This document shows, piece after piece, positions 1 to 64,000 of a stretch of DNA of 64,000 nt. This stretch comes from Candidatus Omnitrophota bacterium (GTDB lineage: Bacteria > Omnitrophota > Gorgyraeia > 1-14-0-20-64-10). The stretch spans positions 7,910-71,909 of the forward strand of contig JACOVG010000011.1 of assembly GCA_016177405.1 (NCBI GenBank), read 5' to 3'. The position numbers and the translations under genes were made by a program. The stretch's first letter is position 1. Every line of letters starts with the position of its first letter. The notes below the pieces were generated by a model. That model was not told the origin of the DNA. It did no database searches and saw only the letters and a program-made list of their open reading frames with translations.

Positions 1-68
1 CAGGTCCAGCGCCGCGGCCAGAAGCATGTCGCCGCTGGCCCCGGAAGCGGCGTCAATAAACAGGACCA

Positions 69-737
69 TCAGGCCAAGGCGACGCGGCCGGCCAGGTACC
101 CTGCCCCGAAGCCGTTGTCGATGTTGACGACACCCACACCGGGCGAACAGCTGTTGAGCATCGTCAGCAAGGGAGCGATCCCCTGGAAGGAGGCGCCATA
201 GCCCACCGAGGTGGGAACCGCCACCACGGGCGAGGCCACCAGACCGCTGACCAGGCTGGCCAAGACGCCGTCCATCCCGGCCACCACCACGATCACCTTG
301 GCCCGGCGCAGGAGAGGCAGGTGTTTCGTCAGGCGCGCCAAGCCGGCCACCCCCACGTCAAAGAGGGATCGCGCCTGGCAGCCCATGATCTTCAAGGCCA
401 GCAACGCCTCCTCGGCCACCGGGATGTCGGCGGTTCCCGCCGTCACCACCCAGACCAACCCCCCGGCGGGTTTCCCCGGAAGCGGCCGGAAATTTCCCAC
501 CGCCATCCGCGGCTTTGGAAAATATTTGAGCCACGGGATCTTCCGCTTCAGGGCAAGCGCCGGCTGGGAAGCCAGCTTGGTGATCACCACCGGCTGGCCG
601 TGACGCTTCAAGGCCTTCGCGATCGAAGCCATCTGGGAGGCCGTCTTCCCCGGAGCGAAGATCACCTCCGGAAAGCCGCGCCGGGCGAGGCGGTTCACGT
701 CGACCTTGGCAAAATGAAGCTCTTTAAAGGAAGGCAA
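69..737 (-). CDS. larB: LarB-like / PurE-family (AIR-carboxylase-related) nucleotide carboxylase
   Basis: 222-aa ORF with PurE-fold motifs (VVVAGMDGVLASLVSGLV, PVVAVPTSVGYGASFQGIAPLLTMLNSC, VGVVNIDNGFGAGYLA) typical of the LarB branch. Family-level call from motifs only. Confidence 0.55.
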   Translation of the reverse strand: MPSFKELHFAKVDVNRLARRGFPEVIFAPGKTASQMASIAKALKRHGQPVVITKLASQPALALKRKIPWLKYFPKPRMAVGNFRPLPGKPAGGLVWVVTAGTADIPVAEEALLALKIMGCQARSLFDVGVAGLARLTKHLPLLRRAKVIVVVAGMDGVLASLVSGLVASPVVAVPTSVGYGASFQGIAPLLTMLNSCSPGVGVVNIDNGFGAGYLAGRVALA

Positions 738-745
738 AAGACCCC

Positions 746-1090
746 TTAGGAGAAGGCGAGAATGACGGCCAGCAGGATCAAAACGGCGACAACGGCAATC
801 AGATAAAAATCGTTGAAGTAAAAGAATTCCACCCAGCGTCCGGCCCGGGAGGGTGATCCCGACGGCCGGGGCTCGGCCAAGGGGGTCCGCTGGCCCGCCG
901 CCTTCTCCAGGTCACTGGCCCGGACGCGCAGAAGGGTCCCTCCCAAACGGAAGGCGGTCAGCTTCCCGGAACGGATCATGGCCTCCACGTCGTCGGCGGG
1001 AACCCCCAGCCGGCGCGCCGCCTCCTCCAGCGTCAGGAGCTTTTCTGGCTGGCCACCCACTCGTCTATCTGGCTCTTGTCGAACCGCCAT
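746..1090 (-). CDS. excisionase/MerR-type HTH DNA-binding protein with C-terminal transmembrane anchor
   Basis: HTH segment LLTLEEAARRLGVPADDVEAMIRSGKLTAFRLGGTLLRVRASDL followed by a hydrophobic tail FYLIAVVAVLILLAVILAFS. Start uncertain; the ORF overlaps the upstream gene by about 58 nt. Confidence 0.4.
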   Translation of the reverse strand: MAVRQEPDRRVGGQPEKLLTLEEAARRLGVPADDVEAMIRSGKLTAFRLGGTLLRVRASDLEKAAGQRTPLAEPRPSGSPSRAGRWVEFFYFNDFYLIAVVAVLILLAVILAFS

Positions 1091-1554
1091 TCGTCCCCCT
1101 GTTTCGTTGCCGGAATCTTACCGTCCCTGACCCAGTTGGAAAGAACCCCCTGCTCCACCTCCAGGTACTCCGCCACTTCCCCGAGGGTCATCCGGTCGGC
1201 CTCGGAGGACATCCGGATCGTTCCCTCGATCCGGGCTCCCTCCTCCACCACCAAGCGGGGTGTCGTGATCTCTCCGCGGATCATGGCCGGGGCCGCGACC
1301 CGAAGGCTCTTCTTGGCGGCAATCTTCCCGGTGACCCGGCCGGCGATGGTGATGGATTCCCCGGTGATGTCGGCCTCCACTTGGGCCTTCTCCCCGACGG
1401 TGAGGTCCCCCCGCGTCTCAAGCGTCCCCTTGAAAGGACCACTGATTCTCAAGGAGACCGGCTCCTTGAACACAAGGGTTCCCTGCATGCTGGCGGTCAC
1501 GTCCAGCACATCCTGGCCCTGCCGTGAAGATCTCCTTCGATTCATCCCCAGCAT
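1033..1554 (-). CDS. bactofilin-domain protein with fused C-terminal excisionase-type HTH
   Basis: Bactofilin-like beta-helical repeat pattern (DLTVGEKAQVEADITGESITIAGRVTGKIAAKKSLRVAAPAMIRGEITTPRLVVEEGARIEGTIRMS). C-terminal HTH (MTLGEVAEYLEVEQGVLSNWVRDGKIPATKQGDEWRFDKSQIDEW). Start taken as the ATG at 1554 (MLGMNRRR); the ORF-track start at 1665 is probably a false extension. Confidence 0.55.
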   Translation of the reverse strand: MLGMNRRRSSRQGQDVLDVTASMQGTLVFKEPVSLRISGPFKGTLETRGDLTVGEKAQVEADITGESITIAGRVTGKIAAKKSLRVAAPAMIRGEITTPRLVVEEGARIEGTIRMSSEADRMTLGEVAEYLEVEQGVLSNWVRDGKIPATKQGDEWRFDKSQIDEWVASQKSS

Positions 1555-1564
1555 GGCAATCCCC

Positions 1565-2011
1565 CTACACCGGCGGACGCTTGGAGCCCACCACGCGCCG
1601 CTCCACGCGGGAGAGCAAAAACAAAACCGACAGCACGATGAAGGTGGTGACGACGGCCCCCACATAAAAACCGGAGCCGACCGCCAGGCCGATGCCGGCC
1701 GCCGCCCAAAGGCTGGCCGCGGTGGTGAGGCCCTTCACCGAATCCCGGAATTGGATGATCGTTCCCGCCCCCAGGAAGCCGATTCCGCTCACCACCTGGG
1801 CGGCGATCCGGCCGGGGTCGATCTCGACGACGCCCCGGTAGAGCGCGAAGAGGTGCAGGCCGGTCAACATGATCAGGGTGGAGCCGGTGCACACCAGGAT
1901 GTGGGTCCGAAGCCCGGCCGCCCGGCCCTGAACCTCCCGCTCCAAACCCACCAACCCGCTGAAAAGCACCGACAGCAAAAGCCGCAGGATCACCTCGTTG
2001 TCTGAAATCAT
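1565..2011 (-). CDS. mgtC: MgtC/SapB family membrane protein
   Basis: 148 aa. N-terminal MgtC transmembrane domain pattern (LLLSVLFSGLVGLEREVQGRAAGLRTHILVCTGSTLIM...GIGFLGAGTI). Confidence 0.7.
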   Translation of the reverse strand: MISDNEVILRLLLSVLFSGLVGLEREVQGRAAGLRTHILVCTGSTLIMLTGLHLFALYRGVVEIDPGRIAAQVVSGIGFLGAGTIIQFRDSVKGLTTAASLWAAAGIGLAVGSGFYVGAVVTTFIVLSVLFLLSRVERRVVGSKRPPV

Positions 2012-3019
2012 TTAGTTCATCTCCACGGAAAGATCCGGAACCACCGTAAGCCGCGAAAGAGGCTGCCCCTTCAGATGAGCGCCCAGCCCCGCCACCATGA
2101 CCCCGTTGTCCGTCGACCAGGCCACCTCCGGCAAGGCGAGGTCGATCCCAAAATCCCCCGCCACCTCGGCCAAGCGCCCGCGCAGCCTGCCGTTGGCGAT
2201 CACCCCGCCGCCCACCACCAATCTCGGGACCCGGTGCTCCCGGCAGGCCCCAACCGCCTTCATCACCACCTCCTCCACCACGGAGGATTGAAAGCTGGCG
2301 GCCAGATCCGCGACAAAACCGGCGGAAAGAGAGCCCTCTTTCTGGATTTTGTGCAGAACCGCCGTCTTGATGCCGCTGAAAGAAAAATCGTACGGCGAGC
2401 CGCCCCGGATCTTCGGGACGGTGAACCGGAAGGCCCGGGGATCGCCCCGGAGGGCCGCCCGCTCAATCTCCGGGCCCCCGGGAAATCCCAGCGACATCAG
2501 CTTGGCCGTCTTGTCAAAGGCCTCGCCCACCGCGTCGTCGCGGGTCTGACCCAGAGCACGGCAGCGCTTCGTCCCCTCCATCAGGATCAGGGCCGTGTGC
2601 CCCCCCGAGATCACCAAGCCGATCGCCGGCTCCGTGAGGGCCATGGGATCGCGGCCCAGGAGGGCGGCATACAGGTGGGCTTGCAAATGGTTGACCCCAA
2701 TCACCGGTTTTCCCCACGCCAGGCCCAGCGCCTTGGCGGCCGCCACGCCGACGGCCAGCGAACCGGACAGGCCCGGCCCGTAGGTCACCGCGATTTGGTC
2801 AACCGCCGAAGGGCCGATCTTCGCCTGGGCCAGAAGATTCTCCAATTCCCGGGTGATGAGCTCCACATGAAAGCGGCTGACGATCTCCGGCACCACCCCG
2901 CCATAAGGGCGCAGGCGCTGAAGGCTTGACGCGGTGCAGGCCGCCAGGATCCGGCGGCCGTCTTCCACCAGCCCCAGGGCCGTCTCATCGCAAGAGGTTT
3001 CTATCCCCAGCACGATCAC
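2012..3019 (-). CDS. tsaD: tRNA N6-adenosine threonylcarbamoyltransferase TsaD (Kae1/Gcp family)
   Basis: MIVLGIETSCDETALGLV N-terminus, GVNHLQAH metal-binding motif, and conservation along the full 335 aa. Confidence 0.9.
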   Translation of the reverse strand: MIVLGIETSCDETALGLVEDGRRILAACTASSLQRLRPYGGVVPEIVSRFHVELITRELENLLAQAKIGPSAVDQIAVTYGPGLSGSLAVGVAAAKALGLAWGKPVIGVNHLQAHLYAALLGRDPMALTEPAIGLVISGGHTALILMEGTKRCRALGQTRDDAVGEAFDKTAKLMSLGFPGGPEIERAALRGDPRAFRFTVPKIRGGSPYDFSFSGIKTAVLHKIQKEGSLSAGFVADLAASFQSSVVEEVVMKAVGACREHRVPRLVVGGGVIANGRLRGRLAEVAGDFGIDLALPEVAWSTDNGVMVAGLGAHLKGQPLSRLTVVPDLSVEMN

Positions 3020-3031
3020 CCCGCCAGAATA

Positions 3032-3871
3032 TCACCGGCGCGGCGTCTCGGCAAGATCGGAGGCGTGAACCAAACGGTATCCGGCCCGACGGAGAGCCGG
3101 GCAGGCGGCCTCCAGAACCTTCAGGGTCGAGGGCCGGTCGTGGCCGATCCCGATGGCCTGCCCTTCCCGGGCGGCGATCTCGGCCAGGCGGGAGAGGCTC
3201 TTCAGGATCTCCGAGGCGGCCGGGTCGTTGTCCAGGAAGACCGATCGCCTGGCGAATCTCACCCGCGCCTCGCGGGCCGCTTCGGCGCAGACCGATTGGT
3301 CCGTCACAAAGGAATCCAGAAAGAAGAGGCCCCGGCGCTTGATCTCTTTCAAGAGCGCGGTCATCAACCGCGAGTCGGCGGTCGCCTTGGACCCCTGGTG
3401 GTTGTTCACCCCCCGGGCGAAGGGAACGCTCGCGAGGGACTTCTCAAGGAAATCAACCGCCTCCTCGTCTGTCATTCCGGTCAAAAGGGTGGCCGCCTCC
3501 CGGGGCTCGGCGGAACCCAGGGGCTCCATCGGCAAATGAAGGATCACCGCGTGGCCATTGGCGTGGGCCTCCTTGGCCGCGGCGGCGGAATAGGGGAGGT
3601 TGGGCAGAACCGCCACGGTCAGAGGCGTCCTGATCTTTCTTAAATAGGGCAGCTGCCCCGCACCATAACCCCAATCGTCCAGGACAATGGCGATCCTTCC
3701 CTTCCCTCGGGCGAAGGCGGGGCCGGCCGCTTCCTCGACCCGGGCGGGGGGAGTTTCCCGGGGGACGGGAGTCTGCTTCGCGGGCCGGATGGGGCCAAAG
3801 GCATACCAGAAAATCCACAAAAGCCCGGCCAGCGCGAAGAGCCCGGCCGCCCACCAGCGGGCCTTGTTCAC
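3032..3871 (-). CDS. divergent polysaccharide deacetylase (YibQ-like) with N-terminal signal/TM
   Basis: Signal/TM segment MNKARWWAAGLFALAGLLWIFWY. IAIVLDDWGY and NHQGS motifs of the YibQ/DUF610 deacetylase-like family. Confidence 0.65.
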   Translation of the reverse strand: MNKARWWAAGLFALAGLLWIFWYAFGPIRPAKQTPVPRETPPARVEEAAGPAFARGKGRIAIVLDDWGYGAGQLPYLRKIRTPLTVAVLPNLPYSAAAAKEAHANGHAVILHLPMEPLGSAEPREAATLLTGMTDEEAVDFLEKSLASVPFARGVNNHQGSKATADSRLMTALLKEIKRRGLFFLDSFVTDQSVCAEAAREARVRFARRSVFLDNDPAASEILKSLSRLAEIAAREGQAIGIGHDRPSTLKVLEAACPALRRAGYRLVHASDLAETPRR

Positions 3872-3875
3872 CGGC

Positions 3876-5180
3876 TTACGATTTTCCCTTGAGGACCTTG
3901 AGCCCCTTCAAAAGATCCACCGCCCTCAAAACGAGGGAGTCCTCTTCGGGTTTCGCGCCGGAGCGGCTCTCCGGAGGGGCCTTCTCCTCCACCACCACAT
4001 CCGGCTCCAGGCCCTTGCCGTGGATGATGACGCCCGAGGGGGTGTAATACTTGGCGGTGGTCAGCCGGATCGCCGAGCCGTCCTTCAGGGGAATCACCGT
4101 CTGCACCGAGCCCTTGCCAAAGGTCCGGGTCCCCATCAGGATCGCCCGATGGTGATCCTTCAGGGCGCCGGCCACAATCTCCGAGGCGGAGGCGGAGCCG
4201 CCGTTGACCAGGATCACCATGGGAAAGGCGATGAGCGGGCTCTCGGAGCGGGAGATGAACTCCAGGTTCTGGCCCTTCACGCGCCCCTTGGTGGAGACGA
4301 TCGGCTTGCCCTTCTCCAGGAAGAGCTCGGCCACCTCCACCGCCACGTCCAGAAGCCCCCCGGGGTTGTTGCGCAGATCCAGAATCAACCCCTCGAATCC
4401 GCTCACGCGCAGCTCCTGCAGGGCCCTGCGCAGATCGGCCGGCGTGTTGTCCTGAAACTCGGTGATCCGGACGTAGGCGATCCCCGGCGCGGCCCAGCGG
4501 GCCTGGCGGACCGAGTGGATCTGAATGATCGAGCGGGTCAGGGTGACGTCGAAGAGGCGGTTCTCCGATTCCCGGAGGATCGTGAGGGTGACCCGGGTTC
4601 CGGGCCGGCCCCGGAGGCGCTTCACCGCCTCGTGCAGAGAGACATCCCGGATCGCCTGGCCCTCGATCTTGGTGACCTTGTCGTTGGGCTTCAGGCCCGC
4701 CTTGGCGGCGGGCGTGTCGTCGATGGGGGCGACCACCGTCAGGTTGCCGTCCTTGGAAACCGAGATCTCCAGGCCCACCCCGCCGAACTCCCCCTTGGTA
4801 TCCACCTGCATCTCGGTGAAGGCGTCGGGATCCAAAAACTGGCTGTGGGGATCGAGCGAGCCCACCAGCCCCCGCAGGGCGCCGTAGATCAACTCCTTGG
4901 GGGCCACCGGGTCCACGTATTCGTTCTGGATGATGGTGATCGCCTCGGCCAGGATCTCCACCTGGTCGTAGATCGCCTCCTGCGCGGCCTTGAGGGCCTG
5001 CGAGGCCCGGGGAGCAAAGAGGAAGGAAGACAAAAACAGAAGGAAGAGGGGGACGCTCCAAAAAGGGACACTCTTATTCGCACGTGCAGCCCTCAGGAAC
5101 GCTCCTGTACGAAGGTGTGTCCCAAAATGGAGCGTCCCCTTTTCCTTTCCGCGCGGACCACGCGAGCGAAGCAATCTCAT
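3876..5180 (-). CDS. ctpA: carboxyl-terminal processing protease (S41 family)
   Basis: PDZ domain followed by S41 catalytic region (GLILDLRNNPGG, GSASASEIVAGAL, FGKGSVQ). ATGA overlap with the gatB stop. Long basic N-region before the hydrophobic segment leaves the start slightly uncertain. Confidence 0.85.
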   Translation of the reverse strand: MRLLRSRGPRGKEKGTLHFGTHLRTGAFLRAARANKSVPFWSVPLFLLFLSSFLFAPRASQALKAAQEAIYDQVEILAEAITIIQNEYVDPVAPKELIYGALRGLVGSLDPHSQFLDPDAFTEMQVDTKGEFGGVGLEISVSKDGNLTVVAPIDDTPAAKAGLKPNDKVTKIEGQAIRDVSLHEAVKRLRGRPGTRVTLTILRESENRLFDVTLTRSIIQIHSVRQARWAAPGIAYVRITEFQDNTPADLRRALQELRVSGFEGLILDLRNNPGGLLDVAVEVAELFLEKGKPIVSTKGRVKGQNLEFISRSESPLIAFPMVILVNGGSASASEIVAGALKDHHRAILMGTRTFGKGSVQTVIPLKDGSAIRLTTAKYYTPSGVIIHGKGLEPDVVVEEKAPPESRSGAKPEEDSLVLRAVDLLKGLKVLKGKS

Positions 5181-6631
5181 CTCTTATTCTCCTTTAAGAG
5201 TTCCCGAAGGGTCTCCTGGGCCAGCGCCGGGGAGGCGCTTCCCTGGGTCCTTCGCATCAACTGACCCACCAAGAACATCAGGGCCCGCGGTTTGCCCTTC
5301 TTGAAGTCCTCCACGGCCCCCGGATTCTCCTGAATCACGGCCTGGGCGCTCTCTCGAATCCGCCCAGCGTCCGTCACCTGGGCGAGGTTCCTCGCCTGGA
5401 CGTGCCGGGCGGGAGACTCTCCGCTTTTCACGACCTCGGCAAAAACCTCCTTGGCCATCTTGTGGCTGATCTTGCCCGAATCCACCAATTGGACCAGCTC
5501 GAGCAAGTGGCCGGGCGAAAACTGAAGCGCCGTGATCTCCTCGAGATTCCTCTCGTTCATGACCCTGGCGATCTCCCCCAGAATCCAGTTGGCGATCGCC
5601 TTGAAGGTGCCTGGCTCCGGCCGAAGGCCGGCGCCTGCCACCGCCTTCACGCACGCCTCAAAGTAGTCGGCCGCCGCCCTGGAGGCGGTGACCCCCCGCG
5701 CGTCCGCGGGAGTCAGGCCGAAGCTCGCCGCAAATCGCTTGGCCTTGGCCGCCGGAAGCTCGGGCAGCTCCTCGCGGATCACCTCAATCTCCTTTTCCGT
5801 CAGCGAGAAAGGAACCAAGTCCGGCTCGGGGAAATAGCGGTAATCGTGGGCGTACTCCTTGCTGCGCATCCCCAGGGTGATCCCCCGCGCGTCGTCGAAG
5901 AGGCGCGTCTCCTGCGCGACCTTTTCCCCCGCCTCCAAGAGCTTCCCCTGGCGCTCGATCTCGTGGGTCAAGGCCCGCCCCACCGACTTGAAGGAGTTCA
6001 GGTTCTTGACCTCCACCTTGGTGCCCAATTCCTCTGACGGCCTTCTCAACGACACATTCGTGTCGCAGCGAAGCGAGCCCTTCTCCATATCGCAGTCCGA
6101 CACTTCCAGATACTGGAGGATCGCCTTCAGGGTTTTCAGGTACGCCTGGGCCTCCTCGGGCGAGGCCAGATCCGGCTCGGAGACGATCTCCAGCAGGGGC
6201 ATCCCGGAGCGGTTAAAATCCACCAGGGAGGCATCCTCCCCCTCCTTGTGGATCAGCTTGCCCGCGTCCTCCTCCAGGTGAACCCGGTGGACCCGGATTC
6301 TCCGCTCACCCACCTCCACCGATCCCGAGCGCCCCAGCGGCAGATCGTACTGGGAGATCTGAAAGTCCTTCGGCAGATCCGGATAAAAGTAATTCTTCCG
6401 GTGAAAGACGATCGTGGGCTCAATCCGGCAGCCCAGGGCCAAGGCGGTTCGGATCCCAAGCGCGAGGACCTTCCGGTTCAAGACCGGCAAGACCCCCGGA
6501 AACCCCAAGCAGACCGGGCAGACCTGGCTGTTGGCGGCGGCCCCGAAGGTCGTGGCACAGCCGCAGAAGATCTTGGAGCGGGTCGCGAGCTGAAGGTGGA
6601 CCTCCAGCCCGATCACCGGGACGTATGTCAT
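5177..6631 (-). CDS. gatB: Asp-tRNA(Asn)/Glu-tRNA(Gln) amidotransferase subunit B
   Basis: MTYVPVIGLEVHLQLATRSKIFCGC N-terminus and GatB/YqeY C-terminal tail. ATGA overlap with the gatA stop at 6628-6631. The ORF-track start at 6766 is a 5' over-extension. Confidence 0.9.
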   Translation of the reverse strand: MTYVPVIGLEVHLQLATRSKIFCGCATTFGAAANSQVCPVCLGFPGVLPVLNRKVLALGIRTALALGCRIEPTIVFHRKNYFYPDLPKDFQISQYDLPLGRSGSVEVGERRIRVHRVHLEEDAGKLIHKEGEDASLVDFNRSGMPLLEIVSEPDLASPEEAQAYLKTLKAILQYLEVSDCDMEKGSLRCDTNVSLRRPSEELGTKVEVKNLNSFKSVGRALTHEIERQGKLLEAGEKVAQETRLFDDARGITLGMRSKEYAHDYRYFPEPDLVPFSLTEKEIEVIREELPELPAAKAKRFAASFGLTPADARGVTASRAAADYFEACVKAVAGAGLRPEPGTFKAIANWILGEIARVMNERNLEEITALQFSPGHLLELVQLVDSGKISHKMAKEVFAEVVKSGESPARHVQARNLAQVTDAGRIRESAQAVIQENPGAVEDFKKGKPRALMFLVGQLMRRTQGSASPALAQETLRELLKENKR

Positions 6632-8067
6632 CGGATTTTCGGCTCCCGCTTGTGCCAGCCGGACGCCTGCTCGTACGCGTGAGCCGCCTGAAAGAGCTCG
6701 GCCTCCGCGAAGGGCTTGGCGATGAGCTGCATCCCGATGGGAAGCCCCGCGGGGGTGAACCCGCACGGCAGCGACAGGGCCGGCACGCCGGCCAAGTTCA
6801 CCGAGATCGTGTAAATATCGGAAAGGTACATGGTGAGGGGGTCCGAGAGCTTCTCCCCCAGCCGGAAGGCAGGCGTGGGGGAGGTGGGGGTCATCAGAAG
6901 ATCCACCGCCTCGAAGGCCTTGTCAAAATCCCGCCGGATCAAGGTCCTCACCTTCAGGGCGTGAGCGTAATAGGCCTCGTAGTAGCCGGAGGAGAGGACA
7001 AAGGTTCCCAGGATGATCCGCCGCTTCGCCTCCGGGCCAAAACCCTGCCCACGCGTCTTGCCGTACATCGCGAGCAAGGAATCCCCTTCCCCGGACCGGT
7101 AGCCGTACTGCACCCCGTCGAAGCGGGCGAGGTTGGAGCTCGCCTCGGCCGTGGCCACAATGTAGTAAGTCGGGATGGCGTACTCGGTGTGAGGAAGCGA
7201 TACCTCTTGGATCTTGAGCCCCAGCTTCCTGAATTGCTCAAGGGCCGCCTCCAAGGCTTTTTTCACTTCCGGGTCCAGGCCGTCAATCAGATATTCCTTC
7301 GGAACCCCAACCCGAAGCCCCTTAACCGGCTTCTTAAGCTCCTCCAGGCAGTTGGGAACCTTCGCCTCCACCGAGGTGGAATCACGCTGGTCAAAGCCGG
7401 CGATGCCGGAAAACAAAAGGGCGCAGTCCTCCACCGTCTTGGCGATCGGCCCGATCTGATCCAGTGACGAGGCGAAGGCGATCAGCCCATACCGGGAGAC
7501 CCGGCCGTACGTCGGCTTTAAGCCCACCACCCCGCAGAAGGAGGCCGGCTGGCGGATCGATCCGCCGGTGTCCGAGCCCAAGGCAAGCGGCGTCATGCCG
7601 GCGGCCACCGCCGCGGCCGAGCCGCCGCTGGAGCCGCCAGGGACCCTGGCGGTATCCCAGGGGTTCAGGGTGGGTCCGTACGAGGAGTATTCGCAGGAAG
7701 AGCCGAAGGCAAACTCGTCCATGTTGGCCATCCCCAGAAGGATGGCGCCGGCCGCCTTAAGCCTTTCAATCACGGTGGCGTTGTAGGGCGGCCTGAACCT
7801 CGCCAGGATCTTGGAGGCGCAGGTGGTGGGCACCCCTTCGACACAAAGGTTGTCCTTGACCAGGACCGGGACCCCCCAGAGCGGGCCCTTGGACTTTCCG
7901 TCCGCCGTGAGCGCCCCGGCCTGCTTCCGGACAAACTCCGGGTCAAACCAGACCAGCGCCTTGAGCTTGGGCTGGAGCTCCTCGATCTTTTTGATAAAGG
8001 TCTCGGCAATCTCCGGGGGAGCGGCCTTGCCTGTTTGGTAGATAGCTTGAATTTCGCGGGCTGTCAT
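6628..8067 (-). CDS. gatA: Glu-tRNA(Gln) amidotransferase subunit A (amidase signature)
   Basis: Amidase signature GGSSGGSAAAVAAG and GSDTGGSIRQPASFCG. Start placed at MTAREIQAIY (8067). Confidence 0.9.
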   Translation of the reverse strand: MTAREIQAIYQTGKAAPPEIAETFIKKIEELQPKLKALVWFDPEFVRKQAGALTADGKSKGPLWGVPVLVKDNLCVEGVPTTCASKILARFRPPYNATVIERLKAAGAILLGMANMDEFAFGSSCEYSSYGPTLNPWDTARVPGGSSGGSAAAVAAGMTPLALGSDTGGSIRQPASFCGVVGLKPTYGRVSRYGLIAFASSLDQIGPIAKTVEDCALLFSGIAGFDQRDSTSVEAKVPNCLEELKKPVKGLRVGVPKEYLIDGLDPEVKKALEAALEQFRKLGLKIQEVSLPHTEYAIPTYYIVATAEASSNLARFDGVQYGYRSGEGDSLLAMYGKTRGQGFGPEAKRRIILGTFVLSSGYYEAYYAHALKVRTLIRRDFDKAFEAVDLLMTPTSPTPAFRLGEKLSDPLTMYLSDIYTISVNLAGVPALSLPCGFTPAGLPIGMQLIAKPFAEAELFQAAHAYEQASGWHKREPKIR

Positions 8068-8101
8068 TGGCAGGAGTAAAAACTCTCGGCCGTCATTGCG
8101 A

Positions 8102-8123
8102 CCCGCCAACGTTCTTTGGCGGG
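8102..8123. repeat. palindromic element CCGCCAA-N6-TTGGCGG (copy 1), gatA-gatC intergenic
   Basis: cccgccaa cgttct ttggcggg: perfect 8-bp inverted repeat. A second near-identical copy lies at 8499-8522. Confidence 0.5.
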
Positions 8124-8144
8124 GAAGCAATCCCGTTCTTCAGA

Positions 8145-8438
8145 TTAACTCGCCTCAATGATCTTCGGCACCTTGAAGAAGTTCCCCTCTCGGGAAGGCG
8201 CGTTGGCCAGGGCCTGCTCGGGCTTTAACGAGGGCTGAACCTCATCCTCCCGGAAGACGTTGGCCAGGGCCTCGACGTGACTGGTGGGGGGAACCCCTTG
8301 GGTCTTGGCTTCTTTCAGCTTCTCGACATAGGCCAGGATCTCGTCGAGCTCCCGGGTGAACTTCTTCAGCTCCTCGGGGGTGAGCTCGATCCTCGCCAGG
8401 AGGGCCAGATACTCAACGTCCTTAACGGTGATCGCCAT
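8145..8438 (-). CDS. gatC: Glu-tRNA(Gln) amidotransferase subunit C
   Basis: 97 aa. MAITVKDVEYLALLARIELTPEE motif typical of GatC. Operon position upstream of gatA. Confidence 0.85.
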   Translation of the reverse strand: MAITVKDVEYLALLARIELTPEELKKFTRELDEILAYVEKLKEAKTQGVPPTSHVEALANVFREDEVQPSLKPEQALANAPSREGNFFKVPKIIEAS

Positions 8439-8444
8439 GGGGCC

Positions 8445-8473
8445 ATCTTAGCAGGCCCAAATCGCCAAATCAA
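8445..8473 (-). promoter_or_regulatory. putative sigma70-type promoter for gatC (TTGATT-N17-TAAGAT), possibly leaderless
   Basis: On the minus strand the -35 TTGATT lies at 8473-8468 and the -10 TAAGAT at 8450-8445, with a 17-nt spacer. The gatC ATG begins 7 nt after the -10 and no Shine-Dalgarno sequence is visible. Sequence-only prediction. Confidence 0.3.
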
Positions 8474-8498
8474 CGTGCGGAAACCACCGTCATCTCGA

Positions 8499-8522
8499 GT
8501 CCGCCAACAATCTTTGGCGGAC
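8499..8522. repeat. palindromic element CCGCCAA-N6-TTGGCGG (copy 2), upstream of gatC promoter
   Basis: gtccgccaa caatct ttggcggac: 9-bp inverted repeat sharing the same core as the element at 8102-8123. Confidence 0.5.
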
Positions 8523-8574
8523 GAGAGATCTCGCTTGGGATGGTTCTGTGGAAGGAATTACGCTTGGGTGGTGA

Positions 8575-8599
8575 GGGTGCCAGGCTTTAGACTGGCACC
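8575..8599 (-). other. stem-loop GGTGCCAG-N8-CTGGCACC about 7 nt after the giant-gene stop
   Basis: 8-bp GC-rich inverted repeat. No U-tract follows it on the minus strand, so it is not a canonical intrinsic terminator. The stem sequence recurs at 37950-37976. Confidence 0.4.
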
Positions 8600-8606
8600 G
8601 TCTGAA

Positions 8607-11600
8607 TTAGGCGAAGCGAGCTCTGAGGATCTCCCAGGCGATCTCTTCGGTGATGAAGCGCATCTCGGTGAAGTAATCGGTCACATCAAGCAGGATGTGT
8701 TTTCCGGAAGAGACCGACCGATTGCTCTCTCTCCAAACCGCAAGAACTTGGGTAGCAAGGAGAGGCAACAACTTGAAGGGGATCGGGCTATCGACACGAT
8801 CCTCCGGTCGCACCGCGTAAACGGTGTCTGAATCCGCAGGCTCCGAAGCTGCGGGTGGCCCCGCCATCAACTTAACAATCCGATAGTCGGATTCTCTGTA
8901 ATGGCTTTCCTGATCGTCTGAAAGCAGATCGACCGCCACCACGGGAAACTTCCCAAGCCCAGTAAGGTTCTGGCCAATCGATTTGAGATGCTCGCCGAGA
9001 TGGGTAATCCCGCTTTTCATCAAAGAGGAATCAACGAGAAGGGCGATTCGGGTTCTATCTTTTGTAATCTCCTCTACCGAGTTACCTGCTCGATCCACCA
9101 CGGCCTTTGCTGCGTTACGCTCCTGCCCTGTCAGCACCTCCTCATAATAGCCCCCTAACAATCCCCCTTCTATGATGGGCGGCTCCTCCTTCCCCTCCTC
9201 CAGCCCGCCAGCGGGGCCCTCCGCCGCAACAGCGGCCTCCTCTGGCAGAAGCAGGAATCCACCCACCAGATCCTCGCGGCTGTATTGCTTCTCGAACGCG
9301 CCATCCGCCGGGGTGATCTGCTCTGCGAACTTCAAAAAGGCACTGCCATTGTCTCCCAGCGCGGCCACTTGAAAATGCTGCCCGGTTTCTCGGCCAATCA
9401 GAACGTCCCCCACCTGAAGGGCGGTAGCGGCATCAATGAACCGCGCCCCTTCCGGGGCGCTCACCGCCTTCCCCTCCTCCAGCCCAGCGAAGGAGTCTTC
9501 GCCCCCAATATGATCCCCGGGTCCAAAGCTTTCCTCCGAAACCACCTCTTCTTCATCGCCCCCAGCAGGCCCCGCGTGAACTGGAATGGATTGTTCGGCA
9601 GAGAGCTTCCGTGTTCTGTGAGGGCGGCTAAGCCTCTGGATTAAGTCCGTTGTTTCGTCCCATTTTTCCCACGCGGCATCTCCCAGTGGATTAAACCAAT
9701 CAAGCCGCCCGGGACGAGGGGGCAATTTAAACATTCCTAGGGTGGCTTCAGCGTCCCGGAGAAAACCGGAACGAGCTTGGAATTGGGCGATCTCGCAGTA
9801 AGCCCTGACTTTTCCACCGTCAGTTGCTTCGCTTCCGTTCACAATTCCCCTTGCCTTTTCGAACGTCTGCTCGGCCAATGTTTTCTTTTTTAACCCAGCA
9901 GAAGCAAACCCCCCGCCGACTTCCCCAAGTATCTGCGCGACACAGAAAACGGTATCATCGGTAAGGCGATCCATGTCCCAAGGCAGCGTGTATCCCTTCC
10001 GGAGGAAACCCACTTTCTTTAATTCTCCAATCAAGAGCTCAAGGAACGATCTGTCATTGATAGGGTATTGGTAGTTGCGCCCCAGCTTGCCAAGCGCTTG
10101 ACCAAAGGTACCGATGGCTTCTGCCTCCAAACCCCTCTCTGCCTGCCTTCCAGCCACATAGGCCATGGCTTCAATTTTATCGCCAACGGCGTCCCGCCCG
10201 ATGAAACCTTCAGCTTCTCGAAGGGCGTCATTGAACCTTCCTTTGTCCGCGTACTTTATGACGTCAGCCATTCGAAGCTTATTCGCCTCACGCTGCTTTT
10301 CCACTATCCCCCAGTCCTCCTCCAGGCCGGAGTACCGCCTAAAAGCTTGCGCTCCGTCGTGCCACTCACGAACCGCATCTTCAGCCCGTGCGGCGTCCCA
10401 ACCTCTTTCAAGCATGAGATCACGTACTCGGGACGAAAGTCCCGCTTGGGTTGCGGGGTCGAGGCCAACGTAGGCTGCAATCCCAGTCCTGTCATCGTTG
10501 GAGCGAACTCGCCTTTCGGACTCCGTTTGATGAGGCCCGCTTTCTTCGAGAAGCTCTCTCTTCCGCGCCTGCTCTTCTTCCCTCATCGCTTCGCGAACAC
10601 GGTTCGCAAAAGTGGGAGCTTTTTCTGTCCCCTCGGGCGACTTGGATAATTTAAGCTGGCTGGCGGTGGCGAGCAAAACGGAACCTGTATCTTCTACCGA
10701 GACGCTCTCTTTTAAGCCAAGGGGCTTGAGGTTGACAAACCAACGATCGTTCGTGCCAAGAAAGAAATCGCCCGTCTCTTTCTCCCAGCCCTCAAAGGTT
10801 CCTATGACGACCCGGCCCTCTTGAATCGCCAGAATGAGGTCACCTTGCGCAAGTTCCTCCGTGTCAAGACTAGAAACATACACGGCACCAAGCCTTCCTA
10901 AAACATACCGGATAAAGTCTTGTTCAAGCTCCCCGACACCCAAGATTCTCCGGGCCCCGGCTTGATCGCCAATGGCCACCGTCTTCTTAAGGTCAGCAAG
11001 GACCTGGGCCGGAAGCTTCGGCTGCCTCTCCTCCAGCCCGGCGGCGGGGGGGAAAAATTGGGCGCCATTCAAGGATGATCTCTCAATGGGGTGCTCCTGG
11101 CCTTCTCGATCTACGAGCACAACGGGCTGAGCTAAGCGTCCAGTCAGCCCAAGATGGTGAGTGAGCTTAACCCGAAAGCTCCCCTTGAGAGCAGGTGTTG
11201 GATCAACGATAACGGTGTCTGCATACAGAATGGTATTAGACCTGACCCGCTGCTGCCCCTCCTCCTGGAGCGAACCGGAAGATTGGGGCTGAAGGGCATA
11301 GGCATCGCCAGGGAGAAGGACCAACTCTGGAATTGCGCCGGCCGGGAAGAACTGGCTCCAGATGTACAAACCCTTCTCCGAAGCCACAGGAAGATGCTGT
11401 TTAAGAAATGGGGCCAGCGGGCTGCCTATCTGTCCTTCCCCCAAGGGAAGCGCCCTGCCCTCTACCCAAACCTCCAGGCGATAGTCTTGATCGTGCTTGA
11501 CCTTCATCTTCTCCAGTGCCGAGATGGCGCCATAACTGGTTGGAATGATCCCGCGCCGGCGAAGAGCCAGAGAGAGCGCGGCCATGTACTGGTTGTACTG

Positions 11601-14600
11601 CTGCGCGGTAAGATGACCCTCGTCGCGCAAACGAACCAGGTCGTGATGCCATCGTTCCGATTGATCTGGAAGAAGCAGCCCCCGGGCGAGGAGTGTCCTG
11701 GCCTCTACCGACTCTAGGAAACCTGGAAAGCGGGCCTGAATTTTTTCTTTCGGTGGAACGCGTATCTTTCCCAAATAGCCGGCGATGGCGGCAAGGGCTT
11801 TGTATTTGTTGACAACTCCAAGGACGGAGCGGGCAGCGGCAAGGGCTTCGGTGAAGGTGGGCCCTGGATCCAAGCCGGCCGATGCCTGGTGTTCAGCGAT
11901 GGCGACAAGGGCTTTGTATCTGTCGGAAGCTCCATTGATAGAGCGGGCAACAACAAGGGCTTCAGTGAATTGGCCAACCGATGCCTGGTGTTCAGCGATG
12001 GCGACAAGGGCTTCGTAATCGAAGGTACGACTACTAATGGAGCGGGCACCGTCAAGGGCTTCGATGAAGGTGGGCCCTGAATCTAGGCCGGCCGATGCCA
12101 GGTGTTTGGCGATGGCGGCAAGGGCTCTGGATTTGTCAGGTTTGCCATAGTCGGAGTAGCTGGAGACGATGGAGCGGGCGGTGGCAAGGGCTTCGGTGAA
12201 TTGGCCGGCCGATGCCTGGTGTTCAGCGATGGCGGCAAGAGCACTGGATCTGTCAGACTTGCTATAGGCGTCGCTGGGGGCGATGGAGCGGGCGGTAGCA
12301 AGAGCTTTTGTGAATTGGCCGGCCAATGCCTGGTGTTCAGCGATGGCGGCAAGGGCTTTGTGTTTGTCGTTATCTCCACGGATGGAGCGGGTAGCGGCAA
12401 GGGCTTCGGCGAAGGTGGGCCCTGGATCTAGGCCGGCCGATGCCTGGTGTTCGGCGATGACGGCAAGAGCTTCGTATTCGTTAAACTCTCTATTGACAGA
12501 GTAGCTGGGGTTGGTGGAGCGAATGGTGGCAAGGGCTTCAATGAATTGGCCGGCCGATGCCTGGTGTTTGGCGATGGCGGCAAGGGCTTTGGATCTGTCC
12601 CAATTGCCGATGGAGCGGGCAGTGGCAAGGGCTTCGGTGAATTGGCCGACCGATGCCTGGTGTTCAGCGATGGCGGCAAGGGCTTCGGATTTGATGGCAT
12701 CTTCATCTTCTTCAGTGATGGAGCGAGCGACGGCAAGGGCTTCGGTGAAGGTAGGCCCTGGATCTAGGCCGGCCGATGCCTGGTGTTCGGCGATGACGGC
12801 AAGGGCTCTGGATCTGCCAGACTTGCTATAGGCAGAATCGGTGTTGTAGATGGGATCGATGAAGCGGGCAGCGTCAAGGGCTTCGATGAAGGTGGGCCCT
12901 GGATCTAGGCCGGCCGATGCCTGGTGTTCGGCGATGACGGCAAGGGCTCTGGGTCTGTCGGCAGTTTCAGGGATGGAGCGGGCGGTGGCAAGGGCTTCGG
13001 TGAATTGGCCGGCCGATGCCTGGTGTTCGGCGATGGCGGCAAGGGCTTCGTATTCGTCGCCAACTTCACTGATGGAGCGGGCAACGGCAAGAGCTTCGGT
13101 GAAGGTGGGCCCTGGATCCAAGCCAGCCGATGCCTGGTGTTTGGCGATGGTGGCAAGGGTTTCGTATTCGCCAGACTCGCCAGAGGCAAGGTAGTTGGGC
13201 CTGATGGAACGGGCGGTGGCAAGGATTATTGTCCAACGCATATGTGTTATTAATTCCACCTCCTCCAGCCCGGCGGCAGGGCCCTCCGCCGCAACAGCGG
13301 CCTCCCTTGACAGAAGCAGGAATCCACCCACCAGCTCCTCGCGGCTGTACCGCTTCTCGAACGCGCTATCCTCCGGGGTGATCTGCTCTGCGAACTTCAA
13401 AAAGGCACTGCCGTTGTCTCCGAGCGCAATCACTTGAAAATACTGCCGGGTTTCTTGGCCAATCAGAATGTCCCCCACCTGAAGGTCGGTATGGGCATCC
13501 ATGAACCGCGCCCTCTCCGGGGCGCTCACCGCCTTCCCCTCCTCCAGCCCGGCGGCTGGTTTAATAAGGGTAGAAATGTTGTATTTGAAATTTTCTTCAC
13601 CCTCCCCCCTCCAGTCGAGAATAAACTCAACCTGTTCAATCTTAGTTAGTGATTGGAGGGCTGGCGGAATTGTGCGATCCTGCCACGAGCCAGGTCCCCC
13701 AGGGGTAGACTCGGGGTGCTCAAGCAAGGCATGAAAGACACCGATTCGTGCTTTCGGCGCTTCCTTCGCCATCTTTAGAATCCAATTGACAATAGGGCGA
13801 TTCGGACCATCAGCATTAGCATACACAAGAACCTCATTGGCTTTCCCAGACTTCAACAATCTCTCTGCAACATCCCATTCGGCCCGAACTGGAATGAGAC
13901 TTTGCTCCCTGTTGCCAGATTCCTTAACCCATTGCTCATGTGATTTCCAAGCCCATTGGGTGTCTCCCACTAACAGGATAATCCGCGCCTCCTCCAGCCC
14001 GGCGGCCGGGCCTTTGGGCTTGGATTTGGAAAGAGCCCTCCTCAAATCGCCTCCAACCTTCCTCCGCTGTTTCAGCGGCTGTAATCCAAGAAGCCGAACC
14101 ATCCCCTTCCCTAGACTGGCCATCCCTCCACCTAGGCTGGCTGCTCCTTTTAGAGTGGCACGTGCGGGGGAAGTTGTGATCTTTGCCGGCAGTTTAGCAG
14201 CGTGTCGGTCCTTCTCTTCCTCCAGCCCGGTGGTGGGGCGAGCGTTCTCCACGTCAGTCTTATCAAGGACAGCATAACCTTTCTCGAGCACCCCATCCGC
14301 CGTCGCATCTTCCATCGTCATGACCAAGAAGGTAAGGATCCTGTCCCCCGAGAAGCCTGATGGCCAGACAACGATCTTTTCCAACTTAAGAAGAAAGCCA
14401 GGTGATTCCCATTTCCCTTGAGTCTTTTTCTTTTGAAGAATCGCCATGATCCGCGGAAGATTTTGTAGGACATAAGTCAAATCTGAAGAATCCTCCCCGG
14501 CCTGTCTAATGACGGAGCTCCGAACAGCAACGAAAGTTTCCTTGGAAGCGCTACCCCTGTTCAATTTCGGATCCCACCCCAAGAATTCTCTAAGATTCTT

Positions 14601-15536
14601 GGGAACAGTTAGATTCAAAGTAAGTTGGGCCGTCCCAAGCTGCCCTTTCCCTGGCATTTTGGGAGTGGGCTCTACACCTCTTTTACGCAAGGTAGGCTGA
14701 AATCCAGCTGGCCCTATGAAGACCAAATCCACCTCAGCATCTGGTGAGCCAGCCGGCTTCTGAACCGCCTCACCCGACTCGATCGAAATCAGGTTTCCTA
14801 TGAGGGAGGCGACCTCTCCCTCAGAAATCTGCCCCTCCTCCAGCCCGGTGGCGGGGCGGGCTTCAGCAAGGGCGTTAAGACGGGCGCCAAGTCCCTCTAG
14901 GGAAGTCGAATAATCCAACAGCCGGTCCTGACGTCGCAAAAAACCTAACTCGCCAATTAGATCAGCCCTATCATCTGGAAACGCGATGATGGGCGGCAAT
15001 CGCTTTAGATCTTTATCCTCAAGTAAAGTTTTGAGAAACTGCATGGCGCGGCCGTTCATGCTGCCTGGAAACAGGATCACCCCGCCAAAAGAGGTTCCTT
15101 TAAACGCTTCAAGCGGATCCCCTTTGGGCGTCCGCAAAACAACCCCACGCCTGCCGACCAGCCGGTGACCTCCACCAACCAACCATATGTCAACGGCGTC
15201 CTTGAAGCTTACAACGTCAAACTTCTCCGGTTCATCCACCACCACCAGCCATTTCAGACCCTCCTCCAGCCCGGCGGCGAGGTCTTCGAGAGGTTCAGGG
15301 CGGGCGGGAGTTACCGTGGACGCGGTTTGGGGTTGAGCAGGAACAACGAGTTGAGCCAGGCGGCGGATGGCTTGGCCGGGACTCTGGAAGACTTCGTTGA
15401 GCTCTTCGAGGCCCGTGGCCTCGGCGGCTGCCTCCTGGCGGAAGGCCAACGCGGGGCTGGGCGCGGCGAGGGTAAGCGCCAAAAGAAGGGCTGTGAAACG
15501 GCTTGCGGCCTTTATCGGGGAGTTGCGCATTCTCAT
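8607..15536 (-). CDS. giant secreted modular protein (about 2,309 aa) of unknown function, punctuated by (P/A)(A/T)(A/T)GLEE motifs, with tandem helical repeats and an internally duplicated module
   Basis: Uninterrupted 6.9-kb ORF, consistent with the codon usage of neighbouring genes (by eye). Sec-type signal peptide MRMRNSPIKAASRFTALLLALTLAAPSPALA from the ATG at 15536; the ORF track starts at a TTG at 15548. Eleven GLEE motifs at aa 46, 93, 235, 441, 517, 667, 760, 1504, 1741, 2022 and 2115, using ORF-track numbering. No catalytic motif recognised by eye. Confidence 0.7.
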   Translation of the reverse strand: MRMRNSPIKAASRFTALLLALTLAAPSPALAFRQEAAAEATGLEELNEVFQSPGQAIRRLAQLVVPAQPQTASTVTPARPEPLEDLAAGLEEGLKWLVVVDEPEKFDVVSFKDAVDIWLVGGGHRLVGRRGVVLRTPKGDPLEAFKGTSFGGVILFPGSMNGRAMQFLKTLLEDKDLKRLPPIIAFPDDRADLIGELGFLRRQDRLLDYSTSLEGLGARLNALAEARPATGLEEGQISEGEVASLIGNLISIESGEAVQKPAGSPDAEVDLVFIGPAGFQPTLRKRGVEPTPKMPGKGQLGTAQLTLNLTVPKNLREFLGWDPKLNRGSASKETFVAVRSSVIRQAGEDSSDLTYVLQNLPRIMAILQKKKTQGKWESPGFLLKLEKIVVWPSGFSGDRILTFLVMTMEDATADGVLEKGYAVLDKTDVENARPTTGLEEEKDRHAAKLPAKITTSPARATLKGAASLGGGMASLGKGMVRLLGLQPLKQRRKVGGDLRRALSKSKPKGPAAGLEEARIILLVGDTQWAWKSHEQWVKESGNREQSLIPVRAEWDVAERLLKSGKANEVLVYANADGPNRPIVNWILKMAKEAPKARIGVFHALLEHPESTPGGPGSWQDRTIPPALQSLTKIEQVEFILDWRGEGEENFKYNISTLIKPAAGLEEGKAVSAPERARFMDAHTDLQVGDILIGQETRQYFQVIALGDNGSAFLKFAEQITPEDSAFEKRYSREELVGGFLLLSREAAVAAEGPAAGLEEVELITHMRWTIILATARSIRPNYLASGESGEYETLATIAKHQASAGLDPGPTFTEALAVARSISEVGDEYEALAAIAEHQASAGQFTEALATARSIPETADRPRALAVIAEHQASAGLDPGPTFIEALDAARFIDPIYNTDSAYSKSGRSRALAVIAEHQASAGLDPGPTFTEALAVARSITEEDEDAIKSEALAAIAEHQASVGQFTEALATARSIGNWDRSKALAAIAKHQASAGQFIEALATIRSTNPSYSVNREFNEYEALAVIAEHQASAGLDPGPTFAEALAATRSIRGDNDKHKALAAIAEHQALAGQFTKALATARSIAPSDAYSKSDRSSALAAIAEHQASAGQFTEALATARSIVSSYSDYGKPDKSRALAAIAKHLASAGLDSGPTFIEALDGARSISSRTFDYEALVAIAEHQASVGQFTEALVVARSINGASDRYKALVAIAEHQASAGLDPGPTFTEALAAARSVLGVVNKYKALAAIAGYLGKIRVPPKEKIQARFPGFLESVEARTLLARGLLLPDQSERWHHDLVRLRDEGHLTAQQYNQYMAALSLALRRRGIIPTSYGAISALEKMKVKHDQDYRLEVWVEGRALPLGEGQIGSPLAPFLKQHLPVASEKGLYIWSQFFPAGAIPELVLLPGDAYALQPQSSGSLQEEGQQRVRSNTILYADTVIVDPTPALKGSFRVKLTHHLGLTGRLAQPVVLVDREGQEHPIERSSLNGAQFFPPAAGLEERQPKLPAQVLADLKKTVAIGDQAGARRILGVGELEQDFIRYVLGRLGAVYVSSLDTEELAQGDLILAIQEGRVVIGTFEGWEKETGDFFLGTNDRWFVNLKPLGLKESVSVEDTGSVLLATASQLKLSKSPEGTEKAPTFANRVREAMREEEQARKRELLEESGPHQTESERRVRSNDDRTGIAAYVGLDPATQAGLSSRVRDLMLERGWDAARAEDAVREWHDGAQAFRRYSGLEEDWGIVEKQREANKLRMADVIKYADKGRFNDALREAEGFIGRDAVGDKIEAMAYVAGRQAERGLEAEAIGTFGQALGKLGRNYQYPINDRSFLELLIGELKKVGFLRKGYTLPWDMDRLTDDTVFCVAQILGEVGGGFASAGLKKKTLAEQTFEKARGIVNGSEATDGGKVRAYCEIAQFQARSGFLRDAEATLGMFKLPPRPGRLDWFNPLGDAAWEKWDETTDLIQRLSRPHRTRKLSAEQSIPVHAGPAGGDEEEVVSEESFGPGDHIGGEDSFAGLEEGKAVSAPEGARFIDAATALQVGDVLIGRETGQHFQVAALGDNGSAFLKFAEQITPADGAFEKQYSREDLVGGFLLLPEEAAVAAEGPAGGLEEGKEEPPIIEGGLLGGYYEEVLTGQERNAAKAVVDRAGNSVEEITKDRTRIALLVDSSLMKSGITHLGEHLKSIGQNLTGLGKFPVVAVDLLSDDQESHYRESDYRIVKLMAGPPAASEPADSDTVYAVRPEDRVDSPIPFKLLPLLATQVLAVWRESNRSVSSGKHILLDVTDYFTEMRFITEEIAWEILRARFA
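9195..9485 (-). repeat. direct repeat copy B (encodes module D copy 2, aa 2022-2118 of the giant protein)
   Basis: About 290 nt, roughly 90% identical at the DNA level to 13260-13550. Protein GKAVSAPEGARFIDAATALQVGDVLIGRETGQHFQVAALGDNGSAFLKFAEQITPADGAFEKQYSREDLVGGFLLLPEEAAVAAEGPAGGLEE. The out-of-frame ORFs 9172-9372(+) and 13195-13437(+) mirror each other and confirm the duplication. Confidence 0.8.
11760..13170 (-). repeat. tandem array of about 12-13 helical repeats (32-47 aa units; consensus ALAAIAEHQASAG[LDPGPT]FTEALATARSI...) within the giant gene
   Basis: Repeated peptide units read directly in the translation. The array corresponds to the cluster of mirror-image out-of-frame ORFs on both strands between 11714 and 13253. 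Two alternating unit types, with or without the LDPGPT insert. Confidence 0.8.
13260..13550 (-). repeat. direct repeat copy A (encodes module D copy 1, aa 667-763 of the giant protein)
   Basis: GKAVSAPERARFMDAHTDLQVGDILIGQETRQYFQVIALGDNGSAFLKFAEQITPEDSAFEKRYSREELVGGFLLLSREAAVAAEGPAAGLEE. Partner of 9195-9485, about 3.8 kb away in the same gene. Confidence 0.8.
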
Positions 15537-15553
15537 TGGGCTATACAAGAGGA

Positions 15554-15582
15554 AGTATGGCCTGCCCTTTTTGAAAAGTCAA
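15554..15582 (-). promoter_or_regulatory. putative sigma70-type promoter for the giant gene (TTGACT-N17-CATACT)
   Basis: On the minus strand the -35 TTGACT lies at 15582-15577 and the -10 CATACT at 15559-15554, with a 17-nt spacer. The predicted +1 is about 11 nt upstream of the ATG at 15536 and no SD is visible. Low-confidence sequence-only call. Confidence 0.25.
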
Positions 15583-15624
15583 GGCTGGAACGAAATTTCT
15601 TCTAAGCTAACTTTTTATTAACAC

Positions 15625-16494
15625 CTAACCCCGCAAGACCCTCTGGAGACGCCCCATCTCCGCCAGGTCGAAGGTTTCGGGGCGGCGGACCGGGTCTATG
15701 CCGGCGGCCCGGAGGCGATCGGCCAGCTCCTGCTTGCCGATGAGATTTCTCGCCCTCGCGGGCTCGAAATGACCGAAAGCCAGAGCATTCAGGAGGGTCT
15801 TGCGGCGGTGGGTGAAGATGAGGCGCACCAGTTTCAGGACGGCCTCCTCTTCCTCGGTCGGAACAACCGGCTTCTCCAGCGGATCAAGCTGGAGGACCGC
15901 CGAGGTCACCTTCGGCTGGGGATAGAAGCAGTTGGGCGGGATCAAGAAGGCGATGGAGGGCTGGAAGGCCACGCCAACCAGCAGGGTGAGGCTGGAATAT
16001 TCCTTGGTGCTTGGCTTGGCCACGATCCGCTGGGCCACCTCTTTCTGGATGGTGAGAACCGCCCGCTTCACCCAGCGCCTCTCCTTCAGCAGATACTCCA
16101 GGATGGGGCTCGTCATCGAGAAGGGGATGTTGCCCACGACCAGCAGCGACTTCTCGATACCGGCGGCGTACGATTCCAGGCCCAGATCAAGGATGTCGGA
16201 CTGGACGATTTTCTTAAGATTCGGACTCTCCTTGAACCGGTCGGTCAGCACCTGAACAAACTTGGCATCCCGTTCGACGGCAAAGAGCTCCGCGCCGGTG
16301 GCCAGCAAGGCCTCGGTGAGCGCCCCCAGCCCCGCTCCGATCTCCAGAATCTTATCCCCGGCGCCAGCCCCGATCGCCAGCGCGATCCGCGCGAGGATCC
16401 TCGGGTCCACCAGGAAGTTCTGCCCCATCCGCCGGGGCGAGATCGCCAGGTGGTACTGCCGGCACAGCTCCTTGATCGCCCTCGAGTTCAACAT
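15625..16494 (-). CDS. rsmA: 16S rRNA (adenine1518/1519-N6)-dimethyltransferase
   Basis: MGQNFLVDPRI, EIGAGLGALT and VGNIPF motifs of KsgA/RsmA. Confidence 0.9.
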   Translation of the reverse strand: MLNSRAIKELCRQYHLAISPRRMGQNFLVDPRILARIALAIGAGAGDKILEIGAGLGALTEALLATGAELFAVERDAKFVQVLTDRFKESPNLKKIVQSDILDLGLESYAAGIEKSLLVVGNIPFSMTSPILEYLLKERRWVKRAVLTIQKEVAQRIVAKPSTKEYSSLTLLVGVAFQPSIAFLIPPNCFYPQPKVTSAVLQLDPLEKPVVPTEEEEAVLKLVRLIFTHRRKTLLNALAFGHFEPARARNLIGKQELADRLRAAGIDPVRRPETFDLAEMGRLQRVLRG

Positions 16495-17486
16495 CAGAGA
16501 ATGAGAGAATGGGTCATCTTCTCATTCTCTTTTCGCCTCAAAGTCAGTCGCTGGGCGAGGCGGAGGGCGGCAAACATGGAGGCGGGGTCGGCCCTGCCCT
16601 TGCCGGCAAGGTCAAAGGCGGTGCCGTGAACCGGCGAGGTGCGGACGAAGGGAAGCCCCAGCGTCACGTTGACCGCCTGCCCCCAGCCCAGGAGCTTCAC
16701 CGGAATCAGGGCCTGGTCGTGGTAGAGGGCCACCACCGCGTCGTAAGCGCCCCGGGCGGCGGCCTGCAGGAGAGAGTCAACCGGAAGAGGGCCTTCCACG
16801 TGAAACCGGCGGGCGGCCGGAAGGAGAATCCTTTTTTCTTCATCGCCGAACAGCCCCCCTTCCCCGGCGTGGGGGTTGAGGGCGGCCAAACCGATCCGGG
16901 GCCGAACGACGCCAAAATCCCTGGTCAGGGCCTCCCGGGTCAAGCGGATGGTTTGGGCAACCTTCTCCCGGGTCAATTGGGAAGGAAGTTCTTTAAGACT
17001 GACGTGGGTCGTCACCAGGCTCACCCGGAAAGAGCCGGTCACAAACATCATCACCACCGGCCGGCGGAAGGCCTTCGCCAGAAACTCGGTGTGGCCCACC
17101 CAGGGAATCCCGGCCTTGACGATCGCCTCCTTGCAAACCGGCGCCGTCACGAGGCCCTCCGCCTGGCCGGCCTTAAGAAGCCGCGCCCCTTCCTCTATAT
17201 AGGCGTGGGCGGCCCGGCCTGCCGCCGGCTGAACCCGGCCCGGCTTCAGGCCCGGCGGGACATTGGGAAGGTCGAGCCACCGGGATTGGCCCCAGGGGAC
17301 AGAGATCTTGAGCTTGCGGCTTAAGTGCTTCAGCCAGCCGAGGTCGCCGATGATGGTAAGGCGAGATTGCTTCGCCCCCCTGCGGGGGGCTCGCAATGAC
17401 GAAAGGGACTTAAGCAGAACCTCCGGGCCGACCCCGGCAGGGTCCCCCATGGTGAGGAGGAGGTTATTTAATGGTGATGTAGGCAA
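16494..17486 (-). CDS. pdxA: 4-hydroxythreonine-4-phosphate dehydrogenase
   Basis: GDPAGVGPEV, VTTHVSLKE and ALNPHAGEGG motifs. Canonical surA-pdxA-ksgA arrangement. Confidence 0.9.
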   Translation of the reverse strand: MPTSPLNNLLLTMGDPAGVGPEVLLKSLSSLRAPRRGAKQSRLTIIGDLGWLKHLSRKLKISVPWGQSRWLDLPNVPPGLKPGRVQPAAGRAAHAYIEEGARLLKAGQAEGLVTAPVCKEAIVKAGIPWVGHTEFLAKAFRRPVVMMFVTGSFRVSLVTTHVSLKELPSQLTREKVAQTIRLTREALTRDFGVVRPRIGLAALNPHAGEGGLFGDEEKRILLPAARRFHVEGPLPVDSLLQAAARGAYDAVVALYHDQALIPVKLLGWGQAVNVTLGLPFVRTSPVHGTAFDLAGKGRADPASMFAALRLAQRLTLRRKENEKMTHSLIL

Positions 17487-18477
17487 CGGCCTTCAGCTTC
17501 TCGATCCATTCCTTGTAGCGGGCCGCTGCCTTTTGCGAGACGATGCGCGTTCGGATGTTGGCCTGGGCCTCTTCCAGGGAGGCCCGGCGGGAGGGGCGAA
17601 CGGCCTCCGCCCGGAAGAGATGAAACCCGGCCTTGGTTTTGACCACGGGGGAGATCTCGCCGGCCTTCAGCGTGAATAAGACCGAGTCGATCTCCTTCAG
17701 GCTCTTTCCCTTCTCCAGAAAGCCGATCCTTCCTCCCATTTGGGCGTTGGGGCCATCCGAATAGCGGCGGGCCAAATCATAGAAATCTTCGCCGGCCAGG
17801 GCCCTGCGCCTGATCTCCTCGGCCTGCTGGGAGGCCCGCGGGGCATCCAGGGGGTCCTTCGGCCTGATCATGATCGTCGCCGCCGAAACAGCCGCCGGAA
17901 GGTCGAACTCCTCCGGGTGGGCGTCGTAGTAGGCGGTGACCTCCGAGGGAGAGACCGCCACCTTCGAGCGGACCTCGCGCCACACCAGCTTCTCGATCGT
18001 GATCTGGTCCCGGTAGCGCGAACGCAGATCCTCCAGGGTGATCCCCTGGGCTTCCAGGGCGGCTTCAAACTCCCCTTCATCGTCAAACTTGGCGATGGCG
18101 TCGTTGACCATCTCATCGATCTCGATCTCGGTGACCGTGATGGGGGGGAGGGTGCCTATCTTTCCCTTGGAAACCTCGACGGGCCGGGGGTTCCTCGCCT
18201 CCTGCAGCATGAGCCTTTCTTCGATGAGCTGGCCGAGGATCCCGGAGCGGATCTTTTCCATCTCCCGGGCCACCTCCTCGGGCCGCCGGCTGGCGGCCAG
18301 CTGAAGGTAAATCGGAGCCAAGGCCTTCTCGAGCTCCGCCTGGGTGACCACCTCGTCGTTGACCACCGCCACAATGCCAAGCTCCTCGGGAAGGACGGCG
18401 GTAAGAAAAACGGCTGTAAGCTGTAAGCAGTAAGCAGTAAGGAAGAAAAGGAGAAGAGATAGAAACTTACGAATCAC
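17464..18477 (-). CDS. surA: periplasmic chaperone / parvulin-type peptidyl-prolyl isomerase (SurA-like)
   Basis: Signal peptide. SurA N-terminal chaperone region followed by a parvulin PPIase domain (GGRIGFLEKGKSLKEIDSVLFTLKAGEISPVVKTKAGFHLF). Lies immediately upstream of pdxA. Confidence 0.8.
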   Translation of the reverse strand: MIRKFLSLLLFFLTAYCLQLTAVFLTAVLPEELGIVAVVNDEVVTQAELEKALAPIYLQLAASRRPEEVAREMEKIRSGILGQLIEERLMLQEARNPRPVEVSKGKIGTLPPITVTEIEIDEMVNDAIAKFDDEGEFEAALEAQGITLEDLRSRYRDQITIEKLVWREVRSKVAVSPSEVTAYYDAHPEEFDLPAAVSAATIMIRPKDPLDAPRASQQAEEIRRRALAGEDFYDLARRYSDGPNAQMGGRIGFLEKGKSLKEIDSVLFTLKAGEISPVVKTKAGFHLFRAEAVRPSRRASLEEAQANIRTRIVSQKAAARYKEWIEKLKAVAYITIK

Positions 18478-19334
18478 GAACCGGAGGCGGCGTTGGCGGG
18501 CTGTGCCTGGTCGGGCGCCGGGGGCGCGAAAAGGCCCTTGTTTTGAACCTGGGCCTTCTCCTTCAGCTCTTGAACAAAGCCTTGAAGCTTGCGCTGTTTG
18601 AGATCGGAGGACAACTTCCTTCGGATTTGCTCCTTCACCTCTTCCAGGGGCCGAGTCCGGGCGGCGCGCCGGTCGGTGAGGAGGATGACGTGGAAACCAA
18701 GCGCGCTCTTCACCACGCCGCTCAATTGGCCGGTCTCCAGCTTCATGCAGGCGGCCTCAAATTCCGGGATCAGCTGGCCCTTGGAAAAAAAGCCGATGTC
18801 TCCCCCCCTGGTCTTGGTCGGGTCGGTGGAGAGCTCCGAGGCCACCTTGGCGAAGGGCTCCCCCTTCTTGAGGCGGTCCAGGGCCTCTCTCGCCTTCTCC
18901 TCGGTTTCCGTGAGGATGTGGCTGGCCCGCAGCGATTCGGGCTCCTTCATCGCCTCGGGATTGGAGGCATAGACGCGCTGGATCTCCTCGTCGCTCACCG
19001 CCTGGGCTTGGGGCTCTCCCGCCGTCTCCAGAAGCCGTCCCAGAAGGATTTGCCTCACCGCCTCCTTTGTGAGCCGGCGGACTTCCGGGTCACGCTCCAA
19101 TCCGCGCCTCCGGGCCTCCTGGGTCAGGATCGTCTCGGTGATCATCTCCTCCAAAAGGCGCCCCTTGTCGTTTCCGAAAGCGGCCCGGGCCGCCGGATTC
19201 AAGCGGCTCATCCGCTCCTCCACCTGGGAAACGGTGATGGTCTGGCCGTTGACCACGGCGGCGATCCGGCTTCCCTGGCCGCAGCCGGTCAGCGCGAGTC
19301 CCCACCCCAGCGCGGCCACCCAGATTTTCCTCAT
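18474..19334 (-). CDS. lipoprotein parvulin-type peptidyl-prolyl isomerase (SurA/PrsA/PpiD-like)
   Basis: Lipobox LALTGCG. Parvulin domain (GGDIGFFSKGQLIPEFEAACMKLETGQLSGVVKSALGFHVILL). Start placed at the ATG at 19334 (MRKIWVAALG); the ORF-track N-terminus is a false extension. Confidence 0.8.
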   Translation of the reverse strand: MRKIWVAALGWGLALTGCGQGSRIAAVVNGQTITVSQVEERMSRLNPAARAAFGNDKGRLLEEMITETILTQEARRRGLERDPEVRRLTKEAVRQILLGRLLETAGEPQAQAVSDEEIQRVYASNPEAMKEPESLRASHILTETEEKAREALDRLKKGEPFAKVASELSTDPTKTRGGDIGFFSKGQLIPEFEAACMKLETGQLSGVVKSALGFHVILLTDRRAARTRPLEEVKEQIRRKLSSDLKQRKLQGFVQELKEKAQVQNKGLFAPPAPDQAQPANAASGS

Positions 19335-21268
19335 GGCGTTGAGTGTATCACACCGGCCTTCAAGGTTTCCACCTCGGCCTTCAGCAGGCGGCAGTAGAGG
19401 TCGAAGCCGACCGCCACGATGTGGCCGTGCTGCTCCACCCCCAGGAGGTTGCCCGCCCCGCGGATCTGGAGGTCCCGCAGCGCGATCTTGAAGCCGGCCC
19501 CCAGGCTGGAGAACTCCTGGACCGCGCTCAAGCGCTTTTGGGCGTCGGCGGAAAGCGGCATCCCGCGAGGCTTCAAGAAGTAGGCGGTGGCCTGGCGGGT
19601 GAAGCGCCCCACCCGGCCCCGAAGCTGATAGAGATCGGCCAGCCCGAAGGATTCCGCCCGGAAGACGACAATCGTGTTGGCGTTGGGGATGTCGATCCCG
19701 GACTCCACGATGGAGGTGGAAACCAGAATGTCCACCTCCCGGCGCATGAAGGAGAGCATGGTCTTCTCCAGCGACCGGGAGGGCATCTGGCCATGGGCCA
19801 CGGCCACCCGGGCCTGGGGCGCGAGCCTCTTCACCCTGGCGCAAACTGCCGCGATCCCCTCGACCCAGGGATAGATCACAAAGGCCTGGCCCCCGCGGCC
19901 AAGCTCTCTGGCCAACGCCTGGCGGATCACCGCGTCATTCTCGTCGGTCACAACCGTCTTGACCGGCAGGCGCTGGTAAGGCGGGGTGTCGATCACCGAC
20001 ATGGCCCTGGCCCCCATCAGGGCCAGGTACAGTGTTCTGGGAATCGGGGTGGCGGTCAGGGTGAGCACATCCACCCCCTCCGTCAGCCGCTTGAGCTTTT
20101 CCTTGTGGCGCACGCCGAAACGCTGTTCCTCATCAACCACGACCAGCCCCAAATCCTTGAACCGGACGTCCCCGGAGAAAAGCCGGTGGGTTCCGATCAC
20201 AACGTCCACCGTCCCTTGCCTCAAGCCCTTCAGGGTTTCGGTTTGGGCCGCCGGGCTTTGGAATCTGGAGAGCATGGCGACCTCCACCGGAAAATCCTTC
20301 ATCCGCCGCTTGAAGGTGTCGTGGTGCTGTTCGGCCAGAATCGTGGTGGGGCAGAGCAAGGCCGCCTGCTTGCCGTCCAGGCAGGCCTTGAAGGCGGCCC
20401 GAAGGGCCACCTCGGTTTTTCCGTAACCGACATCGCCGCACAGGAGACGGTCCATCGCGCGGGAAGACTCCATGTCTTCCTTGGTCTCGTGAACCGCCCG
20501 GCTCTGCGCCGGCGTCTCCCGGTAGGGAAAGGCCTTCTCGAGCGCCTTTTGCCAGTCGGTGTCGGGCCCAAAGGCGTGGCCCCCCGAAGAGAGCCGGCGG
20601 GCCTCGGCCGCCAGCAGTTCAAAGGCCACCGAGTGGGCGCCCTGGCGGGCGATCTCCTTGGTCCTGGCCCAGTAGCGGGTCCCCAGGCGCGACAGTTTCG
20701 GGGGCCGCCCCTCAAAGCCCGCGTATTTCTGGACGAGATGGATTTCCGAAAGGGGCACGTAGAGCCGGGCGTTGTCGGCATACTCCAGGACGATGTGCTC
20801 CACCACCTGGCTCTTCACCCCAACCTTCTTCAAGCCCAGATACCTGCCGATCCCGTGGGTCACGTGGACCACCCCATCGCCCGCCTGGATGTCCACGAAG
20901 GGATCGATGGGATCCTCCTCCCCCGCGCCGGCGGCCCGATACCAGGCCGGGCGTTTCAGGGTATGCCGTTTCAGGGGGGCCGTCGGAAGGACGATCACCA
21001 TCTCATGCTTATCGAAGGGGGCGCCGGTCTCGGGGTGGATGCTCCGGATGGAGGCAACCGTTTCGTGGTCGAACTCCAGGCGCACCGGCGCCTCAAAACC
21101 TTCCGGGAAGATGTCCAGGATGCCGCCCCGCAAGGCGCAGTCGCCGGGGTCATTGACCTTCGGGAACCTTCGGTAGCCGTTGGCCAGAAGAAAGGCCAGC
21201 GCTTGCGAGGGGGCCAGCCGCTGGCCGCGGCAGACTTCTAAGGCAGGAAAGGAGCCCGGGCGGATCAC
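19331..21268 (-). CDS. mfd: short Mfd-like transcription-repair coupling factor (645 aa; D2 fragment + RNAP-interaction domain + translocase; lacks D1a, D1b/D3 and D7)
   Basis: Motifs: RGGILDIFP (D2); VVHVTHGIGRYLGL...LYVPLSEIHLVQKYAG (RNAP-interaction domain); helicase motifs GDVGYGKTEVALRAA, DEEQRFGV, TATPIPRT; TRG region QLRGRVGR. GTG start overlaps the argS stop (GTGA). Confidence 0.8.
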   Translation of the reverse strand: MIRPGSFPALEVCRGQRLAPSQALAFLLANGYRRFPKVNDPGDCALRGGILDIFPEGFEAPVRLEFDHETVASIRSIHPETGAPFDKHEMVIVLPTAPLKRHTLKRPAWYRAAGAGEEDPIDPFVDIQAGDGVVHVTHGIGRYLGLKKVGVKSQVVEHIVLEYADNARLYVPLSEIHLVQKYAGFEGRPPKLSRLGTRYWARTKEIARQGAHSVAFELLAAEARRLSSGGHAFGPDTDWQKALEKAFPYRETPAQSRAVHETKEDMESSRAMDRLLCGDVGYGKTEVALRAAFKACLDGKQAALLCPTTILAEQHHDTFKRRMKDFPVEVAMLSRFQSPAAQTETLKGLRQGTVDVVIGTHRLFSGDVRFKDLGLVVVDEEQRFGVRHKEKLKRLTEGVDVLTLTATPIPRTLYLALMGARAMSVIDTPPYQRLPVKTVVTDENDAVIRQALARELGRGGQAFVIYPWVEGIAAVCARVKRLAPQARVAVAHGQMPSRSLEKTMLSFMRREVDILVSTSIVESGIDIPNANTIVVFRAESFGLADLYQLRGRVGRFTRQATAYFLKPRGMPLSADAQKRLSAVQEFSSLGAGFKIALRDLQIRGAGNLLGVEQHGHIVAVGFDLYCRLLKAEVETLKAGVIHSTP

Positions 21269-22950
21269 ATCTTTTCGGGGGCGGAGACTCCCAGCAGATT
21301 CAACCCCGCGCGCAGGACCACCTGAACGGCCTCGATCAGCTTCAAGCGGGCCGCGGTCAGCTCCGGGTCGTCGCTCACCACCCGGTGCCGGTCATAGAAG
21401 CGGTGGAACCCCTCCGCGAGGGCCTGCAGGTAAACGGTGATCCCAAAGGGCTCCAGGGCGCGCGCGCAGGCCGCCGCCGTCTGCGGGAATTCCCTCAAGC
21501 GCCGCGCCAGGTCAAGCTCCTCGGGGGCGGCGAGCCGCTCGTAATTCACCCGGCCCCCGGCGGCCTTTGCCGCCTGTTTCCTCTGGTATTCCAGGACGCT
21601 GGTGATCCGGGCATGGGCGTATTGAATGTAGTAAACCGGGTTTTCCAGCGACTGCTGCTTGGCCAGCTGAAGGTCAAACTCCAGGTGGGCGTCCGACTTG
21701 CGCAGGAGGAAGAAGAAGCGCGCGGCGTCCCGGCCCACCTCCTCCATCACCTGGGTCAGCGTGATGAAGACCCCCTCCCGGGTGGACATGGGGATCGTCT
21801 CGGCGCCCCGCTTCAGGGTGCAAAGCTGAATGATCCTGATCTGCAGGGCGTCGGAGGCGTGCCCCAGGGCCGAGACGGATGCCTTGAGCCTGGGGATGTA
21901 ACCGTGGTGGTCCGGCCCCCAGAGATTCACCAGGAGGTCGAACCCCCGCTTGAACTTCCGCCGGTGGTAGGCGATGTCGGCGGCGATGTAGGTGAGCCGG
22001 CCGTCCGACCGGATCACCACCCGGTCCTTGTCGTCGCCGAAGGCGGTGGACTTGAGCCACCAGGCCCCCTCGGAAAGGTACAGGTAGCCGCGGCGCTTCA
22101 GGAGATTCAAGGTGCGGTTCAAAAAGCCCCAGCGCGAAAGGGAGCTCTGGGCGAACCAGCGGTCGAAACGGACCCCGAAGGCATCCAGCTCTTTGCGGAT
22201 CACGCCGGTCAGCACCCGGACCCCGAAGGCCCGGGCGGCGTCCTGGGCCTTGGGGCCGCCCTGGCGGACCAAGGCAGGCCTCTCCTTCGCGAATTGCCGG
22301 CCGCTTTCCGTGATGTAATCCCCCTTGTAGCCTTTCTCCGGAAACTCGGCCGCCAGCCCCAAGGCCTCGCGCGCGCGGACCAGGATCGACTCCCCCAGAA
22401 GGTTGATCTGGGTTCCCTCATCGTTCAGGTAATACTCGCGCCAAACCTGGTAGCCGCTCATCGCCAAGAGGTTGGCCAGGGCATCCCCCACCGCCGCCTG
22501 CCGCCCGTGGGCCACCGAGAGGGGGCCGGTGGGGTTGGCGGAAACAAATTCCACCAGGGCCTTGCGCCCCGCCCCCAGGCGGTTCGCCCCATAGCCGGGG
22601 CCTTCCCTTAAGACCGTCTTGACGACCTCCTGAAGGAAGGCGGTGGTCAGAAAGAAGTTGACGAAGCCCGGCGGCTTGGCCTCCACGCGCTCTATGGCGC
22701 CGGCGAGAATGGAGCCCTTCAGGTTTTCGGTGATCTTTGAAGCCAAGGCCTGGGCGGTCTCCCAGGGGGGGCGGTGGGCGGCGGAAGCGATCTGAAGGGG
22801 CAGCGCGGTCGCCAGATCGCCGTGCTGGCGGCCTCGGGGCATCTCCAAGGCGGGAGTGAGCTTGCTTAAATCAGGAAAGCCTTCAAGCCGGCGGACGGCC
22901 TCGCCCATCAAGGCCGTCAGATGCGATTCCAGATCCTGGGGGGAAATCAT
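21265..22950 (-). CDS. argS: arginine--tRNA ligase
   Basis: HIGH-class motif SANPTGPLSVAHGR, KMSK-like MSTREG, and DALR anticodon-binding C-terminus. Start placed at MISPQDLESH (22950). Confidence 0.9.
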   Translation of the reverse strand: MISPQDLESHLTALMGEAVRRLEGFPDLSKLTPALEMPRGRQHGDLATALPLQIASAAHRPPWETAQALASKITENLKGSILAGAIERVEAKPPGFVNFFLTTAFLQEVVKTVLREGPGYGANRLGAGRKALVEFVSANPTGPLSVAHGRQAAVGDALANLLAMSGYQVWREYYLNDEGTQINLLGESILVRAREALGLAAEFPEKGYKGDYITESGRQFAKERPALVRQGGPKAQDAARAFGVRVLTGVIRKELDAFGVRFDRWFAQSSLSRWGFLNRTLNLLKRRGYLYLSEGAWWLKSTAFGDDKDRVVIRSDGRLTYIAADIAYHRRKFKRGFDLLVNLWGPDHHGYIPRLKASVSALGHASDALQIRIIQLCTLKRGAETIPMSTREGVFITLTQVMEEVGRDAARFFFLLRKSDAHLEFDLQLAKQQSLENPVYYIQYAHARITSVLEYQRKQAAKAAGGRVNYERLAAPEELDLARRLREFPQTAAACARALEPFGITVYLQALAEGFHRFYDRHRVVSDDPELTAARLKLIEAVQVVLRAGLNLLGVSAPEKM

Positions 22951-23303
22951 CCTGATTTCGTCTTGGGGATACGCACACGGGGGGCATCGGCCCACAGCCG
23001 GTCCAAACCGTAGAAGAGACGCTGTTCCGGCAGGAAGAGGTGCCCTACGACCGAACCGTAATCCAACAACACCCACCCCCCCTCCGGGACCCCCTCCCCA
23101 TGGTGAGGCTCCCTGCCCCGAAGGGACAGCCGTTCCCGGATGCGGTCGGCCATGGAGCGAATCTGGGTGGTGGACGAGCCGTTTGAAAGGACAAAGAAGT
23201 CGAAGCTGAAGGAAAGCTTCCTTAAATCCAGAATCGCCAACCCCTCGGCCTTCACCTCAACGGCGGCTTGGGCCATGGCGATGGCGATTTGGCGGGAGGT
23301 CAC
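22947..23303 (-). CDS. rsfS: ribosomal silencing factor RsfS (Iojap)
   Basis: 118 aa. LDLRKLSFSFDFFVLSNGSSTTQIRSMADRI and GWVLLDYGSVVGHLF motifs. Confidence 0.85.
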   Translation of the reverse strand: MTSRQIAIAMAQAAVEVKAEGLAILDLRKLSFSFDFFVLSNGSSTTQIRSMADRIRERLSLRGREPHHGEGVPEGGWVLLDYGSVVGHLFLPEQRLFYGLDRLWADAPRVRIPKTKSG

Positions 23304-23337
23304 CCCCCCGCCCCTGCTGGGGTGCGGACGCCCAAGA

Positions 23338-23520
23338 CTACTTGGGCTTGAGGATGCGGTAGAGGCCGGTCCCGCAATCCGGGCACTTGCCCTTCATGGC
23401 CGGGCGACCATTCTTCATGGTCACCTCCTGCGCCTCCTTCATCTCTTTCGAGGCCTTACATTTCACGCAATAAGCTTCCATGAGTTCTTTTCCTCCTGTT
23501 TTCCGCTTGGAATTTATCAC
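23338..23520 (-). CDS. small zinc-ribbon protein (CxxC...CxxC), function unknown
   Basis: 60 aa with CVKCK...CPDCG. Compact lysine-rich peptide; hypothetical. Confidence 0.45.
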   Translation of the reverse strand: MINSKRKTGGKELMEAYCVKCKASKEMKEAQEVTMKNGRPAMKGKCPDCGTGLYRILKPK

Positions 23521-23535
23521 GCCGCTCGCGCGGTG

Positions 23536-24525
23536 TCAACCCCGCCCCTCGTGGATCTCCCCGACGATTTCCTCCACCAGGTCCTCCAGCGTCACCAGCC
23601 CCAGCGCCTTGCCGCCGGCGTCCACCACGATGGCGATCTGGAGCTTGCGCTTCTGGAAGGTGAGCAGCAGGTCGGTCACCCGCAGGGTCGGGGGCACCTC
23701 CAGGGGCGGATGGATCAGATCCTGCAGGACGATGAGCCACCCTTCCCTCCAGATGTGCACCAGCTCCTGGGCGTAGATCACCCCGACGATCCTGTCCGGC
23801 GTCTGGCGGTAAACCGGGATCCGGGAATGCCCCTCCTCCGTCAGGACGGTCAGCACCTCGTCGTGGCTGGCCGTCTCCGGAACCACCACCACCCGCGCGA
23901 GGGGAACCATGACGTCGCCCACCTTCAGGTCCCCGAACTCAAAGATCCGGTGGAGCATCATCCGCTCGTGCTCGCCCAAGACCCCCTCCTCCTTGCCCAT
24001 TTCAATCATGAGCTTGATCTCCTCCTCGGTGATGAGGGGCGAGCGGGGCGAGATCGGAACCCCGATCCGCTTCAGGACCGCGTAGGTCATCCGGGTGACC
24101 GAGCCGGCCACCGGCCGGAAGACCGACACCAACAGCGACATGACCGGCGCCACCTGCAGGGAAACGCGATCGGCGTGCCGGGAGGCGTAGACCTTGGGGA
24201 AGACGTCGGTCAGGATCAGGATGATGCTGCCGGCAATGAGGGAAGCCGCCGCCACCCCGGCACTGCCCCCCAGCCAGGCCACGCAGGCCGCCGTCACGAT
24301 GGAGGTGAGCGCGGCGTTCACGAAGTTGCTTCCCACCAGGATCGTCGTGATCACCTGATCGATCTGGGCGACCAGCTTCTCCACCATCCTGGCCCGCTTG
24401 ACCTTGCGATCCACCAGGTGCCGCAGGCGCAGCTTCGAGATCCCCACCAGGGCGATCTCCGATAAAGAGAGGAAGGCCGAAACCGCCACCAGCACCCCCG
24501 CCACGATCAGCTCCGAAATCGTCAT
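23536..24525 (-). CDS. CNNM/DUF21 transmembrane domain + tandem CBS protein (HlyC/CorC family, lacks CorC_HlyC C-terminal domain)
   Basis: Start at MTISELIVAGVLVAVSAFLS (24525), abutting the nadD stop. The ORF-track N-terminal 93 aa is an over-extension. Confidence 0.8.
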   Translation of the reverse strand: MTISELIVAGVLVAVSAFLSLSEIALVGISKLRLRHLVDRKVKRARMVEKLVAQIDQVITTILVGSNFVNAALTSIVTAACVAWLGGSAGVAAASLIAGSIILILTDVFPKVYASRHADRVSLQVAPVMSLLVSVFRPVAGSVTRMTYAVLKRIGVPISPRSPLITEEEIKLMIEMGKEEGVLGEHERMMLHRIFEFGDLKVGDVMVPLARVVVVPETASHDEVLTVLTEEGHSRIPVYRQTPDRIVGVIYAQELVHIWREGWLIVLQDLIHPPLEVPPTLRVTDLLLTFQKRKLQIAIVVDAGGKALGLVTLEDLVEEIVGEIHEGRG

Positions 24526-25106
24526 CCCGCCACCTCCCGGTAGAGGCCGCGGGCTGCGATGTAGCGGGCGACCGCCTCCGGAACGAGCTCCTCGATCGGA
24601 AGGCCTTCGCGAACCCTTTGGCGGATCTGGGAAGAGGAGATGGGCAGCGTGGTCACCGCGATCGTCCGGACCCCGGCGGGGGCCTGGGCGCCGGGAAGGT
24701 CCGGCCGCGGGATCACCACGATTTGAACCATGGCCTTGAGGCTCTCGAACGATTTCCAGGTGGGAAGCTCGCCGGCGCTGTCGGAGCCGACCAGAAGGAA
24801 CCATTCGGCCGCCCGCCCGGGAGGCCCGGCCTGAAGCCGGCGCACCGTGTCGATCGTATAGGAAGGGCCGGGCTGGTCCATCTCGATCCGGGAGGGCTCA
24901 AAGCGCGCCTGCCCGGCAACGGCCAGCCGGACCATTTCATAGCGATGCTCCGGCGCGATCAGGGGATCCGGCACCTTGTGGGGAGGGATGCCGCTGACCA
25001 CCCACAGAAGCCGGTCCAGGCCCAGCGCCCGCTGGGCCCCTTCGGCCAGGAGCAGATGCCCCCGGTGAACCGGGTTGAAGGTTCCGCCGAAAAGACCGAT
25101 CTTCAC
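24522..25106 (-). CDS. nadD: nicotinate-nucleotide adenylyltransferase
   Basis: GLFGGTFNPVHRGHL (HxGH motif) and SSSQIR. Confidence 0.9.
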   Translation of the reverse strand: MKIGLFGGTFNPVHRGHLLLAEGAQRALGLDRLLWVVSGIPPHKVPDPLIAPEHRYEMVRLAVAGQARFEPSRIEMDQPGPSYTIDTVRRLQAGPPGRAAEWFLLVGSDSAGELPTWKSFESLKAMVQIVVIPRPDLPGAQAPAGVRTIAVTTLPISSSQIRQRVREGLPIEELVPEAVARYIAARGLYREVAG

Positions 25107-26374
25107 TCCCGAACCTGTCCGCGGCCCTGAACAATGTATTTGTAGCTGGTCAGCTCTTCCAACCCCATGGGGCCGCGGGCATGGATCTTATCGGTGGAGA
25201 CACCGATCTCCGAGCCCAGCCCGAATTGGCCCCCATCGGTGAACCGGGTGGAGGCGTTCACGTAAACGCAGGCCGAGTCCACCTCGCGCGTGAAACGGCC
25301 AGCACGCGCCTTGGAGCGGGTGACAATGGCGTCGGAGTGGCCGGAGCCGAAGCGCCGGATGTGCCGGATCGCCTCCTCCACCGAGTCCACCACCTTAATG
25401 GAGAGGATCAAGGCAAGATATTCCGTGGCCCAGTCCTTCTCGGAGGCCGCCGCCACCGGCAGTCCCCTCAAGATCCGGCGGGTCGCGGCGTCGCCCCGAA
25501 GCTCCACCCCGGCCCTCAAGTATTCCTCGGCCATCGCCGGCAGAAACCGGGGGGCTGCCTTCCGGTGGACAAGGAGCGTTTCCATGGCGTTGCACACGCC
25601 CGGGCGCTGGACCTTGGCGTTGTAGCTGATCCGGCGCGCCATGGAAAGGTCACAGCCCTCATCCACGAAGGTGTGGCAGATCCCCTGGTACTGCTTGATC
25701 ACCGGCACCCGGGCCTTGGCCGTCACCTGGCGGATCAGCCCCTGGCCGCCCCGGGGGATGACCAGATCCACCCGCCCCACCGCCGAAAGAAGCAGGTCCA
25801 CCGCCTGGCGATCGGTGCTCCAGATCAGGTTCACCGAGCCCGCGGGCAGGCCGCCGGCCCGGACCCCCTTCTGAAGTCTTAGGAAGATCGCCCGGCTGGA
25901 AAGGATCGCCTCGGAGCCTCCCCTCAAGACGCAGGCGTTTCCGGACTTGAGGCACAGCCCCGCGCAGTCGGCGGTCACGTTGGGACGGGCCTCGTAGACA
26001 ATTCCAATGACGCCGATGGGCACCCGCACCTTGGAGATCCGAAGGCCGTTGGGACGCCTCCACCGGGCCAAGACCTTTCCCACCGGATCGGCCAGCGCCG
26101 CCACCTCCCGAAGGCCCTGGGCCATCTCCCGGATCCGCTTGGGATTAAGCTCGAGCCGGTCCAAGAGAGCCTGGCCCGTCCCCCTCCGGGAGGCGGCCTC
26201 AAGATCCCTGGCGTTGGCCTTCAGGATCTCCGGCGCGCCGGCGGTCAAGCTTTCCGCCATCGCCAGAAGGGCCCGGTTCTTGCGCCGGGTCGGCGCCCGG
26301 CTCAACTCGGCCGCCGCCTGCTTGGCCCCTTGGAGCAGGGCCTCCACCTGCCGCCGAAGCGATGGCCCGCTCAT
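25103..26374 (-). CDS. proA: gamma-glutamyl phosphate reductase
   Basis: Full-length aldehyde dehydrogenase-like ProA. NACNAMETLLVH with catalytic Cys. Confidence 0.9.
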   Translation of the reverse strand: MSGPSLRRQVEALLQGAKQAAAELSRAPTRRKNRALLAMAESLTAGAPEILKANARDLEAASRRGTGQALLDRLELNPKRIREMAQGLREVAALADPVGKVLARWRRPNGLRISKVRVPIGVIGIVYEARPNVTADCAGLCLKSGNACVLRGGSEAILSSRAIFLRLQKGVRAGGLPAGSVNLIWSTDRQAVDLLLSAVGRVDLVIPRGGQGLIRQVTAKARVPVIKQYQGICHTFVDEGCDLSMARRISYNAKVQRPGVCNAMETLLVHRKAAPRFLPAMAEEYLRAGVELRGDAATRRILRGLPVAAASEKDWATEYLALILSIKVVDSVEEAIRHIRRFGSGHSDAIVTRSKARAGRFTREVDSACVYVNASTRFTDGGQFGLGSEIGVSTDKIHARGPMGLEELTSYKYIVQGRGQVRE

Positions 26375-27504
26375 GGGGTGTGGACCAGGATCACCATCTG
26401 ATCCCGATGGATCACTTCCCTGGCCTTTCGCTTCAAGATCTCGCCGATTTGAGAAGAATTCATCCCGGCGATCCTGTTTAGCTCGTCGGAGGAATAGGCC
26501 ACCCTGCCCCGGGCGAATTCACCCCCCGCGTCGTCCACCACGGAAACCAGGTCTCCGCCGGCAAACGCCCCGTGCACCCGCCGGACCCCGGAGGCCAGCA
26601 GGGAACGGCCGCTCTTCGTCAGGGCTTCCCGGGCTCCCGCGTCCACCTGAAGCCTGCCCTTGGGGCGAGCGGTGAAAACCAGCCACCGCTTGCGGGCTTG
26701 AATCTTCTTCCCGCTTTTTGGAACAAAGAGGGTCCCGGAGAGCTTGCCTGCCAGAACCAGCTGGCTCAAGACCTGGGGCTTCGTGCCGTTTGCGAGCACC
26801 ATGGGAATTCCATTGGCCGTCACCAGGCGGGCGGCCCTGATTTTGCTGGCCATGCCGCCGGAGGAAGTGTCCTTGGAGGTCCCGTGGGCCAGGCGCTCCA
26901 GCTCCGGGGTGATTTCGCTCACCACCGGAATCACCCGCGCCCCCTCGTGGGAGGCGCCTCCGGACCTCTCTTCAAAGCCGTCCACGTCGGTCAAGAGGAC
27001 CAGCAGGTGGGCGTCCATGAGGTGGGCCAGCAAGGCGGAAAGCTCGTCGTTGTCGCCGAAGCGGATTTCCTCTGTGGAGACGGTGTCGTTCTCATTGATC
27101 ACCGGCACGACCCCTTCCTTCAACAGCGCGCGCATCGTCTGCCGGGCGTTCAGGTAGCGCTTCCGGTGGGTCAGATCCTCCCGGGTCAAAAGGATCTGGG
27201 CCGCCTTGATCCCCCATCCCCTCAACTTTTCGGCGTAGGAACCCATCAGCTGACCCTGGCCCACCGCGGCGGCCGCCTGAAGAAGGTGGATCTCCTGGGG
27301 CCGTTTCTCCCAGCCCAAGACCCCCATCCCCGCGCCGATGGCGCCGGAGGTGACCAAGAGCACCTCCTTCCCGGCCGAAACCAGCCGGGCCACATCCCGG
27401 GTGAGCTCCGCCACGCGGGACTCGTCCAGGGCATGGCAGTCCGTGGTGAGAACCGAGGTTCCCACCTTGACGACTATTCTCTTGGCGTCCTTAATCCATT
27501 CCAT
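26371..27504 (-). CDS. proB: glutamate 5-kinase (with PUA domain)
   Basis: Amino-acid kinase fold (IVVKVGTS, VINENDTVSTEEIRFGDND). C-terminal PUA domain. Confidence 0.9.
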   Translation of the reverse strand: MEWIKDAKRIVVKVGTSVLTTDCHALDESRVAELTRDVARLVSAGKEVLLVTSGAIGAGMGVLGWEKRPQEIHLLQAAAAVGQGQLMGSYAEKLRGWGIKAAQILLTREDLTHRKRYLNARQTMRALLKEGVVPVINENDTVSTEEIRFGDNDELSALLAHLMDAHLLVLLTDVDGFEERSGGASHEGARVIPVVSEITPELERLAHGTSKDTSSGGMASKIRAARLVTANGIPMVLANGTKPQVLSQLVLAGKLSGTLFVPKSGKKIQARKRWLVFTARPKGRLQVDAGAREALTKSGRSLLASGVRRVHGAFAGGDLVSVVDDAGGEFARGRVAYSSDELNRIAGMNSSQIGEILKRKAREVIHRDQMVILVHTP

Positions 27505-28513
27505 GTTGTTCGAGCGAAGCCGCCAGGGCCGCGAGCAGCTCCTTCAGCCCCTCGCCGGTCTCGGCGGAGATCGGAAGAATCTTCCGCCGGATCTGCCGGC
27601 GGAAGCGTTTGAGATTCTCCTGGGCCCGCGGGAGATCCATCTTGTTGGCCGCCAGGACCTGCGGCTTGGCCGCCACCCGCGGGTCGTAGGCCTTCAGCTC
27701 CGAAAGGAGCGTCCGGTAATCGGCCGCCGGGTCCCTGCCGTCAACGGCGGCCATATCAATCAGGTGGACCAAGACCCGGGTCCTCTCGATGTGCCGCAGG
27801 AAGGCGAGGCCCAGCCCCCGGCCCCGGTGGGCCCCCTCGATCAACCCCGGCACATCCACCGCCACGACGCGGCGCTCCCCGCCAAGAACCACCACCCCCA
27901 GCACCGGGCTTTTGGTGGTGAAGGGGAAGGCCGCCACCTGGGGGCGGGCCGCGGAGACCCGGGAGATGAGGGTGGATTTTCCGGCATTCGGCAGCCCGAC
28001 AATTCCCACGTCGGCCAGCACCTTCAGGGTGAGGGTCAGACGCCTGCGCTGGCCTTCCTCGCCTTCGATGGGGGCCGGCGTTTTGTCTTTGAACTTTTTC
28101 CAGCGCTGGGGAGAAATCCTGGAGACGGCGTTGCCGATCCCGCCGGCTCCGCCCGCGGCCACCACCACCTCCGCCTCCGGGGTCAGGAGCTCCCGGATCA
28201 GATCGTCGGTGTCGGCATCGCGCACCAGGGTGCCCGGAGGCACCTGGACGAGGCAGGGCTTGCCGTTGGCGCCGTGCTTCTTCTTGGAGGAACCGTTGCC
28301 GCCCGCGGCGGCGCGGAAATGACGCTGGGCGAGAAGATCGTGCAGGGTTGTCAGCTGGACGTTCGCGCGGATGAGGACGTCTCCTCCCCGCCCCCCGTTT
28401 CCCCCGTCAGGGATCGGGTGACGGGACCAAAGATCTGCGTAGAAAGAGCGGCATCCGTTACCGCCCCGGCCCGCCTCGACCCGGATCTCCGCCTGGTCGG
28501 CGAAACCCTTCAA
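27491..28513 (-). CDS. obg: GTPase Obg/CgtA
   Basis: Obg-fold Gly-rich N-terminus ([19 protein letters not shown]). G1 GLPNAGKST; G4 NKMD. Confidence 0.9.
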
Positions 28514-28752
28514 CTGGCGCGAATGGCCACGACACCCGGCTTCGGGAAAACCACAATCCCGTCGCGAAGGGCAAAGAGGGTATCGTCCCCTCCCCGGCCC
28601 ACATTGAGGCCCGGCTTGACACGGGTCCCCCGCTGGCGGATCAGGATGGAGCCGGCGGTGACCAGCTGCCCGCCGTACGCCTTGACCCCCAGACGCTTGG
28701 AGTTGGAGTCGCGTCCGTTTCGAGAAGATCCTTGTGCTTTAGTGTGCGCCAT
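28510..28752 (-). CDS. rpmA: 50S ribosomal protein L27
   Basis: [25 protein letters not shown]-terminus. Confidence 0.9.
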
Positions 28753-29065
28753 TTTCTAAAATCTCCACCACCATGAGCCGGGTCAAGGGTTGGCGGTGAC
28801 CCACCTTCCGGTGGTAACCCTTGCGCCTCTTGTACTTGAAGTTGATCACCTTGGGCCCCTTGACCTGCCCCACGATCTTGGCCTTGACCAGAGCCCCCTT
28901 CACCAGGGGCTGGCCCGCCTCGAAGCGTTCCTCCTTGCGGATCGCCAGAACCTCGGCCAGGCGGACCTCGGTCCCTTCGGCCCCTTCGAGCTTCTCCACA
29001 TCCAGGAGAGTGCCCGGGCTCACCTTATACTGTTTGCCCCCGGTGGCTAAGATGGCATAGGTCAT
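28739..29065 (-). CDS. rplU: 50S ribosomal protein L21
   Basis: [16 protein letters not shown]-terminus. rplU-rpmA-obg order. Confidence 0.9.
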
Positions 29066-29084
29066 CGCGAGGCCTTGCATTGTA

Positions 29085-30095
29085 TCACAAGCGCTTCACC
29101 CAGGCGAGCCATTCCTTTTCGAGGGCGGCGGGGTCCACGTGGTACTCGGCCTTCAGGGCATCGGAGATGGGGATGCCCCAGCTCAAGCGCGTGAGGAGCG
29201 AGACCAGCCCGGTCACCCCCGCCTTCTTCACCAGGAATTGAACGATGAGGTACCCCTGGCCGTAAAGGGCCTGAAGGGCGGCCGTGGAACCGGTGTACTG
29301 CTCCCGCCAGAGCGCCTCCCAGCCCGGGAGGGCTCCCTTTCGCAGCGCCAAGCGGGTTTGCGAAAGGTCGGGCGGCCGGACCCTCGCCTCCTGGTAGGTG
29401 GCGATCCCCTCGTTCAGCCACGTGGGGCACTTCCCCTTGGCGAGGTCGTGGACCAGCACGTGGGTGTACTCGTGCCAGAGAACCGCCTTCAAGACGCCGG
29501 TCGCCTGGAGATTCCGGGTCAGCGGCAGGCGGATCTTCCCATCGTAAAGCCCGGCGACCTGGTGGCCGACCCCCTTGACCTTCTCGAAGTCCTCCTCCGG
29601 ATAAAGGATCACCGTGATGGCGTAGGCCGGAAAATACTGGAACGACTGCCCCACCAGCCGGTGGGTGTCCCTCAAGAGCTGTTTCAGCTCTCCCAGATCC
29701 ACCGGGGTTTGCCCCTCGGCGAAGCGGACCACAAAGGGGTGGGTGTCGGAGCGGGCGAGGTCCTTCTCCACCTTGAGCTCTTTCCTCACCTTCGCCAGCG
29801 ACTCCTGAATGTCCGTCCGGGAGGGGGCGAGCTTGGCGGCCTGCTCCAGCTCCGCCAGCGCCTTCAGAAGCTCCTGGCGAAGGTAATAAAGCTCCCCCAA
29901 GAGAAGGTGGGCGTCCACGTGCCGGGGCTCTTCCGCGACCGCCTCCGCGGCATACCGGTAGGCCTCCTCCAGCTTCCGGTCCTGGTAGGCCGCCAGGGCC
30001 CTGGAGAAAGCGGAGGTCTCCTCCGAGGAGAGAGCGGCAAACGGCAGACCGCAAGCGGTCAGCAAAAGCGCAACGGCAGCCCAAAAACGCTTCAT
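29085..30095 (-). CDS. TPR-repeat lipoprotein with putative HExxH zinc-metallopeptidase (Peptidase_MA-like) domain
   Basis: Lipobox LLTACG at the start MKRFWAAVALLLTAC (30095). TPR-like N-terminus. WHEYTHVLVHD followed by WLNEGIATY. Confidence 0.6.
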   Translation of the reverse strand: MKRFWAAVALLLTACGLPFAALSSEETSAFSRALAAYQDRKLEEAYRYAAEAVAEEPRHVDAHLLLGELYYLRQELLKALAELEQAAKLAPSRTDIQESLAKVRKELKVEKDLARSDTHPFVVRFAEGQTPVDLGELKQLLRDTHRLVGQSFQYFPAYAITVILYPEEDFEKVKGVGHQVAGLYDGKIRLPLTRNLQATGVLKAVLWHEYTHVLVHDLAKGKCPTWLNEGIATYQEARVRPPDLSQTRLALRKGALPGWEALWREQYTGSTAALQALYGQGYLIVQFLVKKAGVTGLVSLLTRLSWGIPISDALKAEYHVDPAALEKEWLAWVKRL

Positions 30096-31594
30096 ACCGG
30101 CTGGATCTTGACGGTCTCCAGGTGGAGCGTGGGATCGGCCTTCACCACCACGCGGCCGTGGTACTCCTTCTCGATCTGGGCGATCGAGTTGCGGTCCTCG
30201 TTGAAGAGGCGGCCGGCCAGATCCGGATGGACCGTCACCTCGACCGTCGGCTTCTTGGAGGTCAGGAAGGTCTTCTTGATCTGGCGCAGGGCCGAGATCG
30301 AAACGGTCAAGGCCGAGCGGATGGAGCCTCGCCCCTGGCAATAGGGGCACTCCTGGAAATTGACCGACGCGAGCGACCGGCGGACCCTCTGCCGGGTCAT
30401 CTCCACCAGGCCAAACTCCGACAGGAAGATGAGGTTGGTCTTGGCCCGGTCTTTGCGCATGGCGTTCTGCAGGGTGTTGAAGATCTTCTGGCGGTGGGAC
30501 TGGGCGTTCATGTCGATGAAGTCGATGATCAGGATCCCGCCCAGATCGCGCAGGCGGATCTGGCGGGGAATCTCCTTGGCCGCCTCCATGTTGGTCACGA
30601 AGGCGGTCTCCTCCAGGTTCTTCCTTCCGGTGAATTTCCCGGAGTTCACGTCAATGGCCACCAGGCTCTCCGTCTGCTCAAAGATCACGTGGCCGCCGCT
30701 GGGGAGCTCCACCTTGCGGTTGTAGAACCGCTCGATCTCCCGCTCGAGGCCCCGCTTCTCAAACAGGGGCACGGCCTCGTGGTAATATTCCACCCGCGAG
30801 CGCAGGTGAGGCTCGGTCTGCGCCAGAAACCGCTGGATCTGCTGGAACTCCGGCTTGGAGTCCACCAGCATCTTGGTGACCTCCTCGGTCAGGTGGTCCC
30901 GGACGATCCGAAGGGTCAGGTTGTACTCCTCATGGATCAAGGCCGGGGAAACCGAACGGACCGAGCGGACCTTGACCCGCTTCCACAGGGAAAGCAGGAA
31001 CCTCAAGTCCCCGGCCAGCTGCTTGCGCTGGGCCCCCAGGGCGGCGGTGCGCACGATGAGCCCCATGTCGGTGGGGGCGCGAAGCTCCCTCAAGAGCGCC
31101 CTCAACCGGTCCCGCTCCTTGTGGTCATCCACCCTCCGGGAGATGCCGAAGGAGCCGTCCATCGGCATCAGGACCAGGAACCGCCCGGGCAGCGTCAGGT
31201 GGGTGGTGAGGCGCGGCCCCTTCGTGCCGAGGGGCTCCTTGATCACCTGGACCAGGATCTCCTGCCCCACCCGCACCAGATCCTGAATCCTGGGCTGGAC
31301 ATGCCCGGCCAGCGGGGCGGCCGCCGGTTTTCCCGACTCCATCTGGACCGCCTCCACGACCTCCGGAGAGGGCCCGACGATGTCGGTCAAATACAGAAAG
31401 CCGTTCTTCCCGATTCCCAAATCCACAAAGCAGGCCCGGATCCCCGGCACGATGGAGGTCACCTTGCCTTTGTAGATGTTGCCCAGAAGGGGCGCCGGGG
31501 TGGAGCGCTCCACGTAAAACTCGTCGAAGGCCCCCTCCTGCACCACCGCCACCCGGGTTTCCATCGGTTCCACATTGATCAAAAGTTCCTTCAT
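30092..31594 (-). CDS. rng: ribonuclease E/G family (RNase G-like, 500 aa)
   Basis: S1 domain (GNIYKGKVTSIVPGIRACFVDLG). DNase-I-like catalytic core. Zn-link CPYCQGRG. Confidence 0.85.
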   Translation of the reverse strand: MKELLINVEPMETRVAVVQEGAFDEFYVERSTPAPLLGNIYKGKVTSIVPGIRACFVDLGIGKNGFLYLTDIVGPSPEVVEAVQMESGKPAAAPLAGHVQPRIQDLVRVGQEILVQVIKEPLGTKGPRLTTHLTLPGRFLVLMPMDGSFGISRRVDDHKERDRLRALLRELRAPTDMGLIVRTAALGAQRKQLAGDLRFLLSLWKRVKVRSVRSVSPALIHEEYNLTLRIVRDHLTEEVTKMLVDSKPEFQQIQRFLAQTEPHLRSRVEYYHEAVPLFEKRGLEREIERFYNRKVELPSGGHVIFEQTESLVAIDVNSGKFTGRKNLEETAFVTNMEAAKEIPRQIRLRDLGGILIIDFIDMNAQSHRQKIFNTLQNAMRKDRAKTNLIFLSEFGLVEMTRQRVRRSLASVNFQECPYCQGRGSIRSALTVSISALRQIKKTFLTSKKPTVEVTVHPDLAGRLFNEDRNSIAQIEKEYHGRVVVKADPTLHLETVKIQPV

Positions 31595-31914
31595 TCCTTC
31601 TCCTTAACAATAGCCTTAAGCTCGGAAAGCTCTTTCTTCAGCGCTTCCTGCTCTCGGCGCAGATGCTGTAACTCCTCTAAGATCTTCTCGTGTTCCCCAT
31701 GCAAGGCGGTGAACCCGCTGGCGACAAGCTGCTGCGTGTCCCAGTCGATTCGGCCCTTTCGGAACCGCTTCAGATCCACCGCGTCCTCAAAGGTCTCTTC
31801 CTCCTTCACCTCCTCCTTGGGGGCCGGAGGCGGCCGGTACTGGGCTTCCACCGGCGCGGCCGCCAGCCCAAGTCCCGCCGCGGCCAAAAGAGCCGTCCAA
31901 AAGCTTAGCTTCAT
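31591..31914 (-). CDS. small secreted coiled-coil protein (hypothetical)
   Basis: Start MKLSFWTALLAAAGLGLAAAPVEA (signal peptide). Charged helical C-terminus. Confidence 0.45.
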   Translation of the reverse strand: MKLSFWTALLAAAGLGLAAAPVEAQYRPPPAPKEEVKEEETFEDAVDLKRFRKGRIDWDTQQLVASGFTALHGEHEKILEELQHLRREQEALKKELSELKAIVKEKE

Positions 31915-33293
31915 AAGAGAATCGAGGTGGCCAGCGCCAAGTAAGTCGCGGTGGCAATCAGGTCGGTGATCGTGGTGATGAGCGGCCCGGTCGCCGTGGC
32001 CGGGTCGATCCCCAGCCGCTTGAAGAAAAAGGGCTCCACCGCGCCGATCGTCGCGGCCACCACCATGGAGGTCAGCATCCCCAGGCAAACCACCAAAGCA
32101 AAATAGGCGCCATACCTCCGGCCATAGAGCCCGAAAGCGAAGAGCCCCACCAAAAGACCGTACGACAATCCCAGGATGAGCCCCACCGCCAGCTCCCTGA
32201 CCATGATCTTTGTCCACTCGCCGGCTTGAATCTGTCCGGTGGCCAAACCCCGGACCACGATGGTGGCCGACTGGGACCCCACGTTGCCGCCCATCGCCGC
32301 GATGAGCGGCATGAAGGAGGCCAGCGCGACGACCGCCAGCAGTGTTCCTTCAAAGTGCTTGATCACGAACGACACCAAGACTCCGCCCGCGATGGAGGCC
32401 ACCAGCCACGGCAGCCGCAATCTCACGATCCTCAAGATGTTGGCCGCCTTGAACTCCTCGGGGCGGGTTCCGGCCATCTTGGCGATGTCCTCGCTCGCCT
32501 CCTGGTGGATGATGTCCAGCACGTCGTCCACAAGCAGCACCCCCGCCAAACGGCCGGTTTCATCCACCACGGGCGCCGAGAGGAGATTGTACTTGGCGAC
32601 CAGCCGGGCCGCCTCCTCCTGGTCGGCGCCGGCCTGAATCCGGATCGCGGAGGCGGAGGAGAGAAGCTCCTTCACCAGGCTGTCGTGGGGCGCCGACACC
32701 AGCGTCTGCAGCGACACGAAGCCGATCAGGGAGCCGCCGCCGTTGACCACATAGAGGTTGGCCAACAGCCCCTCCTCGTGGACATGGGTGCGGGTCAAGG
32801 CGCGAACCAGCTCCAGGGCCTGCGAGGCGGTCATCGACTCCTTGAGCCGCACCACACCGGTGTGCATGAGGGCCCCGGCGGTCCCGCGCGGATAAGCCAG
32901 GGACTGCTCGAGCTTCTCGGCCGCCTCCTCCTTCTTGACGAGGTTGGTCAATTTCCGGACCACCCTTCGGGGAAGCTTCCGGAAGAGGTGGGCCGCTTCG
33001 CCCGGCGGGAGATCCTCCACCATCTGCCCGGTTCCCTGATCCCCCAGGGCCGTCAGGAGAAAGCCCTGGTCCTTCACATCCAGCTCCTCGAAAACGACCA
33101 CCGCGCGCCGGGTCGCCAGGATCTGAAAGAGGGTCAGCTGCTCTTCCCGGGTGAACTCGGACCACCCCTCGGCCAGATCCACGGGATTGATCTCCCTCAA
33201 GGCGCTCTTGAGCGTGGCGAGGTCCCGGAGCGCCAGGAGCTGCTTCAGCTCCGGAAGGAAAAGGGCGTAGGCCTTAACGGTCTTGGTCAACAA
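31911..33293 (-). CDS. mgtE: magnesium transporter MgtE
   Basis: N domain + tandem CBS + MgtE transmembrane domain (PLIAAMGGNVGSQSATIVVRGLATGQI). Confidence 0.9.
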   Translation of the reverse strand: MLTKTVKAYALFLPELKQLLALRDLATLKSALREINPVDLAEGWSEFTREEQLTLFQILATRRAVVVFEELDVKDQGFLLTALGDQGTGQMVEDLPPGEAAHLFRKLPRRVVRKLTNLVKKEEAAEKLEQSLAYPRGTAGALMHTGVVRLKESMTASQALELVRALTRTHVHEEGLLANLYVVNGGGSLIGFVSLQTLVSAPHDSLVKELLSSASAIRIQAGADQEEAARLVAKYNLLSAPVVDETGRLAGVLLVDDVLDIIHQEASEDIAKMAGTRPEEFKAANILRIVRLRLPWLVASIAGGVLVSFVIKHFEGTLLAVVALASFMPLIAAMGGNVGSQSATIVVRGLATGQIQAGEWTKIMVRELAVGLILGLSYGLLVGLFAFGLYGRRYGAYFALVVCLGMLTSMVVAATIGAVEPFFFKRLGIDPATATGPLITTITDLIATATYLALATSILL

Positions 33294-33305
33294 GCAGCCT
33301 GGGTT

Positions 33306-34925
33306 TTAATGGGGCTTCGGAGAAGAGCCCTTTCGGACGGACATCTTATTTCGCAGAAACTCCTCGTACCGGCGCTGGAGGCGCTCGGTCTCCTCCGGGG
33401 AAAGGCTTCCCGGCTCAACAATCTTGGCCGTGATGAAGATCAGGAGGTCAATCTTCTCCGTGTCCACCGTCTCCCGCGAGAAGAGAAATCCGATCAGGGG
33501 GAGTTTGCCCAGAAAGGGAAGGCCGATCCTCGATTTGGATTTGATGTCTTTCAAAAGACCCCCGATGACGATCGTCTCTCCATGTTCCATCACCACCTGG
33601 GTCTCGGCCTCCCGGATGTTGATGATGGGATAGGCGTTGGTGCCGATCGTTGAGCCGCGGGTGGAGATGATGGGGTGGACGATCAGGTCGATGTGCTCGT
33701 CGCCCCCCACCGAGGGAACCACGAAGAGCTCAATCCCGATGTCCTGGTAGTAGGAGAGGGACTCCGTGGTCTGGGGCGAGTCGCCCCCTGAAACCGTCCG
33801 CTCGATGATCGGGTATTTCTCACCGATCAGGATCCTGGCCTCCTGGCCCGACAGGGTCAGGACGTGCGGGGCCGAGAGGGTGTTGGTCCGCAGGTCCTCC
33901 TCCAGGGCCCGCACAATAACCTCAAACTGCGGCTCATTGAGCTTCCGAAAGAGAAACTCCAACCCCGCGTTGATACCGGTTCCCGCCCCGCCGATCGAGG
34001 CCTTGGGGCCGAAGTTGGAAGGGGTGACCGCCGTCGCCAAAACCTGGGCTCCTGTTTCCGCGATGGAGATCGGAGCGGCCGATTCGGAATTCTGCTTGGC
34101 CGCCGAGAACACCGTGGGCAGCGCCGTGGCGCTTTCCACACCGGTCGTGCCGGTTCCGATGTCCAGCCCGAAATCGCGCAGCAGGTCTCTGCTGACCTCC
34201 ATGACGCGGGTTTCTATCAGGATCTGCTGGGGCAGGGTGTCGATCTTGGTCAGGATCTTCTCCAGACGGTCGATCGTGGTGGGGGTATCGGTGATCACAA
34301 TCGCCTTGGAGCGGGCCGCCTCCCGCTCCCGGCGTTCCCGGGTTTCCGAACCGCTCGTGGAGCTGCCGGCCTCGGCGCCGCCGAATTCCCAACCTTTTTG
34401 TCCTGTGATCTCCAGCACCGAGATCTTGCCCTGGGCGGTCAACTGCGGCTCGAGAAAGTTCTTCACATCGGCGGCGTCCAGGTAGCGAAGCTGAATCACC
34501 TTCGTGGTCACCGGCTCAATCTCCACCAGCTCCTTCACCGCCTCCCGGCGGGTCTTCAGCTCCTCCAGGGTGGTCACCACTATGACGTTGTCTTCCTTCT
34601 CGTAGGCCAGCCCGTAGGTGCGCACAATGGTGTCCAGCGCCTGCTCCCAGCTGACGCCCTCCAGATGAATCGAAACGATGCCCTGGATGTCGGCGGCGGT
34701 GACGATGTTGATTTTTCCCTTCCGGGCCAGGGCCTGGAGAACCGTCTGGATCTCCGCCTCCTTGAAATCCAAAGACAGGCTCCCCGGCTCGGCCGCGATC
34801 GGGGGCGGCTCCACCGAGATCGCCTGAACCACCTGCAGGGCCTCTTCCCCCTGGGTGGTGAGCGGACCTGCGGAAAAAAGGAGAACGGATAAAACAAGTA
34901 AAAGAAGGAGCGGGGTCGGCTTCAT
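33306..34925 (-). CDS. pilQ: type IV pilus / T2SS secretin (PilQ/GspD family)
   Basis: Signal peptide, N0/N1 domains, and secretin C-domain (VVMEHGETIVIGGLLKDIKSKSRIGLPFLGKLPLIGFLF...IFITAKIV). Confidence 0.85.
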   Translation of the reverse strand: MKPTPLLLLLVLSVLLFSAGPLTTQGEEALQVVQAISVEPPPIAAEPGSLSLDFKEAEIQTVLQALARKGKINIVTAADIQGIVSIHLEGVSWEQALDTIVRTYGLAYEKEDNVIVVTTLEELKTRREAVKELVEIEPVTTKVIQLRYLDAADVKNFLEPQLTAQGKISVLEITGQKGWEFGGAEAGSSTSGSETRERREREAARSKAIVITDTPTTIDRLEKILTKIDTLPQQILIETRVMEVSRDLLRDFGLDIGTGTTGVESATALPTVFSAAKQNSESAAPISIAETGAQVLATAVTPSNFGPKASIGGAGTGINAGLEFLFRKLNEPQFEVIVRALEEDLRTNTLSAPHVLTLSGQEARILIGEKYPIIERTVSGGDSPQTTESLSYYQDIGIELFVVPSVGGDEHIDLIVHPIISTRGSTIGTNAYPIINIREAETQVVMEHGETIVIGGLLKDIKSKSRIGLPFLGKLPLIGFLFSRETVDTEKIDLLIFITAKIVEPGSLSPEETERLQRRYEEFLRNKMSVRKGSSPKPH

Positions 34926-35367
34926 GGCGTCTCTTCTCCCTGTGTGGGGCTTTCGGTTATCCCTTCCTCGCGGGTGCGGCTCAACGTGAGGCGGTGCGGC
35001 TGGCCCTCCACCAGCACCGTCACCGCCGTGGGCGTAATGGCCAGGATCTTGGCTCCGTTGATGTCGTCGTTCACCCGGACAATCTTCCCATTGATCAGAG
35101 CGTATGAATCGTCCGCCGGATCAAACACCACCCCCTGGAGCACCAGGGACTCTATCCCGGTCTCCTCCCCCTCGTCCAAACCGGGCGGGACGACCCGGAC
35201 CCCCTCCTCGGTCAAAAGCGCGATGAACGGGTCTCTCTTTCCCCTGGACTGGTATTCCCCCGCCGCCCCGGCCGCGAATCCGAGCGTCAACAGGAGCCCC
35301 GCCGCCAGCCCCGCGAATTTTTTAGAACCGGTTGCATAAATCCGCGTGAGCCGCGTTGCGAGCGCCA
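34922..35367 (-). CDS. pilP: PilP-like pilot/alignment lipoprotein
   Basis: Hydrophobic leader, an RDPF motif, and a C-terminal beta-domain (LVLQGVVFDPADDSYALINGKIVRVNDDINGAKILAITPTAVTVLVEGQPHRLTL). Start uncertain; a TTG near 35367 is proposed and the ORF track extends to 35608. Confidence 0.55.
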
Positions 35368-35600
35368 AGGGGGCAGATCCGAGGAACGACGACGATGGCG
35401 TACTCCCTGGAGTACGTCGAGGAGGAGTGACGAAGGAGATGCCCCCCTGCCGCCGCAACCCGAAGGGCTGGGCGGACTTGCTTCGCCGGGCGGCGTTGCT
35501 CGTCGTCGGCGCAGCGCTCCTCCGGCTGCGCCGTCCTCCTCGCGCCTTGCCCGGCTCGCAATTGCGCCCAGCGCGGCCACGGGGATTTATGCAACCGGTT

Positions 35601-36188
35601 CTAGCCATCGGAATCCTTCCTGACGGGCCCGGGCATCAGATACGACTGAAACAGGAAGACCCCCCGGTGGCGCATCGGGTTGTCGGGGTGGGGGCTAAGA
35701 ATCACTTCCCGCGCCCGGATCAGAAGGTCCGAAGACTCCACGGCGTCCAAGAAGCCGCCCATGGCGTGGTAGCCCCCCTCCACCGCCACCAGGATGTAGA
35801 GCTCCAGATACCCGCTGACGCCGGGTTCCAGCTTGTTGACGTCCGACGTGGGCTTGGAGGTGAACAGGTTCACCTGGGACCGGCGGGCGTAGTCGGTGAT
35901 TGTCTTCAAAAGCTGGGGAAGCTGCTCCTCGGGCGGCAGGGGCGAGCTCGGATCCGGAAATTCGCCGGAAAGCCGCTGGATTTCCGATTCCATGGCCGGA
36001 AGGCGGGAAAGCTCCCCTTGGAGCTGGGTGAGCTGCTGCCGCTGGGCCTCCACCAGGGGCCGTACCTCGGCCAGGGCCCTGGTCTGCGGCAGCAGGAAGA
36101 AGTTGACCCAGAGGATCAAGCCCACCACCGACCCGATCGCGAGGAGGATCTGCTTCTCTTGGGCCGGCGTCAGCTTCAAGTCCGCCAC
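35601..36188 (-). CDS. pilO: type IV pilus assembly protein PilO
   Basis: N-terminal TM, coiled-coil region, ferredoxin-like C-terminal domain. Position between pilN and pilP. Confidence 0.75.
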   Translation of the reverse strand: MADLKLTPAQEKQILLAIGSVVGLILWVNFFLLPQTRALAEVRPLVEAQRQQLTQLQGELSRLPAMESEIQRLSGEFPDPSSPLPPEEQLPQLLKTITDYARRSQVNLFTSKPTSDVNKLEPGVSGYLELYILVAVEGGYHAMGGFLDAVESSDLLIRAREVILSPHPDNPMRHRGVFLFQSYLMPGPVRKDSDG

Positions 36189-36191
36189 CGG

Positions 36192-36917
36192 CTAGTTTCC
36201 AGTCGGATAAAGCAGGATGACGAAGGCACTCGTCTCTTCCTTTCCCACCTGCTGGTGAAAGACATCCTTCAGCTCCACCCCGGTGAACCACTTGGAAAAA
36301 TCGGGATGCTCCTTGAGCCTCTGCAGAAAGCGGGTCACCGGGGCGGCCGATTCCTTTCCCTCCACCAGGGCGACGCCGGCCAGAACAACGAGAAACTTCT
36401 CCTCCGCGGCGGGCTGGGCCGCCCCGCCGCCGGCCTCGGGGGTGTTGGGCGAAAGGCCCAGCAGCTCCCCCTGCTCGGAGAAACCGGGGATCTGGCCCGG
36501 GACAAAATCCTTCAGCTCCGACTGAAGGAAACCCATCGTTTCGCTCTTGGGCGTCTTCACGCCGACCAGGGCGGTAAACCACAGGTTCCTCACCAGGGCG
36601 TCGGAAAGAAGGTTCAGCCGCGGAGCCCACTTGGCGTCCGGCGACTTCATGGACGTGACGGCCGAGGCCCGGTTCTTAAGGTTCAGCAGGGCCTGTTTCC
36701 TCTGCTCAAGCCGCGCGCGCTCGGGCTCCAGGCCTTGCCACTCGCTGGTCAGCCGGGACAGCGTCCTGTTCTGCGCCTGATTGAAGAAGAAGAGGGCCCC
36801 GGAGTAGACGAGCAGGCACACCCCCGCCCCGATCCCAACGGCCTTCCAGGGAACCTTGACCCCTGGCCCTCTTCTTGTCCGCCGGACATCGGGCGGCAGG
36901 AGGTTGATCTTGATCAC
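36192..36917 (-). CDS. pilN: type IV pilus assembly protein PilN
   Basis: VIKINLLPPDVRR motif (probable GTG start near 36917), single TM, periplasmic domain. Confidence 0.75.
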   Translation of the reverse strand: MIKINLLPPDVRRTRRGPGVKVPWKAVGIGAGVCLLVYSGALFFFNQAQNRTLSRLTSEWQGLEPERARLEQRKQALLNLKNRASAVTSMKSPDAKWAPRLNLLSDALVRNLWFTALVGVKTPKSETMGFLQSELKDFVPGQIPGFSEQGELLGLSPNTPEAGGGAAQPAAEEKFLVVLAGVALVEGKESAAPVTRFLQRLKEHPDFSKWFTGVELKDVFHQQVGKEETSAFVILLYPTGN

Positions 36918-36928
36918 CCCGCCACCTC

Positions 36929-37936
36929 CTAAGCCCCCGCGAAACCCCGAATGGCCAATCCGATGGCGACCCCCAGACCACTGCCCCATTCCTCCAGCTT
37001 CTTCGCCTCCAGAGCGCAGGTCAGCCCCGAGGCAGGGTTCCAAGGCTCGACCGGCAACCCCGAGGCCTCCGGAAGCCACTTGAGGAAACCGGCGCTCCGG
37101 CTGGCGCCTCCGGAGAGCACCAGCCGCTTGACCCCCTGACCGAACTGGTTCTCATAAAAGTCAAAGGAGGTCCTGCACTGGGCGAGCCACTCCTCCCATT
37201 TGGTCTGAAGGGCTTCGGCGGGAGCCTCGGAAAAAAAGTTTGTCCCAAAGGGAATCTCCCGGCTGAACTGAAGCCGCTTGCCCAAGAAGAAGTTGACGAG
37301 GGTTCCCCGGGCGCCCAGGTGAACCAATCCCGCGACCTCCTGGTCCTGCCCCGCGGGGCTCACCTCCCAGGCGTTGGCCAAGGCGGAGGCCTCCAAATCC
37401 ACCACATCCGGAATCAGGTCCGCCCCCTGAAGAACCGCGAGGTGCGAGTCGACCAGATCCCTCCGGGCCGCGGCCAGGAGGACCTCCATCCGGTTGCCCG
37501 GCTTCTCTTCCAGGATCTGGAAATCGAAGAAAACCTCTTCCAGCTTAAAGGGGATGTGCTTCTCCGCCTCAAAGGCCAGGGCCGCCCCGAGCTCTTCCTT
37601 GGTCATTTTCGGAAACGTCGCGGTGCGCAGAACCGACTGGGCCCCGGAAACCGCGGTGGACAATTTCGCCCCCTGCAGTTTCAGCTCCGCGGCGAGCTCC
37701 TGAAGAGCCTGCGTCTTTCCATCTCCCTTGGGCCCCACCGGCAGGCAGACGGCCTCCTCCAGCTTAAAGCCTTTCGGCTCTTTGCTTAAGCGCACCCCCT
37801 TGAGGAAACTGGAGCCCAGATCGAGGCCGATGGAAGCGGAGGATGATTTGAAAAGCTTTTCCGCGAGGGTGAAGCGGGCCGTGAGACCCTGGAGCTGTTC
37901 CAAAAAGCGGTTTGACACCTTGGGTGATTCTACCAC
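36929..37936 (-). CDS. pilM: type IV pilus assembly protein PilM (actin-like ATPase fold)
   Basis: SIGLDLGSSFLKGVRL (actin-fold phosphate-1-like) and downstream actin-like motifs. GTG start at 37936. Confidence 0.85.
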   Translation of the reverse strand: MVESPKVSNRFLEQLQGLTARFTLAEKLFKSSSASIGLDLGSSFLKGVRLSKEPKGFKLEEAVCLPVGPKGDGKTQALQELAAELKLQGAKLSTAVSGAQSVLRTATFPKMTKEELGAALAFEAEKHIPFKLEEVFFDFQILEEKPGNRMEVLLAAARRDLVDSHLAVLQGADLIPDVVDLEASALANAWEVSPAGQDQEVAGLVHLGARGTLVNFFLGKRLQFSREIPFGTNFFSEAPAEALQTKWEEWLAQCRTSFDFYENQFGQGVKRLVLSGGASRSAGFLKWLPEASGLPVEPWNPASGLTCALEAKKLEEWGSGLGVAIGLAIRGFAGA

Positions 37937-37976
37937 AACAACAAAAAAAGGGTGCCAGGTTTTAAACCTGGCACCC
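37937..37976 (-). terminator. intrinsic-terminator-like hairpin + U-tract (possible attenuator) between minor-pilin block and pilM
   Basis: Stem GGGTGCCAGG / CCTGGCACCC with loop UUUUAAA (37950-37976). On the minus strand it is followed by UUUUUUUGUUGUUG (37949-37937), directly abutting the pilM GTG. Confidence 0.55.
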
Positions 37977-38000
37977 TGGGAAAAGGCGCTCTAAAGCGTC

Positions 38001-39812
38001 CTAAAAATCCAGTCCCTTCTCGCGGGGGGCGGACTTGCCCCGAACACCTCCCCGGCCGATGGAGCGGGCCGGCGGTTGGCTGCCCGCGGGCTGACGGGCC
38101 GGCGGCGGCTGCAGCACCGGTTTCTCGGGCAGCTCCTTCTTTAGGGGCACGATCACAATCGAATCGGTGCCCAGGAAAGGCTTGCCCTGCAGGGTCTTCC
38201 CTTTCAGGATCCCCTGGGTGTCGCCCGCCTGAAAGCCGGTCTTCTCGGTGTCGAAATGGGCCACGAGATCCAACAACCCGTCACCGTTGACATCCTCCGG
38301 CTTGACCTTGCCCTCCAACAGGCACTTCTCATCGCCCGTCCGCCCGAAGGTGAGCGATTTCCTGTCCACCAAAGCCGTGACATCGAAGCCCGGAAGCGAG
38401 AGGATCGCCACCGGGATATTCCCCTTGGAACCCAGGTTGACCGGGTTGGGGAAAGAGCCGGGCCTGATGTCGATGGGCAGCGTCAAGATCGGAGGCGGCA
38501 GCTCCAAATCGTATCGAGCCAGCATCAAGTCCGATTGGCCGGCCAGATTGCCCGCTTGCGCCATGGACTTCGATTGACCCGCCACGTAGAGCCGGCGATC
38601 GGCCACCCGCACATCCATGAACAGGTCGTCCGCCGCGCCTCCGTGGTAGTTGACCGACAAAACATCTCCGTTGCCGCAGTCCATCTCCAGCAGGAAAGCA
38701 TCCAGAGCGCCGCCCACCCATCCGGTCGTCTGGCCCACCGCGAAGAGGCGCTGGCCCAGGACAGCGATCCCAAAGGCCGCCTCATCCCCGGAGCCTCCCC
38801 ATGGCTTGCTCCAGATCAGATTCCCGGATTCGTCGTACTTCAAAACCAGGGCGTCGAACCCGCCGTTGGGACCCTTCTCCATGGTGCTGGTCAAATACAG
38901 CGCGTCCCCGGAGACGGCCAGCCCCACCGTGAAACGGGCATCCTGCCGGATCGGCTGCGGAGACTCCCGGTACCAGAGGACGTTGCCGGCAGGATCCACC
39001 TTCCAGAGCCCCACATGGGGCCGGATCGTCGAGCTGGTGCCGTGATAATGGGTGTAGCCGGTCACATAGAGGTGGCCGTTTAAAACCGCCACGGCATCCC
39101 CCTGGCTCCACATGGAATAGTCGCTCCTGCCTAAAACCTTCGTCCACAGGATCCTGCCCTGGGTGTCCAGCTTGGCCAGGACGGCGATGTTGTTGCTGCC
39201 GTTCGATTGGGCGTACCCCGCCGCGTAGAGAAAGGTCGAGCCGCCCTCTTCGGCCTTCGCCAGCGAGAGGAGCGATTCGTTCCCTTGGTAGGGGAAGAAA
39301 TTCGGGCTGGTCACCCAGGCCGCTCCCCCCAGCGCCGAGCCGGTCGGACCGGTTTTCGGAAAAGCGGCCAGCACCCCCTTGTGCTCCTTGTCTCCCATCT
39401 TGTCCACGGCCGCCGCCCAGCTGCGGCCCGCCGCGTAAACGCTCTCTCGGGTCGCCACGACGTCGCAAAAGACCTCGGAATTGAAGTGGCCCGAGGCGTA
39501 CCGGTTGGGCCAGCGCAGCGCCCACACGGGGGACGAGGTGTCGGACGCGTTGAATTTGGCGAGAAGGGCCTGCCCCCCATAGAGATTCATGTCCAGACCG
39601 CACAGGTAAATCTCCTGGTCCTGGAGAGCCAAACCCATCCCTCCCTGCCAGCCCATCTCCTGATTCCCGATTCCACCGAAATAGCTCACGTCCTTGAGCA
39701 CGGGACTTTTCGCCTCTTCGGCGTAAACGGTCAGGCCAAACAGAAGCCCGATCGCAAGGCCCACCGCTGTCGCGACGAAGAATCCTTTTAGGTTTTTCAT
39801 CATGGCCTCCAT
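38001..39812 (-). CDS. secreted SBBP-repeat beta-propeller protein (candidate PilY1-like pilus-associated protein)
   Basis: Signal peptide. Multiple SBBP-type blades (NIAVLAKLDTQGRILWTKVLG, DALVLKYDESGNLIWSKPWGG, DAFLLEMDCGNGDVLSV, LYVTGYT / LYVAGQS). C-terminal DVNGDGLLD Ca-binding-like loop. Located where pilY1 normally sits. Confidence 0.55.
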   Translation of the reverse strand: MEAMMKNLKGFFVATAVGLAIGLLFGLTVYAEEAKSPVLKDVSYFGGIGNQEMGWQGGMGLALQDQEIYLCGLDMNLYGGQALLAKFNASDTSSPVWALRWPNRYASGHFNSEVFCDVVATRESVYAAGRSWAAAVDKMGDKEHKGVLAAFPKTGPTGSALGGAAWVTSPNFFPYQGNESLLSLAKAEEGGSTFLYAAGYAQSNGSNNIAVLAKLDTQGRILWTKVLGRSDYSMWSQGDAVAVLNGHLYVTGYTHYHGTSSTIRPHVGLWKVDPAGNVLWYRESPQPIRQDARFTVGLAVSGDALYLTSTMEKGPNGGFDALVLKYDESGNLIWSKPWGGSGDEAAFGIAVLGQRLFAVGQTTGWVGGALDAFLLEMDCGNGDVLSVNYHGGAADDLFMDVRVADRRLYVAGQSKSMAQAGNLAGQSDLMLARYDLELPPPILTLPIDIRPGSFPNPVNLGSKGNIPVAILSLPGFDVTALVDRKSLTFGRTGDEKCLLEGKVKPEDVNGDGLLDLVAHFDTEKTGFQAGDTQGILKGKTLQGKPFLGTDSIVIVPLKKELPEKPVLQPPPARQPAGSQPPARSIGRGGVRGKSAPREKGLDF

Positions 39813-39819
39813 TTCAATT

Positions 39820-40164
39820 TCAATAGGTCACCGCTCCCTCTTTCTTGAGGCGCCTGGCCTCCTCCGGAGGGAGCTTGAAGGGCGCGGGATCTTGAGCGGC
39901 CCAGCCAGGTACTTCGTTTTTCTTCTCATCGGAAGCTGTTGTCTTGGCGGGCTGAACCTTGCCGCCCTCGGGCGCGAGCACCCGTCCAAGCTCCTCCGGC
40001 TCCGGTAAAGGCAGGAGGGTTTCTTCGCCCTTGAGCGAAAACCCGGAAGGGGGCTGACTCGGGTTGTGCCTCGGCGAAGCCCCCCCGAGGCCCCAGCGGA
40101 TCATGAAAAATAAGACGAGAACGCCCAGGATCAGACCCACCTGCCACTTGAACCGTCCGCTCAT
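39820..40164 (-). CDS. small membrane-anchored Pro/Glu-rich protein (hypothetical)
   Basis: Single N-terminal TM (WQVGLILGVLVLFFMI). Confidence 0.35.
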   Translation of the reverse strand: MSGRFKWQVGLILGVLVLFFMIRWGLGGASPRHNPSQPPSGFSLKGEETLLPLPEPEELGRVLAPEGGKVQPAKTTASDEKKNEVPGWAAQDPAPFKLPPEEARRLKKEGAVTY

Positions 40165-40179
40165 GATTCCTCCCGCTGA

Positions 40180-41469
40180 TTAATCCTTCTTTTCCTGCCA
40201 GACCAGCGACTTGTAATCTCCCGTGGTGGGGAAAAACGGCGGCGCCATCCGCCCGAAGCGGGGATCGTACTGGTAATCCTTCGTGTAACCGGACATCTTC
40301 TGCCCCGTCACCGGGTTAAAGGTCCCCACCGGTCCGCGATTGGCCTGGATCAAACCGCCGTAAACCGTGAGCTTGCCCTTGGGGGGTCTTTCCCAATAGT
40401 TCTCCACCCCGAACGACTTGTCGATCGCCATGATGGTGCCGTGGATCTCCAGGTCGGCAGGGGCCTCCTGGGGAACCACCACGTTCTTGCCGGCGACGAT
40501 CCCCAGGATGTCCTTGGAGTCGGGGTTCAGCCTCGGGTCGTCCGCGTAGCGGACCGAGTCCACCACCCGGATGTCGCCGCTGGCTCCCGCGGTCAGCTGG
40601 CCCTTCAGGGTGCCCTTGAGGTTCAAGGTTCCGCCGTCCACATACAAAACCCCGTTGGCCGGCAGTGCGACCACGCTGTTGTTGAGCTTCGCACTGGAGT
40701 TGGTCACCTGCATCGTTCCGTCCGAAAGCAGGGTCACGGCGGTGTCTCCCTTCAAGACCAGGCCTCCGTTTTGGGCGGCCTGCTTGGTCTGCTCCGGGAA
40801 CACCTTGGGATACTCCTTGGGCGCCACCCCCAGCTTGGGGGGCTCCTTGAAGACCGGCTGGCTCTTGGGGTTGTTGTCCCAGAAGCGGATGGTCGGAGCG
40901 ACCGAGCTGACCGAACCCTCGAACACCGGGCTTCCGTACATGGCCAGCTGGCCGTTGGTGTGGACCGGCCCGTTGATCCGGTCGCCGGTCACAAACCAGA
41001 CCTGCATCCCGGCAGGCGTCTTCTCGCTGTTCGTGAAGTAGGCGTACTGGGCGAAGCTTTCGGTCTGCACCGTGAGCCGGGTCCGCCGGACCGCCAGGGG
41101 GGTCGCCCGGGGGCCAGCCACGCCCCAGCCCTCAATGGTGTAGCGTTTCACCTGGGTGTTGGGATTGTTGTCGTCCGGATCGATCGTCACAAGGTACGAC
41201 CCGCCGTAGGAGCCCCGGCTCCCGAGGTCCTGCCAGCGGAAGGGCACCACCGGCTGCGTCCCCTGGGGAGGAACCAGTTGGGATTTCAGCCAGCTCAAGC
41301 CGTCGTCGATGGCCGACTCCGAAAAATAGAAGGCCTGCGTTCCGGCTTGGGACCGGCCGGCGAAGCGCTGCTCGTGGAATCCCAGGTTCACGAAAGCCCC
41401 GCCCAGGATGGTGACGACGGCCAGCGCCAAAAGAACCAGAATCAGAATGGCGCCTCTTTGGTTTCTCAT
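40180..41469 (-). CDS. PilX-N-domain minor pilin-like protein (429 aa)
   Basis: N-terminus MRNQRGAILILVLLALAVVTILGGAF is typical of the PilX_N family. Large variable C-terminal region. Confidence 0.6.
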   Translation of the reverse strand: MRNQRGAILILVLLALAVVTILGGAFVNLGFHEQRFAGRSQAGTQAFYFSESAIDDGLSWLKSQLVPPQGTQPVVPFRWQDLGSRGSYGGSYLVTIDPDDNNPNTQVKRYTIEGWGVAGPRATPLAVRRTRLTVQTESFAQYAYFTNSEKTPAGMQVWFVTGDRINGPVHTNGQLAMYGSPVFEGSVSSVAPTIRFWDNNPKSQPVFKEPPKLGVAPKEYPKVFPEQTKQAAQNGGLVLKGDTAVTLLSDGTMQVTNSSAKLNNSVVALPANGVLYVDGGTLNLKGTLKGQLTAGASGDIRVVDSVRYADDPRLNPDSKDILGIVAGKNVVVPQEAPADLEIHGTIMAIDKSFGVENYWERPPKGKLTVYGGLIQANRGPVGTFNPVTGQKMSGYTKDYQYDPRFGRMAPPFFPTTGDYKSLVWQEKKD

Positions 41470-41481
41470 TCGACACCTCCC

Positions 41482-41775
41482 TTAAGGATTGGGGTTAAGC
41501 TCATAGCGTTGGTCAAAGTTCGGGACCGTGATGAACTCGCTCAACTGCGCGTAGCTGGCCGGAAACCGCCCGTACACCAGCCGGTAGGCCTGCACCGCCT
41601 GATAGATCGAGCCAAGCTCCTTCTCCATCCGGGCATCCTCGGCGTTGTTCCGGTACCGGGCGACGCCGAAGACCGCCGCGGCTGCCACAAGGCTCACGAT
41701 GCCGCCGGTGATCGCCAGCTCGACCAGCGTGTACCCGCGCTTATTTTTTCGACTCTTGGACCACCACATCGCCAT
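41482..41775 (-). CDS. small pilin-like protein (prepilin-type N-terminus)
   Basis: KRGYTLVELAITGGIVSLVAAAAVFGV class III signal-peptide-like N-terminus. 97 aa. The 5' end overlaps the S8 gene by about 35 nt, so the start is uncertain. Confidence 0.5.
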   Translation of the reverse strand: MAMWWSKSRKNKRGYTLVELAITGGIVSLVAAAAVFGVARYRNNAEDARMEKELGSIYQAVQAYRLVYGRFPASYAQLSEFITVPNFDQRYELNPNP

Positions 41776-43075
41776 GGGGGCTCAACACATAAGTCCCCTT
41801 GTGCCCCTTTCCCCGGGCAAGCCACGGGGTCTGGGGAATCGGTTGAGGCGGCGCCACGACCGGCGGAGCCGGTCTGGGCGGCGCGGCCTGCCACGGGAAC
41901 CGGAAGGTCCCGTCGCGGATCTCCCGCATCCACCGCCCGACGTCCAGGGCGTTCAGGAATCCGGCCCCCAGTTTGCCGTTGTACTTGGAATTGTTCTTTC
42001 CCTCCAGGCTCTTGGCTTGGGTCTTGAGGACCGTCTCCACTTGAGAGCCCGTGAGAAACGGAAAGGCCGACTTGAGCATCGCCACCATCCCGGTGATGAA
42101 GGGAGACGAGAAGGAAGTTCCCGCCGCCATCCGGGTTCCGCCCCCGTGGGTCAACAGCTTCTGGGTTTGTCCCGGCGCGGAGATGTCAACGGTGCTGTTG
42201 TAGGTGGAGAAGCTGGCCTTTTGGCCGCTCTCGTTGGTGGCCGCCACCGAGATGACCCCCCGGTAGGCCGCCGGATAAAATTGCTGATCCGCGCCCGTGT
42301 TGCCGGCCGCCGCCACCACGATCACCCCTTTCTCGTTGGCCCGGTCGATGGAGCGCTGGAGCGCCTCGGAGTAGCCGCTGCCGCCCAGGCTCAAGTTGAT
42401 GACCGTGGCGCCGTTGTCGGTGGCGTAGTTGACCGCGTTGATCACGTTGGCCCAGCTCCCCGACCCGCCGGCCGAGAGGGCCGTCACCGGCATGATCTGG
42501 ACATTGGCATCCCCCGCCCCGTCCAGAACCCGCCCCGAGACGGCGGTCCCGTGCCAGTCCACGCCCGAGCCGGTGCTCTGGGTGTTGGTGGAGTTGCTGG
42601 TGAAGTTGTAGCCCGGAACGATCTTCCCGGACAGGGCCGGGTGGCTGGCGTCGATGGCCGTGTCAATCACCGCCACCTTGACCGGCGCCCCCGCTCCCAG
42701 CGTGGATTTCGCCGGTTCGGCGTAAGCCTCCGCCGGAAAGACCCAGTCCAGGAAGAGACCCTGGACGATCCCGTTGGGCTCGGCAAAGTCAACCTCGGGG
42801 AGCTTCTTAAACCGGGCCAGCATCCTTTCCACCGGGGTCTTCTCCGGAAAGCTCACGAGGTAGAGCGCCTCCGGTCCGATCCTCTGCTTCAGAGAAGCGC
42901 CGGCCTCCTGGATCAGCCGCTTGGCCGTGGGCTCTGTAACATCCGCCTTGAACTGAACGAGGAGCTCGCCCGGCACAAAAGCCGCCGTTTCCTTCTTTTC
43001 CCGGATGGCGTTAAACCCCAGAGCCATCCCTGTTCCCAGCAAGAGCAAGATTGCCAACAGCCACAGCTTGTTCAT
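41741..43075 (-). CDS. secreted subtilisin-like serine peptidase (S8) with N-terminal I9-like propeptide
   Basis: Signal peptide. Catalytic triad contexts VAVIDTAID (Asp), HGTAVSG (His), GTSFSSPFITG (Ser). Embedded between minor-pilin genes. Confidence 0.8.
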   Translation of the reverse strand: MNKLWLLAILLLLGTGMALGFNAIREKKETAAFVPGELLVQFKADVTEPTAKRLIQEAGASLKQRIGPEALYLVSFPEKTPVERMLARFKKLPEVDFAEPNGIVQGLFLDWVFPAEAYAEPAKSTLGAGAPVKVAVIDTAIDASHPALSGKIVPGYNFTSNSTNTQSTGSGVDWHGTAVSGRVLDGAGDANVQIMPVTALSAGGSGSWANVINAVNYATDNGATVINLSLGGSGYSEALQRSIDRANEKGVIVVAAAGNTGADQQFYPAAYRGVISVAATNESGQKASFSTYNSTVDISAPGQTQKLLTHGGGTRMAAGTSFSSPFITGMVAMLKSAFPFLTGSQVETVLKTQAKSLEGKNNSKYNGKLGAGFLNALDVGRWMREIRDGTFRFPWQAAPPRPAPPVVAPPQPIPQTPWLARGKGHKGTYVLSPHGDVVVQESKK

Positions 43076-43091
43076 CGAAGACCTCCTTGTT

Positions 43092-43646
43092 TCAGTTCCT
43101 TAGTTTGACCCGGGTAGCCAAGGTCCGGGTCTGAAGCTGGCCGGTTTCGGTCAGGGTGGAGGCGGTCAAAGAGATCTCCACCACGTCCGGCAGACGCCGG
43201 CGAAACGACAAAGCGGTGATGTGATTGCCCAGGATCTCCGGCGGATTGGCCGGCCCCGGCCCCCGGGGCGCCACCAGGCGCTGACAGCTGTTCCTGGATC
43301 CGGCCTGATAGGTGATCGGCATGGACCATTCCGCGATGCTGCCGTTGGCGTCGATCACGGCGCCGTCGCCGTTTAAGTCCTCCGGAACCTGAAAAGAGAC
43401 CGTGGGGTAGCTTCGGCCGTCCACCGGGACCGACTGGATCCGGCCGGAGGCGCTTTCGGTCATCTCCCGCGCCATCCGGTCCAGGGCCCGCCGCAGCTCG
43501 GCGGTCAAGACGGCCTGGTTGGAGCCGCCCGAGAAGGTTCTCTCGGCCGACAAGAGGGCCGTCACAATGGCCGCGGCCACAACGCTGAAGACCGCCACCG
43601 CCACCAGCACCTCTGTCAGGGTCATGCCGCTTTTGTCCATGGTCAT
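43092..43646 (-). CDS. minor pilin / pseudopilin (PilW/GspJ-like)
   Basis: Prepilin N-terminus SGMTLTEVLVAVAVFSVVAAAIV. Confidence 0.6.
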   Translation of the reverse strand: MTMDKSGMTLTEVLVAVAVFSVVAAAIVTALLSAERTFSGGSNQAVLTAELRRALDRMAREMTESASGRIQSVPVDGRSYPTVSFQVPEDLNGDGAVIDANGSIAEWSMPITYQAGSRNSCQRLVAPRGPGPANPPEILGNHITALSFRRRLPDVVEISLTASTLTETGQLQTRTLATRVKLRN

Positions 43647-43649
43647 CGG

Positions 43650-44114
43650 TCACCTTTTGGTGATCAAGTTTGTGAATTGGGCCGAACGATTCCGGCCCTT
43701 CTCGGACCAAGAGACGGTCAGGCTCGCCTCCACCAGGTTCGGCGGATTGGTCCGATTGATCCGGGACCCCTGGTTGGTCTTGGCCACCCAGAATTCTTCG
43801 GTGATGGTCTCGTTGGAGAGGGTCGTCAACCCCTGCTGTCTGGCCCAGGTGCCCCATGGGGTGGCCGGGTTGGTCACCTGAAGCAGGTTGGTGGAAGACA
43901 GCCGCCGCATCTCCTCGAAAACGGTCCTGGCGTCGGAGGAAGCCACCGCCATGTTCCGGCTGGACTCCACCAGCACCAGCCCCGCCAGAAAGGCGCTCAA
44001 GAGGCCCACCAGCGCCACCGCCACAATGAGGGTGCTGACCACCACCTCCGATAAGGTGAAGCCTAAAATAGATGAACGGGCAGCAGCCCCTTTCACGGAC
44101 CACTGCCCGCTCAT
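43650..44114 (-). CDS. minor pilin / pseudopilin (PilV/GspI-like)
   Basis: Prepilin N-terminus LGFTLSEVVVSTLIVAVALVGLL. Confidence 0.6.
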   Translation of the reverse strand: MSGQWSVKGAAARSSILGFTLSEVVVSTLIVAVALVGLLSAFLAGLVLVESSRNMAVASSDARTVFEEMRRLSSTNLLQVTNPATPWGTWARQQGLTTLSNETITEEFWVAKTNQGSRINRTNPPNLVEASLTVSWSEKGRNRSAQFTNLITKR

Positions 44115-44147
44115 CGGTTTCCGGCCTCCCTTAAGATTCCCTTGGCC

Positions 44148-44603
44148 TTATTCCAAAGGCGTGCTCCCAGGACCCGCGGGACCCACGGGATTGACCCGGA
44201 TCACACCGGTCTGATCCACATAGAAGCCCCGTGTCCCTGTCGTCCTGAAGGCTGTCGGAACGGAACTCAAGGTAAACAAATCGTTGCTGACCCTAAAATA
44301 CGTGAACCGATATCCCTGCTTCAAGCCGCTGGCCAGCACCGGATCAATGTAAGGCGGGTTGGAACCCGCGGGCCCCAGCGTCAACAGCGCGACCGGATAG
44401 GCCGTGGGGGTCTGATTGGCCCGGAAGCTTTCCAGCGCCGTCGAGATGGTCCGCATGGCCGCGATGGCCGCGGTCTCGTTGGCGTTGTGGCGAGCCCGAA
44501 GCATGTTGGGGATCGCGATCGCCGCCAGAAGCGCGATGATCGCCACCACGATCATGATTTCTACGAGCGTGAAACCGCGATTGGAACGTCGAAAGTAACC
44601 CAT
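44148..44603 (-). CDS. type IV pilin / GspG-like major pseudopilin (paralog 3)
   Basis: RGFTLVEIMIVVAIIALLAAIAIPNMLRARHNANE is a GspG-type N-terminus. Strong SD sequence (AGGAGGT) precedes the ATG. Confidence 0.8.
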   Translation of the reverse strand: MGYFRRSNRGFTLVEIMIVVAIIALLAAIAIPNMLRARHNANETAAIAAMRTISTALESFRANQTPTAYPVALLTLGPAGSNPPYIDPVLASGLKQGYRFTYFRVSNDLFTLSSVPTAFRTTGTRGFYVDQTGVIRVNPVGPAGPGSTPLE

Positions 44604-44743
44604 CTTGCCACCTCCTGTTATAAAGTATCAAATTATCTTTTACACAAAATACACAACCCATTTATTTATAATGCCTTACAACGTCTCTAAAACTAAGTTT
44701 ATACATAAAGTGTTAAGAAAACAAGGGGCCAAAGAATTAATTC
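44604..44743 (-). promoter_or_regulatory. AT-rich (about 30% GC) intergenic island: probable promoter/5' UTR region of pilin paralog 3
   Basis: A 140-nt stretch, sharply AT-rich in a genome of about 65% GC. It contains the RBS AGGAGG. A weak sigma54-like -24/-12 candidate (TGGCCCCTTGTTTTC) is not convincing. Confidence 0.45.
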
Positions 44744-45283
44744 TCACCGCTCTTCTCCGACGGGGGTATCCCCCGCCCCGGCGGGCCCCTGGGTGTTGAA
44801 CCGCACCACCCCGGTCTGGTCCACAAAGAAACTGCTCTGTCCGGTGACTCCCCGCCGGATGGGCTCGGCCGTAAGGAAATAGCCGGTGCCCACGGTGTAG
44901 GTGATGTTCCCCACCGTCTGGCTTTGCGAAGAGGCGCGGTAGTTGAACCGGTATCCCTTCCATTCGCCGAAGGGACGGGCCACCCCTCTGAACCGGCTGT
45001 CCAGATAGGCCGGCACCCCCCGGCGGACGACCGTCAGCTCCGTCAGCAAGGCCGGATAAACTCCCTTCAGGTTCCCCCGGGATTCCCGAACCCGGTAGCT
45101 CTCCAGGGCCTGGACAACCGACCGGACCGCTTGAACGACCGCCGCTTCGTTGCCCACCATGTACATCTTCAGCAGGTGGGGCATGGCCATCGCCATCACC
45201 ACCAGGATTACGCCAATGGACACCGCGATCTCCACCAGCGTGAAGCCCTTCCGGTTTCTCCCGAATTTCCTTTTAGTCCACAT
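44744..45283 (-). CDS. type IV pilin-like protein (paralog 2, divergent)
   Basis: KGFTLVEIAVSIGVILVVMAMAMPHL prepilin N-terminus. 179 aa. Confidence 0.7.
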   Translation of the reverse strand: MWTKRKFGRNRKGFTLVEIAVSIGVILVVMAMAMPHLLKMYMVGNEAAVVQAVRSVVQALESYRVRESRGNLKGVYPALLTELTVVRRGVPAYLDSRFRGVARPFGEWKGYRFNYRASSQSQTVGNITYTVGTGYFLTAEPIRRGVTGQSSFFVDQTGVVRFNTQGPAGAGDTPVGEER

Positions 45284-45300
45284 GGGCGCTCACCTTCCTT

Positions 45301-45759
45301 TCACTCCAGGGCCGGAGAAGAGGCGTCGGCCCGGGCCCGGGTGGTGCTGACCCGAATGACGCCGGTCTCATCCACAAAGAAACTGCGCGATCCGGTCACC
45401 CCAAAAGCCGTCGGCTGAACAAAGAGGAAGAACCGGTCCCTGGAAACCACGTTGTACTGGAACCGGTATCCCTGCTTCACCCCTCCGGCCAGGACCGGAT
45501 CGATGTAGGGCGGATCGGAAAGGGCCGGGCCCAGTTGCGCCAGCCCGCGGGGAAAACCCGGAGGGGTCTGGTTGGTCCGGTAAGCCTCCAGGGCCGTCGA
45601 GAGGGTCCGAAGGGACTGGAGGGCGGCCGACTCGTTGGCGTTGTGCCGGGAGCGAAGGATGTTGGGGATCGCGATGGCCGACAGCAGGGCGATGATGGTC
45701 ACCACGATCATCACTTCCACCAGCGTGAAGCCCCTTGTCCTCATGGCGCGCCTCCTCAT
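45301..45759 (-). CDS. type IV pilin / GspG-like major pseudopilin (paralog 1)
   Basis: RGFTLVEVMIVVTIIALLSAIAIPNILRSRHNANE. About 70% identical to paralog 3 along its length. Confidence 0.8.
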   Translation of the reverse strand: MRRRAMRTRGFTLVEVMIVVTIIALLSAIAIPNILRSRHNANESAALQSLRTLSTALEAYRTNQTPPGFPRGLAQLGPALSDPPYIDPVLAGGVKQGYRFQYNVVSRDRFFLFVQPTAFGVTGSRSFFVDETGVIRVSTTRARADASSPALE

Positions 45760-45784
45760 CAGGAAGTCTACCTGACGCGGCGCC

Positions 45785-46981
45785 TCATCGGGCCAGCGTC
45801 TGCGTTAACTTGAAGATGGGCAGGAAGATCGAGAGAACGATCGAGCCCACCACGACCCCCAGGACCGCGATGATGATCGGCTCCAGGGCGCTCGTTAAAC
45901 CGCTCACCGCGGCGTCGACCTGATCGTCATAGAAATCGGCCACCTTGACCAGCATCTCATCCAGCCTCCCGGTCTGCTCCCCCACGCCGATCATCCGGAC
46001 CACCATGGGAGGGAAGACGCCCGAGGCCGCCAGGGGGCCGGCGATGTTCTCCCCTTCCCGGATCGAGTTCCGGACCTCCAGGATCGCCTTGGCGACGACG
46101 CTGTTGCCGGCGGACTCCGCCACAATGTCCAGGGCCCCGAGGATCTGGACGCCGGATTTCACGAGGGTCGCCAGGGTCCTGGCGAATTTGGCAATCGCCA
46201 CCTTCCGGACAATGTTGCCAACAATCATCAGCTTGAGCATCGTCCCGTCGAACCAGAGCCTGCCGCGGGGGGTCTCCAGGGCGCGCCGGGCCCAGAAGAA
46301 GGCCCCCGTGCCAAAGACCAGGCCCGGAAAGAATCCCTTTTGGGCGAAGCCGCTGACCGCGATCAGGATCTTGGTGGGCAGGGGAAGGTCGGCCCCCAGC
46401 TGAACAAAGATCTCCTTGAAGGCCGGGATCACCTTGAGGATCAAGACCGCCGTGATGATCATCGCCATGCTGATGACGATGGCCGGATACACGCAGGCCG
46501 ATTTGACCTTGCGCTGCAGGGCGGCGCTCTTTTCCAGGTACGTGGCCAAGCGGTCCAAGACCTCCGCCAGGTGGCCGCTCGCCTCGCCGGCCTTGACCAT
46601 GCTGACAAACAGGGGCGAGAAGATGGTCTTCTGCTTGGCGATGGCCGCCGTGAAGTTGGTTCCCCCCTCGACCGCCTCCTTGACCCTCGCCACCACCTCG
46701 CGAAGCCTTTTGTTCTCCAGCTGATCGGCCACCGCCTCCAGGCCCCCCACCAGCGGGATCCCCGCGTCCACCAGGGTCGCCATCTGGCGGGAGAAGATCG
46801 CCAGGTCTTCCATCCCCACCCTTCCACCCTTGGCCCCGCTCCCCCTCTGGGATTTCACCGAGATGACGATCAGCCCCTTGCGGTGGAGGGCCTCCAGCAC
46901 CACCTGCTGGGTGGCCACCTCCAGGGTGCCGGTCACGGTCCTTCCATCCTGCATCTTGGCCACATAAGAGAAGCTCGGCAT
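45785..46981 (-). CDS. pilC: type IV pilus / T2SS inner-membrane platform protein (PilC/GspF)
   Basis: Two GspF repeats, each with a cytoplasmic domain followed by TM helices. Confidence 0.85.
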   Translation of the reverse strand: MPSFSYVAKMQDGRTVTGTLEVATQQVVLEALHRKGLIVISVKSQRGSGAKGGRVGMEDLAIFSRQMATLVDAGIPLVGGLEAVADQLENKRLREVVARVKEAVEGGTNFTAAIAKQKTIFSPLFVSMVKAGEASGHLAEVLDRLATYLEKSAALQRKVKSACVYPAIVISMAMIITAVLILKVIPAFKEIFVQLGADLPLPTKILIAVSGFAQKGFFPGLVFGTGAFFWARRALETPRGRLWFDGTMLKLMIVGNIVRKVAIAKFARTLATLVKSGVQILGALDIVAESAGNSVVAKAILEVRNSIREGENIAGPLAASGVFPPMVVRMIGVGEQTGRLDEMLVKVADFYDDQVDAAVSGLTSALEPIIIAVLGVVVGSIVLSIFLPIFKLTQTLAR

Positions 46982-46983
46982 GG

Positions 46984-48687
46984 CTATTCCTCGCTGGTCA
47001 CCCGGACGATCTCGTCCAAAGAGGTGCGGCCGGCCAAAAGGTGCTCTATCCCCTCCTGCCGCAGACTCTTCATGCCGTGGCCGGCGGCATAGGTTCTGAT
47101 CTCATCCGGCGGCCTCTTGGCGATGATCATCTCGCGGATCTTGTCCTCCACCAGCATCGCCTCCAGGATCGCGAAGCGGCCCCGATAGCCGGTCTTCCGG
47201 CAGTAGGGACAGCCCTTCCCGGTGAAGATCTGCGCCCCCTTGGGAAGGATGAGCCCCCATTCTTTCAAGCGCGCGGGGTCCGGAGTCTCCGGGACCTTGC
47301 AGCGGGGGCAAAGCTGCCGGCAGAGGCGCTGGGCCGCCACAAAGATGAGGCTCGAGGCCAGCAGGAAGGGGTCCACCCCCATGTCCACCAGCCGCGTGAT
47401 GGAGCTGGGGGCGTCGTTGGTGTGCAGGGTGGACAGAACGATCTGCCCGGTGAGCGACGCCTTGATCGCGATGTCGGCCGTTTCCCCGTCGCGGATCTCC
47501 CCCACCAGCACCACATCGGGCGCCTGGCGCAGGAAGGCCCTCAAGGCCGAGGCGAAGGTGAGCTGGATCTCCGGATTCACCTGAACCTGGGTGATCCCCT
47601 CCACCTGATACTCCACGGGGTCTTCCACCGTCAGGATGTTCCGGCCGGGGTCGTTGAGCTGATTGAGGACCGAATAGAGGGTGGTGGACTTGCCGCTTCC
47701 GGTGGGCCCGGTCACAAGGATCAATCCGTAGGGCCTGCCGGTGGCCTTCTTGAAGGCCGCCAGCGAGCTGGGCAGGAAGCCCAGCTGATCCAGACTCACC
47801 GAAAGGTTGCTCTTATCCAGCGCCCGCATCACCATCTTGTTGCCGAAGGAGATCGGCAGGGCCGACACGCGGAAATCGACCTCCTTGCCCTCCATCCGAA
47901 CCTTGAAGCGGCCGTCCTGGGGAAGGCGGTTCTCGGTGATGTCCAGCCCCGACATGATCTTGAGCCTCGTGACAAAGGCATTCTGATGCCGCTTGGCCAG
48001 CTGAAAGGCTTCCACCAAGGCTCCGTCGATCCGATAGCGAACCCGGACGGCATCCTCGTAAGGCTCGACATGGATGTCGCTGGCGCGCCCCTTCAAGGCA
48101 TCCGAGATCATCAGGTCCACCACCTTGACGATGGACGTCCTTTTAAGCGACATCCCGAAGGCGGTCAGGTCCACCACCTCCTCTTCCTTGGAGGCCTGCT
48201 CGGCGGCCGCTTCGGGAACGGACTCCAGAAAGGCCTCGATCTGCTCCACCGGACGCTGGTAGAGGCGGACGATCGCCTGGTCGATGTCGGCGCCGGAGGC
48301 GATCACCGGAGAAATCTCGTAGGCCGTCAGCATGGTCAGGTCGTCCAGGGCCAGAACATTCAGGGGATCCTCCATCGCCACCGACAGGCGCTTGCCGAGC
48401 CGGGAAACCGGGACCAGCCGGTATTGCCGGGCGATCCGTTCGGGAACCACCTCGGCCAAACCGGCGTCGATCGTGTAGCGGGAAAGATTGATCGGGGGCA
48501 GCCCCAGCCCCCGGGAAAGGGTGGCCAGCAGCTCCTGCTGGGTGACCACCTTCTCCTCCACCAGGACGGCGCCGAAGCTCTTGCCCCGGCTCCTGGCCAG
48601 CTCCAGCAGGCCGGCGATCTTGGAGCGGTCGATTCCCTTCTCCGCCGCCAGCAGGTCCACCACCTTTTGTCTCAACGATTCGGCCAT
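46984..48687 (-). CDS. pilB: PilB/GspE-family secretion ATPase (paralog 1)
   Basis: GspE N1 domain, Walker A GPTGSGKST, Asp/His boxes, tetracysteine CRQLCPRC...CPYC. ATG at 48687; the ORF-track N-terminus is an over-extension. Confidence 0.85.
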   Translation of the reverse strand: MAESLRQKVVDLLAAEKGIDRSKIAGLLELARSRGKSFGAVLVEEKVVTQQELLATLSRGLGLPPINLSRYTIDAGLAEVVPERIARQYRLVPVSRLGKRLSVAMEDPLNVLALDDLTMLTAYEISPVIASGADIDQAIVRLYQRPVEQIEAFLESVPEAAAEQASKEEEVVDLTAFGMSLKRTSIVKVVDLMISDALKGRASDIHVEPYEDAVRVRYRIDGALVEAFQLAKRHQNAFVTRLKIMSGLDITENRLPQDGRFKVRMEGKEVDFRVSALPISFGNKMVMRALDKSNLSVSLDQLGFLPSSLAAFKKATGRPYGLILVTGPTGSGKSTTLYSVLNQLNDPGRNILTVEDPVEYQVEGITQVQVNPEIQLTFASALRAFLRQAPDVVLVGEIRDGETADIAIKASLTGQIVLSTLHTNDAPSSITRLVDMGVDPFLLASSLIFVAAQRLCRQLCPRCKVPETPDPARLKEWGLILPKGAQIFTGKGCPYCRKTGYRGRFAILEAMLVEDKIREMIIAKRPPDEIRTYAAGHGMKSLRQEGIEHLLAGRTSLDEIVRVTSEE

Positions 48688-48692
48688 CGATC

Positions 48693-50456
48693 TTACTCCT
48701 GATAGCCCACCGTGGTTCTCGCCACCTCTTCGAGCGGAATGAGCCCCAGGGCCGCCTTGGCGACGGCGTGGTCCCTCAAGGATGGAAAGCCGGCCGCCCG
48801 GGCCATCTCCCGAAGCTCCATGGAGGAGGCCCCCGCCGCCACCTTCCGCCTCAACTCCGCGGTCAGAGGAACCGCTTCCAGGAGTCCTACCCGGCCCGCC
48901 AGGCCGGTCCCCCGGCAATCGTTGCAGCCCTTGCCGCTCGCGTAACGGCCCTCCGGCGGCAAACCATAGAGCTCGATCAACTCCTTGGGGGGCTGGTAGG
49001 GTTTCTTGCAGCGCGGGCAGATCCGCCGGGGGAGCCGCTGGGCCCCGACCAGCAGGACGCAGGAAGCGATGAGGTACGGCTCGATCCCCATGTTCACGAG
49101 CCGCGCCACCGCCCCGATGGCGTCGTTGGTGTGCAGGGTGGACAAGACGAGGTGTCCGGTCAAGGCGGCCTTGACGGCGATGTCGGCCGTCTCCCCGTCG
49201 CGGATCTCCCCCACCATGATGACGTTGGGATCCTGCCTCAAGATGGAACGCAAGGCCGCCGCGAAGGTGAGGCCGATGTCGGGTCGGATGGCGACCTGGT
49301 TGACGCCGGCCAAATCGAACTCCACCGGATCCTCCACGGTCACGAGGTTTCTCTCTGGGCGGTCCACCACCTTGAGCAGGGAGTACATGGTGGTGGTCTT
49401 GCCCGAGCCCGTGGGCCCCGTGATGAGCACCATCCCGTGGGGGTGAGCCACCGCCTTCTTCAAACCCGAGAGGGGCTCCGGCTCGAAGCCCAGGCGGTCG
49501 ATCTCCAGCACCACCTGGCTCTTGTCCAGGATTCTCATGCAGGCCTTCTCCCCGTAATAGGAAGGGATCACCGACACGCGGAAATCCACCTCATGGCCGG
49601 CCGCCGAAAATTTGATCCGGCCGTCCTGGGGCAGCCGGTGCTCGGCGATGTTGAGGTTGGACATGACCTTGATCCTGGAGACGATCCCGGTGTGCATGGC
49701 CGCCGGCAAGGGCTCTCCCTCTCGGAAGACCCCGTCCACGCGGAACCGGACCCGAAGCTTTTTCTCAAAGGGCTCCACCAGGATGTCGCTCGCCTTGAGG
49801 TTCACCCCCTGGGTCAGGATGGCGTTGGTCACCTTCACCACCGGGACCTCCTCGGTCAGCCGGACCAGATCCTCCACCTTCTGCTGGATCTGGCCGCGCC
49901 CTTCCGACAAGATTTCGATCCGGGCCCCGCCCTGCGCTTGGCCCCTCAATTCCTCCAGGGTGTCGGTGATCGCCCCGCCATAGAGGCGCCGCAGGGCCTC
50001 CTGAATCTCCTCCGCCGTGGTGATGAAGGGGCTTAAGGTGAGGCCCGTGGTCTGGGAAAGATGATCCAGCGCCAAAACATTCAAGGGATCGGCCATCGCC
50101 ACGGTGAGCTGGTTGGCCAGCCGGGAGACCGGAACGATCTGATAATGAAAGGCGAGCTTGCGGGAAATCAGCTTGGCCATCTGCGGATCCAGCTCCATCT
50201 TGGAAAGGCTGATGGAGGGAATGGAGAGGACTTGGCTCAAGGCGGAGGCCAGGGCCCGGGATTCGACCAGCCCCAAACGGGAGAGGACCTGCCCCAGCGA
50301 CCCGCCCTCCTTCTGCTGGATCTCCAGGGCCTTGTCCAGATCTTCCCGCTTCATGAGCTTCTGGGCGATGAGGGCCTCGATGACCCTGTCCTTCACTCCC
50401 TTGGGCTTGTTGGCCGCGGTCCTGTCGGGACTCTTATCCGCCATCGGACGCTCCAT
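48693..50456 (-). CDS. PilB/GspE-family secretion ATPase (paralog 2)
   Basis: GspE N1 domain, Walker A GPTGSGKTT, tetracysteine CPRCKK...CNDCRGTG. Start ATG at 50456 or 50445. Confidence 0.85.
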   Translation of the reverse strand: MERPMADKSPDRTAANKPKGVKDRVIEALIAQKLMKREDLDKALEIQQKEGGSLGQVLSRLGLVESRALASALSQVLSIPSISLSKMELDPQMAKLISRKLAFHYQIVPVSRLANQLTVAMADPLNVLALDHLSQTTGLTLSPFITTAEEIQEALRRLYGGAITDTLEELRGQAQGGARIEILSEGRGQIQQKVEDLVRLTEEVPVVKVTNAILTQGVNLKASDILVEPFEKKLRVRFRVDGVFREGEPLPAAMHTGIVSRIKVMSNLNIAEHRLPQDGRIKFSAAGHEVDFRVSVIPSYYGEKACMRILDKSQVVLEIDRLGFEPEPLSGLKKAVAHPHGMVLITGPTGSGKTTTMYSLLKVVDRPERNLVTVEDPVEFDLAGVNQVAIRPDIGLTFAAALRSILRQDPNVIMVGEIRDGETADIAVKAALTGHLVLSTLHTNDAIGAVARLVNMGIEPYLIASCVLLVGAQRLPRRICPRCKKPYQPPKELIELYGLPPEGRYASGKGCNDCRGTGLAGRVGLLEAVPLTAELRRKVAAGASSMELREMARAAGFPSLRDHAVAKAALGLIPLEEVARTTVGYQE

Positions 50457-50892
50457 AGTGGCGCTGGATGGCCTCGGCCACATCGCTTAGGGTGGAAACA
50501 AAGACCTGCACCGAGCAGCGGCTCAACATCTCGATGTCCTCCACCGCGTGGGAGTTCAAGGGGTCGGCCATGGCCACCGTCAAGGTGTCGCCGATCCGGT
50601 CCACCGGCACCAGGCAGTACTGGCGGGCCACGTTCTCGGGGATCAGGCGCACCAGCTCCGTCTCAATCGAGTAGTGCTTCAGGGGAAGAAACGGAAAGCC
50701 GTACTGGCTGGTCAGGGCCTGGGCCACCGCCTCCTCCGAGGCGAAGCCCAGCGTCACCAGGATCTGGCCCAGCAGCCCTCCCTTGTCCTGCTGGACCTGG
50801 AGCGCCTGGGTGAGCTGTTCGGGCGTGATCACCTTGCGCTCCACCAGGAGCTCTCCCAGCTGCTTGGCAATCACCCGGCGTGGCGGCGTCAT
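50434..50892 (-). CDS. standalone GspE-N-terminal (MshEN-like) domain protein
   Basis: 152 aa, with no ATPase domain. Two MshEN-type repeats (QLGELLVERKVITPEQLTQALQVQQ and LLGQILVTLGFASEEAVAQALTSQ) plus a T2SSE_N core (ARQYCLVPVDRIGDTLTVAMADPLN). Confidence 0.7.
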   Translation of the reverse strand: MTPPRRVIAKQLGELLVERKVITPEQLTQALQVQQDKGGLLGQILVTLGFASEEAVAQALTSQYGFPFLPLKHYSIETELVRLIPENVARQYCLVPVDRIGDTLTVAMADPLNSHAVEDIEMLSRCSVQVFVSTLSDVAEAIQRHYGASDGG

Positions 50893-50910
50893 CTAAAGCT
50901 CCCTGAACCC

Positions 50911-51987
50911 CTAGCGTTGAATCAACCGAAGAAGCTCTTCCGTATCCGTGGTTCTGGCCAGAGCCTCCTCATAGGCGATCTGTTTGTTCAGATACAGCTC
51001 CGCCAGCGACTGGTTCATGGTCCGCATCCCATCCCGCTGGCTCGTCTGAATCACCGAGTAAAGCTGATGCCCCTTCCCCTCCCGGACCAAGGCCCGGACG
51101 GCCGGCGTGGCCACGAGAAGCTCCAGGGCCAGGATCCGCCCCGTATTGGCGGCCTTGGGAATCAGCTGCTGTGAGAGGACCGCCAGCAGGACGAAGGAAA
51201 GCTGAATCCTCACCTGCTGCTGCTGGTGAGAGGGAAAGACGTCCACCACCCGGTTCACCGTCTGGACGGCGTCGGAGGTGTGCAGGGTGGCCAGCACCAG
51301 GTGGCCCGTCTCCGCGATGTTGAGGGCCGCTTCGATCGTCTCCAGGTCCCGCATCTCCCCGATCAGGATCACGTTCGGATCCTGCCGGAGGATGTGCTTC
51401 AGCGCCGCCTTGAAGGTGAGGGAATCGGCCCCAATCTCCCGCTGATCCACGATGGCCTGCTGGTTCTGGTAGACGTACTCGATGGGGTCCTCGATCGTCA
51501 CCACGTGGCACTTGCGATTCAGATTGATCCACTGCACCATGGAGGCCAGGGTAGTGGACTTGCCGCTTCCGGTGGCCCCGGTGATCAGGATCAAACCCTT
51601 CTGTTTCCGGCAGAGCTCTTCCATGAGCTTGACCGGCAGCCCGCAGTCCTCGAAGGTCCGCAGCTCGAAAGGCAGCGCCCGGATCGCCGCTCCGATGGAT
51701 CCCCTCTGAAGAAAGACGTTCACCCTGAACCGGGCCACCCCCTCGACCCCGAACGACATGTCCAGCTCCTTCTCCTTCTCGAAGGCCGCTATCTGCTCCG
51801 GATTGAGCAGGCTGTAGATCAGCTCCCGGGCCGCCTCGGCCCTCAAGGGGGGCTGTTCGGTGGGAAGGAGATCCTCATCGATCCGCAGCACGGGCGGGGA
51901 GCCCACCGTCAGGTGCAGGTCGGAAGCCCGCTTGGCCACCATCAACTTCAAGAGATCCTGAATCAAGCCGTTGTCTTTGTTGGACAT
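50911..51987 (-). CDS. pilT: twitching-motility retraction ATPase PilT
   Basis: Walker A GATGSGKST. PilT-specific AIRNLIRE-like region. 358 aa. Confidence 0.9.
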   Translation of the reverse strand: MSNKDNGLIQDLLKLMVAKRASDLHLTVGSPPVLRIDEDLLPTEQPPLRAEAARELIYSLLNPEQIAAFEKEKELDMSFGVEGVARFRVNVFLQRGSIGAAIRALPFELRTFEDCGLPVKLMEELCRKQKGLILITGATGSGKSTTLASMVQWINLNRKCHVVTIEDPIEYVYQNQQAIVDQREIGADSLTFKAALKHILRQDPNVILIGEMRDLETIEAALNIAETGHLVLATLHTSDAVQTVNRVVDVFPSHQQQQVRIQLSFVLLAVLSQQLIPKAANTGRILALELLVATPAVRALVREGKGHQLYSVIQTSQRDGMRTMNQSLAELYLNKQIAYEEALARTTDTEELLRLIQR

Positions 51988-51997
51988 GGCATCCTCC

Positions 51998-53380
51998 CTA
52001 AGCCACCACCCGGTTCTTGCCCTGCAGCTTCGCCGCCTTCATAGAGGAAAGGGCCTTGGCGAAAAGCTCCTCGCCGGTGGCCCCATCGATGGGGTTTTCG
52101 CTCACTCCCCCCGAGACCGTGATGGAACAGGGCAAGGGCTTCGGGCCGTTCTTGAAGGCGGTCTCGCCGATCTGGCGGCGGATCGCCTCGGCCAGCTCAA
52201 TCGCCTCCCGCTTGTTCCGCTCGGGCAGCACCAGGGCGAACTCATCCGCCGAGGTCCTGCCGATCCGGTCCACCTCGCTCGCCTTCGCCTTCAGGATCTC
52301 CGAAACCTGACGCAGCGTCCCCTCGGCCGCCAATCCCCCGTAGAGATCGGTGAACTGCCGGAAATTGTCCAGGTTGATCACCACCAGCGAGCAGGGCCGG
52401 TGGTAGCGGATCGCCCGGCGGACCTCCTCATCCAGGCGGCTACTCATGTACGAGGCGTTGTACAAACCGGTCAGCTCGTCGATCACCTTCAGCTCCTCGG
52501 CCCGCTTGGCCAGCAGATCGTTCTCGATGGCGATCGCCATCTGCTTGGCGAAGACCTTGTAGAGATCGATCGCGTCCTCGGTGTAGGTGAAGTCGGGTTT
52601 CCGGTTGGCGCAGATCAGGATCCCTATCCCCTGCCCGATCGACACGAGCGGCTGGCAAACGGCGTTCGACATCCCAAAAAGCTCCTGAAGGAGCTCCCCG
52701 GAATGGCCCTTCGCCGCCTCGCCGTCTATGACGAGAACCTGGTTCTCTTTTAACATCTTGGCCAGCCACGGAGCCGTGAGCCTCGTCTTCAGAAGGGTCT
52801 GGACCTGTTCGGGATAAACCCCCATCGCCGAACGGATCACGAAGGTGTTGGCCTCCGGGGCGGGCTCGAGCAGGCAGTTGAGCTCCGCCTCCTCCAGCTG
52901 GGAGAGCTTCTCCAGGATGAAGCGGATCACCTCCTCCACCTTGGCCGACTGGGTGATGAGATTGCTCACCTGAAGCAGGTGAGAGAAGGTCAGGATTCTC
53001 CGGTTGATCTCGAGGTTAAGGTGTTTGGTCTGCTCCCCGTAGACCCTCAATTGGGACATGTTCTCCCGGACCTTGGAGGTGATCTGGTTGAGCGCCAGGC
53101 CCAGGGTGCCTATCTCGTCCGGAGCCCTCACCTCCACCTGCCGCTCCAAGTGCCCCTCGGCGATCGCCTGGGCCTCGGAGGCCAGCTTCACCACGGGCAA
53201 AACCAGATTCCGGGCCACGAGGAATCCCAAGAAGGCGATCGTGATGGCCAGAACCACGATGATCGACAGGTCCCACACCGATTCGAGGTTAGGAAAGACA
53301 TAGTTCGTCAAGATGTATCCCAAGACCAGCAGGGGCACGACGGACATCAGGGAAAAGGCCACAATCAGCTTCTCCCGCAT
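51998..53380 (-). CDS. membrane HAMP-(GAF-like)-GGDEF-domain protein with degenerate active-site motif (SADEF)
   Basis: Two TM helices, a HAMP-like segment, and a C-terminal GGDEF fold (DELTGLYN...INLDNFRQFTDLYG). The signature reads RIGRTSADEF rather than RxGG(D/E)EF. Start placed at MREKLIVAFSLMS. Confidence 0.7.
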   Translation of the reverse strand: MREKLIVAFSLMSVVPLLVLGYILTNYVFPNLESVWDLSIIVVLAITIAFLGFLVARNLVLPVVKLASEAQAIAEGHLERQVEVRAPDEIGTLGLALNQITSKVRENMSQLRVYGEQTKHLNLEINRRILTFSHLLQVSNLITQSAKVEEVIRFILEKLSQLEEAELNCLLEPAPEANTFVIRSAMGVYPEQVQTLLKTRLTAPWLAKMLKENQVLVIDGEAAKGHSGELLQELFGMSNAVCQPLVSIGQGIGILICANRKPDFTYTEDAIDLYKVFAKQMAIAIENDLLAKRAEELKVIDELTGLYNASYMSSRLDEEVRRAIRYHRPCSLVVINLDNFRQFTDLYGGLAAEGTLRQVSEILKAKASEVDRIGRTSADEFALVLPERNKREAIELAEAIRRQIGETAFKNGPKPLPCSITVSGGVSENPIDGATGEELFAKALSSMKAAKLQGKNRVVA

Positions 53381-53436
53381 CCCCTTGGGCAGCAACGACC
53401 GCGGGGAGGCGGAAGCGATGGGCGCCAAACGGCTGG

Positions 53437-53643
53437 TCAGCTCCGCCTTTGGTACTGTTCTCTCATCCATCGGTCTATCTCCTCTTTTTGGAATCTCCAC
53501 TGCCGGCCGATCCGGGTCGCGGGCATGGAGCGCTCCTTGGCCAGGCGGTAAACGGTGAAGCGGCTCACCTGCATGTAGGCCGCCACCTCCTCAATCGTCA
53601 TCAACCGATTCATCTCGTTCATCATTTGTCCCACCACTGCCAA
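53437..53643 (-). CDS. excisionase/MerR-type HTH DNA-binding protein
   Basis: MTIEEVAAYMQVSRFTVYRLAKERSMPATRIGRQWRFQKEEIDRWM. 68 aa or shorter depending on the start. Confidence 0.6.
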   Translation of the reverse strand: MAVVGQMMNEMNRLMTIEEVAAYMQVSRFTVYRLAKERSMPATRIGRQWRFQKEEIDRWMREQYQRRS

Positions 53644-53760
53644 GTATGGCTAACTCCTGCTCATTAAATCAATAGCTTGGCGAATTCTGCTCATTGTGCC
53701 TTTGCACAAATTACCCCCGCCCCGCCCCCCCTCCCCCGGTGGGTGGCCACGCGTCGCTGG

Positions 53761-54153
53761 GCTGCCCAGGACTCCCGGAACCCCCGTTCGGGGTGTCCCT
53801 GCGCGCATCGCTCGAGCGCCCCAGCGTGGCGCTCTCACTCTACCCTCGGCTGCCCTCTCCCAGGAGGGTAGCTCGCTGGGAACCATGCCCGGGCAGCCTC
53901 GGGAGGTGCGCTTCGGGACATCCCCTCGCGTGGGTTCCTCTCTCACCGGCCCTCCCGTTGGCATCTTACGAGGAGACGGATCGGAGTGCGGGGTGAGACT
54001 GCGGCCACGGGTGACGCCGGAGGGAGGACCCGCCGCCGCGCCCGCAGGCCGAAGGCCGCGGACGGACGGCGGGAGTACCCGCAGGCGGCAGGACCCGTGG
54101 CCGCTTGAGACGCAGGGACACCCCGAACGGGGGTTCCGATACTCCAGGGCAGC
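53761..54153. repeat. noncoding element of about 390 bp bounded by 43-nt imperfect terminal inverted repeats (MITE-like or large structured RNA)
   Basis: Left repeat gctgcccaggactcccggaacccccgttcggggtgtccctgcg (53761-53803). Right repeat cgcagggacaccccgaacgggggttccgatactccagggcagc (54111-54153). The two share a 28-nt perfect core. Internal hairpins such as ctaccctc...gagggtag. No credible ORF. Confidence 0.55.
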
Positions 54154-54202
54154 CCGACCGTGGACGGAGGAGGAGGGGTGGGCGTCTGATGCCGGGGCGG
54201 GG

Positions 54203-54916
54203 TCATCGGGGATTGCGGAGGCGGCGGGTCCAGTCGTAAAAGCCGCTCAACCGCAGATGGAACCCCAGGCGGGAGCGTTCCCAGGAGTGGGCTGTGATCC
54301 TGCGCAGGGCGAAGAGGTCCACGGGCCGGCGCCGGTAACCCCGGTTGGTGGTGCAGGCGGCCCGGTAACCCGCCTCTCGGGCCAGCTGGGCGATTCTAAG
54401 GCAATACCCCCCGCCGGGATAGCTCAAGAATTCAACCGGCTTGCCCAGAAGGGATTCCAGCTTGGCCTTGGACACCGTCAGCTCCTGCTGGACAGACTCA
54501 AGCGTTTTCTCAGGCAGGTAGGCGTGTCCGCTGGTATGGCTCCCGAAGGAGATTCCTCCGCGCTCCATCTCCAGGATTTGATCGGCGTTAAGAAACCCGG
54601 GTTTTCCGATGTTGTCCGTGATCACAAAGATGAGGGCCGGCAATCCCAAGCGTTTCAAGACCGGGAAGGCGTACCGGTGGTTGTCCTCGGTGCCGTCGTC
54701 AAAGGTGATCACCACCGACCGCCCGGACAGGCGCCTCTTTCCCTCCAGCCCGGAAGCCAGATCGGCCATGGAGATCACCTTCCATCCCTTGGCCAGCCAT
54801 TCCATCTGACGCTCGAAGGCCTGGGGGGTGAGGGTGGGCGTGTCGGTTCTCCTGACCGGATCCAGGCGGTGATAGGTGAGGATGGGCGGATACCGATAAG
54901 GCAGTGTCCAGGTCAT
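54203..54916 (-). CDS. polysaccharide deacetylase (NodB/CE4 family)
   Basis: TFDDG motif (VVITFDDGTEDN) and His-containing motifs (SHTSGH). Confidence 0.8.
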   Translation of the reverse strand: MTWTLPYRYPPILTYHRLDPVRRTDTPTLTPQAFERQMEWLAKGWKVISMADLASGLEGKRRLSGRSVVITFDDGTEDNHRYAFPVLKRLGLPALIFVITDNIGKPGFLNADQILEMERGGISFGSHTSGHAYLPEKTLESVQQELTVSKAKLESLLGKPVEFLSYPGGGYCLRIAQLAREAGYRAACTTNRGYRRRPVDLFALRRITAHSWERSRLGFHLRLSGFYDWTRRLRNPR

Positions 54917-55726
54917 CTAGGCTCCTCCGCGGGGAGGCCTCCGGAATGAAACCAGCAGATACCGGCCGGAATCTTGGATCTTGGGGCTGACATCGCGCTC
55001 GGCCCGAAAAAGGAGATCTTGCTGGCTTTCGTTGAGGTCATCTGGGTTGACCGCGAGCCACGAAAGAACCCCCATGGGAACAATGGAGAGAATCTCCATC
55101 TGGGCGTTCCGGTAAATCTCCTCCAGCTCCTGGCGGGTTTGCCAGTTGTAGTAAGAGCCCCAGAGCTTCCCTTCCCTCAAGGAGAGGACGGTCTGGGCCG
55201 CCTGGGTGTCCTTTCGGCCCAGGGCCTCGGCCACGTAATAGGCCCGGGGCCGGTGGGAGATGAAGCCCAGGCCGCCGGGCTTCAAGAGCCGGATCAGTCC
55301 GGCCAAAAGCTCCCTCCAATTCTCGCGCAGGTACAGCACCTCGGTGCAGAGCACGGCGTCGTAGGAGGAGGACGCCTGCTTGGGAAGCCAGCGGGCGAGG
55401 TTGGCCCGCACGGTCTTCACCGTTGCCGCTTCCCGTGCGGCGTGAAGTCTTAAGCGCCTTAAGGCGAGGTCCGAGGTGTCCACCCCGGTGACCTTGAATC
55501 CCCATTGGCTTAGGGGGATGGCCAGGCGTCCGGTCTGACAGCCGGCGTCTAGCAATTTCTTGGGGGGCTGCCAGCCCTGGTCCCTTAAGGTTTGCCTGAT
55601 CTGGTGAAGGTAAAGCCGGGCGAAGAACCGCTCCCCCTTGCTTTGAAACATGTCGTAGTAGGTCGGCTCATCGCGCAGGAGGGCCCTTTTCAATTTGCGC
55701 GCCGCTTTCTTCAGGGCTCTAATCAT
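54917..55726 (-). CDS. class I SAM-dependent methyltransferase
   Basis: Motif I LLDAGCQTGRLAIPL. Post-I acidic residue VTGVDTS. Confidence 0.75.
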   Translation of the reverse strand: MIRALKKAARKLKRALLRDEPTYYDMFQSKGERFFARLYLHQIRQTLRDQGWQPPKKLLDAGCQTGRLAIPLSQWGFKVTGVDTSDLALRRLRLHAAREAATVKTVRANLARWLPKQASSSYDAVLCTEVLYLRENWRELLAGLIRLLKPGGLGFISHRPRAYYVAEALGRKDTQAAQTVLSLREGKLWGSYYNWQTRQELEEIYRNAQMEILSIVPMGVLSWLAVNPDDLNESQQDLLFRAERDVSPKIQDSGRYLLVSFRRPPRGGA

Positions 55727-56507
55727 GGAGCTTGCGAAGCCCTTCGCTTAGGAGGTTGCAGCCTAAAACCAGGCCAAAGATGGCCAGGCCCGGAAAGAGG
55801 GAGAGCCACCAGCCCACCCCCAGCGTGGCCCTTCCCTCCGCCAGGATGTTTCCCCAGCTCGGCGTGGGGGGCTGTATCCCGATCCCCAGGAAACTCAAGC
55901 CCGATTCGATGAAGACGGCGCTGCCCAATCCCAGCGTCGCGCTCACCCCCACCGGGGCCAGGGCGTTGGGAAGGAGGTGGCGCCCAACGATCCGGGCCCC
56001 GGAGGCCCCGAATCCCCGGGCGGCCAGGATGAACTCCCGTTCCTTGAGGCTCAAGATTTCAGCCCTGACCAGCCGGGCGACCTCCATCCAGCTGGTCGCT
56101 CCGATGATGGCCACGAGGTTGAAGAGACTCGGCTCCAGAAAGGCCACGCTGGCCAGGATCAGGAAGAGGGTGGGAAAACAGAGCATGATGTCGGTGAAGC
56201 GCATCACCAGAAGGTCCACCCATCCCCCCGCGTAGCCGGCCACCGATCCGAGCGCGACCCCGAGGGTGACCGCCAGAAGCACGGCGACGCTCGCGACGGT
56301 CAAGGAGACGCGGCCGCCAAAGAGCATCCGCGCCCACAGGTCCCGGCCCAGCTGGTCGGTTCCCAGGGGGTGGCCGCCGCCGGGCGGCGCAAGGGCCTCT
56401 TCCAGGTGGATTTCGCCCGGGTCGGCGGGGGCAAGCCAGGGGGCCGCCAGGGCCGCCAGCGCGAAGCCGGCCAGGAGGATCCACCCCGCCGCGAGGGTTT
56501 TGTTCAC
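55719..56507 (-). CDS. ABC transporter permease (DppC/OppC-like)
   Basis: Six TM helices and a BPD_transp_1 EAA-like loop. Confidence 0.8.
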   Translation of the reverse strand: MNKTLAAGWILLAGFALAALAAPWLAPADPGEIHLEEALAPPGGGHPLGTDQLGRDLWARMLFGGRVSLTVASVAVLLAVTLGVALGSVAGYAGGWVDLLVMRFTDIMLCFPTLFLILASVAFLEPSLFNLVAIIGATSWMEVARLVRAEILSLKEREFILAARGFGASGARIVGRHLLPNALAPVGVSATLGLGSAVFIESGLSFLGIGIQPPTPSWGNILAEGRATLGVGWWLSLFPGLAIFGLVLGCNLLSEGLRKLHD

Positions 56508-57487
56508 CCGGCTTCCTCTTCATACCGGATCCGGGGATCGGCCAGGGCATAGGCCAAATCGGCCAAGAGATTTCCTATCAGGGTCAGGACGGCCCCCAGA
56601 ACGAGCAGGCCCATGATGACCGGGTAATCCCGGCTCATCACCGAGTCAAAAAAGAGGCGCCCCATCCCGGGAATGGCGAAAATGGATTCCAGGATGACCG
56701 AGCCGCCCAGGAGTCCCGGCACCGACAGCCCCAACAGGGTGATGAAGGGCAGAAGGGCGTTGCGCAGGGCGTGGCGGTAGAGAACCGCTTTCTCCGAGAG
56801 CCCCTTGGCGACAGCGGTTCGGATGTAATCCTGTTTTAGAACGTTCAAAACCGAGGAGCGCAGATAGCGGGCGTAGCCGGTCAGTCCGCCTAAAACCATG
56901 ACCCCCACCGGCAGGATGAGGTGGCGCGCCCCGTCGGCCAGCCGTTCCATCATGGAAAGAGGCTGTATCCCCAGGGAGCTTAAGCCGGAGACCGGCAGCC
57001 AAGCCAATCTTACCCCGAAGAGATCCAGGCCCAGGATGGCCACCCAGAAGGAAGGCAGAGCGAAGAGTATAAAGAGGAAGAGACCTGTCCCGTGGTCCCA
57101 CAGGGAGCCTTCCGCGGCCGCGCTGGAAACCCCCAGGGGGATGGCTGCCAGGAGAATGAGAAACAGCGCCGCCAGGTTGATGGTGAGGGTCACCGGGATC
57201 CGCTCGGCGATCTTGGTTGAAACTGTCCGTCCGTCCTTGAAGGAGCGCCCGAAATCCCCTCGAAGGCACCGGGCGAGCCACGCGAGATACTGCTGGGGCA
57301 AAGGCCGGTCCAGGCCGTAAAGCTTGACGAGCTCGGCCTTGGCCTGAAGGGAGATCTTGATGTTGAGGTCCGTGATGACGTCGGTGGGCCCGCCAGGCGC
57401 CAGGTGCATGGTGAAGAAGCTCACCACCGTGATCCCCAGAAGAACCGGAAGGGTCCAGGCCAGGCGGCGGGCGAGGAGGCCTATCAA
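56504..57487 (-). CDS. ABC transporter permease (DppB/OppB-like)
   Basis: MIGLLARRLAWTLPVLLGITVVSFF N-terminus typical of DppB. EAA loop. Confidence 0.8.
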   Translation of the reverse strand: MIGLLARRLAWTLPVLLGITVVSFFTMHLAPGGPTDVITDLNIKISLQAKAELVKLYGLDRPLPQQYLAWLARCLRGDFGRSFKDGRTVSTKIAERIPVTLTINLAALFLILLAAIPLGVSSAAAEGSLWDHGTGLFLFILFALPSFWVAILGLDLFGVRLAWLPVSGLSSLGIQPLSMMERLADGARHLILPVGVMVLGGLTGYARYLRSSVLNVLKQDYIRTAVAKGLSEKAVLYRHALRNALLPFITLLGLSVPGLLGGSVILESIFAIPGMGRLFFDSVMSRDYPVIMGLLVLGAVLTLIGNLLADLAYALADPRIRYEEEAG

Positions 57488-59119
57488 CTAAGGCTCCAGC
57501 CGGAAGCGTTGGCGGGCGCGGGGGGCGTACCAGTGGATCAGGTTGTGCCCCACCCCGAGGGGGCTCACCTCAACGCCCTCGAAGCGGCGGTGGACCGCCG
57601 GCAGGGCGTCCGGCACAAAGAGAAAACAGACCGGCTGATCCTCGTACAGAATCCGGTGCAGCTCGTGGTAGGCCTTGCGCCGGCTCGCTTCATCGTAGGT
57701 GGTCCGGCCCTTGATCAGAAGCTCGTCCACCCGGGGGTCGCGGTAGCCGATGAAGTTGAACTCGCCCGGCTTCGTTTTGGAAGAGTGCCAGATGTCGAAG
57801 GGGTCCGGTTCCCGCGAGAGGGCCCAGCCCAGCAGGATCGCCTCAAAGCGCCGCTTGTCGATGAACTCCTTAAGCAAAGACGACCACTCCAGGATCCGGA
57901 TCTTGACCCTGACCCCGATCTCCTTGAGCCGGCGTTGAATGATCTGGGCGGTCAGCTCCCGGGTCAGGTTGCCCTGGTTGGTCAGGAGGGTGAACTCAAA
58001 GGGTTGCCCCGCCCGGTCCAGAACGCCGTCGCCGTCCTTATCGCTCCAGCCGGCTTCAGCCAGAAGGGCGCGGGCGTAAGAGGGGTCAAAGGGAGCGGGC
58101 TGAACCTCGGGGTTGCAGGCCCACGATTCCGGCGGGAACGGACCCGTCGCTTCCCGCCCCAGCCCCAGCAGGACTCCCTGGATGATCTCGGATTTGTCGA
58201 TGGCCAGATTGATCGCCTGACGAACCCGCCGGTCCTGGAATTTCGGATCCTGGAGGTTGTAGCCCAGGTACGTGTAGCCGAAGCTCGGAAAACGGAACTT
58301 CCGGAAGGAGCGCTCAAAGGCCGGGGCCTGGGACATGCGGGCGAATTGAAGCGGCGTCAGGGACGCCCAATCCACCCCCTGGGCCTGCAGCTCAAGGAAG
58401 ATCGTGGAGGCGTCGGGGATCACCCGGAAGAAGCAATGGTCCAGGTAGGGCCTGCCCTCGAAGTAATCGTCGTTGGCGGAAAGCTCGACCCGGTCGCCCC
58501 GGATCCAGCGGCGGAACTTGAACGGTCCTGTGCCCACGGGATTTTCCTTGAAGGCCGTTGTCAGGAGGTCCTGCCCCTTCAAGAGGTGCTCCGGAAGGAT
58601 GGACATTCCCCAGGAGGACAAGGCGGGCGCGAAGGGTTCTTTGTACCGGACGCGGATCGTCCGGTCATCGATGACGGTCAACCCCGCGATTCGCTCGAAG
58701 TCCCCCCGGTAGGGGGTGGGCACCGCCGGGTCCATCAATTTTTCGTAGGTGAAGGCGACGTCCCGCGTGGTCAAGGGGTGTCCGTCGTGCCAGCGGATCC
58801 CCTTCTTGAGGGTGAACTCGATCGTTAATCCTCCGTCCAGGATCTCCCAGCGCTCGGCCAGGTCGCCGGTCACGCGCAGGTCCACGTCGTATTTGACCAG
58901 GCCGTTAAAAAGGAGAGAGCAGACCTCGGCCGAGGCGCTGTCCGAAGCGAGGATGGGCACCAGGGTCGAGGGCTCTCCCAGGGAGGCCGAGATCAGGGCA
59001 TCGCCATAGGAGGGGGCCGGTTCCTGCGAAGGGGGGAGAAGGCTCGCGAGAGAGGGAGAAAGCCCGGCCAGAAGAAAAGCCGTCAGACCAAAGGCGAGAC
59101 TACTCCTTCTCCTGGCCAC
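57488..59119 (-). CDS. ABC transporter substrate-binding protein, family 5 (peptide/nickel type)
   Basis: Signal peptide. SBP_bac_5 architecture. 543 aa. Confidence 0.8.
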   Translation of the reverse strand: MARRRSSLAFGLTAFLLAGLSPSLASLLPPSQEPAPSYGDALISASLGEPSTLVPILASDSASAEVCSLLFNGLVKYDVDLRVTGDLAERWEILDGGLTIEFTLKKGIRWHDGHPLTTRDVAFTYEKLMDPAVPTPYRGDFERIAGLTVIDDRTIRVRYKEPFAPALSSWGMSILPEHLLKGQDLLTTAFKENPVGTGPFKFRRWIRGDRVELSANDDYFEGRPYLDHCFFRVIPDASTIFLELQAQGVDWASLTPLQFARMSQAPAFERSFRKFRFPSFGYTYLGYNLQDPKFQDRRVRQAINLAIDKSEIIQGVLLGLGREATGPFPPESWACNPEVQPAPFDPSYARALLAEAGWSDKDGDGVLDRAGQPFEFTLLTNQGNLTRELTAQIIQRRLKEIGVRVKIRILEWSSLLKEFIDKRRFEAILLGWALSREPDPFDIWHSSKTKPGEFNFIGYRDPRVDELLIKGRTTYDEASRRKAYHELHRILYEDQPVCFLFVPDALPAVHRRFEGVEVSPLGVGHNLIHWYAPRARQRFRLEP

Positions 59120-59411
59120 TGGTATCGGGCCCGGGTTCGACTCTTTCCACCTTGATCCGCTCCATGAGGGAGCGGCCGCGGCGGACCGACAGAAAGGCCA
59201 GAGTCAGAGAGGTCAGCATGAAGACCGTGGCGCTCACGGCGGTCGCCCGGACAAGGTAGACAGCCCCGCGGGTTCCAAAGAAGGAGCTGCTGGACCCGCC
59301 GAAGCTGTCGGACAGGCCTCCGCCCCTTCCGGCCTGCAGGAGGATCACCGCGATGAGGACAAAGCAGACGATCAGATGGAGCGTCAGGACGGTTCCGTAG
59401 AGCATGCGCAC
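59100..59411 (-). CDS. secG: preprotein translocase subunit SecG
   Basis: LLQAGRGGGLSDSFGGSSS motif. Two TM helices. gap-pgk-tpiA-secG order. Confidence 0.8.
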   Translation of the reverse strand: MRMLYGTVLTLHLIVCFVLIAVILLQAGRGGGLSDSFGGSSSSFFGTRGAVYLVRATAVSATVFMLTSLTLAFLSVRRGRSLMERIKVERVEPGPDTSGQEKE

Positions 59412-60180
59412 CCCCCCTTAGCCTTTACGGCCGATTGAAGCATCGATAAGAAGCTTTCCGCCTGCAGGCTCGCTCCGCCCACCAGCAGGCCGTCCACATC
59501 GGGCAGGCGAAGGAGCTCTTCGGCATTGTCCGGCTTGGCCGAGCCGCCATATTGGAGGCGCAAGGCGGTGGCGCAGGAAGGGCTGAACCGCTTCGAGAGC
59601 CACTGCCGGATTTGCGCGTGCACCTCTTGGGCCTGGGCCGGCGTGGCGTTCTGCCCCGTGCCGATGGCCCAGACCGGCTCATAAGCCACCACCTGCTTGG
59701 CCGCTGCGAGAGGCTCAACCCCCTCGAAAGCCGTCGCGAGCTGCCGCTCGATCACCTGCCAGGTTTGGGCCCTCTTTCTCTCCTCCAGGGTTTCCCCGAC
59801 ACAGAGAATGGCTCTCAAGCCGCCCTGAAGAACTCCCATGAGCTTCTGATGGATCATGGCCTCCGATTCCCCCAACCCCCGGCGCCTCTCGGAGTGCCCC
59901 ACGATGACCCAGCTCACCCCGATCTCCTTGAGCATGGGAACCGAAACCTCCCCGGTGCAGGCCCCCTCGGCTTTCCAGTGGCTGTCCTGAGCTCCCAGAA
60001 GAACTTGGCTTCCCTTGAGGCTCTCTGAAACGCTGTCCAGCCCGGTGAAGGGCGGACAGAGGACCACCTCCACTTGGGAGGTGATTTCGCGGGCTTCCCG
60101 GGCCACCGCCAGGGCCAAACGGGAGGCCTCGGGCCGGAGGGTGTTCATTTTCCAGTTGCCTGCGATGATGGGCAAGCGCT

Positions 60181-60184
<4 letters not shown>
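59384..60184 (-). CDS. tpiA: triosephosphate isomerase
   Basis: [15 protein letters not shown] and [11 protein letters not shown] motifs. Confidence 0.9.
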
Positions 60185-63376
<3,192 letters not shown>

Positions 63377-63384
<8 letters not shown>

Positions 63385-64000
63385 CGGGGGACTCCTTCAA
63401 AAAGCGGGCCGCCTCTTCGGGAGGGGTCGGGTTGATGTAGAAACCGGTGCCCCATTCGAAACCGGCCACGCGGGTGAGCCGGGGCACGATCTCCAGGTGC
63501 CAGTGAAAATCCTGGTCAATCGTCTTCCAGTAGCCCAGCCGGGGGCGCCGGAAGGGAGCGGTGTGAAGGATCATGTTGTAGGGAGGGTTCTTCAGAACCC
63601 TGCGCAGGCCCCCCAGGGTCTCCCGCAGGAGGCCGGCCAGATCCAGCCTTTCCGCCGGATTCATGAGGCTGACGTCGGCGCTGTGCCGCTTGGGCAGGAT
63701 CCAAAGCTCAAAGGGGAAACGGGAGGCGAAGGGGGCCAGGGCCACAAAATGCGAGCTTTCCTTGGCCAGGCGTTCCTGACCCAGGAGCTCCTGCCGGATC
63801 AGATCGCAGAAGATACAGCGCTCCTTGGCCTCGAAGTAGCGCAGGCAGCCGTCCAGCTCGTCCTTGATCCGGCTGGGGTTGACCGGCAGCGCGATCAATT
63901 GCGACCGGCTGTGGCGGTGCTTGCCTTCCCCGGCGGCGGTGCCGGAATTCTTGAAAAAGAGGACATACCGGAAGCGGGGGTCCCGCTCCAGGTCGATCAA
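63377..64000 (-). CDS. second GalT-like paralog (partial; continues beyond window edge)
   Basis: The C-terminal half aligns with the upstream GalT (DPRFRYVLFFKN...SQLIALPVNP...KERCIFCDL). Truncated at 64000. Confidence 0.6.

What the first reader, a model, noticed from the sequence alone, without database searches (positions are those of the whole stretch)
50434..53380. Standalone MshEN-like (GspE N-terminal) domain protein next to a degenerate GGDEF membrane protein and PilT: candidate c-di-GMP input to pilus dynamics
ORF 50434-50892 is a 152-aa protein consisting only of a GspE N-terminal domain. It carries two 24-residue repeats matching the MshEN c-di-GMP-binding pattern (LGxxLVxxxxIxxxxLxxALxxQ), but with no ATPase domain. 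It sits between pilT and two full-length PilB/GspE ATPases. Immediately upstream is a HAMP-GGDEF membrane protein whose active-site signature is SADEF instead of GG(D/E)EF, so it is likely catalytically inactive and may act as a sensor or receptor. The arrangement HTH regulator, degenerate GGDEF, PilT, free MshEN domain, then two PilB looks like a self-contained second-messenger control module for extension and retraction.
Basis: partly seen in the sequence, partly recalled or inferred. Interest (0 to 1): 0.6.

Follow-up and report, generated by a model that had tools for sequence, protein, structure and literature searches.

The report
Free-standing c-di-GMP sensor in pilus operon
A small, strongly conserved protein in the type IV pilus operon of Omnitrophota bacteria consists only of the c-di-GMP-binding domain normally fused to pilus motor ATPases; it keeps every key ligand contact while the two neighbouring motors have lost theirs, so it probably senses the messenger on their behalf.

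Summary
ORF 50434-50892 (minus strand) encodes a 152-aa protein that is one complete MshEN/GSPII domain with no ATPase. It carries two 24-residue motifs separated by a 5-residue spacer. The gene order is HTH, HAMP-GAF-GGDEF(SADEF), PilT, MshEN, PilB, PilB, PilC.

The gene is not a fragment. It occurs in at least 585 species-level genomes, nearly all Candidatus Omnitrophota, always 144-167 aa, with dN/dS of about 0.15-0.3. A PilB follows it in 80/80 loci. In 82/82 orthologues the free protein keeps Gly at motif position 3 and Gln at position 24 in both motifs. The adjacent PilB paralogues never keep Gly at position 3 of motif I (0/79 and 0/72) and mostly lack Gln at position 24 of motif II.

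The upstream GGDEF protein is a pseudo-cyclase across the phylum: the GG pair is intact in 4/69, the guanine-binding Asn is never present, and there is no RxxD I-site. It is therefore neither the source nor a canonical receptor of c-di-GMP. Canonical REC-GGDEF cyclases exist elsewhere in Omnitrophota genomes.

Best reading: a trans-acting c-di-GMP sensor for the pilus motors. Ligand binding and protein partners are untested. This is a new variant of a known kind, of moderate interest.

The parts
50434..50892 (-). Stand-alone MshEN/GSPII protein of 152 aa. It has an N-terminal four-helix c-di-GMP-binding subdomain and a C-terminal alpha/beta subdomain, and no ATPase.
   Evidence: Pfam PF05157 83.2 bits. 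NCBIfam NF053729 65.3 bits against cut-off 38. Full-length alignment to solved MshEN domains. More than 646 homologues, all about 150 aa. At least 585 species genomes. dN/dS 0.15-0.3. Foldseek top 19 hits are all MshEN/GSPII structures.
50791..50862 (-). Motif I of the free MshEN protein, residues 11-34: QLGELLVERKVITPEQLTQALQVQ.
   Evidence: Translation checked. L12, G13, L27, L31 and Q34 occupy the contact positions 2, 3, 17, 21 and 24. G13 and Q34 are invariant in 82/82 orthologues. Position 1 is Gln here, and Q58/K8/H6/R5/T4/L1 across the family. Position 10 is Lys here and Gly in 50/82.
50704..50775 (-). Motif II of the free MshEN protein, residues 40-63: LLGQILVTLGFASEEAVAQALTSQ. The 5-residue spacer QDKGG (50776-50790) precedes it.
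   Evidence: G42 and Q63 are invariant in 82/82. Position 1 is Leu in 79/82, as in the 6 nM binder Thermus PilF GSPII-B (PMC11731258).
51998..53500 (-). Membrane-anchored HAMP-GAF-GGDEF pseudo-cyclase. It has two TM helices around residues 43-66 and 72-100 with a very short loop, HAMP at 53078-53221, GAF at 52523-52942, the GGDEF domain at 52010-52483 and SADEF at 52238-52252. Alternative starts are 53470 and 53380.
   Evidence: Pfam. PleD alignment gives GG->SA, R359->S, N335->T, D344->E. Orthologue census. Hydropathy and coordinates. Found upstream of the MshEN gene in 63/69 loci.
50911..51987 (-). PilT/PilU-family retraction ATPase of 358 aa, with Walker A GATGSGKST.
   Evidence: NCBIfam TIGR01420 468.7 bits against cut-off 319. 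Pfam T2SSE. Present at this position in 34/69 loci.
48693..50444 (-). PilB paralogue 1 (583 aa). It is a full-length assembly ATPase whose own MshEN motifs are degenerate: motif I RVIEALIAQKLMKREDLDKALEIQ (50316-50387) and motif II SLGQVLSRLGLVESRALASALSQV (50229-50300). Its start overlaps the MshEN stop by 11 nt.
   Evidence: Walker A/B and the four-Cys motif are intact. Orthologue census: Gly at I-3 in 0/79, Gln at II-24 in 0/79, Gly at II-3 in 9/79. It is the next gene after MshEN in 80/80 loci.
46984..48687 (-). PilB paralogue 2 (567 aa), 43% identical to paralogue 1. Its motifs are degenerate: motif I KVVDLLAAEKGIDRSKIAGLLELA (48595-48666) and motif II SFGAVLVEEKVVTQQELLATLSRG (48508-48579).
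   Evidence: Census: Gly at I-3 in 0/72, Gln at II-24 in 24/72. No NF053729 hit for the window protein. Present in 73/74 loci.
45785..46981 (-). PilC platform protein (T2SSF), the last constant member of the conserved block MshEN-PilB-PilB-PilC.
   Evidence: Pfam T2SSF 213.7 bits. Present in 68/69 loci.
53437..53643 (-). Small HTH_17 / excisionase-family DNA-binding protein at the head of the operon. It is specific to the window's close clade and is not part of the conserved module.
   Evidence: Pfam HTH_17 64.2 bits. NCBIfam excisionase domain 68.1 bits. Abuts the GGDEF gene in only 6/64 loci.
33306..45759 (-). The rest of the type IVa pilus cluster downstream: four or five pilin-like genes (43092-45759), a subtilase S8 (41741-43075), a PilX/DUF4900 protein (40180-41469), PilM (36929-37936), PilO (35601-36188) and the secretin PilQ (33306-34925).

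Best explanation
The 152-aa gene encodes a genuine free-standing MshEN domain protein that is conserved across the phylum. It most likely binds one c-di-GMP molecule in its N-terminal four-helix bundle. It would then act in trans as the second-messenger sensor of the Omnitrophota type IVa pilus motor set.

The two assembly ATPases encoded directly downstream (PilB1, PilB2) keep the MshEN fold but have lost the residues that contact the ligand, so the sensing function appears to have been moved to a separate subunit. The sensor would act through its C-terminal subdomain, the part that in fused ATPases faces the PilM/PilN/PilC platform and the ATPase ring. Either it docks onto PilB1/PilB2 (its stop overlaps or abuts the PilB1 start in many genomes, which suggests co-translation), or it competes for the platform. 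In either case it would bias which motor engages, and so whether the pilus extends or retracts.

The co-conserved HAMP-GAF-GGDEF protein is a catalytically dead pseudo-cyclase without an I-site. It most likely serves as a membrane-anchored input or scaffold partner, with the signal entering through the GAF domain or the membrane, rather than as a maker or canonical receptor of c-di-GMP. The messenger itself is supplied by canonical REC-GGDEF cyclases encoded elsewhere in these genomes.

Shown: domain identity, motif conservation, synteny, degeneracy of the PilB and GGDEF sites, and the presence of cyclases in the phylum.

Inferred: ligand binding, the protein partners, and the direction of the effect.
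For: 1. It is a real gene.
- More than 646 homologues, all about 150 aa.
- At least 585 species genomes, including the complete genome of Ca. Velamenicoccus archaeovorus.
- ORF length 144-167 aa in 81 loci, never fused to an ATPase.
- dN/dS 0.15-0.3.

2. It looks competent to bind the ligand.
- The exact 24+5+24 layout is present.
- Gly at position 3 and Gln at position 24 of both motifs are invariant in 82/82; positions 2, 17 and 21 are hydrophobic in all.
- NF053729 matches in 82/82.
- Motif II starts with Leu in 79/82, as in Thermus PilF GSPII-B. That domain binds at 6 nM without any Arg, and a hydrophobic first residue was proposed there as a predictor of high affinity (PMC11731258).
- The N-terminus carries basic residues R5, R6 and an invariant K10, like the positive patch of MshE.
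- The AF2 model has helix 1 starting at residue 12, with no N-terminal extension.

3. The neighbouring PilB paralogues are degenerate at exactly the positions shown experimentally to matter.
- Gly at I-3: 0/79 and 0/72. Gln at II-24: 0/79 and 24/72. Ser is frequent at II-1.
- G->A costs 10-30-fold and Ser at II-1 abolishes binding (PMC12002112).
- Q->E costs about 80-fold and the double mutant abolishes binding.
- XpsE, with G11V/G40L/Q61V, does not bind.
- Because the paralogues keep the fold without these residues, their invariance in the free protein points to ligand binding rather than folding.

4. The operon linkage is strong.
- PilB1 follows in 80/80 loci, PilB2 in 73/74 and PilC in 68/69.
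- Junctions are tight or overlapping.
- The pseudo-GGDEF gene lies upstream in 63/69 loci.

5. A source of c-di-GMP exists.
- REC-GGDEF proteins with D/N/D, RxxD and GGEEF all intact are widespread in Omnitrophota.
- In V. archaeovorus one sits beside a second pilus/F-ATPase cluster.
- In L033 one abuts PilB2 of this very module.
Against: - No binding experiment exists for any member of this family.
- Motif I position 1 is Gln here and in 58/82 orthologues. That lies outside both the R/K/L consensus and Wang's relaxed [RKPN] set.
- Motif I position 10 is Lys rather than Gly/Ala/Ser. M. xanthus PilB, with Asn there, is nevertheless reported to bind.
- A perfect motif does not guarantee binding. 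Thermus GSPII-A with a restored consensus still failed to bind until inter-subdomain contacts and an N-cap were removed.
- The curated profile NF053729 does not separate the free domain from PilB1. 76/80 PilB1 N-termini and 40/73 PilB2 N-termini also reach E<=1e-9, roughly its cut-off. The 'degenerate ATPase' argument therefore rests on individual residues only.
- The structural model has modest confidence (pLDDT 63.7).
- No evidence of any kind bears on which protein the free domain touches.
Confidence: 0.5

Rival explanations
1. The free domain is a ligand-independent adaptor or decoy. Its N1-like C-terminal subdomain docks on the PilM/PilN/PilC platform or on a PilB ring. It helps assemble or select between the two PilB paralogues and PilT, and c-di-GMP plays no part.
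For: - In Thermus, PilF binds PilMN, and one GSPII domain is needed for stimulation of the ATPase (PMC6325625).
- GSPII domains that do not bind c-di-GMP exist, such as GSPII-A and XpsE.
- Motif I deviates at positions 1 and 10.
- The C-terminal subdomain is at least as conserved as the N-terminal one.
Against: The four polar or backbone contact positions (G13, Q34, G42, Q63) are invariant in 82/82. The paralogous PilB N-termini keep the same fold without them. That pattern is hard to explain except by ligand binding.
Confidence: 0.2
2. The gene is a fission product. An ancestral PilF-like ATPase with two GSPII domains split, and the free domain is still a permanent stoichiometric subunit of PilB1. 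The domain is split but the function is fused, so it is not a freely exchanging regulator.
For: - The gene always lies directly 5' of PilB1 (80/80).
- Overlapping or abutting stop and start codons are common: 11 nt here, and -3, -7 or 0 in many loci.
- Multi-GSPII ATPases exist (Thermus PilF), and many multi-repeat proteins appear among the representative hits.
Against: - No fused form was found in 81 loci or among the listed homologues.
- The free domain is closer to the Geobacter PilB N-terminus (43% identity) than to PilB1 or PilB2 (36% and 34%).
- Some loci have intergenic gaps of 60-290 nt.

This rival is a special case of the best explanation, not its opposite.
Confidence: 0.15
3. One reading: a self-contained c-di-GMP module in which the degenerate GGDEF protein is itself the receptor or sensor of c-di-GMP (or a residual cyclase) that feeds the free MshEN domain locally.
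For: - The GGDEF and MshEN genes are tightly co-conserved (63/69, directly adjacent in 32).
- Four of 69 orthologues still read GGDEF and four read SGDEF or AGDEF.
- Degenerate GGDEF receptors are known (PelD and others, cited).
Against: - The I-site Arg is present in only 5/69, and the sequence reads SEVD here.
- The guanine-binding Asn is never conserved, and Asp344 is Glu in 52/69.
- The GG pair is intact in 4/69, across 55 different pentapeptides.
- There is no cyclase or phosphodiesterase in the module or elsewhere in the window.
Confidence: 0.07
4. The ORF is an artefact or pseudogene: a truncated or frameshifted remnant of a duplicated pilB.
For: The ORF overlaps the longest possible PilB1 ORF by 50 nt and lies in a different frame.
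Against: - PilB1 has its own complete MshEN domain.
- The same 144-167-aa ORF is found in at least 585 species genomes.
- It has 22 invariant columns across 82 sequences.
- dN/dS is well below 1.
- Seven independent assemblies carry the identical protein.
Confidence: 0.01

Closest known systems
MshEN / GSPII c-di-GMP receptor domain of MshE-type ATPases (V. cholerae MshE, PDB 5HTL; Thermus PilF GSPII-B, PDB 8PDK; M. xanthus, Geobacter and Chloracidobacterium PilB)
   Same: - Same domain over its full length (E 2e-19 to 1e-28).
- Same layout of two 24-residue motifs and a 5-residue spacer.
- Same contact residues (L2, G3, L17, L21, Q24).
- Motif II begins with Leu, as in the high-affinity GSPII-B domain.
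- It sits in a type IV pilus operon.
   Different: - It is not fused to any ATPase. It is a separate 152-aa polypeptide encoded just upstream of two PilB genes whose own copies of the domain are degenerate.
- Motif I starts with Gln rather than R/K/L.
- No stand-alone MshEN protein was found to be characterised in the literature searched.
Xanthomonas / Pseudomonas FimX-PilZ-PilB system
   Same: The logic is the same. The PilB N-terminal domain does not bind c-di-GMP itself, and the messenger is sensed by separate proteins that dock on PilB. One of these carries degenerate GGDEF and EAL domains (PMC8389850, PMC10333796).
   Different: - The parts are unrelated. In that system the receptor is a degenerate EAL domain and the adaptor is a non-binding PilZ protein. 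Here the candidate receptor is a free MshEN domain.
- The degenerate GGDEF protein here has HAMP and GAF domains, is membrane-anchored and has no EAL domain.
- No PilZ or EAL gene was identified among the operon genes that were scanned.
Thermus thermophilus PilF (three tandem GSPII domains plus an ATPase)
   Same: Binding-competent and binding-incompetent GSPII domains are combined within one motor system, with specialised roles and contact to the PilMN platform.
   Different: In PilF all domains lie on one chain. Here the competent and incompetent copies lie on separate polypeptides.
Degenerate GGDEF pseudo-enzymes (for example PelD, FimX, GdpS, CdgA-type proteins)
   Same: The GGDEF fold is retained (103 bits) while the catalytic signature is lost, and the protein is linked to a surface-structure machine.
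   Different: It lacks the RxxD I-site that makes PelD-type proteins c-di-GMP receptors. It has family-specific conserved patches of unknown role (RPC at 368-370, ENPxDG at 468-473).
NfrB-type glycosyltransferases with a C-terminal MshEN domain
   Same: The MshEN domain serves as a c-di-GMP input to a non-ATPase or separately encoded output. The free protein scores 66 bits on the NfrB model over that region.
   Different: In NfrB the domain is fused to its output enzyme and is fed locally by a dedicated active cyclase. Here it is unfused and the adjacent GGDEF protein is inactive.

Membership tests
MshEN c-di-GMP receptor domain (PF05157 / NF053729) | Profile match above the curated cut-off | tested here: met
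   PF05157 scores 83.2 against 23.1 bits over residues 64-150. NF053729 scores 65.3 against 38 bits over residues 11-63, model positions 1-53 of 53. 82/82 orthologues match.
MshEN c-di-GMP receptor domain (PF05157 / NF053729) | Two 24-residue motifs joined by a 5-residue spacer (the 53-residue unit) | tested here: met
   Residues 11-34, QDKGG, residues 40-63. The spacing holds across 82 orthologues.
MshEN c-di-GMP receptor domain (PF05157 / NF053729) | Gly at position 3 and Gln at position 24 of both motifs (backbone and side-chain hydrogen bonds to the ligand) | tested here: met
   G13, Q34, G42 and Q63 are each invariant in 82/82.
MshEN c-di-GMP receptor domain (PF05157 / NF053729) | Hydrophobic residues at positions 2, 17 and 21 (the two leucine triangles that stack on the guanines) | tested here: met
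   L12, L27, L31 and L41, V56, L60. The family shows L/I/V throughout. Ile in place of Leu is tolerated experimentally.
MshEN c-di-GMP receptor domain (PF05157 / NF053729) | Position 1 of each motif is R, K or L (stacks on the guanine) | tested here: inconclusive
   Motif II has Leu, which meets the feature (79/82). Motif I has Gln here, and Q58/K8/H6/R5/T4/L1 across the family. Gln has not been tested in the literature read. Ser at the motif II position abolished binding in GSPII-A.
MshEN c-di-GMP receptor domain (PF05157 / NF053729) | Two-subdomain fold: a four-helix bundle plus an alpha/beta subdomain | tested here: met
   The AF2 model shows four helices at 12-64, then two short helices (78-91), a two-stranded hairpin (95-107) and two further helices. 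The Foldseek top 19 hits are all MshEN/GSPII structures with probability 1.0. Model confidence is only moderate (pLDDT 63.7), and TM is about 0.4 because of subdomain orientation.
MshEN c-di-GMP receptor domain (PF05157 / NF053729) | Measured specific binding of c-di-GMP | not testable with these tools
   This needs ITC, DRaCALA or NMR on purified protein.
Diguanylate cyclase (active GGDEF domain) | GG(D/E)EF active-site loop | tested here: not met
   SADEF aligns without gaps to PleD G368-F372. The GG pair is intact in only 4/69 orthologues.
Diguanylate cyclase (active GGDEF domain) | Guanine-binding Asn335 and Asp344 (PleD numbering) | tested here: not met
   Thr and Glu here. Asn appears in 0/69 and Asp in 5/69.
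I-site c-di-GMP receptor (degenerate GGDEF of PelD type) | RxxD motif five residues upstream of the signature | tested here: not met
   SEVD here. Arg is present in 5/69.
c-di-GMP-binding MshE-type ATPase (tested for the two neighbouring PilB proteins) | Gly at position 3 and Gln at position 24 in both motifs of the N-terminal domain | tested here: not met
   Window PilB1 has I-3 Ile, II-1 Ser and II-24 Val. Window PilB2 has I-3 Val, I-24 Ala, II-1 Ser and II-24 Gly. Across the phylum, Gly at I-3 is 0/79 and 0/72. Caveat: the profile NF053729 still matches most PilB1 N-termini.
PilT/PilU retraction ATPase | TIGR01420 above its cut-off; Walker A/B present; no N-terminal MshEN domain | tested here: met
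   468.7 against 319.1 bits. Motifs confirmed.

The most novel reading that the evidence does not exclude
Omnitrophota have split c-di-GMP sensing away from their pilus motors. A free, probably high-affinity MshEN protein would work with a membrane-anchored HAMP-GAF pseudo-cyclase as a two-part switch. That switch would decide which of two ligand-blind PilB paralogues, or PilT, occupies the pilus platform. This would be a mode of type IV pilus control without a described precedent, in a phylum of ultra-small, host-attached or predatory bacteria that depend on these pili.
Probability: 0.3. Interest if true: 0.7.

Novelty: new variant of a known kind. Interest (0 to 1): 0.45.

Why it matters
MshEN is one of only a few broadly distributed c-di-GMP receptor domains. 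Every characterised example is fused to its output, either an ATPase or a glycosyltransferase.

A free copy conserved across a whole phylum, next to motors that have lost their own binding residues, would show that the receptor can act as an exchangeable subunit. It would also give a simple system for asking what the MshEN domain does mechanically to a PilB hexamer or to the platform. That question remains open even for MshE and PilF.

Omnitrophota are uncultivated nanobacteria for which type IVa pili are thought to mediate attachment to hosts or prey. A regulatory handle on those pili is one of the few testable leads into their lifestyle, and the protein is small and easy to express.

The finding also flags a large family of GGDEF pseudo-enzymes that automated annotation calls 'diguanylate cyclase' although canonical criteria say they cannot be.

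Tried and rejected
1. Frameshift or fragment hypothesis: rejected by conservation and by PilB1 having its own MshEN domain.

2. Rescue of a GG pair by realignment with an indel: rejected. The PleD and GacA alignments are ungapped through the signature.

3. I-site receptor role for the GGDEF protein: rejected.

4. The curated NCBIfam motif model as a discriminator between the free domain and the PilB N-termini: tried, and it does not discriminate. 82/82 free domains, 76/80 PilB1 and 40/73 PilB2 reach E<=1e-9. The contrast therefore rests on key residues only.

5. The HTH gene as part of the module: rejected as clade-specific (6/64).

6. A second GGDEF, or any cyclase, in the window: none found. 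EAL, HD-GYP and PilZ domains were not searched for systematically.

7. Structure prediction: confidence was only moderate because the alignment was shallow and closely related. The fold search still returned only MshEN/GSPII structures, but the model is not good enough to judge pocket geometry.

8. Rfam scan of the window, to explain the low-GC stretch at 8-15.6 kb: no RNA family matched. The stretch is a giant repeat-protein gene.

9. Literature on stand-alone MshEN proteins or on c-di-GMP in Omnitrophota: nothing found. Proteome evidence for expression in V. archaeovorus could not be retrieved.

10. Uniqueness of the stand-alone architecture: rejected. Dozens of 145-180-aa MshEN-only clusters appear among the best 150 of 31,267 representative hits.

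Full report
**What is in the window**

All genes of interest lie on the minus strand and are tightly packed:

| Coordinates | Product |
|---|---|
| 53437-53643 | 68-aa HTH_17/excisionase-type protein |
| 51998-53500 | Two-TM HAMP-GAF-GGDEF protein (alternative starts 53470, 53380) |
| 50911-51987 | PilT-family ATPase |
| 50434-50892 | The 152-aa ORF |
| 48693-50444 | Full-length PilB-type ATPase, PilB1 |
| 46984-48687 | Full-length PilB-type ATPase, PilB2 |
| 45785-46981 | PilC |

The rest of a type IVa pilus cluster follows: pilins, a subtilase, a PilX-like protein, PilM, PilO and the secretin PilQ. The start of PilB1 overlaps the stop of the 152-aa ORF by 11 nt, in another frame.

The 152-aa protein is one complete MshEN/GSPII domain and nothing else.
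- Pfam PF05157 covers residues 64-150 at 83.2 bits.
- The 53-position NCBIfam model of the c-di-GMP-binding unit, NF053729, covers residues 11-63 end to end at 65.3 bits against a cut-off of 38.
- The protein aligns over its full length with the N-terminal domains of Geobacter and Myxococcus PilB, V. cholerae MshE (5HTL) and all three GSPII domains of Thermus PilF.
- An AlphaFold model is of moderate confidence only (pLDDT 63.7; the four-helix bundle scores 77-89). Even so, it retrieves only MshEN/GSPII structures as its top 19 Foldseek hits.

Read directly from the sequence, the protein has motif I QLGELLVERKVITPEQLTQALQVQ, the spacer QDKGG and motif II LLGQILVTLGFASEEAVAQALTSQ. This is the 24+5+24 layout defined for MshE (PMC5013675).

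**It is a real gene, and typical of Omnitrophota**

- The homology search returned more than 646 proteins. The best 120 are all 144-160 aa and 70-94% identical, and where they carry a name it is Candidatus Omnitrophica.
- The identical protein occurs on seven independently assembled contigs.
- A scan of one genome per species found at least 585 matching loci. Nearly all are Omnitrophota MAGs, and they include the complete genome of Ca. Velamenicoccus archaeovorus LiM.
- In 81 loci the ORF is 144-167 aa and never fused to an ATPase.
- dN/dS against relatives is about 0.15-0.3.
- Synteny is very strong: PilB1 is the next gene in 80/80 loci, PilB2 follows in 73/74 and PilC in 68/69.
- The HAMP-GAF-GGDEF gene lies upstream in 63/69 loci. 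It is directly adjacent in 32, and PilT lies between in 31.
- The HTH gene is confined to the window's close relatives (6/64).

**Residue-level test of the c-di-GMP motif**

Published structures and mutants define which positions matter.
- Leu at position 2, Gly at position 3, Leu at 17, Leu at 21 and Gln at 24 contact the ligand.
- XpsE, with G11V, G40L, Q61V and other changes, does not bind.
- In Thermus GSPII-B, Q190E weakens binding about 80-fold and the double Gln mutant abolishes it.
- In GSPII-A constructs, Gly to Ala at position 3 costs 10-30-fold, Ser at motif II position 1 abolishes binding, and Ile in place of Leu is tolerated.
- Position 1 need not be Arg. GSPII-B has Lys and Leu there and binds at 6 nM, and a hydrophobic first residue was proposed as a predictor of very high affinity.

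I aligned 82 free-domain orthologues with 79 PilB1 and 72 PilB2 N-termini. The number of orthologues that keep the key residue at each contact position is:

| Position | Free domain | PilB1 | PilB2 |
|---|---|---|---|
| Gly at I-3 | 82/82 | 0/79 | 0/72 |
| Gly at II-3 | 82/82 | 9/79 | 21/72 |
| Gln at I-24 | 82/82 | 74/79 | 48/72 |
| Gln at II-24 | 82/82 | 0/79 | 24/72 |

The free domain also has Leu at II-1 in 79/82. In both PilB paralogues Ser is the commonest or near-commonest residue at II-1.

In the window itself:
- PilB1 reads RVI...Q / SLG...V.
- PilB2 reads KVV...A / SFG...G.

Both ATPases keep Walker A/B and the four-Cys motif, so they look like working motors.

The paralogues keep the fold without these residues. 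Their absolute conservation in the free protein is therefore best explained by ligand binding.

**Caveats on the binding inference**

- Motif I position 1 is Gln here and in 58/82 orthologues. This lies outside the published R/K/L consensus and outside the relaxed [RKPN] pattern.
- Motif I position 10 is Lys.
- The GSPII-A work shows that even a perfect motif can be silenced by an N-capped longer helix 1 and by inter-subdomain contacts.
- The curated profile NF053729 does not separate the three groups. At E<=1e-9 it matches 82/82 free domains, but also 76/80 PilB1 and 40/73 PilB2 N-termini. The contrast is real at key residues but invisible to the profile.

**The GGDEF protein**

Its GGDEF domain is a clear Pfam match at 103 bits. 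An ungapped alignment to PleD gives G368G369 -> S-A, the guanine-binding N335 -> T, D344 -> E, and I-site R359 -> S (SEVD).

Across 69 orthologues:
- The signature takes 55 different forms.
- GG is intact in 4.
- Asn335 is never present.
- The I-site Arg is present in 5.
- R366, F372, an LPE motif, an RPC motif and an ENPxDG motif are conserved.

This is a pseudo-cyclase family under selection for something other than catalysis or I-site binding. It is the only GGDEF in the window.

**Where c-di-GMP could come from**

A REC-GGDEF family about 292-300 aa long, with D/N/D, RxxD and GGEEF all intact, is widespread in Omnitrophota and includes V. archaeovorus.
- In that genome the gene sits next to a second PilB-PilC-PilMN cluster and the 'symbiotic' F-type ATPase operon.
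- In locus L033 such a cyclase starts at the stop codon of PilB2 of this very module.

The messenger is therefore plausibly present, but it is made outside the module.

**Mechanism**

The best-supported reading has three parts.
- The free MshEN protein is a trans-acting c-di-GMP sensor for a motor set whose own sensor domains have decayed.
- The pseudo-cyclase is a membrane-anchored input or scaffold partner.
- c-di-GMP is supplied by separate cyclases.

How the signal reaches the motors is inferred, not shown. The C-terminal subdomain is the part that in fused ATPases relates to the PilMN platform. The frequent stop/start overlap with PilB1 suggests co-production.

The closest functional analogue is the Xanthomonas PilB-PilZ-FimX complex, where a ligand-blind PilB N-terminus is served by separate proteins. 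Its parts are unrelated to those seen here.

**Novelty**

- The domain is well known, and NCBI already has a naming model for 'MshE-related c-di-GMP-binding domain-containing proteins'.
- MshEN-only proteins of 145-180 aa are common among the 31,267 representative hits.
- I found no paper that characterises a stand-alone MshEN protein, or that discusses c-di-GMP, GGDEF or MshEN in Omnitrophota. The main phylum-wide study describes the pili but mentions none of these terms.
- The specific arrangement is an intact free receptor, two degenerate PilB paralogues and a conserved pseudo-GGDEF, found across the phylum. It is best described as a new variant of a known kind.

I score interest at 0.45. 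The system is clean, cheap to test, and bears on an open mechanistic question. It is not surprising in kind, and every functional step is still inference.

Noticed in passing
window 8607-15548 (-): A single 2313-aa ORF fills a stretch of lower G+C (0.56-0.58, against about 0.64 elsewhere). It contains many tandem copies of a unit about 35-40 aa long (ALAAIAEHQASAG(LDPGPT)FTEALAxARSI) and a recurring AAGLEE motif. Rfam finds no RNA family there. Omnitrophota are known for giant repeat proteins.
   Followed up: partly
window 48693-50444 and 46984-48687; loci L007-L090: Two PilB paralogues (43% identical, both with Walker A/B and the four-Cys zinc motif) sit in tandem in front of a single PilC in 73/74 Omnitrophota loci. 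Whether they form mixed hexamers or serve different pilus functions is unknown.
   Followed up: partly
window 41741-43075 (-): A subtilase (Peptidase_S8 with a fervidolysin-like prodomain) is embedded between the pilin genes and the PilX/DUF4900 minor-pilin-like gene of the pilus cluster.
   Followed up: no
window 53437-53643 (-): The small HTH protein at the head of the operon scores 71.1 bits on the NCBIfam anti-phage MADS1 HTH model (cut-off 80) as well as on the excisionase domain model. It is present only in the window's close clade, and its ORF overlaps the longest GGDEF ORF.
   Followed up: partly
L091 (Ca. Velamenicoccus archaeovorus CP019384.1, 1788499-1809377): A canonical REC-GGDEF cyclase lies immediately upstream of the non-respiratory F-type ATPase operon and a second PilB-PilC-PilMN cluster. 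A second REC-GGDEF, a FIST protein, a GAF histidine kinase and a PilT-like ATPase lie nearby. c-di-GMP genes therefore accompany pilus loci elsewhere in the phylum too.
   Followed up: partly
L033 10897-11790 (+): In this Omnitrophota MAG a canonical cyclase (RVVDMVFRYGGEEF) starts at the stop codon of PilB2, where PilC normally follows. Another large GGDEF protein comes after it.
   Followed up: no
P0222, P0224, P0220, P0234, P0240 (REC-GGDEF proteins): In several of these cyclases the receiver domain reads ...VVITELRLPDM... where a phospho-acceptor Asp would be expected. Others, such as P0122, have Asp. This was read by eye only and not checked by alignment.
   Followed up: no
Protein-representative hits P0241-P0246, P0266, P0298: The best-scoring relatives of the free domain include proteins of 1000-1345 aa that carry 4-7 MshEN-like stretches each. 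Their architecture and origin were not examined.
   Followed up: no
loci L017, L057, L066, L078, L083, L088: Six of 69 loci lack the pseudo-GGDEF gene upstream of the MshEN gene. In L078 and L083 the upstream ORFs have sizes like those of the MreB, PBP2 and RodA genes that precede the module in L007, but they were not annotated here.
   Followed up: no
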